Source of the DNA: a bacterium | GTDB lineage: Bacteria; Cyanobacteriota; Vampirovibrionia; Gastranaerophilales; JBAXKC01 | DNA length: 26,835 bases | Assembly (NCBI GenBank): GCA_037137535.1 | Contig: JBAXKC010000033.1 | Span: forward strand, 1-26,835 | Direction: 5' to 3' | Shown here: positions 1 through 26,835 of the stretch, in pieces | Layout of the letters: each line of letters begins with the position of its first letter | How positions within the stretch are numbered: the first letter of the stretch is position 1 | Translations under genes and position numbers: made by a program | The notes under the pieces: generated by a model | Seen by the model: the letters and a program-made list of their open reading frames with translations, nothing else | What the model was told of the DNA's origin: nothing | The model's database searches: none

Positions 1-860
1 CATTTAATAATTCGGTTACAACATCACCAGCATTATCAACAGTATAGGTATCATCGCCTGCGCCACCAATCATTGTGTCGGCACCAGCTCCGCCGTTTAG
101 GACATTATCGCCGGAGTTTCCTGTTATGATATTGTTTAGAGCATTACCAGTTCCGTCAATATTGCTGTTGCCTGTTAAATTGAGATTTTCTACGTTATTT
201 CCTAATGAATAGGAAATACTTGAATTTACTGTATCTGTACCCTCATTTAATAATTCAGTTACAACATCATTTACGTTATCAACTGTGTAGGTGTCATCGC
301 CTGCGCCACCAATCATTGTGTCTGCTCCAGCTCCACCGTCTATTACGTTATCACCAGCATTACCTGTGATGATATTGTTTAGTGCGTTTCCTGTTCCGTC
401 AATATTGCTGTTGCCTGTTAAGTTTAAATTCTCTACGTTATTTCCTAATGAATAGGAAATACTTGCGTTTACTGTATCTGTACCCTCATTTAATAATTCG
501 GTTACAACATCATTAACGTTATCAACGGTGTAGGCATCATTACCTGCGCCACCAATCATTGTGTCAGCGCCAGCTCCACCGTCTAAGGTGTCGTTTCCTT
601 CGTTACCTGAAAGAATATTATTACCAGAATTCCCTATTATAATATTATCAAGTGAATTACCTGTACCATTGATATTAGATTGACCTAAAAGAGTTAAATT
701 TTCTAAATTAGCACCTAAAATATACGAAACAACTGATTTTACTAGATCAGTTCCTTCATTTAAATATTCAACAATTAAATCTGATAAACTATTTACTAAA
801 TAAGTATCATTACCTGCACCGCCAAATAATGTATTAGTGCCTAATCCACCGTCGATTGTA
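1..860 (-). repeat. Intragenic tandem repeats of the RTX block, 243-bp (81-aa) period
   Basis: CATTTAATAATTC(G/A)GTTACAACATC recurs at 1, 244 and 487; a diverged unit at 757 is 270 bp away (one extra nonapeptide). Confidence 0.9.
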
Positions 861-1597
861 TCGTTACCACCGCCACCATATATAATATCGTTAAAATCAC
901 CGCTTGTTAAAATATCATTGCCGTTTAAACCGTAAATTACAACTTGTAATGATTTAAAGATAATCTCGTCATTTACTTCTGTACCATATATTGTTTTTAA
1001 GGTTTCTTTGACTTCATCAATTACCTTCTTTATATTGGCATCATTATAATTCTCAAATTTAATATTTGATGGATTATTTATGTTTGATGAATCAATTGCC
1101 TTACTCACGTCCTGTTGCTGATTAGGTTGTGCAGCTTGAGCAACATTTAAATTTACAATTAAATTATCTACTTTATTTTCTTTAGCATTATCTTGATTAA
1201 TCTCAGAAAGAACTTGTCTAAGCGTTGATTCTTCAGACTTATTCTCATTGATATTAAGATTAGCTTCAACTTTTAAATTTAATTCTTTGTGATCAAGAAT
1301 TTTATATGTATTTTTTGACGACTCTGATTTTTCTTTGACTTGACCTAAATTAATATCTGTTACACTACGTTTAAATGTAACATTATTAGCTATTTTCTGT
1401 TGATTACCAACAGTTTCAACAGTACTATCTGATTTATTATATTTCTTGAAGGATTTATCATCAATGCTATCTTTGCTGGGATTAGCATCAGTATGGTATA
1501 AATTCTTCTCACAAGCATTACAAGTCTTATCGTTAATTGATAGACTTGTTCCGCAAAAAGGACATATTAAATAATTAGAATTAATACCATTCGTCAA
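1..1597 (-). CDS. RTX/hemolysin-type Ca-binding repeat protein with N-terminal zinc ribbon (3' end outside window; absent from ORF track)
   Basis: Manual translation from TTG at 1597: MTNGINSNYLICPFCGTSLSINDKTCNACEKNLY... The frame is open to base 2 and has repeated GGAGADTMIGGAGDDTYTVDN / GNALNNIITGN nonapeptide units. An in-frame TGA just upstream bounds the start. Confidence 0.88.
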   Translation of the reverse strand, partial: MTNGINSNYLICPFCGTSLSINDKTCNACEKNLYHTDANPSKDSIDDKSFKKYNKSDSTVETVGNQQKIANNVTFKRSVTDINLGQVKEKSESSKNTYKILDHKELNLKVEANLNINENKSEESTLRQVLSEINQDNAKENKVDNLIVNLNVAQAAQPNQQQDVSKAIDSSNINNPSNIKFENYNDANIKKVIDEVKETLKTIYGTEVNDEIIFKSLQVVIYGLNGNDILTSGDFNDIIYGGGGNDTIDGGLGTNTLFGGAGNDTYLVNSLSDLIVEYLNEGTDLVKSVVSYILGANLENLTLLGQSNINGTGNSLDNIIIGNSGNNILSGNEGNDTLDGGAGADTMIGGAGNDAYTVDNVNDVVTELLNEGTDTVNASISYSLGNNVENLNLTGNSNIDGTGNALNNIITGNAGDNVIDGGAGADTMIGGAGDDTYTVDNVNDVVTELLNEGTDTVNSSISYSLGNNVENLNLTGNSNIDGTGNALNNIITGNSGDNVLNGGAGADTMIGGAGDDTYTVDNAGDVVTELLN

Positions 1598-1811
1598 TAT
1601 TAATCACTCAACCCTTAACTCACTAGACCACATTAAAAAGGTTTTAGTAACTTTATACCATCTTATAGCAATTTTCAAACATTGTAATCAAACTAAAGAT
1701 GGGCTTATATCTGTATTTATATATTTAAACCTTAATTCTCAAGCATTTTAACAAACATAAAACAATTAAATACAGCTATAACAGTAAAATCAGCTTTTAT
1801 AATGATAAAAC

Positions 1812-1840
1812 TTGACTGAATTTAAGTTTTACTGTATAAA
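1812..1840 (+). promoter_or_regulatory. Putative sigma70 promoter of cysE
   Basis: TTGACT (1812-1817), 17-bp spacer, TATAAA (1835-1840). The AT-rich background lowers specificity. Confidence 0.45.
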
Positions 1841-1895
1841 ATACGGTTAACCGAACTTGCGTCAACAATCCGTATTCAAACAGGAAAGAGCTCAG

Positions 1896-2681
1896 ATGAT
1901 AATTAATCCGAAATATAATTCTAAAAGCTTGAATTATAATAACTCACTTATTATTAAAAACAAAAATTCTTTTACTTCTACTAAAAATCTCACATTAAAC
2001 TCTAAAAACTTACAAGAAAATAACAATTCTTTAAAAATAGCCGGTGGGATTACTTTCATGACTTTAGCACTTGGTTTTATTGATGTATTGGCACTAAAAG
2101 GTAACTTTATAAAAAAAATAACCTTTAATAAAATTGGATTTATTAAAACAGTTAGTAATGATGTAGAAAATGTCATAAAAAATGATGCCGCAACAAAAAA
2201 CAAGTTAGAAGCCTTATTATGCACACCAGGGCTACATGCACTATGGGCACACAGAATAGCTCATAAATTAAATAATCTGAATATACCAGTTTTGCCAAGG
2301 TTAATTTCAAATATATCTAGAACTATTACAGGAATAGAAATTCATCCCGGTGCTAAAATCGGAAAAAATGTATTTTTTGATCACACAGGTGCTATTGTCG
2401 GCGAAACAGCAGAAATTGGAAATAATGTAACAATAATTGGACGTGTCTGCTTAGGTGCAACAGGTAAAGAAAGAGGCGCAAGACATACAATTGTTGAAGA
2501 TAATGTTGTAATTGGAATGAATTCTGTTATGCTAGGACGAATTAAATTAAAAAAGAATTCAATTATTGGAGCAGGTTCACTAATAACAAAAGATGTTCCT
2601 GAAGGTGCTACTGTAATTGGAAATCCTGCCTTCATAATAAGATTAAATGAAAAGAAAATCGAAAAACCGATAAAACTCTAA
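1896..2681 (+). CDS. cysE: Serine O-acetyltransferase (short CysE/EpsC type) with long N-terminal extension
   Basis: NDAA..EALLCTPGLHALWAHRIAHKL...TGIEIHPGAKIGKNVFFDH-TGAIVGETAEIG...LGATGKERGARH hexapeptide beta-helix. ATG 1896 (after AGGAAAGAG) is preferred over TTG 1857. Confidence 0.85.
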   Translation: MIINPKYNSKSLNYNNSLIIKNKNSFTSTKNLTLNSKNLQENNNSLKIAGGITFMTLALGFIDVLALKGNFIKKITFNKIGFIKTVSNDVENVIKNDAATKNKLEALLCTPGLHALWAHRIAHKLNNLNIPVLPRLISNISRTITGIEIHPGAKIGKNVFFDHTGAIVGETAEIGNNVTIIGRVCLGATGKERGARHTIVEDNVVIGMNSVMLGRIKLKKNSIIGAGSLITKDVPEGATVIGNPAFIIRLNEKKIEKPIKL

Positions 2682-2889
2682 TGGTAATTATATTAATTTA
2701 TGTAACCATTATAAACAATATCTATTAAGTAAAAAAATTATGAGCTTTTTATTAATAACATTATTTGTAATAAACTAGAAGAAGAAGAATAAACTTTGTG
2801 GTAATGTTTATTAAATTCAATTAAAGATTCTAGTGAAATATTAATAAATAGTGCGATTGTGGGATATTTTATAATAGGGGTATTTTTTT

Positions 2890-5484
2890 ATGATTAATCT
2901 AGTGGGATTAACGGGCACTCAACAGCATAAACAACTCAAGAAAACAGAAAACCAGACTCAGAGCTATGCTATGCATAAGCTATTAACGTCTAATGTTTCT
3001 GACACAGTTAAATTAAATAAAATTAATAATAATATTTTAGAATTCAGGCAAAATGGAAAAAACATGAGCCTGATTTCTTTTAGTGGTTTAAAAAATCCGT
3101 ATGATGGACAAAAGCCTGCTTTACAAATGAGAGTGACAGGCGTTTTAAAACATCAAAAATCAACAGAACCAAATGCACAACCACTTGATATGAATATTAA
3201 TAAACTCGCAAACAGTAATTGGAAAGATGGGCAAGAAGTAAATTTTGATTTAGCTGAAGATTTCAAAGGGAACAAAATTATTAATTTAGAAGATCCTAAA
3301 TTTGGTGATATTGGTCGTGTTCCTGATGAAATTGCAAAAATAATTTACCCTTCAATAGAACGTAATCCTGAAAATTTCAAATTTGAATTATCTAACATAA
3401 TTGCAGGCACAACTAAAGGTGCTGAAACCATCGGATTAAGAGTAAACCTTCATTATACAGGTGATAATGAAGTTCAAGAAAGCAAAGTTAAAGAATGCTT
3501 TAATGAAGTATTGAACAGTAAAGATTGCAGCGAAAAAGTTTTATTATATCAACCAAAAACATCTCCTAAAGAAATACTAAAAATGATTTTAGATTATGAA
3601 ACAAAAGTAAACGGTGCTGAATCTGCTAAAGAAATGGATAAAATAATAAACAATATTGTTGGAGAAATTGAAAATCCAAAAAATAAAAAAATCCTTCTTG
3701 TCAGTCATTGCAAACCAGATGGAGATACAATAGGTTGTGGATTAGGTCTTAAAAATGCAATAGGATTAATGGATGAAACAAGAAAAGTAGATTGCACTAC
3801 TGATGATAAAGTTCCCGGCTTATTCAGAAGTAAAATTCCGGGTATTGACGGAGAAATGAAAAGACCTTTTAACCCTGAATATCTAAAAACATTAAATGAA
3901 CAAATTAAAACACTTGAAAAAAAACCATCTAATGCAATAGTTAAAGATCAAATTAAGGCTCTTAACTCAGAAATTGAATTAATGAAAGATCCTACAAAAC
4001 TACTTGATCCTAATGAAAAATATGATCTTGTTATAATGCTGGATATTCCAACTCCTACAAGATTTAGTGATAAATTTAAAAATTATCTTGAAGATGCAAA
4101 TAAAGTTATTTATATTGATCACCATCCTCATAGATTAAATGAGTGGGATAAAGCCGCTTCTAATATCGGTTTTGATATGAGTTTAATTCATCAAAATAAA
4201 CTAGCATGGATTGCAGAAACAGTTCCTGCTGCAACTCAACTTGTTTCAGTAATAGCCGATAAAATACTCCCGGGATTAAGTAGTATTGGCGATAAGACCG
4301 CTAAAGCCTCAGAAATATTTACAAAACCTGAACAAATGAAAAAACTTAACGCAATGGTAGCAAGCCTAGTTGTTGGTATGTCTACAGATACAGGAGCATA
4401 TACCAGAACTGCAAATTTACTACCTGAACACATGAAAGTTCCTGTTCAAGAAAGACCAAATTTCATGCCTGAAGGTCTATCCAAATGGCTTATGGATTTA
4501 ACAGATGGCGGAATTGATAAAAAATGGATGCGTGAAGAAATCAGCTATGATATTACTGATAAAAAGTCTACTAACCTTGATGCTTCTGCAAGAGATAAAA
4601 TGCTTAAATTTGCAATAGACGGCAAAACAGTAAATCCTGATCTTAGTTTAGGAACAATTTCTGTCAGCTATGACCAAATGTATGATGTATGGCAAGCTGC
4701 CAGAGAAGTAGAACCAGAAACTACAATGTTAGATGTTCAAAATGCTTTTAAATACTCTGAAGCATTAGGAGTATTAAGAAGTGACCCTGCTAAAAATCCT
4801 GCTAATAACAAAAAACCTAAGGGCAATGACAGTAGAAAACAACAGGTTACAGATTTGAATCAGCTTGCAAAAGAAAATTACAAGGGTAAATTTGATGATG
4901 ATAGAATAGCTGTTCTTGTAATTCAAGATAAAAAAGCTGGTGATCTTGATGAGAAAATGCAGATAGCACCCGAAAATGGTCTTAGAATTTCTATAAGATC
5001 AGCAGAAGGCAGCACCCATGCTGAAATGTTATGTAGTTTGTTTGATGGCGGTGGTCATGGTGGTGCGGCAGGTGGACGTGTTGATCTACCTGGAGTAACT
5101 GTTGATACTAAATTAGGAGTTGAAATTGACGGTAAGATAGAAAGAGATAACGAAGTAATCCTAGAAGCATTAAATAATAACTATGAAATAATGCACGATA
5201 AAAAATCTGATAATGGAGATTCTATCGTTAAAAAGATTAAAGTTGTAGAAGATGAAAATGGTAAAAATTGTGCAGGATTAATCGAAGATCTTACAGTTGC
5301 AATAAGAGCTAATCAAGAGCAAGAAAAACCGCAAGAATCAAATTTTAAAGCATTTAATAAACCTAGAAAGAATAATGGTTATAGAGAGCAAAATCACAAA
5401 TTTGAAAAGCCAATATTAAAGAAAAACAAACATATTAGCTTTGCAGGAATTGTAAGTAATTTCTTCTCCAAAAAGGCTGTATAA
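2890..5484 (+). CDS. DHH/DHHA1 phosphoesterase (NrnA-like) with N-terminal HIRAN-like domain and insertions
   Basis: DHH/DHHA1 motifs SHCKPDGDTIG, LVIMLD, YIDHH, STDTG, RISIRS, GGGHGGAAGG. N-terminal MRVTGV...DIGRVPDEIAKII resembles HIRAN. Confidence 0.85.
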   Translation: MINLVGLTGTQQHKQLKKTENQTQSYAMHKLLTSNVSDTVKLNKINNNILEFRQNGKNMSLISFSGLKNPYDGQKPALQMRVTGVLKHQKSTEPNAQPLDMNINKLANSNWKDGQEVNFDLAEDFKGNKIINLEDPKFGDIGRVPDEIAKIIYPSIERNPENFKFELSNIIAGTTKGAETIGLRVNLHYTGDNEVQESKVKECFNEVLNSKDCSEKVLLYQPKTSPKEILKMILDYETKVNGAESAKEMDKIINNIVGEIENPKNKKILLVSHCKPDGDTIGCGLGLKNAIGLMDETRKVDCTTDDKVPGLFRSKIPGIDGEMKRPFNPEYLKTLNEQIKTLEKKPSNAIVKDQIKALNSEIELMKDPTKLLDPNEKYDLVIMLDIPTPTRFSDKFKNYLEDANKVIYIDHHPHRLNEWDKAASNIGFDMSLIHQNKLAWIAETVPAATQLVSVIADKILPGLSSIGDKTAKASEIFTKPEQMKKLNAMVASLVVGMSTDTGAYTRTANLLPEHMKVPVQERPNFMPEGLSKWLMDLTDGGIDKKWMREEISYDITDKKSTNLDASARDKMLKFAIDGKTVNPDLSLGTISVSYDQMYDVWQAAREVEPETTMLDVQNAFKYSEALGVLRSDPAKNPANNKKPKGNDSRKQQVTDLNQLAKENYKGKFDDDRIAVLVIQDKKAGDLDEKMQIAPENGLRISIRSAEGSTHAEMLCSLFDGGGHGGAAGGRVDLPGVTVDTKLGVEIDGKIERDNEVILEALNNNYEIMHDKKSDNGDSIVKKIKVVEDENGKNCAGLIEDLTVAIRANQEQEKPQESNFKAFNKPRKNNGYREQNHKFEKPILKKNKHISFAGIVSNFFSKKAV

Positions 5485-5506
5485 GATAAACTTAATTATA
5501 TAGACA

Positions 5507-5535
5507 AAAGACGTGGTTTTAATAGCCACGTCTTT
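5507..5535 (+). terminator. Intrinsic terminator after the DHH gene
   Basis: AAAGACGTGGT-tttaata-GCCACGTCTTT hairpin followed by T-rich sequence. Confidence 0.7.
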
Positions 5536-5727
5536 ATCTTTATATAATTAATTCTGTATAGCTAATAGTCTAATGTAATAAATTAAAGAAAGTGAGACTA
5601 TCTTATAGACACAAACTTATTTATAATTTCAAATTGGAATATTTATATGATTAGTTACTCAACCGCATTTATAATAAAACTTTATAATTCTTTAACTTTA
5701 ATTATATTGAATTAGAGATTAAATTAA

Positions 5728-8700
5728 ATGAAAAATAAAGATGAATTATTAAATAATCTTATAAAAAAAATTAAAACTTCTTCAAATATTGAGGAAGACT
5801 TATTAGATATAGCCAAAAAAATTTCTGTTTTATATAATGTTGAAAGAGTAATATTTAGTGAATTTCCAAATAAGTATGCTTGTTTAGACTGGAATATCAA
5901 AGTTGATTTCTTAAACTCAATAAAAATGAAGAGTATTAAATCAATTGAAATTCATCAAGAAACTAAAGAATATTTAAGCGAATCTTTAATTAACAAAAAT
6001 AAAATTATTGTATCTGATTACATTAGAGAATCAAATTTTCCTGAACAAATGAAACAAAATTATGAAGAGCTTGGAATAAAATCAATTGTATCAGTAGCGA
6101 TAAAACAAGATAATAATGTATGGGGAACAATGTCTTTAGCCTCTGCTTACAGAAGACATTGGATAAATGAAGAAATAATTGACCTTCAAAAAATAGCTAC
6201 GGAACTTTATACAGAAATACAGAAAATAAAATTAGAATTAAAATATAAAGCTTCCTTAAAAAGAGAAGAAGCTATCAGGCTGATTACTGATGCAATCGGT
6301 GAATCACTTGATACAACAGTAATATTAAATAAAATATGTAATGTTGTTTTAAACTTATTTAATGTAGACAGGGTTGCAATTGCACAATTTGCGTCACTTA
6401 ATGATTATTTGAAATGGACGTGGGTAACTGAAGCAAAGGCTGATGATCAAATTATTGATCATAGTAAAGTTGAAGTTCCTTATGAAGTAGTGGAGTATTT
6501 AGGAGAAAATGCACATAAAGAGCCCTCTAAAATAATTATTGCTGATATGGAAGATGAAGCAGTGCCAAAGTTTTATCGTGAATTTCATAAGAAGCTAGGA
6601 ACTCAATCAATATTAAATGTTCCTATAAAAAAACAGAATAATATTTGGGGACTAATGGCTCTTTTTCAAAATGATTATAAAAGGCACTGGACAGAAAAAG
6701 ATATTGCGGTGATGAATAATATTTCAGATCAAGTTTATAATTTAATTAGACAAAGTGAATTATACTCTTCTACTTTACAATATGCCGAAAGAGAAAACTT
6801 ATTAAGAATATTAATTGAATCGTTAAGAAGCACTCTTGATATAAATGAATTAAAAAGTAAAATTGTCAGCGTAATCTGCAAAGCTATTGATGCAGATAGA
6901 TGCGCAATTATGCAATATGACAATAAAAATCATGTATTTATGGATGTAGATATTTATTCTCAATATTTGTCTTCTGATGATATAGATTCTCATATCGGTT
7001 TTAATTTGGAGCAAGATGAATTTACAATTTTCAAAGAATATTTTTTAAATCAAAATAAAGAATTATTAGTTCCAAATATTGATTCTCCACCTATAAATAT
7101 TGATTTAAAAATAATAAACATATTAAAAAAATTAAAAATTAAATCAAGTTATACTACTGCAATTACTCACAGAGATGAATTTTTAGGTATTCTTTATATT
7201 AACTATATGAAAAAAGAACGAATCTTTTCAGAAGATGAAATTGATTTTTTTAGAACTTTAGCAAGTCAAGCAGCAATCTCTCTTTTTCAATCAAATCTTT
7301 TCAAGATACAAAAAGAATCTACTGAAAGAGAATCTTTCTTGAGGCAAATAATCTTATCTTCTATTTCAACTCTTGATTATGAAAACACAATAAATACAAT
7401 TGTTAATATGACAGGAGATTTTTTTAAGGCAAACAGATGCTTTTTTATAGAATATAATCAAAAAAGTAAAAAATTAACATTTCCTATTAAGAGTTACCAA
7501 GAATATACTTCATCTGATAACATTAAAAAAATCACAGGTAGAATATTTACTAATGAAGAAACCGATGTATATAAAAAATTTATAATTGAATTAAAACAAG
7601 TAGTAAATACACAAGACACAGCAAAAGCAAATTTAACTGATACAACAAAGCGAATGATTATAGATGAATATGGAATAAAATCTTATCTTGTTGCACCAAT
7701 ATTTTATCAAGATATTCCAATTGGTATTCTAACTTTAAATTATACTGATACTTATAGAAAATTTTCAGAAGATGAAGTGAATTTATTTGTTTCAGTTGCC
7801 AATCAATCAGCAATAGTATTATATCAAGCCATGTTATTTCAAGAAGTGAGAGATTCAAAAAATACTGAATCATTATTAAAAAATATTACTAATGAAATAT
7901 TAATAAGTACAACATTAAAAGAAGCAATATACAATCTAACAAAAGAAATCGGTAAATTATTTGACGTTGATAGAGTTGTGTTTCGTCTATTTGATGTTGC
8001 AACCAAAAGTTTTACTGCGATTAAAGGGGAATTTCTAAAAAATGAAAATATTCCATCCGCAAGTGATACAAATTTTTACCCTAGCCTAGTTAATGACTAT
8101 CTAAATTATACTCTATTCATAGAACATAAAAATTTTATTATAGAAAATATAGAATCTTCAAATCATCCTGATATAGTAATAGATACTTTTAAAAAGCTAA
8201 ATATAAAATCAACAATAGCGTTTCCTATTATTTATAAAAACTCACCACTAGGTGTGATATTTTTAACAAATACAGAGTCATTTAATACATTAAATGACGA
8301 AGAAGTAGAAATATTACCATACATTGCTCAACAAGTTGCTCTGGCAATACATATGTATGACCTTAATTATAAACTAACGACTGCTCTTAATAATGAAGCT
8401 AGTTTAAGAGAAATAATTATTAATATTAGAAGTGCTAAAAATCACAAAGAACTATTTAATTATTTATTATATAAATTAATTAATATATTTAATGCTCAAA
8501 GAGCCTTACATCTTCATTATGATGAAAATTATAATCTCAATTTAGTTATTGAAAGTGTTGAAGATGAAAACTTTGAATTATTAAATAAAAATATTATTTT
8601 ATCTAATGATGATCTTATGTCATTATCAAAATATGAAATTGATAATGTTGTAGCTATAGATAATATTCAAGAGATAGATAATAATGAATTAATTTATAAA

Positions 8701-9576
8701 TTCAAAAAAATGAATATTTTATCTTTTGTTATTTATCCAATCAAAAAAAAGTTATCTGCTGATACAACGACTAACTCAATTGCCCCAACAATGATATGTT
8801 CGTCAGTGGCAAGAATATGGACTTCATCGGAAATTAGCTCATTTAGGCTTATTTTAGATACTGCCTTTATTATTTATCTTGAATTAAAACAAAGAAATGA
8901 AACTGAAGAAGTTAAACAAACATTTTTAGCAACTCTAACTCATGATCTAAGAAGTCCAATTCTTTCTGAACAAAAAGCACTGGAAGTAATAATCGGAAAG
9001 AAACTTGGAACAAAATTAGAAGAATTCACAGAGTATCTTAATGATATATATAAAACTAATGAAGAATTACTAAGAATAGTAAACAATATTTTAGCTGTAT
9101 ATCATTATGAATCGGGAAAAATTGAATTAACGATAACCTCTGAAAATATCTCCAGTATAATTAAAGACTCCGTCAAATCAATGATGCATTTAGCAAAAGA
9201 TGAAAATACAGAAATAATTATGCAAATTGAACCTGACTTATTAAATGTATTAATAGATAAAAATGAAATTCATAGAGTAATAATTAATTTAATCTCAAAC
9301 GCAATTAAGCATAATAAAAAAGGTACAAATATAACTGTTTCCGCAAAAAACATTGATAATGCAGTCCAAGTTTCAATTAAAGATAATGGTGGTGGAATTC
9401 CTAGCGAAGAAAAAAACAACATATTTCAAAGATACCCTACAACAAAAAGAAAAATTGGCACAGGATTAGGGCTATATCTTTCTAAACAAATAATAGATGC
9501 TCATAAGTCGAAAATATGGTTTGAATCAGAACAAGGAAAAGGAACAACCTTTTATTTTACCATACCAATTAAATAA
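5728..9576 (+). CDS. Soluble sensor histidine kinase with about six tandem GAF domains
   Basis: Repeated (D/E/N/Q)R(V/C/A)...(G/K/N)(I/T)xS...(A/P)I GAF units, several ending in RxW/F; H-box THDLRSP; N-box NLISNAIKH; G-boxes DNGGGI and GTGLGL. No transmembrane segment seen. Confidence 0.92.
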   Translation: MKNKDELLNNLIKKIKTSSNIEEDLLDIAKKISVLYNVERVIFSEFPNKYACLDWNIKVDFLNSIKMKSIKSIEIHQETKEYLSESLINKNKIIVSDYIRESNFPEQMKQNYEELGIKSIVSVAIKQDNNVWGTMSLASAYRRHWINEEIIDLQKIATELYTEIQKIKLELKYKASLKREEAIRLITDAIGESLDTTVILNKICNVVLNLFNVDRVAIAQFASLNDYLKWTWVTEAKADDQIIDHSKVEVPYEVVEYLGENAHKEPSKIIIADMEDEAVPKFYREFHKKLGTQSILNVPIKKQNNIWGLMALFQNDYKRHWTEKDIAVMNNISDQVYNLIRQSELYSSTLQYAERENLLRILIESLRSTLDINELKSKIVSVICKAIDADRCAIMQYDNKNHVFMDVDIYSQYLSSDDIDSHIGFNLEQDEFTIFKEYFLNQNKELLVPNIDSPPINIDLKIINILKKLKIKSSYTTAITHRDEFLGILYINYMKKERIFSEDEIDFFRTLASQAAISLFQSNLFKIQKESTERESFLRQIILSSISTLDYENTINTIVNMTGDFFKANRCFFIEYNQKSKKLTFPIKSYQEYTSSDNIKKITGRIFTNEETDVYKKFIIELKQVVNTQDTAKANLTDTTKRMIIDEYGIKSYLVAPIFYQDIPIGILTLNYTDTYRKFSEDEVNLFVSVANQSAIVLYQAMLFQEVRDSKNTESLLKNITNEILISTTLKEAIYNLTKEIGKLFDVDRVVFRLFDVATKSFTAIKGEFLKNENIPSASDTNFYPSLVNDYLNYTLFIEHKNFIIENIESSNHPDIVIDTFKKLNIKSTIAFPIIYKNSPLGVIFLTNTESFNTLNDEEVEILPYIAQQVALAIHMYDLNYKLTTALNNEASLREIIINIRSAKNHKELFNYLLYKLINIFNAQRALHLHYDENYNLNLVIESVEDENFELLNKNIILSNDDLMSLSKYEIDNVVAIDNIQEIDNNELIYKFKKMNILSFVIYPIKKKLSADTTTNSIAPTMICSSVARIWTSSEISSFRLILDTAFIIYLELKQRNETEEVKQTFLATLTHDLRSPILSEQKALEVIIGKKLGTKLEEFTEYLNDIYKTNEELLRIVNNILAVYHYESGKIELTITSENISSIIKDSVKSMMHLAKDENTEIIMQIEPDLLNVLIDKNEIHRVIINLISNAIKHNKKGTNITVSAKNIDNAVQVSIKDNGGGIPSEEKNNIFQRYPTTKRKIGTGLGLYLSKQIIDAHKSKIWFESEQGKGTTFYFTIPIK

Positions 9577-9631
9577 ATTATTTTACTCGAGTTGCTAATT
9601 TCAAATATAAAAAACCCGCCCGCAACCACCC

Positions 9632-9844
9632 ATAAGGGTTACAAAAACTAAAACTTCTTTTAGGACAGATGACAGTCTATTTAAGCTTTTATATCTTGTA
9701 AGTCAAAATATTGCTGAAAAGTGGACTATGCCAATTCATAACTGGTCTTTGATTTTTCAGCAACTTAGCGTATACTTTGAGGGAAGACTTCAAAAATCAA
9801 ATCTTCCTATCAGCACTTATTGTGTAAATTTAATTTCTATCTAA
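9632..9844 (+). pseudogene. IS256-family transposase C-terminal remnant
   Basis: Manual translation IRVTKTKTSFRTDDSLFKLLYLVSQNIAEKWTMPIHNWSLIFQQLSVYFEGRL matches the typical IS256 C-terminus. No start codon or upstream catalytic region. Confidence 0.8.
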
Positions 9845-9972
9845 ATCAGGAAAGTTTGTTAAGCTCCCCCCCATAAGTGACAAAGATGGTACACCTCTTT
9901 TGCAATTCTATATATTTTAAACAATTTAAAACTTAATAATAATAAGACTTTTGATCATTTGAGGGATTCAAG

Positions 9973-10452
9973 TTATTTATCTAATTTATTTTCTAATTCT
10001 GTAATAATCTCAACAATTTTATTCCAATGATTAATGCCTTCTTTTTCAAAACCGCATCCTTCATGGTAAATAGTTTTTTCATGAGGAATCGGGTACATTC
10101 TACATAAATGTGGCCTATCCTCATGGATTAAACATTTTCCAGAAGAACCTACGAATTTACAGTAGAAAAAACTGACTTTATCATTACCATTTAATTTTTC
10201 AATAACTCTATCAACAAAACTTGGTGATATTTCTTTAACCTTTTCTAAGTCATAATAAGGAACAAATATTGTTAAAAAATCCTTTGCTCCTTGAACTTGA
10301 TCGGGGTCAGCAGAAGAGTCATTTATTAAATTTAAGATTTCCTCATAAGACAAACCACCCTTAAATGTTGCAACTAGACAACATTTACCGCACATGTGGC
10401 ATAAATCCTGAGGGAGTTTTAATAATTCTTTAACTTTTTCTACAGCTTCCAT
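9973..10452 (-). CDS. YkgJ-family cysteine-cluster (CxxCxxCC) protein
   Basis: CHMCGKCC...FFYCKF...CLIHEDRPHLCRMYP. Likely start MEAVE at 10452, just after the upstream gene's stop. Confidence 0.85.
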   Translation of the reverse strand: MEAVEKVKELLKLPQDLCHMCGKCCLVATFKGGLSYEEILNLINDSSADPDQVQGAKDFLTIFVPYYDLEKVKEISPSFVDRVIEKLNGNDKVSFFYCKFVGSSGKCLIHEDRPHLCRMYPIPHEKTIYHEGCGFEKEGINHWNKIVEIITELENKLDK

Positions 10453-10457
10453 CTTAT

Positions 10458-11072
10458 TTACCAAAACTTAGAACCAAATCTTTCCCAAGGTGTAATTTTA
10501 CTTTCAATAAGAGCTTTTAATTCATCAATAGTCATATCTCTGCCTGGAACTTTACCATCATCAGATAACATTTCTGCCATATATAAATATTCTTTCAATG
10601 CTCTAATTGTTTTTTTATGTTTTTCTCTTTGTTCAAATTGCCAGCCTTCAAAACCACAACCGGGTGGCATTACTGACCATCCATGCCTTGGAGCTCTTCT
10701 ACAACAACCTGGTCTTTTTTCGTAAATACCACATAAATTTTTATCTGTTATATGAGGACAATAGAAAAAAGTTACATTCTTTTCATCAAAATCAGGCTTT
10801 GTTGCTAATTCTTTTAATACATTATCAATTTGTTCAGGTATTACTTTTCTAGCTTCTTCAATTGATGGAAATGCTTTAAAAATCTCAGTAAAAACAAGAG
10901 CTTCTTCTTCGCCTTCTTTTGCCATTTCTTTTAATTCATCAAAAGTAAATCTTGTTGCAATTGAACGACAACATTTCCCGCAGGTGTTACATAAATATTG
11001 TGGAAATTCATCTTCTTTATAACCATGTTCGTTTAATTCTTCTAATTTACTCTCTAAATCATCAAAACTCAT
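10458..11072 (-). CDS. YkgJ-family cysteine-cluster (CxxCxxCC) protein
   Basis: CNTCGKCC...FFYCPH...CGIYEKRPGCCRRAP. ATG 11072 follows a GAGGT RBS. Confidence 0.85.
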   Translation of the reverse strand: MSFDDLESKLEELNEHGYKEDEFPQYLCNTCGKCCRSIATRFTFDELKEMAKEGEEEALVFTEIFKAFPSIEEARKVIPEQIDNVLKELATKPDFDEKNVTFFYCPHITDKNLCGIYEKRPGCCRRAPRHGWSVMPPGCGFEGWQFEQREKHKKTIRALKEYLYMAEMLSDDGKVPGRDMTIDELKALIESKITPWERFGSKFW

Positions 11073-11120
11073 AAATACCTCACTATTACAGTTATACATG
11101 GATTATACTGTAAATTCCAT

Positions 11121-12527
11121 TTAATTCATAAATTGTGTCATTATCATAATTTTATTGGAATCATTAAGTGTTTGATTGTCAACATGAACTGCGTTTAGTT
11201 GAAGTCTTATATTGTTTTTATGCATGTAATAATTTAATCCTAATGTATATTCGGTTGATTTATCTTTAGTCTGGCTTTTATCAGGATCAAAAATATCATA
11301 TCTGCCTAATACCTGAAGTTTTTGAGGCATTAAATAGAATCCGCTTTGAACATAAAAACCATCTGCTTTTCTTGCGACTACATTAGAATAGCCTTTTTTT
11401 GTTTCGTATTCACCTCGTACAGAAAAACGGTTTTTAATGTATTCACCATATAAACTATTTATATTCGTATCAATTTCATTTTTTAGTACACTATTTGAAA
11501 CGTATGAATATTTACCATTATAATTACCACCACCAACTCTTAAATCACCAAGTTTTTTATAATTAGCAAAGGGTTTCAACACTAACCAACTAGCAAATCC
11601 TAATTTGCTATCATAATTATCATTAGTATTATCTTTATTACCATTAAAAGCACCCAAACTATAATCTAAGTATTTAAAAGTACCGTTCATTTTGATACCT
11701 AAATCTCTATAATTAGCAAAATTTCTAGAGATTTGTGACCTATTTATTGTATCTAATACAGTAATACCTAAAGCTCCTTCATATCCAATAGGTACACGAC
11801 TTTGTCCAATCATTAAGTCTTGCCCCGGATAAATGTTAGTTGAAAGTGTTGCATCGTCAATCATTCCCTTAGCGGTACTATTAAAGGTTCTTGATGGTGA
11901 AATACCTATCAGGTAATTTATATTAGATTTTTTCCCTGTTAACCTGTTGTTATAATCGCTTGCCTTACCGGAGAACCTTAAACCCACATACGGAAGACTA
12001 AAATTAGTAGCAGCACTTGAATTATTACGCTTAAAATCAAAGTCAAATCTATCTTGCATTATTACTTTTATAACATGATTACTACCAAAATCGGTTGTTA
12101 CACTGTTTTTGCAGGATGAATTAAGTTCTGAAACAGCACCTTGAAGAAAAGCTACTTTTTTCTCTGAGTTATCTACTGAATTTTTTAATTTATTTAATTC
12201 CTGATTAAGCTCTTGCTCTAATATTTCAAGTTCAGCTTTATCTGATTCAGTTAAACTCAATTTATTATCGTAAATTTTTTTCTGAATAATGGTAAGCATT
12301 ATTGCAGCATCATTCCTAGAAAACGCTTCATTCGGATTTGAAACCTTTAAATTAGCATTAGTTGCTATTTTATCAATATATTGAATTATCCATTTTTCAG
12401 CACTATTATTCGATTGTGCTAAAGAATCAACCTCCGTTGTAGAAGCGTAAGAACTCATTGTTATCGAAAAAACAGAAATAAGCGTCAAAAATGACAATGA
12501 TAATATTTTTCTATTAACCTTTTTCAT
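11121..12527 (-). CDS. Outer-membrane porin, OprO/OprP-like barrel with N-terminal SLH-like segment and coiled coil
   Basis: Signal peptide; W..QYIDKIA...PNEAFSRNDAA SLH-like segment; heptad region; GQSRVPIGYEG...INRS...RDLGI porin O/P motif; amphipathic beta strands. Confidence 0.75.
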   Translation of the reverse strand: MKKVNRKILSLSFLTLISVFSITMSSYASTTEVDSLAQSNNSAEKWIIQYIDKIATNANLKVSNPNEAFSRNDAAIMLTIIQKKIYDNKLSLTESDKAELEILEQELNQELNKLKNSVDNSEKKVAFLQGAVSELNSSCKNSVTTDFGSNHVIKVIMQDRFDFDFKRNNSSAATNFSLPYVGLRFSGKASDYNNRLTGKKSNINYLIGISPSRTFNSTAKGMIDDATLSTNIYPGQDLMIGQSRVPIGYEGALGITVLDTINRSQISRNFANYRDLGIKMNGTFKYLDYSLGAFNGNKDNTNDNYDSKLGFASWLVLKPFANYKKLGDLRVGGGNYNGKYSYVSNSVLKNEIDTNINSLYGEYIKNRFSVRGEYETKKGYSNVVARKADGFYVQSGFYLMPQKLQVLGRYDIFDPDKSQTKDKSTEYTLGLNYYMHKNNIRLQLNAVHVDNQTLNDSNKIMIMTQFMN

Positions 12528-12602
12528 TTAAATCCTAATTTTTTATCTTATATTAAATCTATTATAAAATAAGAAAAAAATAATAAAAAGAGAAAAGAGG
12601 TA

Positions 12603-12631
12603 TTGATTATTATTTTTTTCTTTGATACTAT
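12603..12631 (+). promoter_or_regulatory. Putative sigma70 promoter of the tRNA pair
   Basis: TTGATT (12603-12608), 17-bp spacer, extended -10 TG-a-TACTAT (12623-12631), 14 bp before tRNA-Ser. Confidence 0.55.
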
Positions 12632-12645
12632 AAATACATAGAAAT

Positions 12646-12736
12646 GGAGAGGTGGCCGAGTCGGTCGAAGGCGGCTTCCTGCTAAGAAGTTGTGTGGTCA
12701 AAAGCTGCACCGTGGGTTCGAATCCCACCCTCTCCG
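12646..12736 (+). tRNA. tRNA-Ser(GCT)
   Basis: GGAGAGG/CCTCTCC acceptor stem, anticodon arm GCTTC-CT GCT AA-GAAGT, long variable arm, GTTCGAATC T-loop. CCA not encoded. Confidence 0.97.
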
Positions 12737-12756
12737 TTTTTTTATTGATTATAATT

Positions 12757-12833
12757 GCGCTGGTAGCTCAGTTGGATAGAGTGTTTGGCTACGAACCAAA
12801 AGGTCGGGGGTTCGAATCCCTTCCGGCGCGCCA
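12757..12833 (+). tRNA. tRNA-Arg(ACG)
   Basis: GCGCTGG/CCGGCGC acceptor stem, anticodon arm TTTGG-CT ACG AA-CCAAA, GTTCGAATC, encoded CCA; 77 nt. Confidence 0.97.
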
Positions 12834-12850
12834 CTTATATAACAAGATTT

Positions 12851-12876
12851 GAGAGCTTTTTTTGAGGCTCTTTTTT
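12851..12876 (+). terminator. Probable terminator after the tRNAs
   Basis: GAGAGCT...GGCTCT stem (with a G-U pair) followed by a T run. Confidence 0.5.
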
Positions 12877-12909
12877 AGTGTAGTTTATCTGGTAATTTTG
12901 GTTGTATTG

Positions 12910-13593
12910 CTGTAATTTATCTGGCAGTTCTGGTCAAAATGCAGAAAAAATAAATAGGCTTTAATCCCTAACGTGTCTATAATACAGGCATGTTTTTTTA
13001 GTTCTGGTCAAAATGCAGAAATTGCCGATTTTCTGCATAAATGGTACTGGTCAAAATGAAGATTTTCTTTAAAGAATATGCCTTAAACCTAAACCACAAG
13101 GGAGTTACACCCTGTTTGCAAGAAAGTGGCAATTTTTTCCAACCGGGAAGAACTCGGAATTAACCTGGAAGCCTTTTTGAAAATTTATCAAATAGTTTCG
13201 GTCAAAATGAAACTTCCTTGTTTTAATCAATGTTTAAGATACTTTTAACCTCTGTAATTTATCTGGCAGTTCTGGTCAAAATGCAGAAAAAATAAATAGG
13301 CTTTAATCCCTAACGTGTCTATAATACAGGCATGTTTTTTTAGTTCTGGTCAAAATGCAGAAATTGCCGATTTTCTGCATAAATGGTACTGGTCAAAATG
13401 AAGATTTTCTTTAAAGAATATGCCTTAAACCTAAACCACAAGGGAGTTACACCCTGTTTGCAAGAAAGTGGCAATTTTTTCCAACCGGGAAGAACTCGGA
13501 ATTAACCTGGAAGCCTTTTTGAAAATTTATCAAATAGTTTCGGTCAAAATGAAACTTCCTTGTTTTAATCAATGTTTAAGATACTTTTAACCT
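12910..13593 (+). repeat. Exact 342-bp direct tandem duplication (12910-13251 and 13252-13593)
   Basis: Both copies run from CTGTAATTTATCTGGCAG to GATACTTTTAACCT and were identical on base-by-base reading. Confidence 0.95.
12932..13551 (+). repeat. Eight GGTCAAAATG motifs (four per 342-bp unit); candidate transposase-binding end sites
   Basis: Motif at 12932, 13006, 13049, 13200 and again +342. The first two extend to an identical 22-mer AGTTCTGGTCAAAATGCAGAAA. Function is inferred. Confidence 0.7.
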
Positions 13594-13758
13594 CCTTTAA
13601 AAATGTTTGTTTTGTCATTTTATTGTATTTATTGAAACTATCTTCTTCAGATTCTTCAATTAAAAATATTGAATAAAATTATTGTAAATTCAGTTCCAAT
13701 ATTCTAACTCCAAGGTAAAATGCTGTTCGGTAATAGAATAACAGGAGCTAAAAACCTT

Positions 13759-14157
13759 ATGACACAATTAAAAGAAGTATTTAAAACAAGAGAAGAAGTT
13801 TGTTTATGGCTTGAAAAACACAAAACCACACTTGAAGAAAAAGTTGGTTTTAGGATGCAGTTTACCAGCGTAGTTGAACTTGGAATCCTTGCAGAGATAG
13901 AAAATTCTAAAGATTTAAAGATTATCAGTATCCCCGATTTTGAATTATCAAATGAAACTCTTGAAACAGTAGAAGGATTTATTAGGGGTGAAATCGGTGG
14001 CGATAAGTATATAGGAACAATAATCCTCGCAGGAAGTATAAATCCAAAACTTGATAAATACTTATCGAAAATTAAATATATTTCAAAAATATTCAGAGCT
14101 TACATTTTAGAAATAGAAAACGATAAGCCTGTATTTAAAGAATATGAAGTGTTATAA
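13759..14157 (+). CDS. Hypothetical protein, possibly a degenerate restriction-endonuclease-like fold
   Basis: ORF with AGGAG RBS before ATG 13759 and its own terminator. LKEVF...WLEKH...LEEKVG weakly resembles the N-terminus of DUF4268/NucS-like nucleases. Confidence 0.65.
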   Translation: MTQLKEVFKTREEVCLWLEKHKTTLEEKVGFRMQFTSVVELGILAEIENSKDLKIISIPDFELSNETLETVEGFIRGEIGGDKYIGTIILAGSINPKLDKYLSKIKYISKIFRAYILEIENDKPVFKEYEVL

Positions 14158-14174
14158 ATTAAATAAAGACCAAT

Positions 14175-14202
14175 AGCTCGAGAGAAATCTCGGGCTTTTT
14201 TT
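14175..14202 (+). terminator. Intrinsic terminator
   Basis: AGCTCGAGA-gaaa-TCTCGGGCT followed by a T run. Confidence 0.85.
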
Positions 14203-14295
14203 ATTGATTCAAAACGGACACAAAAGGCGGAACATATCACCCATTCTGCGAAATACCCTTTATTATGTCAATGACGCATTAAACGAGGTGTTTTT

Positions 14296-16296
14296 ATGAA
14301 GGAAGCCTGGCTTGACCTGAAAACGGTAGCCGAGATAAAGGAAATAACCACAAGAGCCCTGCGATTAGCCATTCAAAAGGGTAAGTACAAAACAAGAGAA
14401 ACAATAACTCAAGGAGGAAAAAGCTTTGAAATTCTTTTATCTTCCCTTGAGCCAAAAGTTCAAGATGTGTATAAAAATACATATTATCAGGAAGTCTTAG
14501 AATTAGAAAAACAAATAATTCCCATAACCAAACTTGAACCAAACAACGAAAACTTTATTCCTGATAGTGCTAAAAAGATTGCCCTTGCAAGATTAGACCT
14601 TCTTAATGAATGGCAAAGTTTTAGAATAAAATACAAGCCTAAACAAGCAGGCGATAAGCTTTTTCTTGATTTATACAACTCGGGTGAATATCTAAAAACC
14701 ATATATGAGCTTCTCGGAAGAACTTCGAGAGGCTCTTTGTTAAGGTGGAATAAACTTTACACGGATTATGAAAGCTGGGAAGCCCTTGCTCCTCAGTATA
14801 AATACTCAGGGTTTCAAGAATACCGAACAGTATTAGCAGAAGAACAGATTGCAATATTTTTAAAACTGCTCCTGCATCCAAATCAGTTCAATATCGGTAA
14901 AGCAATAAAACTTTCTACTCACATACTTGAAAGACGAGGCTCTGAGAATATTCCAAAGCCCATCACATTCAGGCGTTATGCAGAATGGTTTAAAAAGAAT
15001 AATTACGATAAATGGATTTTAATGAGAGAAGGAGAAAAAAGTTTAGTCGATAAAATTTCTCCATATATAAAGAGGGATATTTCAAAACTTGCTGTCGGAG
15101 ATGTAATTATAGCAGACGGACACGTTTTAAACTTCCTTTTAATTAACCCGTTTACGGGTAAACCAGTCAGAGCAACACTTGTCGGTTTCCTTGACTGGAA
15201 ATCAGGCTACTTGGTCGGGTATGAAATAATGATGCAGGAAAATACACAATGCATCGCTGCCGCACTAAGAATGGCAATAATAACGATGGATATGCTTCCG
15301 AAAATCGTTTATCAGGATAACGGCAGGGCTTTTAAAGCTAAATATTTCAGCCAATCCGCTGACTTTAGCGAAGCAGGTTTTAACGGAATATATGAAAACT
15401 TAGGAATAAAGCCCGTTTACGCTAGACCCTACAATGCTAAAGCAAAAGTCATCGAAAGGTTTTTTAAAGAATTTCAAGAAGAGTTTGAAAAACTTGTTCC
15501 AAGCTACAGCGGAAGCTCAATAGAAATGAAACCAGCTCATTTAAAAAGAAACGAAAAATTCCATAAAGAGCTTCATAACAAGGTAAATAAAGGATACGTT
15601 CCTACAATAGAAGAAGCAATTAAATTAATAAATGCGTGGCTTGATTTCAGACACTCTCAACCCTGCCCGAATGATAAAAGCAGAAGTATTAAAGATGTTT
15701 TTGACAGCAGGGAAAAACAAAATATCGATAAAAATAAACTTGATGACCTGATGTTGGCTTATGAAGTCAAAACAATTCACCGTAACGGAATAAGGTTCTT
15801 AAATTTTGATTATTACCACGATAACCTTTATGGACTAAGAGATAGAGTAATGATTAAATACAGCCTGTTTGACCTGACTAAAATCAAGGTTTATTCAACA
15901 AAAGGCGAATATATTTGCACCGCAAAAAGAATAACAGGAACTCACCCTATGGCTTATCATCTCGGTGAGATTAAAGATATGGAAGACTTTAAACAGAAAA
16001 TTCAAAAACAAAAGAAATTTAAGAATAAAACTTTAAAAGCCGTTAAAAAATATCTGCCGAAAGAGGATATTAAATTCCTTGAAGTACAGATGGACAGTGA
16101 ATATTTGGAATCAACACCAGATGTGGAAATAAAAAACGAACCACTAATGATAGAAACTCAAATAAAACCTGTATTTATGAATAATTATGAAAGGTATGAA
16201 TGGTTTATAAAAAATGGATGCTCAACGTCTGAAGACAGGCAATGGCTAGCTAATTACAAACAAAGTGATGAGTATAAATTAATTTATGAGGATTAA
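14296..16296 (+). CDS. Mu/TnsB-like DDE transposase 1
   Basis: N-terminal HTH; catalytic IIADGH, YQDNGRAF, KVIERFF; Mu-transposase C-terminal NGIRF...Y...V.IKY; GAGGTG RBS. Confidence 0.92.
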   Translation: MKEAWLDLKTVAEIKEITTRALRLAIQKGKYKTRETITQGGKSFEILLSSLEPKVQDVYKNTYYQEVLELEKQIIPITKLEPNNENFIPDSAKKIALARLDLLNEWQSFRIKYKPKQAGDKLFLDLYNSGEYLKTIYELLGRTSRGSLLRWNKLYTDYESWEALAPQYKYSGFQEYRTVLAEEQIAIFLKLLLHPNQFNIGKAIKLSTHILERRGSENIPKPITFRRYAEWFKKNNYDKWILMREGEKSLVDKISPYIKRDISKLAVGDVIIADGHVLNFLLINPFTGKPVRATLVGFLDWKSGYLVGYEIMMQENTQCIAAALRMAIITMDMLPKIVYQDNGRAFKAKYFSQSADFSEAGFNGIYENLGIKPVYARPYNAKAKVIERFFKEFQEEFEKLVPSYSGSSIEMKPAHLKRNEKFHKELHNKVNKGYVPTIEEAIKLINAWLDFRHSQPCPNDKSRSIKDVFDSREKQNIDKNKLDDLMLAYEVKTIHRNGIRFLNFDYYHDNLYGLRDRVMIKYSLFDLTKIKVYSTKGEYICTAKRITGTHPMAYHLGEIKDMEDFKQKIQKQKKFKNKTLKAVKKYLPKEDIKFLEVQMDSEYLESTPDVEIKNEPLMIETQIKPVFMNNYERYEWFIKNGCSTSEDRQWLANYKQSDEYKLIYED

Positions 16297-16299
16297 AAA

Positions 16300-17007
16300 A
16301 TGAAAAAAACATTTGTAAGAACTCAAAACGTGAAAAACTTTATTTCACTGATGAATTCTATTCAAAACAAACCAGATGGTGTGCCACGAATGGCTTTAGT
16401 CTACGGAGAGCCAGGGCTTGGTAAATCAAGAACAGCTCTGTGGTGGGCTGTTAAAAACGATGCGGTGTATTTAAGAAGTTCAAATATGATGTCAGGAAGA
16501 TGGTTTTTAGAGGAATTAATAGAAGAATTGGGTGAAAGCCCCCTGCATAAATCATCTGATATATTTAATCAGGTTGTAAATCAGCTAATAGATTGCCCAC
16601 GAACAATTATTGTTGATGAAATAGATTATCTGCTTGCTGATTCAAAGGCGATTGAAACATTGAGAGATATTTACGACAGAACAAATGTACCGATTATTTT
16701 AATAGGAATGGGCAAAGCAAATAAAAAGTTTTCAAGATTTAGACATATTTATGACAGATTTTCAGAAATTCTAAAGTTTGAAAGCTTTGATTTTAATGAA
16801 GTCAGCAAGATTATTGAAGAATTGTCAGAAGCCCAAATGGAGGAATCGGCAGTAAAACTGATATTTAATCAGGCAAACAGATTCAGGCAAATTGTAAGCG
16901 TTATATCTAAAGCTGAAAAACTCTCTAAATCAAACTCTAATCTGCTAATAACAGCGGAAATACTTCAATCGGCGATTAAAGATATTATCGAGGATAAAAA
17001 GTTATGA
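16300..17007 (+). CDS. AAA+ ATPase 1 (TnsC/MuB-like, AAA_22), no N-terminal HTH
   Basis: Walker A GEPGLGKS, Walker B IIVDEID, LRDIYD...PIILIGM; 3 bp after transposase 1. Confidence 0.92.
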   Translation: MKKTFVRTQNVKNFISLMNSIQNKPDGVPRMALVYGEPGLGKSRTALWWAVKNDAVYLRSSNMMSGRWFLEELIEELGESPLHKSSDIFNQVVNQLIDCPRTIIVDEIDYLLADSKAIETLRDIYDRTNVPIILIGMGKANKKFSRFRHIYDRFSEILKFESFDFNEVSKIIEELSEAQMEESAVKLIFNQANRFRQIVSVISKAEKLSKSNSNLLITAEILQSAIKDIIEDKKL

Positions 17008-17873
17008 AAAATCAAATATTAAAAGCGGCAAAGGGCTTGCGGACATTTACCATTGAAGATTTAGAACTTGTAACAGGTTTTGAAGAAAGCGAGATACTTG
17101 AAGTTATTCAAGAAAATAATCTTAAATTTAATAACGGAGTTTATTCTTTTCAAGATTTTAAAGAGCAAAAAAATAAAAAGAAAACAGTAAAAAAAGTTGG
17201 CAAAACAATTCTTTTTAAAACCTTTGCCGATAAATATATTAAAAAACTAACCTGTAAAGAATCGACTAAACAAAGCTATGAGATATATTTAAGACTTCAC
17301 CTCTTACCAATATTCGCCCAAAAAAGAATAATAGATATTGATAAAAATGATATTGAAACTTTTAAAAAGTTAAAACTTAAAGAAGGGTTGTCTAATAAAA
17401 GTATTAATAACTTTATTACTCTGCTTTACGGCATATTTGAATGTGCTTTAAATGAAGATTTATTCTTGAAAAATCCTTGTCAGAAAATAGAAAAACTTAA
17501 AACAGAATCTAAAAAACAAAACATATCGCAGGTACAACTGAATAATCTTCTGAACCTGGCTAAAGAAAAGGATTTTTCTTTTTATCTTATGCTTAAAACA
17601 GCAGTTGAAACAGGTTTATCAAGAGGACAGGTTCTTAGTTTAAAGTGGTGCGATATTGATGGCTCTAAAGTTCTTGATAAAACTATTTCTTTAGATTTAA
17701 TGTGTGAATTAAACAAGTGGCATAAAATTTGTCCGATATATTCTAAAAATCTGATTTTTCCTAACAAGAACGGAAACGAAATTCATGCGGATAATATGAT
17801 AAAACGAAAATTCAAACCCCTTGTTAAAGCTGCAGGGCTTGAATCTTTACGGTTTTTAGATTTAAAACTTTAA
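17004..17873 (+). CDS. Catalytically inactive tyrosine-recombinase-like protein with N-terminal winged-helix-like extension
   Basis: Integrase core-binding domain (STKQSYEIYLRLHLLP...LSNKSINN...NPC). Box I reads TGLSRGQ and box II LRFLDLK, then stop; no catalytic Tyr. ATGA overlap with ATPase 1. Confidence 0.85.
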   Translation: MKNQILKAAKGLRTFTIEDLELVTGFEESEILEVIQENNLKFNNGVYSFQDFKEQKNKKKTVKKVGKTILFKTFADKYIKKLTCKESTKQSYEIYLRLHLLPIFAQKRIIDIDKNDIETFKKLKLKEGLSNKSINNFITLLYGIFECALNEDLFLKNPCQKIEKLKTESKKQNISQVQLNNLLNLAKEKDFSFYLMLKTAVETGLSRGQVLSLKWCDIDGSKVLDKTISLDLMCELNKWHKICPIYSKNLIFPNKNGNEIHADNMIKRKFKPLVKAAGLESLRFLDLKL

Positions 17874-17878
17874 TGTTT

Positions 17879-18574
17879 TTACTCCTGCGGAAGTTTTTTC
17901 CCTTGCCAAACAACTTTGCCGATAACTGCAATACCTGATTCTTCATGAATATCAACTGTAAAAGTGCTGTATTCTGGGTTATCGCTCTTAACTTGTAATT
18001 TATTGCCCGGTCTAAGCTCAAGTCTTTTTACAACAAGCGTATCGTCAAATCTTACAACGAATATTCCATCTTTAATAACTATATTAGAGGTGTCAACCAT
18101 AATGAGATCACCATCTTTAATAGTTGGTTCCATCGATTCGCCTTTTACTTCAAGTATTATAAGGCTATTTTTAGGAGCAAGAATATTTTTATTAAACCAT
18201 TGTTTTTCAAATGGATAATGACCGATTACGGCTTCATTATCTATTATGCAGCCCGAACCTGCGGCAGTTTTTCCGTAATAAATAGGAATATATGTAATAT
18301 TTTCAGGATAAACATTTATTCCTGAATCGTCAGCTAAGAACATAGTACCTTTTCCAGCCACTATATATTCAAGATTTGCTGCTAAATTCTCGTACAATAA
18401 AGTTAAATATTCAACAGATGCTTGTCTTTCGCCCCTTTCATAATTACTTATGGTTTTAGGAGCGATATTTATCATTTTGCTTAATTCATCAATAGTAAGA
18501 GCTGATTGAAGTCTAATATTCCTCAATCTTAGTCCTATTTCTTTTAATACTGTTTGATTTAACTCTTTGCCCAT
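17879..18574 (-). CDS. Prophage repressor, XRE HTH + S24 autopeptidase (CI/LexA-like)
   Basis: IGLRLRNIR...TISNYERGER HTH; AAG cleavage site; VKGESMEPTI (Ser) and VVKRL (Lys). Confidence 0.93.
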   Translation of the reverse strand: MGKELNQTVLKEIGLRLRNIRLQSALTIDELSKMINIAPKTISNYERGERQASVEYLTLLYENLAANLEYIVAGKGTMFLADDSGINVYPENITYIPIYYGKTAAGSGCIIDNEAVIGHYPFEKQWFNKNILAPKNSLIILEVKGESMEPTIKDGDLIMVDTSNIVIKDGIFVVRFDDTLVVKRLELRPGNKLQVKSDNPEYSTFTVDIHEESGIAVIGKVVWQGKKLPQE

Positions 18575-18592
18575 ATTTTACTTTCTTAATGA

Positions 18593-18674
18593 AATTTAAC
18601 CATATGTTCTTATTTATTGACAATAAGCCCAAATGGTAATAATATAATTTTATTAATACCCGAATGGTAATAAT
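18593..18674. promoter_or_regulatory. Lysis/lysogeny switch: early promoter with 2-3 operator-like repeats
   Basis: TTGACA (18617-18622), 17 bp, TAATAT (18640-18645). CCC(A/G)AATGGTAATAAT at 18628 and 18659; weaker inverted copy at 18593-18615. Confidence 0.7.
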
Positions 18675-18704
18675 GAGTAGCTGTGTATAAAGAATATACC
18701 ATAA

Positions 18705-18893
18705 ATGAGCAAAATAACTAGAGTCAAATGGTTCAAAATAAAACTTTTATGTCGAAAACTTAGCATTGAAGAAGTAGCTAAGGAGCTTAATATTACAAAA
18801 AAAGAATTAATTTTACTCATTAAAGATAAAAAACAAGACTCATATTTTACCAAATGGGTAGTAGAAAACCTGGGCAAGCCTTACTGGCTGTAA
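18705..18893 (+). CDS. Small HTH regulator (Ner/Cro-like)
   Basis: 62 aa with LSIEEVAKELNITKKELILLI helix-turn-helix; divergent from the repressor and first gene of the early operon. Confidence 0.75.
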   Translation: MSKITRVKWFKIKLLCRKLSIEEVAKELNITKKELILLIKDKKQDSYFTKWVVENLGKPYWL

Positions 18894-18909
18894 TTTAAGG
18901 ACAGAACAA

Positions 18910-20895
18910 ATGAGCGGAGTGGAAATAATAAAGAATAATCCTGTGTGGATTGATGAAAATCAAGCCTCCTCTTTGCTTGGACTAAAAATTGAAACTCTAA
19001 GAAAAAACTGTGCTACAGGTAAATATATTTTTGAAAAAATGAAAAATAATGGTGAAAAAGTTGAGTATAGAATACTTTTAAGCTGTTTACCCGAACGTTT
19101 TCAAAATAAATATCATCAATTTAATTCCACGAATGAAACAACTTTTGACCTCGATATAGATATCATGCTTTATAATAAAGCTCCTAATTGGGCTAAAAAA
19201 CAAGCAGATAAATATATTGTAATTCTTACTAATTCCAGAGGATTAAAAGGCAGAGAATTAAGAAAATTTGTTGAAGAATGGAATTGCCAAAATCCTGATT
19301 TTAAAACTTCTTATTCCGCTATTAATGAATCTCGCTTAAGGTACGAGAACGGCGGAACCTCTGCTCTGCTTGCTCAATATGGTAAAACAGCAGGAGCATC
19401 AAAAATAGAGGATAAATATTTTGAATATTTTAAAAACCTTTATCTTGTAGAAGGGGCTCCCTCTGTTTACTCCTGCTGGCTTATAACTCTTGGCTATGCA
19501 ATGAGAGAAGAAGGACTTACAAAAGAACAATTCCCTAAACATTTAAGTTTTAAAAGAAGATTAGAACGTGAAATTCCTACATCTTCAATATATTTAGCAA
19601 GATACGGATACTCAAAATGGAATAAAAAGTTCGCAAACTATGTTGAAAGAGACTATTCTGCCATTAGATGTGGCTCTGTTTGGGTAGCTGACCATGCTCA
19701 AATAGACATAGCCTGTGAAAACCTTGATGGAAAAGTTAGTTATCCCTGGGTTACTGCTTGGCGTTGTTTTAAATCAGGCAAATGGCTTGGCTGGATATTA
19801 CAGCCTAATAATCCAAACTCAGACCATATATTTCAATCATTCTATTATTCGGCAAGTGAATACGGAATTCCTGACGACGTGATTATAGATAATGGCAGAG
19901 ATTTTAGAGCAAAAGATTTCGCCGGCGGAAGAAAATATATTAAAATAAATGCGGACGAACCCTCAACAACTGCAATGCTTGGAAAACTGGGAGTTATTCC
20001 ACATTTTGCACTTCCGTATAATGCTCAAACTAAACCTATTGAAAGAGATTTCCTTAAAATTAAAGAGCTTTTATCAAAGCACGCTGTCGGATATAGAGGC
20101 GGAAACGTTACAGAACGCCCTGAAAAACTTAAAAAAGAAATAGCACAGGGCAAAATATTAAAATTTGAAGAATTTAAAGAAATCTTTGACGATTTTATTG
20201 TCAATGTATTTAATAAAATGAATTCTAACGGTAAAAATCACAAAGGCAAATCCCCTGATGAACTCTTTGCCCTTGAATTTACCGAAAAAAGAGTTGTTTC
20301 AAAAGATGCTTTAATCCTTTTCTGTAAAAGAACTTCAAGAGAATTAACCATTACTCAAAACGGAGTAAGAGATTCCGAACTTGAAATTACATACTGGGCT
20401 GATTGGATGCTCGGTGTTAAAGGCGAAAAAGCATATTTAAGACGTGATGCAAAAAATTATAACGAAGCCTGGATATTTAAAGCTTCTAATGATGAATTAT
20501 TAGGAACGGCATATGTAAAAGAACTTGCTCCTGCATTAGCTAAAGAGCCTGTTTCAAAGGACAGGTTCAAAGAATTTATCTGCGATAAAAAACGTGGAAG
20601 AAAAATTGAAAAAGCTTACTCTCAAAATGAAGAAGTTGAGCTTAATGAAAAAATACTCAATTATAAAACTGTTTTAGGCGATAAAGAATATCTTCTGAAT
20701 CCTAAAATAAATAAAATAGCCAATACTGCTATGGATAAAGCAGTCAGAAAACAAAAAAACAACGAGAAAATAGGGACTCACGATTTATCAATATTCCTTG
20801 AAGAACCGCAAAAAGAACAAAAGCTTTATTTGTTTGAAAGCGACAGGGAAATTGAAAAAGCAGAGCAGGAGTATTTAACAAATTATGGATATTAG
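18910..20895 (+). CDS. MuA-like DDE transposase 2
   Basis: N-terminal HTH; WVADHAQID, IIDNGRDF, KPIERDF triad; canonical c-ner-A-B position. Confidence 0.92.
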   Translation: MSGVEIIKNNPVWIDENQASSLLGLKIETLRKNCATGKYIFEKMKNNGEKVEYRILLSCLPERFQNKYHQFNSTNETTFDLDIDIMLYNKAPNWAKKQADKYIVILTNSRGLKGRELRKFVEEWNCQNPDFKTSYSAINESRLRYENGGTSALLAQYGKTAGASKIEDKYFEYFKNLYLVEGAPSVYSCWLITLGYAMREEGLTKEQFPKHLSFKRRLEREIPTSSIYLARYGYSKWNKKFANYVERDYSAIRCGSVWVADHAQIDIACENLDGKVSYPWVTAWRCFKSGKWLGWILQPNNPNSDHIFQSFYYSASEYGIPDDVIIDNGRDFRAKDFAGGRKYIKINADEPSTTAMLGKLGVIPHFALPYNAQTKPIERDFLKIKELLSKHAVGYRGGNVTERPEKLKKEIAQGKILKFEEFKEIFDDFIVNVFNKMNSNGKNHKGKSPDELFALEFTEKRVVSKDALILFCKRTSRELTITQNGVRDSELEITYWADWMLGVKGEKAYLRRDAKNYNEAWIFKASNDELLGTAYVKELAPALAKEPVSKDRFKEFICDKKRGRKIEKAYSQNEEVELNEKILNYKTVLGDKEYLLNPKINKIANTAMDKAVRKQKNNEKIGTHDLSIFLEEPQKEQKLYLFESDREIEKAEQEYLTNYGY

Positions 20896-21760
20896 AGACG
20901 AATTAAAAATCCTTATGGCTGAAAAGAAATACAGCTTCCAAGCTGTTGCCCGTTCAACCGCCTTATCCCCAACCACTCTTAATATGTGGGTGAATGGCAG
21001 CTATAATGGGAACTCTGAGAAAATAGCAGATATTGTAAATAACTTTATTACTAGAGAAAAAGAAAAATCTCACAAAAAAACAATCCCGTTTGTTGAAACA
21101 TCAATTGCAATGCGAGTTTTTGAGATTGCAAGAATGTGTCATATAAACAGTGAAATAGGTGTTTGCTACGGCTCGGCAGGACTCGGTAAAACCGTTGCAG
21201 CTAAAGAATATACAAAGAATTATCATGATTCAATTCTTATTGAAACTGACCCGGGGTTTAACACTAAAACACTACTCATAGAACTTCATAAAAGGCTTGG
21301 GCTGTCGGCTAAAGGCAATATTTATACTATGACTGATGAAATAATACAAAAAGTCCAAAACTCAGGCAGACTAGTTATTATTGATGAAGCTGAAAACCTT
21401 CCGCATAAAGCTCTTGAGCTCGTAAGAAGAATTCACGATAAAACAGAAATCGGAATCTTGTTAATAGGAATGCCTGCTCTTGTTGAAAACTTAAGAGGCG
21501 AGAAAAACCAGTATGAACAGCTTTATTCAAGAGTTGGTGTTTCTAAAAAACTAGAAAAATTAAATATTAATGATGTAGGGCTTATTCTTGAAACCTTAAA
21601 ACAAGAGAAAAACCTTGCTCTGCCTTATCTTGAACACTCAAAAGGAAATACAAGAGTATTGTCAAAACTGATAAAAAGAGCACCAAGAGTTGCACAGATA
21701 AATAACACAACTGTTTCAACTGCTGTAATAGAAAAAACGTCAAGAATGTTAATAGTATAG
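20885..21760 (+). CDS. MuB-like transposition ATPase 2 with N-terminal HTH
   Basis: SFQAVARSTALSPTTLNMWVNGSY HTH; Walker A GSAGLGKT; Walker B IIDEAE; QLYSRVG arginine finger. Confidence 0.93.
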   Translation: MDIRDELKILMAEKKYSFQAVARSTALSPTTLNMWVNGSYNGNSEKIADIVNNFITREKEKSHKKTIPFVETSIAMRVFEIARMCHINSEIGVCYGSAGLGKTVAAKEYTKNYHDSILIETDPGFNTKTLLIELHKRLGLSAKGNIYTMTDEIIQKVQNSGRLVIIDEAENLPHKALELVRRIHDKTEIGILLIGMPALVENLRGEKNQYEQLYSRVGVSKKLEKLNINDVGLILETLKQEKNLALPYLEHSKGNTRVLSKLIKRAPRVAQINNTTVSTAVIEKTSRMLIV

Positions 21761-21767
21761 GTGATTT

Positions 21768-21899
21768 ATGAGGAATTTTGAAAAAATCGGAATGCTGATT
21801 CTAATAGGTTTGATATTATTCACTTTTGGAATTCAGATTGGTATAAAACATGGTCGTGACTTAGAAAAACAAGAAATTATGGAGGTTTATGGCAACTAG
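21768..21899 (+). CDS. Small single-TM protein (43 aa; not in ORF track)
   Basis: MRNFEKIGMLILIGLILFTFGIQIGIKHGRDLEKQEIMEVYGN; AGGTG RBS; fills the MuB-gemA gap and overlaps the gemA start. Confidence 0.7.
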   Translation: MRNFEKIGMLILIGLILFTFGIQIGIKHGRDLEKQEIMEVYGN

Positions 21900-22317
21900 A
21901 TATGAAATACAAAAGATTCACATGCTTAAAAATGCTTTGAATCTTGATGATGATCTTTACAGAGAAATATTAAACAATTATGGTGCCGAATCCTGTAAAG
22001 AAATACCGCCTCATCTAACAGATGAATTCATCAAATATCTCGAACAAATGGCAATAGAATCAGGCAAATGGAACTTAAAACCAAAAAAGTTTGATGAACT
22101 TGCAAACAGACCTGATATGGCATCACCTAAACAATTAAGGTTAATCGACTATCTATGGAAAATAATATGTGAAAGAAGGGAGAAAGATAATAACTCATTA
22201 AGAAAATTTCTTTATGTAAAATTCAAAGTAAGTGACTTAAGGTTTATCAGCCGAAAGACAGCAAATAAAGTAATAAACGCACTTAAAAATATTGATAGTA
22301 ATTATATTAACGTCTAA
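21889..22317 (+). CDS. gemA: GemA / Mu gp16-family protein (DUF1018)
   Basis: IQKIH..KNALNLDDDLYREIL...SCKE...KQLRLIDYLW...LRKF...ANKVINALK; GGAGG RBS. Confidence 0.85.
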   Translation: MATRYEIQKIHMLKNALNLDDDLYREILNNYGAESCKEIPPHLTDEFIKYLEQMAIESGKWNLKPKKFDELANRPDMASPKQLRLIDYLWKIICERREKDNNSLRKFLYVKFKVSDLRFISRKTANKVINALKNIDSNYINV

Positions 22318-22333
22318 AAAAAGGAGAAACCCA

Positions 22334-22558
22334 ATGGAAATTAAAGACAGAATTACAGGAATTATTTCAAATCAAATTAATGATATTAATGACGAGTTAT
22401 CAGTAACTAAAATCAAGTATGCAGATTTATGTTTAAAAGATGAAGATTGGCATATTAAAGTTAAATTTGAGAAAAAATGTAGAATTCTTGAAGGGCAAAT
22501 AGAAGTATTAGAGCGTATGGCTCAAAATATTGAAGATATATTTGTTCTGGCAGCGTAA
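22334..22558 (+). CDS. Hypothetical helical phage protein (74 aa)
   Basis: AGGAG RBS before ATG 22334 (MEIKDRITG...); lies in the early operon. Confidence 0.7.
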   Translation: MEIKDRITGIISNQINDINDELSVTKIKYADLCLKDEDWHIKVKFEKKCRILEGQIEVLERMAQNIEDIFVLAA

Positions 22559-22559
22559 A

Positions 22560-22611
22560 AGTCGAAACGGGATTTATCCCGTCATATCGTGATGCGGTAT
22601 CTGATGAGACT
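22560..22611 (+). ncRNA. Type II hammerhead ribozyme
   Basis: AGUC (stem II)-GAAA-CGGGA uuua UCCCG (stem III)-UC cleavage site-AUAUCG ugaug CGGUAU (stem I)-CUGAUGA-GACU (stem II). All core nucleotides present; intergenic. Confidence 0.92.
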
Positions 22612-22625
22612 GAGAGGAATCAATA

Positions 22626-22901
22626 ATGAGCGATAAAATATGGCTCGATGACCTTGAAAAGAAACATATTCCTAATGAAGAATTAAGACTTGTTGCTGAA
22701 TACTGCGGATTGAAAGTAGTAGCAGAACTTCTTAAATCTATGCCTGGAGTTGTAATCTATGTCCCAAATCGAGATATTGTTGAATTAAGAGATCAGTATA
22801 TCAGGCAAAAATATGATGGGACAAAAATATCAATGATGGAGCTCGCAAGAGAATTAAGACTATCTGAAAAAACTATTTCTAGCATAATAAAAAAAAAGTA
22901 A
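22626..22901 (+). CDS. mor: Mor/C-family transcription activator
   Basis: LLKSMPGVVIYVP...RDQYIRQKYDG...ELARELRLSEKTISSII; downstream of gemA as in transposable phages. Confidence 0.85.
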   Translation: MSDKIWLDDLEKKHIPNEELRLVAEYCGLKVVAELLKSMPGVVIYVPNRDIVELRDQYIRQKYDGTKISMMELARELRLSEKTISSIIKKK

Positions 22902-22916
22902 CCACTCCAACCTCTT

Positions 22917-22944
22917 ATCAAGGCATCTGCCTTGATTTTTTTTT
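22917..22944 (+). terminator. Intrinsic terminator after mor
   Basis: ATCAAGGC-atct-GCCTTGAT followed by T8. Confidence 0.85.
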
Positions 22945-22986
22945 GATATACTAATTTTGTTTGAATATTAAATAAGGGAATTTCTA

Positions 22987-23262
22987 ATGAATAAAGAAGA
23001 ATTAGTACAAAAAGTAGCAGCTACAACTAACAGCACCCAAAAAGAAGCAGCTGAAATTATCACTGCAACAGTAAATGCTATTACTGAAGCAGTTGCAGCA
23101 GGCGAAAAAGTTACATTAGTCGGATTCGGAACTTTTGAAGCTAAAAAACGTGCTGCTAGAAATGGACGTAATCCTCAAACAGGTGAAACCATTGAAATAT
23201 CAGCTAAAACCGTACCAACCTTTACTGCAGGCAAAGCGTTTAAAGATAGTACAAATAAATAG
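22987..23262 (+). CDS. hup: HU-family DNA-binding protein (prophage-borne)
   Basis: MNKEELV...GEKVTLVGFGTFE...RNGRNPQTGETIEI...P.FTAGKAFKD. Confidence 0.95.
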   Translation: MNKEELVQKVAATTNSTQKEAAEIITATVNAITEAVAAGEKVTLVGFGTFEAKKRAARNGRNPQTGETIEISAKTVPTFTAGKAFKDSTNK

Positions 23263-23276
23263 ATTTTAAAACAACT

Positions 23277-23312
23277 AAAAAATACCGAGATACGCAAATC
23301 TCGGTATTTTTT
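23277..23312. terminator. Bidirectional intrinsic terminator between convergent operons
   Basis: A6-TACCGAGAT-acgcaa-ATCTCGGTA-T6. Confidence 0.9.
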
Positions 23313-23324
23313 GTGTATAGGTTT

Positions 23325-23486
23325 TTAAATGCTTGATAAATCCCCATAATCGGTAATATACATCTGACATTTATTATTTACCACGACAACACGTTTAAAC
23401 ATTGAAGCAGGCAGTTCATAGACATCAAGCACAATTACTTCTTCTTTTTTCTCTTCATTAAAAACTTTATCGCCAAATTCTAACAT
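23325..23486 (-). CDS. Small hypothetical beta-rich protein (53 aa; not in ORF track)
   Basis: MLEFGDKVFNEEKKEEVIVLDVYELPASMFKRVVVVNNKCQMYITDYGDLSSI; AAGGA RBS. Confidence 0.7.
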   Translation of the reverse strand: MLEFGDKVFNEEKKEEVIVLDVYELPASMFKRVVVVNNKCQMYITDYGDLSSI

Positions 23487-23502
23487 GTTTTTTATCCTTT
23501 CA

Positions 23503-23712
23503 CTAAATGGCTACGGGCTTCCAGCCGCATTCTTTTTCGATATAGGCAATTACTTTATTAATATCATTACCAAATTCTTTTTTAGCTTTTTCAAGTTCTT
23601 CGCCTACCGATTCACTGCAGTATAAGTCATATGCCAGTTCAAAAAGTGCTGATTCGGTTGTTATGTAATCTGGTTCTATTAGCCATGTGTCAATCATTTT
23701 ATATGTTTTCAT
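23503..23712 (-). CDS. Small hypothetical protein
   Basis: MKTYKMIDTW... start at 23712 after GAGGG; tightly packed with neighbours. Confidence 0.65.
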   Translation of the reverse strand: MKTYKMIDTWLIEPDYITTESALFELAYDLYCSESVGEELEKAKKEFGNDINKVIAYIEKECGWKPVAI

Positions 23713-23714
23713 TT

Positions 23715-23906
23715 TTATCCCTCTACATCTTCCTGCCACATTAGAATTTCAGGGTATAAATCACCGCTAGTCTCATCGTTACTGTATTCTATTTCTGCGA
23801 TTTCACCGATTGCAATGCCACCGATGGCTTTTATTGCGACACCATATTTTTTTGAAAGTTTAGCTAATTCTTTTGTAAATTTTTCAAATCTTTGTTGTTC
23901 GTTCAT
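23715..23906 (-). CDS. Small hypothetical protein (63 aa)
   Basis: MNEQQRFEKFTKELAKLSKKYGVAIKAIGG...; AAGGA RBS; 2-bp gaps to both neighbours. Confidence 0.7.
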   Translation of the reverse strand: MNEQQRFEKFTKELAKLSKKYGVAIKAIGGIAIGEIAEIEYSNDETSGDLYPEILMWQEDVEG

Positions 23907-23908
23907 TT

Positions 23909-24076
23909 CTATTTTCCTTTTTTTACTGATTCTTGCCCTGCTTTATATGCCAGTTCTAAAGCTTCTTTGATATCCCATACTGAATGCTCTTTAAAATCAA
24001 GATGGTCACTGCTTCTGGGTTCAAGCGTTTCAAGGTCTAATATTTCTTTAGCTATCTTTAAAAGTTTTTTATTCAT
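23909..24076 (-). CDS. DUF6900-like small phage protein (55 aa; not in ORF track)
   Basis: MNKKLLKIAKEILDLETLEPRSSDHLDFKEHSVWDIKEALELAYKAGQESVKKGK matches the IA...ETLE.R.SD.LDF....VW....ALE.AY.AG pattern; AGGAG RBS. Confidence 0.8.
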   Translation of the reverse strand: MNKKLLKIAKEILDLETLEPRSSDHLDFKEHSVWDIKEALELAYKAGQESVKKGK

Positions 24077-24158
24077 TTTTAGCTCCTGTATTATCTACAA
24101 TGACAGATTACCTTGACAATCTCACAATGTGTCATCAATGGCGGAAGCTTGAAACAAT

Positions 24159-24479
24159 TCAACACAATATTTTTTCCGTTAATTCTTTTAATTTTTTAAT
24201 ATCGTCTTTAAATTCCTTTTCAGCAGATGTTGGGCTGTTTCTGTATTCGAGGTTATATGCCAGGTTATTAGAAGTTTTCATTATTGAATGGGGTATTGAG
24301 TAAATAATATTCCACTCATCATTTTTTAGAACCGATGCCTTTGCGTAGCATTGGTTTTCGTAAGAATCTGACTTTATATCAATTTTAATTTTCTTATCTT
24401 GAAGGATATAAATTTCCCTGTAGGAAATAGATTGGGAGTTTGATTTGTAGCATATTTTTTCTAATAATTGTGCCTTCAT
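24159..24479 (-). CDS. Hypothetical protein (106 aa)
   Basis: ORF with AAGGA RBS directly following the 86-aa gene. Confidence 0.65.
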   Translation of the reverse strand: MKAQLLEKICYKSNSQSISYREIYILQDKKIKIDIKSDSYENQCYAKASVLKNDEWNIIYSIPHSIMKTSNNLAYNLEYRNSPTSAEKEFKDDIKKLKELTEKILC

Positions 24480-24493
24480 TCTCTTTTCCTTTA

Positions 24494-24754
24494 TTAATCT
24501 ATTAAAAAACTTGCAGGGATATTTAAGGCTTTAAAATCTTTTTCGGTTAAATCCCCATAAAGGCGAGCCTGTTTAATTTCAGCTATCGGCATCAGGTTAT
24601 CGAGGTTTGTTGCGTATAATTTGCCGTTTGTGTCGACTACCTTAGCCCCTGTGGCATCAGCTGCGTCAACATAGCCGAGGTTGTAAGTATTAATTAATAT
24701 TCCGATACTTTGTCTTTTATAATCGTAAACCTTTGTTCCGTATGCGATATCCAT
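24494..24754 (-). CDS. Hypothetical beta-rich protein (86 aa)
   Basis: AGGAG RBS; N-terminal half resembles the 53-aa protein at 23325-23486. Confidence 0.7.
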   Translation of the reverse strand: MDIAYGTKVYDYKRQSIGILINTYNLGYVDAADATGAKVVDTNGKLYATNLDNLMPIAEIKQARLYGDLTEKDFKALNIPASFLID

Positions 24755-24861
24755 TTTTTAACTCCTGTATTATTTGCTAACAATTACAGATTAGCTTGCA
24801 ACTCTCATAATGGAAGCCCATACTAGGAAGTATGAGCTCATTTCGTATCAATCGAACACAG

Positions 24862-25257
24862 TTATTTTTCCCAAGCCCAAGTCTTGATTTCAAAGTTTGC
24901 TCTTTCTCTAGTGTCAGTGTGAACGAATTTAGATTTATCGTATCTAATAACAGTAGAAAATAGCTTAGAGGCAACAGCTTCGGCGTATAAGACTTTGTAA
25001 TCCAAATCAGGTGAAGTAATGTCAAAGGCGATACCTAGCAGATGCTCGCTGTTTACAACTCCACCGACTTCTTTATTATGCTTAGGGCAACGAGTTGAGC
25101 AGTTTACGGTTATTCTGATATTTTTTATATATTTATTTTGCAGATAATATTTAAAAGCTTGAATACTAATAACGGCTTTATCATTAACGATTAATTTTCC
25201 GCAGCATCTGCAGGATAGTTCTTTTTCTGTAAAATTTTCAAGATTTGCCTTAATCAT
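24862..25257 (-). CDS. Peptidase M15A-type endolysin
   Basis: NFT.KEL.CRCCG...RCPKHNKEVGGV.NSEHLLG.AFDI...FVHTDTR Zn-peptidase motifs. Confidence 0.9.
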   Translation of the reverse strand: MIKANLENFTEKELSCRCCGKLIVNDKAVISIQAFKYYLQNKYIKNIRITVNCSTRCPKHNKEVGGVVNSEHLLGIAFDITSPDLDYKVLYAEAVASKLFSTVIRYDKSKFVHTDTRERANFEIKTWAWEK

Positions 25258-25289
25258 GTTTTTTCTCCTAAATCTAATTTAAACGTTGT

Positions 25290-25697
25290 TTAAAACTCCT
25301 TTGGAAACAATATTTCATTGTATGTTTTTGCATTTCCGTTTTTAATCTGCTCTGTAACGTTTAGCCATAGAGTTCTTAAATCCTTAACTTGTTGTTTTTC
25401 CTCATCTGTCATGGATTCCCACCTGATGGCAGGATATTTATCAGCCATTGATTGTAAAGCTGTTTCTCTTTTTTGCCTTGTAAAAGCAAGTAATTCTCCT
25501 ATTGTGGGCATAATCACAGGGGCATCGGCAATAATACCGTTATTAATAATATATTTCCCCTGGTTATTTATTAATAATTGATGTTCTTCCTCAGTTATTT
25601 CAATATTAGGCTCAGGAATTGTTGAATATTCAATATCATATGGATAAAACCCTGTTATTATTCCATCTTCGTCGTTATAATGTACTTTTCCAAACAT
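25290..25697 (-). CDS. Putative tail-fibre assembly chaperone
   Basis: Directly downstream of the tail fibre; GFYP...IPEP.IEITEEEHQLLI and a C-terminal helical hairpin (W.....E.KQ....LR..W). ATG 25697 follows AGGAG. Confidence 0.65.
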   Translation of the reverse strand: MFGKVHYNDEDGIITGFYPYDIEYSTIPEPNIEITEEEHQLLINNQGKYIINNGIIADAPVIMPTIGELLAFTRQKRETALQSMADKYPAIRWESMTDEEKQQVKDLRTLWLNVTEQIKNGNAKTYNEILFPKEF

Positions 25698-25711
25698 TTT
25701 ATATCTCCTTA

Positions 25712-26781
25712 TTAATATCCGACAGCAATCCAATAACAAGGAGCTGACCCATCACCTGCTGAACGAGTAAAACCTGTAGCTGATTTTGATGATAAACAGT
25801 TATATTGCCCTGCAATTGCACCTGTACTGTTATATTGAGCTTGCATCAGCACAAACAGACAAGCTGCAGAAAAAGCAATAGGGAATGTTATTGATGTACC
25901 GGTTGAAGTATATCCCCATTGTAAAATTAAACCGTTGGGCAATTTTGTATAACCGTTTGAAGCTAATGAACTTGCAAACTGACATAAATTAACTGCTTCA
26001 GTTGAATTAACGGCATTTGCTACTTGAAAAGCGTTTGAGGGATTGCCTAAAGCTTTTGCATAAGCTGAACCTGCAAGCCCATCAAGAAAATTAGCATTTG
26101 CTTGATGAATACTAGGATCAATACCTGTAATATTTTTAGCTTTAATAATGTATTTGCAGGAGCGGTTTACCATTCTAGTTTCAGGTGCAATTCTTGGAGT
26201 ACCGTTTATTCCATCAGAAACCAGTCCCACTTTATTAGGGAAATTAGCATCAAACCCTGCATATTTAGGCGTAGCAGTTGTTGCGGATTCTCCTGTCCAG
26301 CCTAAGGTATTAGTCGAATCTAGTCCAAATTTATGACCTTGAATGGCATCAAGTTCAACAGTTCCTAATTTTCTGCCTGTAAATATTATGGAAGTTCCTG
26401 TAGCGGTTGCTATTGCATTTGCCGAAATTTTAATACTTGTAGTATTAGCTATTTCTGAAACGGTTGCACCAACAGGTATTCCTGCACCTGAAACAGGCAT
26501 ACCGACAAACATAAATGATGTATACACCAAGCCTGTTATGACATTTGAACCGCTTGTCGTATTTGCGTTAAAAGTTGTTTTATCATATCTTCCAGAATTT
26601 CCCCCGTAATTTCTGAATATTTCATCAGAACAATCTGCAATTTTAAATTTTGTTGTATCAGCATCTTCAAAAAACAGCCCCGAACCAACCATCCCATTAT
26701 TGAGAGCTTTTTGCCATAATTCAGAGTAATCAGCTTTGAAAAGAATTGCACCATTAAATTCTAAATATCCTGCTGGTATTG
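25712..26781 (-). pseudogene. Tail-fibre protein, 3' part, interrupted within its collar domain by an IS end
   Basis: Frame is open upstream of the track ORF: IPAGYLEFNGAILFKADYSELW (tail collar), then LG..E.DAIQGH, ETRMVN...YIIKA and NGYTKLPNGLILQWG (gp53-like tip). An in-frame TAG lies inside the IS-like end. Confidence 0.8.
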
Positions 26782-26835
26782 TGACCTGCCCCCGTTTTTC
26801 CTAACGATTAGAACTTAGTACTCCACGAGTTTCTA
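26782..26835. mobile_element. Terminal inverted repeat of an IS3-family (IS407-group-like) element, running off the window
   Basis: Begins TGACCTGCCCCCGTTTTTCC, the TGACCTGCCCCC end typical of this group, exactly where tail-collar similarity breaks. Confidence 0.7.

Follow-up and report, generated by a model that had tools for sequence, protein, structure and literature searches.

A conserved integrase-like protein without an active site, encoded with a MuA/TnsB-type transposase and a MuB/TnsC-like ATPase, as a candidate TniQ-free target selector of tRNA-proximal mobile elements

The window, the whole 26,835-nucleotide stretch of DNA analysed here, holds two tRNA genes, one end of a mobile element, a three-gene operon and part of a Mu-like prophage:

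12645..12737, + strand: tRNA-Ser(GCT), first of the tRNA pair upstream of the element (ARAGORN)
12757..12833, + strand: tRNA-Arg(ACG), upstream, in the same orientation as the operon (ARAGORN)
12881..12911, + strand: outermost copy of the element terminus (TGTAGTTTATCTGG...), which aligns with the terminus of a second copy on contig C1 of the genome
12910..13593, + strand: transposase-proximal element end, two perfect 342-bp tandem copies (12910-13251 and 13252-13593)
13720..14157, + strand: orf145, a small gene between the end and transposase 1, with no Pfam match and a 75% identical copy on contig C70
14296..16296, + strand: transposase 1, a DDE enzyme of MuA/TnsB type, 666 aa (Pfam rve and Mu-transpos_C)
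16300..17007, + strand: ATPase 1, a MuB/TnsC-like AAA+ protein without an N-terminal helix-turn-helix (HTH), 235 aa (Pfam AAA_22 and TniB)
17004..17873, + strand: X, the third gene of the operon, 289 aa (ORF, Pfam, structure model)
17879..18574, - strand: CI/LexA-type repressor, start of the Mu-like early region (HTH_3 and Peptidase_S24)
18705..18893, + strand: small Ner-like gene, named by position only, with no family match
18910..20895, + strand: transposase 2, MuA-like, 661 aa (Pfam DDE_2 and HTH_Tnp_Mu_2)
20885..21760, + strand: ATPase 2, MuB-like with an N-terminal HTH, 291 aa (Pfam)
21889..23262, + strand: GemA, Mor and HU-like genes of the Mu-like phage (Pfam)
24159..26692, - strand: phage late genes, including an M15 peptidase and a tail-fibre protein (ORF/Pfam scan)

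The stop codon of transposase 1 (16294-16296) is followed by three bases (aaa) and the ATG of ATPase 1 at 16300, and the stop of ATPase 1 overlaps the start of X in an ATGA at 17004-17007; the three-gene coupling described in the initial annotation is exact in its coordinates. The X stop (17871-17873) is separated by 5 bp from 17879, where the convergent repressor gene stops. Transposase 1 matches the Pfam families Mu-transpos_C (E 4.4e-15) and rve (E 1.9e-6, below the curated cut-off), and a 77% identical orthologue matches phrog_310 at 1.5e-94. An orthologue of ATPase 1 matches phrog_296, and the best solved relative of ATPase 1 is MuB (8xvb, E 6e-5), followed by VchTnsC with a weak E of 0.002. 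Pfam agrees with the earlier statement that ATPase 1 lacks an N-terminal HTH; ATPase 2, by contrast, has an N-terminal HTH_26 match. Neither X nor any of the 24 ORFs of the window matched TniQ in a Pfam scan, and no TnsA-like gene was found among the same ORFs; the element is incomplete here, as the contig ends inside the prophage at 26835 and the right end of this copy lies off the contig.

The first element terminus lies 47 bp from the 3' end of tRNA-Arg(ACG). Each 342-bp copy opens with TGTAATTTATCTGGCAG and bears four direct sites of ~22 bp (CAGTTCTGGTCAAAATGMAGA). There are eight exact GGTCAAAATG matches on the + strand, and none of 100 shuffles attained the total of nine matches. Run X1 gave a collapsed 343-bp unitig at ~2x the neighbouring depth. 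In phage Mu the terminal site is separated from the inner sites at one end while the sites are adjacent at the other, and the element ends have a similar layout. The small gene orf145 was not found in the 43 other loci.

The product of the third gene comprises a winged helix, an integrase core-binding domain and a shortened catalytic domain without active-site residues:

17004..17153, + strand: X residues 1-50, winged-helix domain, kept in all 41 aligned X proteins (alignment, structure model)
17193..17453, + strand: X residues 64-150, integrase core-binding (SAM-like) domain (Pfam; PDB 2kkp, E 4.4e-5; model)
17529..17870, + strand: X residues 176-289, partial catalytic domain (Pfam, alignments, model, Foldseek)

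Pfam places Phage_int_SAM_3 at residues 71-120 and Phage_integrase at residues 174-281, the latter match ending at profile position 126 of 172. The top Foldseek matches of the partial catalytic domain are lambda Int (1z1b, E 4e-8) and the Tn1549 Int (6en0). Canonical tyrosine recombinases carry a TGxRxxE box I and an HxLR box II. In alignments, box I of X reads TGLSRGQ, ~16 residues are absent at the position of the β-hairpin of longer relatives, the C-terminus reads ...LRFLDLKL where full-length relatives have F-x-x-L-R-(H/D/N), and the segment bearing the His/Trp and Tyr is wholly missing. X does not carry the catalytic R-K-H-R-H/W-Y set of active tyrosine recombinases. Alignments and Pfam bear out each of the losses that had been read from the sequence at the outset. 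The extra N-terminal KGLRTFTIEDL segment noted at the same time is also real: residues 1-50 are modelled as a winged helix with pLDDT values of 88-94, and VIA-align on a sister model gave a Z of 9.6 and an rmsd of 1.3 Å over 56 residues.

The catalytic loss is conserved and is not a recent decay. Seven homologs (P0002-P0007 and L006; 293-298 aa, 50-61% identity) stop at the same position, have a TGLSRGQ-like box I and share the hairpin deletion, without frameshifts; the more distant relatives P0010, P0011 and P0035 also end at this place. Within the clade of seven homologs, conservation is 59.1% for the core-binding domain, 55.7% for the partial catalytic domain and 44.4% for the linker. These comparisons support the view that the dead integrase-like X is conserved and maintained by selection, and is not the product of gene decay. 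Of 41 genomes from the same order, 26 have the ATPase gene. The transposase-ATPase-X order is kept in 43 of 44 loci of this order; transposase 1 lies directly upstream of the ATPase in 43 of these loci, and the third gene begins at the ATPase stop in 42.

All X proteins open with the same winged helix of ~50 residues, which is followed by one of several interchangeable modules: a core-binding domain alone, a core-binding domain joined to a partial or complete integrase domain, a domain resembling MuA I-β/γ, this MuA-like domain with an integrase domain, or an unknown domain of 170 residues. The MuA-like domain of some X proteins matches transposase 2 at residues ~64-239. A literature search found no paper describing this family of X, transposase and ATPase.

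Complex modelling of the X winged helix with the ATPase predicted a contact with an ipSAE of 0.63, as against 0.00 for the best control; the ipSAE mark was reached in calibration by 116 of 157 solved complexes and by 2 of 215 mismatched pairs. Three modelling runs agreed in at least 92% of contacts, with partner pLDDT values of at least 75. The modelled interface lies on conserved residues, namely ATPase 44-51 (TALWWA) and 57-59, and X 4-13 and 18-25. The small N-terminal domain of X thus probably docks on ATPase 1, as judged from these models.

The Mu-like early region (repressor, ner, A, B, gemA and mor) and late genes are both present in the window. Transposase 2 is 24% identical to transposase 1. 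Two transposase/ATPase sets are paired in one phage-sized element. The initial annotation had taken the Mu-like prophage to be part of what is inserted, and a relative, G017, bears this out. Its two element copies, of 60,766 bp and ~59.3 kb, end in imperfect inverted repeats, and the whole ~60-kb unit is flanked by perfect 5-bp target duplications (GGTGT and GGACT); the copies sit downstream of tRNA-Met and tRNA-Arg(TCT). The orthologous 60.8-kb element holds a complete Mu-like gene set. Some elements of the family carry a whole Mu-like phage.

A tRNA 3' end on the same strand lies within 1.5 kb upstream of the transposase in 16 of 36 loci, and one on the opposite strand in 0 of 36. The expectation is 0.009 per locus and the binomial probability 2e-23, a figure to be read with the caveat that related loci are not independent. 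One further locus is ~1.1 kb downstream of a tmRNA, and seven further loci have same-orientation tRNAs 2-5 kb upstream. There is no tRNA within 1.5 kb in 20 of the 36 loci, and none of the five loci with an X of the MuA-domain-plus-integrase type has one at this distance. A position immediately downstream of tRNA genes, end-first and in a single orientation, is far more frequent among the elements than expected by chance. Homing to tRNA-Arg, as initially proposed, is not supported: family elements use 10 different tRNA genes and one tmRNA, and elements that share 96% identity in X and 99% in the ATPase lie at different tRNAs, tRNA-Ser (CGA) and tRNA-Met, which indicates that X reads no single specific tRNA. 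The proposed fixed distance fares no better, as the gap between tRNA 3' end and element end ranges from 47 to 180 bp in the eight loci where it is readable.

On balance, we lean towards the reading that X is the target-choosing selector or adaptor of a TniQ-free Mu/Tn7-type transposition machine. The conserved dead X, the gene order, the predicted ATPase contact and the tRNA bias are in accord with this part of the original proposal, which loses its tRNA-Arg specificity and its fixed spacing. In such a machine, the winged helix of X would dock on the MuB/TnsC-like ATPase 1, and the remainder of X would serve as an exchangeable DNA-binding module that marks DNA at tRNA or tmRNA genes; in the window copy this module would be the integrase core-binding domain with its catalytically dead remnant. 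X would then bind target DNA, and the site read would most plausibly be the T-arm and 3' region common to tRNA and tmRNA genes. ATPase 1, loaded beside X, would activate the DDE transposase, presumably transposase 1 and not transposase 2, for the tRNA-proximal insertions; all sites at the element ends belong to a single family, which either of the two transposases may bind. Insertion would occur with the transposase-proximal end facing the tRNA, ~50-100 bp or more downstream, and would duplicate 5 bp of target; the complete Mu-like phage with its own A/B pair would also be part of the mobile unit of this lineage.

The family shares with Tn7-like elements a TnsB-type DDE transposase and an adjoining TnsC-type AAA+ adaptor and, across its members, oriented insertion downstream of a conserved gene (16/36 versus 0/36), with the 5-bp duplications of G017; neither a TniQ/TnsD-family selector nor a TnsA endonuclease is seen among the 24 ORFs of the window. 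In the excerpts of Faure et al. (2023, PMC10293859) used here, the inactivated recombinase TnsF selects the target of Tn6022, comM; it is a 498-aa protein with N-terminal zinc fingers and tandem CB1-CB2 domains, and it works via a short TniQ that its C-terminal region contacts. By that description, TnsF and X are alike in having tyrosine-recombinase folds without a catalytic pocket, in retaining core-binding-type domains and in being encoded with a TnsB/TnsC-type machine, and each is shown or proposed to choose the insertion site. X differs in its size (289 aa), its N-terminal winged helix, its one core-binding domain, the absence of a zinc-finger region and of TniQ in the operon, the predicted direct ATPase contact through its N-terminus, and the location of its elements at tRNA genes (tRNA-Ser/tRNA-Arg at the window flank) rather than comM. 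In the same excerpts, TnsD homes CAST I-D to 30-33 nt downstream of a tRNA. As described there, TnsD/TniQ homing (CAST I-B2, I-D) resembles that of X elements in that insertion occurs downstream of a tRNA in a single orientation, the transposase-proximal end pointing at the tRNA, in the AAA+ adaptor between selector and transposase, and in the 5-bp duplication; in those systems the selector belongs to the TniQ family, the target is a single defined tRNA and the offset is constant (30-33 nt reported for CyCAST), whereas X elements have no TniQ, many tRNAs and a variable offset.

An alternative that we consider unlikely, although several observations agree with it, is that X is an accessory or regulatory transpososome factor (an end-binding assembly factor, an inhibitor or an ATPase-tethered immunity factor), the tRNA preference coming from the ATPase, the transposase or some property of tRNA loci in the host. 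X proteins of the integrase, MuA-domain and unknown-domain types all occur next to tRNAs, so recognition of the tRNA may lie outside the variable domain; both G017 copies are tRNA-adjacent, one with a third gene without an integrase part (G017:C2), the other with a core-binding domain only (G017:C1). The near-identical X proteins at different tRNAs and the variable spacing are also consistent with an accessory role, as is the resemblance of a domain in some X proteins to the end-binding I-β/γ region of MuA. L065, a Mu-like prophage without the transposase 1-ATPase-X operon (MuA 43% identical), starts ~60-100 bp downstream of tRNA-Met; this single X-less example could, however, have lost the operon. 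Members of the integrase family commonly use tRNA genes as attachment sites, and the integrase-derived modules of X come from this family. Moreover, several unrelated DNA-binding modules on one ATPase-docking domain are the pattern of Tn7 selectors, as far as the excerpts of Faure et al. (PMC10293859) describe them, and not of an end-binding factor, which would be expected to co-vary with the ends.

It appears quite improbable that X descends from a tyrosine recombinase resolving the cointegrates of a TnsA-less replicative transposon, with the full-length relatives still in that role and the window copy a non-functional remnant. No TnsA-like gene was seen among the scanned window ORFs, so cointegrates would be expected, and the longer relatives P0008, P0009, P0038, L025, L026 and L032 keep the box II Arg and a Tyr near the C-terminus. 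Even full-length relatives, however, lack the first box II His, and most have lost the canonical box I Arg position; the shortened X is conserved in length and sequence across its 50-61% identity clade, core-binding-only and non-integrase forms are common, and the predicted ATPase binding would be needless for a resolvase. Hardly credible is a Mu-like phage that inserted beside, or into the integrase gene of, an unrelated older transposon and truncated that gene: although only 5 bp separate X from the repressor gene and the X stop falls exactly at box II, the same stop occurs in other contexts (in L006, X is followed by a Mor-like gene and a nuclease, with no repressor or MuA), 12 loci share the X-repressor-MuA-MuB order, their MuA identities ranging between 83% and 52%, the 60.8-kb unit showed no second, internal pair of ends, and the 5-bp duplications enclose the whole unit.

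The selector reading can be extended to the phage. The element resembles phage Mu in that transposase 1 and ATPase 1 fall in the MuA and MuB PHROG families, in that MuB is the closest solved relative of ATPase 1, and in the 5-bp duplication. Mu has a single A/B pair, no third selector gene and near-random targets, whereas two A/B pairs and a tRNA-proximal location are found here, and ATPase 1 is without the N-terminal HTH of MuB. A tentative and rather doubtful possibility is a Mu-like phage lineage with two machines, in which the MuA/MuB pair would serve replicative lytic spread and the X-guided pair would park the incoming ~60-kb genome at a harmless site downstream of any tRNA or tmRNA gene via shared T-arm DNA. 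If so, a bacterial DDE element would target stable RNA genes generically, a mutator phage would no longer mutate its host, and the adaptor family would represent TniQ-independent modular programming of MuB/TnsC-type ATPases.

Target selection of the Tn7 type is thought to go through TniQ/TnsD, alone or with TnsF or Cas effectors, and machines of the Mu type are regarded as untargeted. The present family suggests a third arrangement: a small winged-helix domain makes direct contact with a MuB/TnsC-like ATPase and is fused to DNA-binding modules that can be exchanged, several of which derive from integrases. The family is present in a large part of one bacterial order. If the selector reading of X is true, it would account for the way in which very large elements (whole Mu-like phages and defence islands among them) reach safe sites, and would point to repeated conversion of recombinases into readers of DNA addresses. 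It would also offer a compact, TniQ-free, protein-guided insertion system with a naturally modular specificity domain.

The element region begins behind a tRNA pair on a contig of 26,835 bp, taken entire from a 2.95-Mb draft genome.

Layout of the element region in the window, from left to right
12645-12833: tRNA-Ser and tRNA-Arg(ACG), leftmost
Starting 47 bp past tRNA-Arg: transposon end
13720-14157: small gene without an assigned function
14296-16296: transposase 1, with rve and Mu-transpos_C domains
16300-17007: ATPase 1, AAA_22/TniB, without an HTH
17004-17873: X, the third gene of the operon
Opposite strand, five bases past X: CI/LexA-type repressor gene
After the repressor: typical Mu-like early region with a Ner-like gene, transposase 2 (MuA-like), ATPase 2 (MuB-like, with an HTH), GemA, Mor and HU
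Extending to the contig end: phage late genes

The coupling of the three operon genes described in the initial annotation is exact: ATPase 1 follows transposase 1 after 3 bp, and its stop overlaps the start of X as ATGA. The lack of an HTH in ATPase 1 was likewise confirmed; ATPase 2 has one. A PDB sequence search with transposase 1 as the query returned zero matches, and NCBIfam gave no specific hit for any of the proteins. Unitig depth in sequencing run X1 (a read set, not the protein) is ~53-76 for the stretch with ATPase 1, X and the repressor (16075-18700) versus 29.8 over transposase 1 (13768-15873). This roughly twofold depth would fit the presence in the sample of another, near-identical copy of the former stretch. 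Elsewhere in the window, positions 5728-9576 encode a histidine kinase of 1,282 aa that contains five GAF domains, and an open-ended gene whose product carries RTX calcium-binding repeats, contains three 243-bp tandem repeats of 76-87% identity (1-634 and 2-1597, minus strand).

In Pfam, X has a SAM-like core-binding domain, and its match to Phage_integrase ends at profile position 126 of 172. The AlphaFold model is confident, with a mean pLDDT of 90.3, and has four parts.

Parts of X in the AlphaFold model
Residues 1-50: winged helix
Residues 53-62: disordered linker
Residues 64-150: core-binding domain
Residues 176-289: partial catalytic domain

The best Foldseek matches of this model are the lambda and Tn1549 integrases (E 4e-8 to 6e-7, TM ~0.6). 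The motifs were read using the usual names and canonical forms of integrase boxes (box I, box II and so on). When aligned with its relatives, X has TGLSRGQ as box I, is missing ~16 residues in the hairpin region, and terminates in LRFLDLKL at the spot where longer relatives have F-x-x-L-R. The protein ends before the segment bearing the last His/Trp and the Tyr, which is absent. Pfam, the alignments and the model confirm the earlier view of the third gene product as an integrase-like protein without catalytic residues.

Homologs of ATPase 1 (E <= 1e-20) are present in 26 of the 41 genomes of the window's order, often in multiple copies. Forty of the 48 listed places were retrieved, and 44 ATPase loci were analysed, including two that duplicate loci already in the set. 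Transposase 1 lies immediately upstream in 43 of the 44 and a third gene starts at the ATPase stop in 42; the three-gene order is kept. All these third proteins share an N-terminal domain of ~50 residues (consensus ILKLAKRLxKFTLDEI) that adopts a winged-helix fold (VIA-align Z 9.6, rmsd 1.3 Å, 56 residues), downstream of which they split into several types.

Types of third protein, by what follows the winged helix
Core-binding domain only: 169-230 aa
Core-binding and truncated catalytic domain: X of the window and that of locus L043
Complete integrase fold: 331-364 aa
Domain resembling the I-beta/gamma region by which MuA binds ends, by itself: 243-255 aa
MuA I-beta/gamma-like domain, then an integrase fold: 534-591 aa
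Type F, an unassigned 170-residue domain: 219-240 aa

Foldseek gave zero matches for the type F protein at E <= 0.001, and its VIA-align rows all cover the winged helix (residues 1-63) and not the 170-aa module. In family members without a Mu part (L040-L044), a small divergent gene lies just upstream of transposase 1 and is HTH_3-positive in L042, L043 and L044; together with the operon, this gives a repressor/A/B/X layout like the Mu early region.

The multimer model proposed earlier for the X N-terminus with ATPase 1 was run with X residues 1-62 (41-row alignment) and ATPase 1 (38-row alignment). The complex scored 0.63 against 0.00 for the best control; a score of 0.63 is reached by 116 of 157 solved complexes versus 2 of 215 mismatched pairs, a calibration that holds only roughly for a model built from our own alignments. 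Contact agreement between runs was at least 92%, with partner pLDDT of at least 75. The modelled interface comprises the conserved TALWWA segment (44-51) and residues 57-59 of ATPase 1, and residues 4-13 and 18-25 of X. The model supports a predicted contact in which the winged helix of X would bind ATPase 1.

On balance, and with moderate confidence, we read X as a TniQ-free selector/adaptor. Faure et al. 2023 (PMC10293859) describe TnsF as a tyrosine recombinase that is inactivated and carries zinc fingers plus two CB domains; it selects comM jointly with a short TniQ. The same paper has TnsD of CAST I-D homing 30-33 nt downstream of a tRNA, and the Tn7 clade characterised by TniQ/TnsD. Unlike TnsF, X has no zinc fingers, a single CB domain and no TniQ, and so falls outside the architectural definition of TnsF; its machine is nearer Mu than Tn7, with TniQ/TnsD absent. 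In principle, X would act like TnsF. The full-text literature searched contained neither a description of a Mu-type operon whose third gene joins a winged helix to a core-binding domain nor a report of tRNA-directed Mu-like elements. The supplements of Faure et al. 2023 include a TnsC tree on which genes in an operon with tnsC/MuB are marked, as are loci that have another tnsB-tnsC pair, and the X family may already be listed there.

Among the 36 loci with complete 1.5-kb upstream sequence, 16 have a same-strand tRNA 3' end within 1.5 kb upstream of the transposase start, and none has one on the opposite strand. The chance rate of ~0.009 per locus yields a binomial p of 2e-23, in which related loci are counted although not independent. 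At locus L032 a tmRNA lies ~1.1 kb upstream in the same orientation, and seven further loci have same-orientation tRNAs 2-5 kb upstream (Rfam). At eight loci the distance between the tRNA 3' end and the terminus of the element was read by eye; it is 47 bp in the window (outermost terminus), 49 bp at L045, 52 bp at L056, 55 bp at L050, 72 bp at L049, 100 bp at L046, 103 bp at L005 and 180 bp at L001; the spacing is therefore not fixed. The initial annotation had proposed a selector homing to tRNA-Arg at a constant offset. This interpretation was right in kind; it was too narrow on the target, as ten different tRNA genes adjoin elements, and wrong on the fixed distance. Upstream of loci without a nearby tRNA lie host genes, genes for defence or for HTH regulators, or another integrase gene, which fits nesting in islands and proves nothing. 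Assembled contigs of the sequencing runs contained no empty site and no excision joint; two joints listed in the runs, with sides of only 21-25 letters, were left unused, and interpretation was confined to the covered parts.

The transposase-proximal end in the window consists of two perfect 342-bp tandem copies (12910-13593) preceded by a 31-bp partial terminus (12881-12911), in agreement with a 343-bp unitig in run X1 at ~2x the neighbouring depth. The tandem could have arisen because elements arrived at the site more than once or by duplication, or it could be an effect of assembly. The contig stops inside the prophage, and the right end of this copy would lie beyond it; no inverted cluster of end sites was found in the window or the rest of the genome, except the ends of other copies on contigs C1 and C70. 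On C1, a second end copy (~511-650, reverse strand) lies downstream of tRNA-Ile/tRNA-Ala (684-855). Between them is a copy (~72% identity) of tRNA-Arg and its downstream flank, the degenerate tRNA-Arg retaining its 5' half and not its T-arm; either the element may have carried the flank along, or a tRNA-Arg gene already at this place may have decayed. C70 (4,762 bp) holds a third copy, with transposase 86% identical and orf145, the small gene between element end and transposase 1, 75% identical. The right end (...GATAGTTTACA) of another copy directly abuts its truncated left end, an arrangement that suggests a tandem array and looks as if elements had arrived more than once at one address.

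The related genome G017 (the same as G001) has two copies in the same order, with proteins 75-83% identical to those of the window. The copy on contig G017:C1 spans 60,766 bp between termini TATAGTC... and ...ACTTTATA, has direct 22-bp sites (four at the transposase end, two at the opposite end), is flanked by GGTGT as a perfect 5-bp duplication, and lies downstream of tRNA-Met. The copy on G017:C2 is ~59.3 kb long, with the duplication GGACT, downstream of tRNA-Arg(TCT). Of the 67 ORFs in the G017:C1 copy, 65 were annotated with PHROG, which identified the operon, the repressor, the MuA/MuB pair and the full gene set of a myovirus, with sheath, tape measure, baseplate, portal, terminase and major head. 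Past the phage genes is ~24 kb of cargo (~7.3-31.6 kb; element 36.6-60.9 kb) with large helicase, methyltransferase and AddAB-like nuclease genes, which are probably defence systems.

Several observations count against a simple selector story. Loci L049 and L056, whose X proteins are 96% and ATPases 99% identical, occupy tRNA-Ser(CGA) versus tRNA-Met sites. The tRNA-adjacent third proteins include the integrase type, one MuA-domain type (L030) and the 170-aa-domain type; for the MuA-domain-plus-integrase type, none of five loci has a tRNA within 1.5 kb. Finally, L065 (G005:C280, 9950-14817) is a Mu-like prophage without the operon, with MuA and MuB each 43% identical to the second pair of the window, in which an HMM search found no X-like winged helix. 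It starts 60-100 bp past a tRNA-Met of the same orientation, and the GCCTCTAT...ATAGAGGC motif of operon-bearing elements recurs in its end region. X might be a regulatory or accessory factor and the preference for tRNAs might have another origin; we regard this as unlikely. The variety of tRNAs and X types and the case of L065 mean that the tRNA-gene reader must recognise a feature shared by tRNAs and tmRNA, for which the T-arm is the obvious candidate; the reader need not be the integrase-derived module.

A search of 5.8 billion proteins found seven homologs (293-298 aa, 50-61% identity) that keep the stop position, box I and deletion of X, bearing out the expectation that catalytic loss is common to close homologs. 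Locus L006 is an eighth member of this truncated clade, with its DNA sequence. Because this only DNA-level homolog is 54% identical in protein, with synonymous sites saturated, per-domain identity was used in place of dN/dS; within the clade it is nearly equal for the partial catalytic domain (55.7%) and the core-binding domain (59.1%), and 44.4% for the linker. Distant relatives (30-37% identity) P0010, P0011 and P0035 are cut at the same position. Full-length distant relatives keep the box II Arg and the Tyr, with the first box II His lost and the canonical box I Arg position mostly lost. The catalytic domain has therefore been eroded repeatedly, with the N-terminal and core-binding domains retained. 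Judged from these comparisons, the truncated X is a conserved form, not a decaying gene. That X is a resolvase remnant is quite improbable.

Truncation of an active integrase by the Mu phage insertion was rejected, as the identical stop occurs in homologs of other contexts, e.g. L006. The viral contigs scanned held no X relatives, and genome-contig and metagenome scans gave L001, L002 and L006 as the only close ones; L007 and L008 were set aside as ordinary distant integrases. Public record titles assign L001 and L002 to Gammaproteobacteria and Bacteroidales bins, and the genome search puts L001 in the window's order; the bin labels, or the bins themselves, may be wrong.

Transposase 1 is assigned to the same PHROG as MuA (phrog_310), ATPase 1 to that of MuB (phrog_296), and the closest solved relative of ATPase 1 is MuB (E 6e-5). 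In the 60.8-kb element, blastn-short and a 14-mer, two-mismatch comparison found no second, internal end pair for the Mu part. Homologs of transposase 2 (E <= 1e-40) occupy 16 places, representing 15 genes (one split in two) in 11 of the 41 genomes. Twelve of the 15 follow an ATPase 1 gene at a distance of no more than ~5 kb downstream; L064 and L065 do not, and one more is on a 1.6-kb contig, too short to judge. The recurring pairing means that the two-machine arrangement is old and stable, and no accident of the window contig. That the operon and the Mu part are chance neighbours is very improbable.

Follow-up and report, generated by a model that had tools for sequence, protein, structure and literature searches.

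Mu-like phages carry one transposase/ATPase (A/B) pair, whereas a prophage in the genome of an uncultured freshwater member of the Gastranaerophilales (Melainabacteria) carries two intact pairs of the MuA/MuB type, A1/B1 and A2/B2. What does each of the two pairs do, and do both belong to the same element? The stretch of DNA that was analyzed (the window, 26,835 nucleotides) contains, at positions 12879–26782, the left ~14 kb of a ~36-kb Mu-like myovirus prophage. The remaining half is located on a second contig of the same genome (C35), beyond an insertion sequence (IS), and Mu-type head genes were found there.

Organization of the Prophage

The features of the window are listed below with their coordinates and strand.

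12645–12737, +, tRNA-Ser(GCT), the first of a tRNA pair upstream of the element (ARAGORN)
12757–12833, +, tRNA-Arg(ACG), on the same strand as A1, the presumed homing target (ARAGORN)
12879–12910, +, degenerate 32-bp copy of the left terminus (TGTAGTTTATCTGG...), repeat family D3, 73% identity with those at 12911 and 13253
12910–13594, +, left-end region with a perfect tandem pair of 342/343-bp units
13720–14157, +, orf145, short gene that separates the left end from A1, no family assignment
14296–16296, +, A1, MuA-type DDE transposase, 666 aa (D274, D341, E387)
16300–17007, +, B1, MuB/TnsC-type AAA+ ATPase, 235 aa, without the N-terminal HTH present in B2
17004–17873, +, Int', post-B1 protein, 289 aa, proposed target selector
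17879–18574, −, c repressor with HTH and S24 peptidase domains, convergent with Int'
18705–18893, +, ner-like small early gene, conserved in position, 39–68% identity in relatives
18910–20895, +, A2, MuA-type DDE transposase, 661 aa (D261, D327, E378), with Mu I-gamma and DDE_2 domains
20885–21760, +, B2, MuB-type ATPase, 291 aa, with an N-terminal HTH
21889–22317, +, GemA
22292–22558, +, conserved 88-aa ORF
22626–22901, +, Mor late activator
22987–23262, +, HU-family DNA-binding protein encoded within the prophage
23503–26692, −, start of the inverted late block, which includes four small conserved ORFs and continues on C35
24862–25257, −, M15 endolysin
25290–25739, −, tail fiber assembly protein
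25712–26692, −, tail fiber
26782–26835, no strand assigned, end of a multicopy IS that interrupts the tail fiber region and terminates the contig

Family scans of the window identified the repressor/ner early control together with Mor and GemA; the ner-like gene (18705–18893) had no match of its own in the domain and family scans. Most relatives lack the small gene orf145, which is therefore probably cargo or regulatory; a copy with 75% identity lies on contig C70. The IS end shares an identical 52–55 bases with 13 other contig ends, and the other end of the IS sits at both ends of C35. This copy of the prophage is probably no longer viable because the IS cuts the tail fiber region. A related element in another genome (G016:C2) encodes the full Mu-like myovirus gene set.

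The Ends of the Element

The element starts 46 bp past the 3' end (12833) of the tRNA-Arg(ACG) gene. The end-like DNA that a first-pass annotation of this locus had placed at 12879–13593 proved to be real and extends over 12879–13594, where it consists of terminus copies and tandem repeats. Three copies of a terminus-like sequence, TGTA(A/G)TTTATCTGG, are present (at 12879, 12911, and 13253), and a perfect 342/343-bp tandem duplication covers 12910–13252 and 13252–13594. Each tandem unit starts with TGTAATTTATCTGGCAG and contains four same-strand copies of GGTCAAAATG(C/A)A. The left end starts with TG, and its four direct repeats are putative transposase sites only. The same layout recurs as a single unit in the elements of genome G016, and an earlier insertion into this site may have left the degenerate copy (12879–12910) behind as a relic.

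The first-pass annotation had also proposed to locate a right end and its target duplication. No mirrored left-end repeats or terminus were found at the right ends and no duplication was identified. Inverted copies were searched for with regular expressions, short-word BLAST, 12-mers with up to two mismatches, a DNA search with up to three mismatches, and repeat finding across the presumed right-end regions. Nothing above the AT-rich background was detected in G016:C1 and G016:C2 (60 kb each), G015b (54 kb), G057, or G032, and the last 5.6 kb of C35 contain no mirrored left-end copy at up to three mismatches. Likewise, no target-site duplication was recognized at the G016 junctions. When the right flank of G016:C1 was searched against the three genomes of its family, no unoccupied site was found, and no contig from eight public runs bridged an empty site (joints with 21–24 letters on the short side were counted as noise). 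A small match on G016:C10 was considered as an empty site and looked spurious. Separately, in the small element L050, 24 nt match in inverted orientation at a distance of 7.4 kb downstream (E = 3.6e-6).

Sequence Conservation of the Two Transposase/ATPase Pairs

In PHROG, the Mu-transposase family phrog_310 matches A1 (2e-93) and A2 (1e-70) along the entire protein, and phrog_296 matches both ATPases. Between the pairs, A1 and A2 share 24% identity (E = 4e-17) and B1 and B2 share 25%. The earlier description of two DDE transposases with intact triads and two Walker ATPases holds, with the ORFs located where claimed and the catalytic residues invariant: the A1 triad (D274/D341/E387) in 19/19 aligned homologs, the A2 triad (D261/D327/E378) in 13/13, and the Walker A (G39-L40-G41-K42) and Walker B (D106-E107) residues of B1 in 47/47. 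In B2, the motifs GLGKT and IIDE were found. A profile of 19 A1 homologs retrieved the Mu transposase structure 4fcy first (E = 6e-10) and TnsB next, whereas A1 as a single sequence had no sequence match in the PDB. A2 also matches Mu transposase structures, and the B1 profile matches VchTnsC (3.5e-9) and MuB (8xvb, 2e-8).

A comparison of G016:C1 with G016:C2 yielded dN/dS values of 0.067 (A1), 0.046 (A2), and 0.050 (B2), and values for B1 pairs ranged from 0.085 to 0.168. These ratios indicate that both pairs are under purifying selection. Within the "phages" collection, every record that matches A1 (249) or A2 (32) contains a single matching place, and no listed phage transposase exceeds 32% identity to A1 or A2.

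Co-occurrence of the Two Modules

A total of 20 A2-type loci (cut-off E ≤ 1e-30) were identified in 61 genomes of the order. The gene order A1-B1-(post-B1 gene)-[c]-ner-A2-B2 is present in 15 of them, a locus being classified as dual if A1 and/or B1 lies directly upstream on the same strand; three further loci contain A2 only and two were not assessable. The 15 dual loci, including that of the window, span 10 genomes, seven genera, and five families, with 49–77% (A1) and 51–83% (A2) identity to the window. Of 80 IMG/VR loci, six proved dual, and another 21, whose upstream sequence covers at least 5 kb, contain A2 alone, with an A2 identity that never exceeds 46% (52 were not assessable and one had no callable A2). 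All six close A2 relatives in IMG/VR (at least 54% identity and enough upstream sequence) are dual. The search for this synteny, suggested by the first-pass annotation, thus revealed systematic co-occurrence (15/20 A2-type loci and six IMG/VR contigs), and the conserved gene order argues that the dual arrangement is not chance nesting.

Two elements within one genome support the earlier proposal that the A1-side module lies inside the prophage. G016:C1 and G016:C2 carry the whole unit (~35–36 kb) at different tRNA loci, tRNA-Met and tRNA-Arg(TCT), respectively, and are collinear and 87–93% identical over a span that begins ~450 bp before A1 and continues beyond the Mu G-like gene (36.4 kb in G016:C1 and 34.7 kb in G016:C2).

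The A1-B1-post-B1 module was found in 45 of the 61 genomes, compared with 14 of 61 for A2, and is linked with differing downstream gene sets. Four phages contain only A1-B1-Int with the same Mor and late genes (L030, L031, L087, and L088), and one phage with the same late genes contains only c-A2-B2 (G020:C79). Each pair can apparently serve a phage alone and, as both kinds of single-pair phage exist, neither pair is indispensable. The A1-only phages are presumably also replicated by A1/B1.

Placement downstream of tRNA Genes

The A1-B1 module family comprises at least 561 loci. Named genomes were scanned separately, and placement relative to tRNA genes was counted in the 79 loci obtained. Of the 64 eligible loci, 43 have a same-strand tRNA gene within 4 kb upstream of A1 and none has one on the opposite strand in this interval (0/64); any tRNA gene within 4 kb downstream was found in 0/47. 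In a cluster of 12 loci, the distance between the tRNA end and the A1 start is 403–429 bp. A control set of A2-only viral loci contains a same-strand tRNA gene within 2 kb upstream in 1 of 21 cases. The A1-B1 module is placed downstream of tRNA genes in strict orientation. No tRNA gene was found within ~6 kb upstream in 3 of the 15 dual loci (G012:C79, G019:C32, and G040:C1).

Loci with a tRNA gene within 1 kb include 19 tRNA species. On the element tree the tRNA label changes 20 times, compared with a mean of 25.4 after shuffling, and 20 or fewer changes occurred in 0 of 300 shuffles. A generic tRNA feature such as the T-arm was considered as the target, and this idea is weakened by element clades that keep one tRNA species across hosts; their constancy therefore favors specific recognition, though relatives share labels. 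The distance from the tRNA gene to the left end varies between ~40 and 180 bp, which counts against a Tn7-like homing reading, as Tn7 inserts at a fixed distance.

The Post-B1 Protein Changes with the tRNA Species

The start codon of the Int' gene overlaps the stop codon of B1 (ATGA), and exactly five bases (17874–17878) separate its stop codon from the convergent stop codon of c, as described earlier. Int' contains a winged helix (residues 1–50), a tyrosine-recombinase core-binding domain (70–165), and a truncated, inactive catalytic domain; the predicted model (pLDDT 88.7) finds lambda integrase as its best structural match (E = 4.6e-7). The catalytic R-K-H-R-H/W-Y set of active integrases is not retained: a serine occupies the position of the first catalytic Arg and the protein ends before the second Arg, His, and Tyr, in agreement with the dead recombinase of the first-pass annotation. 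The truncation, which had seemed an oddity of one locus, is widespread, and most relatives are shorter still (160–199 aa without a catalytic domain in 48 of 61 post-B1 ORFs). In the longer forms, the first Arg is replaced by K, S, or T in seven out of eight and the first His by N, D, K, or V; forms of 331–363 aa keep the Tyr along with the second Arg. Post-B1 proteins of 289, 185, and 176 aa are encoded by the dual elements nearest the window, compared with 363 aa in the nearest A1-only phages. The N-terminal ~50 residues are conserved even where the remainder differs. A search of the genome contigs with the single Int' protein found no relative.

The association between this protein and the tRNA species was quantified in element pairs with at least 88% A1 identity; the pairs are not independent. 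Nine pairs at the same tRNA share 92.1% (A1), 91.9% (B1), and 89.1% (post-B1) identity, whereas 76 pairs at different tRNAs share 91.5%, 89.0%, and 52.9%, respectively. Exceptions are nine different-tRNA pairs with a post-B1 identity of at least 75% (four Leu(GAG)/Leu(CAG), three Thr/Leu, one Met/His, and one Tyr/Ile). G016:C1 and G016:C2, which occupy different tRNAs, are 93% (A1) and 96% (A2) identical, yet their B1 proteins share 50% identity and the C-terminal parts of their post-B1 proteins are unrelated. Overall, these comparisons point to the post-B1 protein as the component that changes with the target tRNA.

A complex of B1 with residues 1–60 of Int' was predicted at the level of "weak support", with a score of 0.59 compared with 0.03 for the best of three controls, at least 83% contact agreement between runs, and a partner pLDDT of at least 73. 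Of the solved complexes, 116 of 157 attain this mark, as do 2 of 215 mismatched pairs; at scores of up to 0.60, only 18 of the 157 attain it, together with both passing mismatches.

A Proposed Mechanism and Its Alternatives

The reading favored here, with a probability of roughly 55%, is that A1/B1 and the selector form a Tn7-like homing module and that c-ner-A2-B2 is a Mu-type lytic module. Module 1 (A1, B1, and Int'), at the extreme left end, would act in homing like TnsB/TnsC of Tn7 with a target selector. Int' would combine the conserved N-terminal winged helix with a variable DNA-binding domain derived from a tyrosine recombinase and devoid of catalytic capacity; it would recognize a particular tRNA gene and recruit the B1 ATPase, after which insertion by A1 would place the phage, always in the same orientation, a few tens of bases beyond the tRNA gene. 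Module 2 (ner-A2-B2-GemA with the divergent c repressor) is a classical Mu early operon and would most likely drive replicative transposition after induction. The division of labor suggested by the first-pass annotation is retained insofar as module 1 is tied to site-specific tRNA placement; the A1-only and A2-only phages speak against a strict division.

A possible, though rather unlikely, alternative is a mosaic phage, a recombinant of an A1-type and an A2-type phage with shared late genes in which a single pair suffices and the second is carried along as a passenger. In its favor, homologous Mor and late genes accompany all three architectures, the B1/post-B1 segment has clearly been exchanged between otherwise near-identical elements, and the post-B1 protein is shorter in the dual elements closest to the window than in the nearest A1-only phages. 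A passenger gene is expected to decay, however, so the intact state of both pairs (dN/dS 0.05–0.07) speaks against this origin, as do the conservation of the dual order in 15 loci of five families and the dual state of all six assessable close A2 relatives in IMG/VR. It is quite unlikely that two elements with separate ends are nested or abut, with an A2-type Mu-like phage inserted in or captured by an A1-type tRNA-homing element. The far wider distribution of A1-B1-post-B1 (45/61 vs. 14/61 genomes), its linkage to different downstream gene sets, and the unmirrored left-end repeats would fit such a history, but Int' and c are only 5 bp apart in the window, the junction position is identical in all dual loci, and the G016 copies are homologous throughout the unit except for the swapped B1/selector segment. 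Furthermore, in a group-2 relative (G032), A2 follows ner and ner follows the selector gene, all in one orientation, and no c gene intervenes. An unlikely variant with joint action of the two transposases assigns to A1, programmed by a swappable selector via B1, both capture of the tRNA flank and binding of the left-end repeats, and to A2 the binding of a different, unmirrored right end, in an asymmetric or heteromeric transpososome or through nested left ends used at different stages of the life cycle. Such joint action would explain both the missing inverted right-end repeats and the selection on both pairs; if true, no known element works in this way.

The remaining alternatives concern Int'. 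Its fold also resembles that of DNA-bound SroF of phi3T (9rd5, E = 2.8e-4), and for this reason Int' could be a regulator rather than a selector. The Int' family would then consist of immunity or regulatory recombinase-like repressors that act in the manner of SroF on the left-end repeats, with tRNA targeting by A1/B1 or another factor. The A1-only phages have no recognizable c repressor and hypervariability is also typical of immunity proteins; this reading is nevertheless very unlikely, considering that the variable part tracks the tRNA species at equal A1 and B1 identity, that the Int' gene is translationally coupled to B1, and that the conserved Int' N-terminus is predicted, weakly, to contact B1. 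As tRNA genes are classic integrase targets and the 331–363-aa forms retain the second Arg and Tyr, an active integrase that places the phage by site-specific recombination was also considered. It is extremely improbable: 48 of 61 homologs lack any catalytic domain, the longer forms have substitutions at the first Arg (7/8) and first His, Int' of the window ends before the Tyr, and the element starts downstream of the tRNA gene and not within it.

Transposable phages are the textbook case of near-random integration, and a large family of them homing to tRNA flanks would, if true, change this picture. In mechanism, Mu and Tn7 would be connected by the proposed targeting trio, in which a MuA-like transposase and a MuB-like ATPase work with a small modular selector built on the DNA-binding domain of a recombinase. 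Cassette-like exchange of this selector seems to retarget the element; such exchange would represent a natural and readily testable form of programmable insertion that handles very large DNA and needs neither TnsA nor TniQ nor CRISPR. In the sub-lineage that carries both pairs, it can be tested directly whether integration and replicative transposition can be divided between dedicated enzymes. No title or abstract describing such an element was found in a literature search whose coverage mostly excluded subscription journals, and as far as the literature searched shows these are the first described prophages of the Gastranaerophilales/Melainabacteria.

Comparison with Known Systems

The prophage shares with Mu, D3112, B3, BcepMu, and BalMu-1 a MuA-type DDE transposase and a MuB-type ATPase, and with Mu-like phages the c/ner/A/B/GemA/Mor early region, the portal, MuF-like, and G-like head genes, and a myovirus tail. 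It differs from Mu-like phages in its inverted late block and in that mirrored end repeats and a 5-bp duplication were not found, and its family is biased to tRNA 3' flanks whereas Mu-like phages use near-random sites. According to structure entry titles, SroF of phi3T, which is presumably a tyrosine-recombinase-like repressor, likewise represents a recombinase fold in a phage that binds DNA without recombination. The match of Int' to SroF is weaker than that to true integrases (E = 2.8e-4 vs. 4.6e-7) and, to our knowledge, SroF is not linked to a transposase/ATPase operon.

Family searches (Pfam and NCBIfam) of the 12 ORFs between 13720 and 23262 detected neither TnsA nor TniQ/TnsD. CRISPR-associated transposons (types I-B2, I-D, and V-K) also insert a few tens of bases downstream of tRNA genes in a fixed orientation. 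CyCAST homes to a position 30–33 nt past the tRNA gene (Faure et al. 2023, PMC10293859). These transposons home by TnsD/TniQ or a guide RNA, whereas the locus described here has no TniQ, Cas, or CRISPR component and its distance to the tRNA gene is more variable (~40–180 bp). The same publication describes Tn6022 with a selector, TnsF, that is an inactivated tyrosine recombinase (Faure et al. 2023, PMC10293859). Going by that description, Tn6022 and module 1 share a TnsB/MuA-like transposase, a TnsC/MuB-like ATPase, a recombinase-derived DNA-binding selector (proposed in the case of Int'), and one insertion orientation beside a conserved gene; the target of Tn6022 is comM whereas this family targets one of many tRNA genes, its selector usually lacks the whole catalytic domain, and its cargo is an entire phage. 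The A1-B1 family displays the Tn7-like trait of orientation-specific insertion beside a conserved host gene (43/64 same-strand and 0/64 opposite), and Int' displays the TnsF-type trait of a recombinase fold with lost catalytic residues encoded together with the ATPase.

Organization of the Prophage

The window comprises all of contig C33 (26,835 bp) of a Gastranaerophilales genome of 2.95 Mb (81 contigs, 31% G+C), and the public runs that contain this stretch are freshwater and lake metagenomes. Phage DNA begins at position 12879, behind host-like genes and two tRNA genes:

1-12,600, host-like genes (RTX-repeat protein, GAF histidine kinase, porin)
2-1597, host RTX calcium-binding repeat protein, running past the contig start and flanking the prophage
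5728-9576, host histidine kinase of 1282 aa with five GAF domains, flanking the prophage
12645-12833, tRNA-Ser(GCT) and tRNA-Arg(ACG)
From 12879, in order: end-like repeats, orf145 (a small gene), the transposase A1 and ATPase B1 of module 1, the recombinase-like Int', then the repressor c on the opposite strand
After c, in order: ner-like gene, the transposase A2 and ATPase B2 of module 2, GemA, small ORF, Mor, HU gene
22987-23262, HU-family gene of the prophage, following Mor and preceding the late block
After the HU gene, minus strand: small conserved ORFs, M15 endolysin, tail-fiber assembly gene, tail fiber
26782-26835, end of a multicopy insertion sequence (IS) reading TGACCTGCCCCCG... 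(the last 53 bases), which also closes 13 other contigs

The coordinates and sizes of the first-pass annotation were reproduced, as were the 5-bp gap between the convergent stops of Int' and c, the two intact DDE triads and the two sets of Walker motifs. A1 and A2 are both full-length members of the PHROG Mu-transposase family (315 and 240 bits, respectively). For A1, the profile search places the Mu transposase structure 4fcy (positions 122-583, E 6e-10) ahead of TnsB; for A2, the structure matches are TnsB and the MuA core. B2 contains an N-terminal HTH that is absent from B1, and the B1 profile matches TnsC and MuB about equally. The order c-ner-A2-B2-GemA-Mor is that of a standard Mu early region. 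Mu transposition requires HU, and a phage-borne HU copy in a Mu-like element is suggestive; three HU genes of the chromosome (contigs C1, C2, and C12) share 60–64% identity with the phage gene.

The assembly is broken at many places by the multicopy IS, the same end of which is found at the ends of C70, C81, C18, C5, C56, C31, C26, C24, C3, C78, C6, C67, and C34. Because contig C35 holds the remaining phage genes in the same orientation (baseplate, tape measure, sheath, head, terminase, portal, and MuF-like through to a Mu G-like gene) and carries the other IS end at both of its ends, the prophage extends over C33:12879-26782, the IS, and C35:~52 to ~22,400. The IS lies in the tail-fiber region and has probably crippled the prophage.

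Two further contigs of the genome carry related arms: orf145′ and A1′ on C70 (86% amino acid identity to A1), and ner′ and A2′ on C81 (76% to A2), where the IS cuts A2′ at residue 504. These contigs break where 95–97% identity to the window begins (16024 and 18822), and unitig depth in the likely source run is 74–76 over 16.5–19.0 kb versus 30–35 on either side. Given the breaks and the doubled depth, C70 and C81 are most simply explained as the arms of a second dual copy (a copy with both modules) in the same genome or population, sharing a near-identical middle. The A1 and A2 arms of this putative copy are diverged and its middle (A1 C-terminus, B1, Int', c, and ner; 15.9–19.0 kb) is near-identical, which suggests that the selector/immunity segment was recently recombined or gene-converted between prophages.

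Co-occurrence of the Two Modules

The search set consisted of 60 relatives of the same order and the window's own genome. Of these 61 genomes, 45 carry A1-type genes and 14 carry A2-type genes at E ≤ 1e-30. Among the 20 A2-type loci classified at that cut-off, 15 contain A1 and/or B1 immediately upstream on the same strand, and these dual loci are spread over 10 genomes, seven genera, and five families (the window's own counted). Three loci carry A2 alone, one on G020:C79 and two more distant ones (G043:C93 and G004:C280, 43% identity), and two end too early to be classified (G000:C81 and G058:C14). The synteny A1-B1-dead Int-c-ner-A2-B2, which the first-pass annotation proposed to look for in other genomes, is thus matched by a recurrent co-occurrence of the modules, and their chance nesting is excluded. 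In IMG/VR, 80 loci comprise six dual loci, 52 that are not assessable, one without a callable A2, and 21 that are A2-only. These 21 extend at least 5 kb upstream, and their A2 identity is at most 46% throughout. Where A2 is at least 54% identical and upstream sequence is sufficient, all loci (6/6) are dual. The more distant IMG/VR A2-type phages lack A1, and c adjoins A2. No record with two matching transposase places was found in the phage collection searched.

One relative (G016) carries two dual elements of 36.4 and 34.7 kb at separate places, which are collinear and 87–93% identical from ~450 bp upstream of A1 to slightly past the Mu G-like gene, with the exception of a swapped segment formed by the 3′ part of B1 and the post-B1 gene; the element on contig C2 has a complete Mu-like myovirus gene set. 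These collinear copies, starting upstream of A1, bear out the earlier placement of module 1 inside the mobile prophage unit. The dN/dS ratios between the two copies are 0.067 (A1), 0.046 (A2), and 0.050 (B2), and range from 0.07 to 0.23 in more distant pairs, where synonymous sites are near saturation.

Other arrangements were also observed. Two head-to-head elements, one A1-only (A1-B1-Int'-Mor) and one dual, lie on L024 (G012:C79, 3900-18200) with their A1 starts ~1 kb apart and no tRNA between them. Within a subset of the dual elements (group-2), the B1-A2 gap was read in detail in one, L027 (G032:C13, 8664-9898), where the divergent c is absent and a selector-like ORF, a ner-like ORF, and A2 are all oriented alike; a tblastn search of the remaining group-2 dual loci with the c encoded in the window likewise gave no match at E 1e-4.

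Module 1 Lies Downstream of tRNA Genes

In the loci fetched initially, A1 was recurrently preceded at short distance by a tRNA gene of the same strand. Scanning named genomes with the A1 profile returned at least 561 A1-related stretches, labeled nearly all as Candidatus Gastranaerophilales or Melainabacteria, the 79 best of which were examined for tRNAs; this set and the first overlap within the same species collection and their counts are not to be summed. Of 68 eligible loci, 29 have a same-strand tRNA gene no more than 1 kb upstream of A1; at a distance of up to 4 kb the count is 43 of 64. No opposite-strand tRNA was found in the 4 kb upstream (0/64), and no tRNA of either strand in the 4 kb downstream of A1 (0/47 eligible loci). 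The distance from tRNA end to A1 start is 403–429 bp in a cluster of twelve loci, and the loci whose tRNA is at most 1 kb away cover nineteen tRNA species. In the set of 15 dual loci, nine have the tRNA at most 1.5 kb from A1 and two at 2.7 and 4.9 kb, three have none within ~6 kb, and one is not assessable since the contig ends. In the control, A2-only viral loci, a same-strand tRNA within 2 kb upstream was present in 1 of 21.

The left ends, set by homology breaks or shared sequence, start ~40–180 bp past the tRNA (46 bp in the window). At 12879-13594, the window contains a degenerate 32-bp copy of the terminus followed by a left-end unit of 342/343 bp, four repeats and terminus included, in perfect tandem duplicate; the three candidate left termini (12879, 12911, and 13253) that follow one another behind the tRNA may have arisen by repeated insertion at a single homing site or by duplication of the end. 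Where A1 is farther from the tRNA, cargo separates it from the end repeats, for example orf145 in the window or a ~2-kb gene in an element on G015:C1. The latter element is located downstream of tRNA-Phe and its cargo gene encodes ~650 aa (about 6200-8180 in element orientation), and the end repeats still start ~100 bp past the tRNA despite the cargo; the slot between left end and A1 seems to take up such genes.

The right end and a target duplication had been proposed as a check; neither was found in the right-end regions and junctions examined, nor was a mirrored set of the left-end repeats. One A1 locus, L050 (G058:C6), has a 24-nt inverted match (E 3.6e-6) linking the stretch 360–380 bp past tRNA-Asp to a position 7.4 kb beyond the start of A1, and may be a compact derivative showing both ends.

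The Post-B1 Protein and Its Co-variation with the tRNA Target

Nearly every locus has a gene after B1. The predicted fold of the window's version, Int' (pLDDT 88.7), consists of a winged helix, a four-helix core-binding domain, and an incomplete catalytic domain, and its closest structural matches are the lambda and Tn1549 integrases. The description as a dead recombinase holds, with the first catalytic Arg missing and the protein terminating before the second Arg, His, and Tyr. Among 61 complete post-B1 ORFs, 48 encode 160–199 aa with a winged helix and core-binding domain without a catalytic domain, and four encode 320–379 aa. In the long forms the first Arg is replaced by K, S, or T in seven of eight and the first His position is N, D, K, or V. 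Given these lengths and substitutions, Int' (289 aa) falls between the short and long variants of a conserved protein without catalytic function and is not a casualty of the c junction. The first ~50 residues are conserved in all forms, even where the remainder is unrelated (the 226-aa ORF of G016:C2, the 224-aa ORF of G032, and a G019 ORF), and the DNA-binding part that follows is highly variable.

In several elements (L025 9396-9824; L035-L041, L051, and L058), an ORF downstream of B1 resembles A2 residues 88–231, the MuA-type DNA-binding region; such ORFs may be another selector class or a Mu-style repressor.

Co-variation was analyzed in 25 loci in which a tRNA lies no farther than 1 kb away and A1, B1, and post-B1 were called, and pairs with at least 88% A1 identity were retained. 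The mean identities of A1, B1, and the post-B1 protein are 92.1%, 91.9%, and 89.1% in same-tRNA pairs (n = 9) versus 91.5%, 89.0%, and 52.9% in different-tRNA pairs (n = 76), the pairs not being mutually independent. Nine pairs are exceptions, with post-B1 proteins at least 75% identical and different tRNAs (four Leu(GAG)/Leu(CAG), three Thr/Leu, one Met/His, and one Tyr/Ile). The G016 elements, located at tRNA-Met and tRNA-Arg(TCT), repeat this pattern inside a single genome: they are 93% identical in A1, 96% in A2, and 50% in B1, and their post-B1 proteins differ. The predicted complex of B1 with Int' residues 1–60 scored 0.59 versus 0.03 for the best of three controls, with at least 83% of contacts agreeing across runs and a partner pLDDT of at least 73; this lends weak support. 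Of 157 solved complexes, 116 attain the mark, as do 2 of 215 mismatched pairs, and passes at 0.60 or under comprise just 18 of the 157 solved complexes plus both passing mismatches. Because tRNA adjacency, a non-catalytic post-B1 protein, co-variation, and a predicted B1 contact come together, they suggest the signature of a target selector coupled to an AAA+ adaptor.

Proposed Division of Labor between the Modules

The reading that we prefer, with a probability of about 55% for homing and lytic division as a whole, is that A1/B1 and the selector serve placement and A2/B2 serve replicative transposition. A1/B1 with the selector would set the incoming phage genome at a safe site behind a tRNA gene, and the repressor-controlled A2/B2 operon would power replicative transposition following induction. 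Of the division of labor proposed in the first-pass annotation, the link of module 1 to placement stands in the form of tRNA placement, and a strict split is opposed by A1-only and A2-only phages with homologous late genes. Four loci (L030, L031, L087, and L088) contain A1-B1-Int (363 aa) without A2, together with homologous Mor and late genes. Since such phages exist and a small-terminase-like gene comes directly after the module in most family members, A1/B1 must be able to serve a phage alone. Conversely, the phage on G020:C79 carries A2 without A1 and shares the late genes; it is separated from the closest tRNA genes by host-like genes with Pfam sugar-transferase and methyltransferase hits.

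The single-module phages would suit a redundant mosaic of two modules, which, set beside the purifying selection on both pairs and the recurrence of the dual order, we consider less likely. Nested independent elements, in whose favor module 1 is far more widespread than A2, are improbable given the 5-bp gap between Int' and c and the homology of the two G016 copies through the whole unit outside the swapped segment. Int' might instead be a repressor comparable to SroF of phi3T, a recombinase-like protein found among its fold matches; next to the co-variation of the post-B1 protein with the tRNA this is very unlikely. That Int' is an active integrase is scarcely credible for a protein with its catalytic residues missing. 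The preferred reading remains placement by A1/B1 with a selector and replication by A2/B2.

Comparison with Known Systems

The element shares its gene content with Mu-like transposable phages, but does not show the near-random insertion of Mu. Its likely way of working, a selector with an AAA+ adaptor, resembles that of Tn7-type homing elements; family scans of the window's ORFs found neither TnsA nor TniQ, so the element is not a member of that family. According to passages of Faure et al. (PMC10293859), the Tn7-like Tn6022 employs TnsF, in which a tyrosine-recombinase domain is inactivated, the CyCAST homing position is 30–33 nt behind a tRNA gene, and a figure legend notes loci near which a further tnsB-tnsC pair is found; phages of the two-pair, tRNA-homing kind are not described in these passages. 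In full-text searches, no title or abstract was found that describes transposable phages with two transposases, Gastranaerophilales prophages, MuA/MuB with target selectors and tRNA, or Mu-like prophages downstream of tRNA genes. Mu-like phages and selector-guided transposition are each known by themselves, and what is new here is that the two appear to be joined.

Follow-up and report, generated by a model that had tools for sequence, protein, structure and literature searches.

The window, a stretch of 26,835 nt, carries genes for MuA-, MuB-, GemA- and Mor-like proteins on one strand together with a divergent repressor gene, which is the arrangement of a Mu-like early operon. The features of this region are as follows.

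17879-18574, minus strand: S24/HTH repressor gene, divergent
18617..18645, plus strand: promoter-like site (TTGACA-17-TAATAT), possibly the early promoter, ahead of the MuA-like gene; 10/12 consensus, pattern match only
18910-20895, plus strand: MuA-like transposase gene (Pfam DDE_2, 3.2e-09; HTH_Tnp_Mu_2, 4.6e-06)
20885-21760, plus strand: MuB-like AAA ATPase gene (Pfam AAA_22, 8.6e-20)
21889..22317, plus strand: GemA-family gene (Pfam GemA, 3.2e-14)
22292..22558, plus strand: small ORF, 88 aa from TTG or 74 aa from the ATG at 22334
22626..22901, plus strand: mor, Mor/C-family transcription activator, 91 aa (Pfam Mor, 6.7e-10; PHROG 836/532, "late transcriptional activator")
22917..22944, plus strand: intrinsic-terminator-like hairpin with T8, 16 nt after the mor stop; pattern match only

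The promoter-like site faces the divergent repressor gene. No Pfam or PHROG family was found for the small ORF, whose TAA stop occupies 22556-22558, and the terminator-like hairpin behind mor has an 8-bp stem with four G-C pairs, followed by TTTTTTTT. The host genome, the only member of its GTDB family, encodes an RNase E/G homologue; the RNase J C-terminal domain was not found in it.

The preliminary description of this DNA had placed a hammerhead ribozyme in a 67-nt gap between the upstream stop (22558) and the start of mor (22626), immediately before a mor-like activator in a long early transcript. The gap is as claimed, and the Pfam and PHROG matches place it in a Mu-like early operon, directly before a Mor-family gene. 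The gap contains the following elements.

22560..22611, plus strand: type II hammerhead ribozyme, whole (core and stems read in the sequence, folds, and model R1, described below)
22559, plus strand: A adjoining stem II on its 5' side, invariant in the compact form described below
22560..22563, plus strand: 5' strand of stem II, AGUC, an open stem whose partner is 22608-22611 (sequence)
22564..22567, plus strand: core GAAA (G12 A13 A14 A15.1; sequence)
22567..22582, plus strand: stem III hairpin, 6 bp, loop UUUA (sequence and folds)
22583..22584, plus strand: C17 (C22583) and the predicted scissile bond C22583/A22584 (hammerhead consensus position)
22584..22600, plus strand: stem I hairpin, 6 bp, loop UGAUG at 22590-22594 (sequence)
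22601..22607, plus strand: core CUGAUGA (C3-A9; sequence)
22608..22611, plus strand: 3' strand of stem II, GACU, with G10.1 at G22608 (sequence)
22612..22617, plus strand: putative ribosome-binding site (RBS) GAGAGG, 8 nt before the ATG

Positions 22559-22611 of the window hold a complete type II hammerhead, which confirms the original observation. All core positions of the hammerhead class are present (C3 U4 G5 A6 N7 G8 A9, G12 A13 A14, and an H17 that is not G), as are the closing pairs A15.1-U16.1 (A22567-U22582) and G10.1-C11.1 (G22608-C22563). Along the strand the order is a stem II strand, GAAA, hairpin III, C17, hairpin I, CUGAUGA and the second stem II strand; loops close off stems I and III and both ends exit via stem II, as in the type II permutation. 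Stem II consists of the four pairs A22560-U22611, G22561-C22610, U22562-A22609 and C22563-G22608, stem III runs from A22567-U22582 through A22572-U22577, and stem I runs from A22584-U22600 through G22589-C22595 and includes U22587-G22597 (strand AUAUCG-UGAUG-CGGUAU). The complete CUGAUGA/GAAA/GUC core and the three stems reported previously can therefore be read in the sequence at 22560-22611, the folds agree with them, and the core and stem anatomy places the predicted cleavage after C22583, as had been proposed. The element is packed tightly between its neighbors: a single nucleotide separates the upstream TAA from stem II, and none separates stem II, the GACU of which ends at 22611, from the GAGAGG at 22612-22617, in keeping with the earlier statement that stem II ends just before the RBS. 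Coverage of the region by DNA contigs was fragmentary; a low-depth contig of run X5 covers 22556-22611 and lacks both A22572 and U22577, which together form one pair of stem III.

Minimum-energy folds of 52 and 75 nt reproduced the three-way junction exactly. Stability relative to shuffled sequences was weak (z of -1.0 for 52 nt and -0.5 for 75 nt), and in a 181-nt context the minimum-energy fold retained stem III and lost stems I and II (z of -0.9). A strict descriptor (CUGAUGAG, CGAAA, stems of at least 4/3/4 bp, span of up to 100 nt) was then scanned against the window's genome (2.95 Mb, 31% G+C) and against 15 Markov-1 simulated genomes. It found one site in the real genome, that of the window, and none across the simulated ones; a relaxed descriptor found seven real sites against a mean of 2.1 in the 15 simulated genomes. 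A terminator or attenuator reading of the ribozyme hairpins was rejected because neither hairpin is followed by a T-run.

Relatives of the element were collected with two patterns. The one used on viral contigs was derived from the window's site and left stems I and II unconstrained (CGAAACGGG-N3-8-CCCGTC-N12-30-CTGATGAG); it matched at least 121 viral-contig loci. Among the matches listed, 123 of 125 distinct elements, the window's included, formed a stem I of at least 4 bp, a pairing that the pattern did not demand, and stem II lengths of 4, 3, 2, 5 and 1 bp occurred in 57, 45, 15, five and three elements, respectively. The largest class among these listed matches was a compact form with 45 of the 125 elements, again including the window's. 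Its 45 members, counted among the matches listed, have a 6-bp stem I closed by G-C in 44, a 4-bp stem II in 42, and a loop of the type U-N-A-N-G, with the U present in 45, the A in 38 and the G in 44. The window's element shares these dimensions (stem I of 6 bp with a closing G-C, loop of the U-N-A-N-G type, stem II of 4 bp) and carries the A at 22559.

The pattern used on prokaryote genomes fixed only the dimensions of the compact form and left stem III unconstrained. It retrieved 118 stretches, corresponding to 109 distinct elements from many phyla, and a control pattern, in which stem I was extended by a base on both sides while the number of specified bases stayed equal, retrieved none in prokaryote genomes. 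All five free pairs of stem I were paired in 103 of the 109 genome elements, stem II was exactly 4 bp long in 101, and stem III had at least five contiguous pairs in 100, its sequences being diverse. The base on the 5' side of stem II was A in 45/45 viral elements (among the matches listed), in 108/109 genome elements and in 163/163 elements of the pooled set. In the same pool of 163 distinct elements, whose viral part comprises the matches listed, the middle base of the loop was A in 155 and the first base after stem II was A in 127. On its predicted structure, the window's element belongs to this compact, pseudoknot-less form of the type II hammerhead, in which stem III varies and stems I and II are fixed in size.

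The preliminary description had named a lack of stem covariation among homologs as an observation that would count against the ribozyme. Covariation proved to be strong, so this objection falls away. In alignment A1, built from 42 viral members of the compact class (from the matches listed), 99.3% of the cells were paired, a value reached in none of 500 shuffles, and double changes occurred in three of the four stem II pairs and in all six stem I pairs; these figures are to be read with stem III fixed by the pattern and stem I pairing part of the class definition. A covariance model, R1, made from the 42 viral members (among the matches listed) with the window excluded, scored 65.4 bits on 22560-22611 (E of 7.5e-19), and the next match reached 11 bits. 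Over the whole genome the window's site was the sole match (E of 8.2e-17). The agreement of R1 and A1 in the core and stem III is partly circular, since the sequences came from a pattern derived from the site itself. The hammerheads linked to mor (see below) together with that of the window, 31 elements of which 28 are distinct, showed 100% pairing in an alignment that was fitted to the model; 12 of the 16 pairs had double changes, and none of 500 shuffles scored as high. Four of the six stem III pairs showed double changes in this set, and three of the four pairs of stem II covary.

An Infernal search with the Rfam Hammerhead_II model, which the preliminary description had put forward as a check, gave a negative result at every level. 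A cmscan of the window at gathering score returned two tRNAs and no hammerhead, searches at E of up to 10 with 221 nt and 79 nt around the site returned no hammerhead match, and a whole-genome scan with RF02276 (Hammerhead_II; gathering score, 37 bits) returned nothing at the window's site, its sole match being one of 15 bits on another contig. In the RF02276 alignments stem I is longer and the 3' tail spans eight positions (AGCCaAAg), as in the pseudoknot form described by Perreault et al. (PMC3088659). At gathering score, the model matched eight of ten viral loci with the long-loop pseudoknot form but none of ten loci with the compact form, and it also matched none of 23 further compact-form elements (21 from 13 mor-linked loci and two from locus L261). 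Rfam 15 at gathering score therefore missed 33 of 33 compact-form examples tested, plus the element of the window. The standard RNA family library does not detect the compact form, and the absence of an Rfam match here reflects the fact that RF02276 models the pseudoknot form rather than a defect of the site.

The suggestion that UGAU of loop I might pair with AUCA (22619-22622) near the start codon of mor did not hold up in the relatives. The window does have this 4-nt complement, 7 nt into the tail. Among the matches listed, a 4-nt loop complement occurred within 30 nt of tail in seven of 45 compact-form elements, against 8.4 expected from shuffled tails, and no covariation between loop and tail was seen at any loop position in the 163 distinct elements (viral set as listed).

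Hammerheads of this family generally lie between closely spaced genes. In the viral set, among the matches listed, an ORF lay upstream in 123 of 127 sites; its stop preceded C11.1 by a median of 3 nt, and in 116 of the 123 cases it was 0-9 nt from the ribozyme. In the same listed matches a downstream start was present in 119 of 127 sites, a median of 27 nt after the core. The setting was alike in the genome set, where an upstream ORF was found in 98/109 and a downstream start in 100/109. Most downstream genes were small ORFs of no known family; a Pfam family could be assigned in 15 of the first 80 viral cases and in eight of 100 genome cases. Several contigs carried two or three hammerheads around successive small genes.

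Against this background, Mor is the most recurrent identifiable neighbor of the hammerheads scanned. An HMM of Mor relatives (A2) was run on same-strand ORFs within ~1.5 kb of 235 hammerhead sites, the viral part of which comprises the matches listed. A Mor-family ORF lay downstream on the same strand in 21 of the 235 sites and wholly upstream of the ribozyme in none. Among the matches listed, the hammerhead was the last element before the mor start in 19 of the 21 loci; in loci L044 and L071 other genes intervened. The distance from the end of the hammerhead to the mor start was 3-37 nt in 18 loci, and 78 nt in locus L198. The 18 comprise 16 loci together with L152 and L169, in which the slot before mor is filled by a second hammerhead with a CUGACGA core. 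The Mor proteins of the linked loci were 23-44% identical to that of the window over the aligned part. MuB and/or GemA lay upstream in the mor-linked loci where the flanks reach that far, with GemA in 13 loci. The gene directly upstream of the ribozyme varied among the mor-linked loci (a small ORF of no family, Gam or DUF3164), and some of these loci had pairs of hammerheads around the gene preceding mor. Judged from sequence, the junction of stop, hammerhead, RBS and mor recurs in 19 other loci and is conserved in one clade.

The association looks different when approached from the side of mor. We sampled 18 mor loci without regard to ribozymes, namely 11 viral loci found with a 6-sequence Mor alignment and seven further genomes with a Mor gene, out of 400 sampled from the phylum. 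A hammerhead stood directly upstream of mor in only one of the 18. None of the 11 viral loci had one in this position, and five of the 11 had an RF02276-type hammerhead ~1.0-1.15 kb upstream; of the seven other genomes, one had the junction, and it is from the same taxonomic order as the window's genome. The window's Mor protein used alone as a query found no viral locus, and a word-index search with it found one 75%-identical protein. The conservation before mor that the preliminary description had proposed to check is thus seen in the 19 other loci, with MuB and/or GemA upstream where the flanks allow, but in only one of the 18 mor loci sampled blind to the ribozyme, and the link between hammerhead and mor is not a general one. 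We argue that the position of the hammerhead before mor is under selection, given the 19 other loci, the covarying stems, and MuB and GemA upstream wherever the flanks allow. The data do not require a role specific to mor, because most compact hammerheads precede other genes and only one of the 18 sampled mor loci has the junction. Taken as a whole, the interpretation given in the preliminary description is partly supported.

Type II hammerheads were defined by Perreault et al. 2011 (PMC3088659), where they are described as common in bacteria, often flanking prophage genes, and able to cleave in vitro and in E. coli. The window's element has the same core, permutation, short open stem II and intergenic prophage setting as the type II hammerheads of that paper and of RF02276. 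In contrast to the published consensus and RF02276, in which loop I forms a pseudoknot with the 3' tail, it has a 5-nt loop I and no pseudoknot above chance. According to PMC3088659, the pseudoknot that the compact form lacks was required for fast cleavage in a tested type II ribozyme. The same paper reports tandem hammerheads flanking prophage genes in the ardA region of Agrobacterium tumefaciens, in Clostridium scindens and in Azorhizobium caulinodans, with polycistronic RNAs of ~2 kb cleaved in vitro and the A. tumefaciens RNA cleaved also in E. coli. Like these, the window's ribozyme lies between cistrons of one phage transcript, and some of its relatives are paired around the gene preceding mor; unlike them, it is present as a single copy and is followed by the gene for the Mor activator instead of ardA.

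Three type II hammerheads of Desulfovibrio vulgaris are active in vivo as determined by cyPhyRNA-seq, with both products captured from total RNA (PMC8782182). They lie near hypothetical and phage-like genes, and the window's element is of type II as they are. Compared by length only, the minimal 3' fragment is 39 nt in D. vulgaris and 28 nt in the window (22584-22611), and 39 nt is in keeping with the pseudoknot form, which is longer. For hammerhead and twister ribozymes the strongest association is with Mu-like phage genes, for a reason given as unknown (Roth 2014 and Weinberg 2015, as summarized in PMC10085705). The Mu-like early region of the window, with its hammerhead, is a case of this association; the available part of that summary names no gene, and the available part of PMC5737381 likewise names no genes for the association of ribozymes. 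A role in the processing of polycistronic transcripts has only been suggested (review PMC6765202). Prophage type II hammerheads and their enrichment near Mu-like genes have thus been known since 2011-2015, and the literature, as far as the available texts go, still calls their purpose unknown. Two points go beyond what we could find in print, namely that Rfam 15 does not see the compact form and that one clade conserves the hammerhead-mor junction. Either point may already be covered in the supplements of PMC3088659 or in the papers of 2014-2015. We found no paper combining a ribozyme with Mor in the literature and just one that brings hammerheads and Mu-like elements together, and the association papers of 2014-2015 may name mor.

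From the observed anatomy of the element, its membership in a covarying family and its conserved position before mor, we infer that it is a genuine and probably active compact type II hammerhead, which would cut in vivo within the early transcript and thereby uncouple the mor mRNA from the early RNA; we regard this reading, including the predicted properties of the products and the effect on mor, as highly probable. The ribozyme would be transcribed within an early operon of ~4.3 kb containing the genes for MuA, MuB and GemA, the small ORF and mor, and would cleave itself between C22583 and A22584. The upstream early RNA would then have the stem III hairpin and a 2',3'-cyclic phosphate at its 3' end. 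The downstream RNA would begin with a 5'-OH inside the paired stem I, carry the RBS 28 nt further on and end at the terminator past mor, so that the product would be a monocistronic mor mRNA of ~360 nt (22584 to about 22944). Since the closed stems III and I flank the cut, each product would end in a hairpin, and since only the 4-bp stem II joins the two products, they should separate. By topology, type II is the only one of the three circular permutations in which the cut is flanked by two closed hairpins.

RNase E carries out 5'-end-dependent decay. With a 5'-OH and a paired 5' end, slower decay of the mor RNA would therefore be expected, and the stability and translation of mor would be uncoupled from the long transposase/early RNA, probably because the mor mRNA would be shielded from this mode of decay by the host RNase E. 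Engineered insulators such as RiboJ, in which a ribozyme precedes an RBS, are synthetic and derive from a satellite-RNA hammerhead. Like RiboJ, the window's hammerhead would cut off the upstream RNA and leave a hairpin-led 5' end before the RBS; it differs from RiboJ in being natural and in having type II topology. Mor activates the middle operon of Mu (10.1101/2025.05.02.651988), so an uncoupled mor mRNA could set the onset of the later programme.

An equally simple reading is that the same active ribozyme serves as generic operon punctuation, separating cistrons so as to keep the structure, translation or decay of the upstream part from affecting the next, without being tied to mor or the early-to-middle switch in particular; the slot before mor would then be just one among many equivalent ones between genes. 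The small, family-less genes that make up most downstream neighbors (Pfam families for only 15/80 viral and 8/100 genome cases), the two or three hammerheads around successive small genes on several contigs, the tandem prophage arrangements described in PMC3088659 and the single junction among the 18 mor loci sampled blind to ribozymes are all what this reading predicts. It accounts less well for Mor as the most recurrent identifiable neighbor, found downstream in 21 of 235 sites (viral part as listed) and wholly upstream in none, and for hammerheads that abut the mor start in 19 of 21 loci, with Mor proteins 23-44% identical to the window's; we consider it possible, with less than an even chance of being correct. 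More specific than mor uncoupling as such is the proposal that the junction is a dedicated device of a Mu-like phage clade, in which the lifetime of the mor mRNA times the middle/late programme and stem I makes a tertiary contact with stem II. Type II would then have been chosen because no other permutation gives both new RNA ends a hairpin, and stem I would dock on stem II via the A on the 5' side of stem II and the loop bases U, A and G. Such a contact would explain the fixed lengths of 6 bp and 4 bp and why current family models miss the compact form. We put this proposal forward tentatively and think it more doubtful than the punctuation reading.

Cleavage might also serve chiefly the upstream product, by ending and marking the transposase/early RNA, either stabilizing it through the stem III 3' hairpin or limiting read-through coupling, with any effect on mor secondary. 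The stem III hairpin would, by topology, become the new 3' end, and the upstream stop lies 0-9 nt from the ribozyme in 116 of 123 viral cases (among the matches listed) and 1 nt away in the window. Yet the conserved partner is the downstream mor, while the gene directly upstream varies between a small ORF, Gam and DUF3164, and we judge this reading unlikely. The same extreme spacing, with 1 nt between stop and stem II, none between stem II and RBS, and tight packing kept across the family, could point to a conditional ribozyme, in which a ribosome at the UAA (22556-22558) or a 30S subunit on the RBS (22612-22617) would occlude stem II, making cleavage a readout of the translation of adjacent cistrons and thus a translation-coupled switch; the short and fixed length of stem II would suit such a role. 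This idea is purely inferential, the economy of phage genomes gives compact spacing too, and hammerheads generally fold and cleave co-transcriptionally, so that we hold it to be quite improbable. Finally, the element could be a chance look-alike, an inactive relic, or just a pair of hairpins that serve as terminator, attenuator or protein-binding site, as the missing Rfam match, the weak folding z-scores and the alternative fold in the longer context might suggest. The strict descriptor found no site in 15 simulated genomes, R1 matched with an E of 7.5e-19, hundreds of covarying relatives share the same fixed dimensions, and there is no T-run after either hairpin, with a terminator-like site standing after mor instead; an explanation of this kind is very improbable indeed.

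The locus offers a clean natural test case, consisting of one ribozyme, a downstream gene of known role (Mor) and a terminator right behind it. With a single ribozyme, a named gene and a terminator, the effect of cleavage on a short mRNA and on a developmental switch is directly assayable. Since Rfam 15 missed all 33 compact-form examples as well as the window's element, routine annotation undercounts phage ribozymes, and a model of the R1 type closes this annotation gap for the compact form.

The Rfam Hammerhead_II model, RF02276, which describes the pseudoknot form of the type II hammerhead, gave high-scoring matches (55-76 bits) at positions 22-181 of the distant Mor loci L131-L135, all on viral contigs. 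In each, mor follows ~1.0-1.15 kb downstream of the ribozyme, on the same strand, and the pseudoknot form is therefore also present in Mu-like early regions, at a different junction from that occupied by the compact form in the window.

Compact-form hammerheads were also seen in pairs. At 12 loci in Mu-like prophages (L148, L150, L152, L153, L157, L169, L174, L175, L201, L202, L212, and L261), two of them flank the ORF of ~90-110 aa that precedes mor. Every pair includes one element of ~65 nt, in which stem III is longer, and the mor-adjoining member has a CUGACGA core at L152 and L169. At a further locus, L198, a hammerhead at 1068-1129 (minus strand) is followed by a 78-nt spacer that runs to the mor start and contains a hairpin and then CUGACGAG-GUC, without a matching GAAA/stem III part. 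This hairpin with CUGACGAG-GUC could be what is left of a second hammerhead.

One of the paired loci, L169, comes from a record titled Methanobacteriaceae archaeon, and its Mu-like MuB-GemA-hammerhead-mor block, on a contig binned as archaeal, is closely similar to blocks in Gastranaerophilales MAGs. The presence of the block on this contig may be due either to faulty binning or to a genuine host jump. At least three compact-form hammerheads were found within ~2.5 kb on one strand in contigs of Phycicoccus jejuensis (L154-L156) and Streptomyces iakyrus (L164-L166), and also on the single IMG/VR contig bearing L081 and L082. Because the hammerhead spacing pattern is the same in both actinobacterial contigs, the data suggest that one prophage is shared by the two genera, Phycicoccus and Streptomyces.

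Within the window, the following features lie around the early operon of the Mu-like prophage:

12646-12736 and 12757-12830, two tRNA genes, upstream of the mobile module
14296-17873 (+), second mobile module, immediately left of the prophage repressor gene
22987-23262 (+), HU-family DNA-binding protein gene (Pfam Bac_DNA_binding, 5.9e-33)
24862-25257 (-), M15 peptidase gene
25712-26692 (-), gene for a tail-fibre gp53-like C-terminal protein

The mobile module encodes a protein of 666 aa that carries a Mu-transposase C-terminal domain and an rve domain; its other products are a TniB/AAA_22 ATPase and a tyrosine recombinase. The module appears to be a transposon of the Tn7/Tn5053 type, or else a second transposable element that has inserted beside the Mu-like prophage.

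The HU gene stands alone directly after mor, with terminator-like hairpins on either side (22917-22944 and 23277-23312); in Mu, the corresponding position is occupied by the middle operon. All ORFs past the HU gene (23325-26692; the contig ends at 26835), among them the peptidase and tail-fibre genes, are on the minus strand and convergent with the early operon. Such an opposite-strand orientation of the genes after the early region is unusual for a Mu-like phage.
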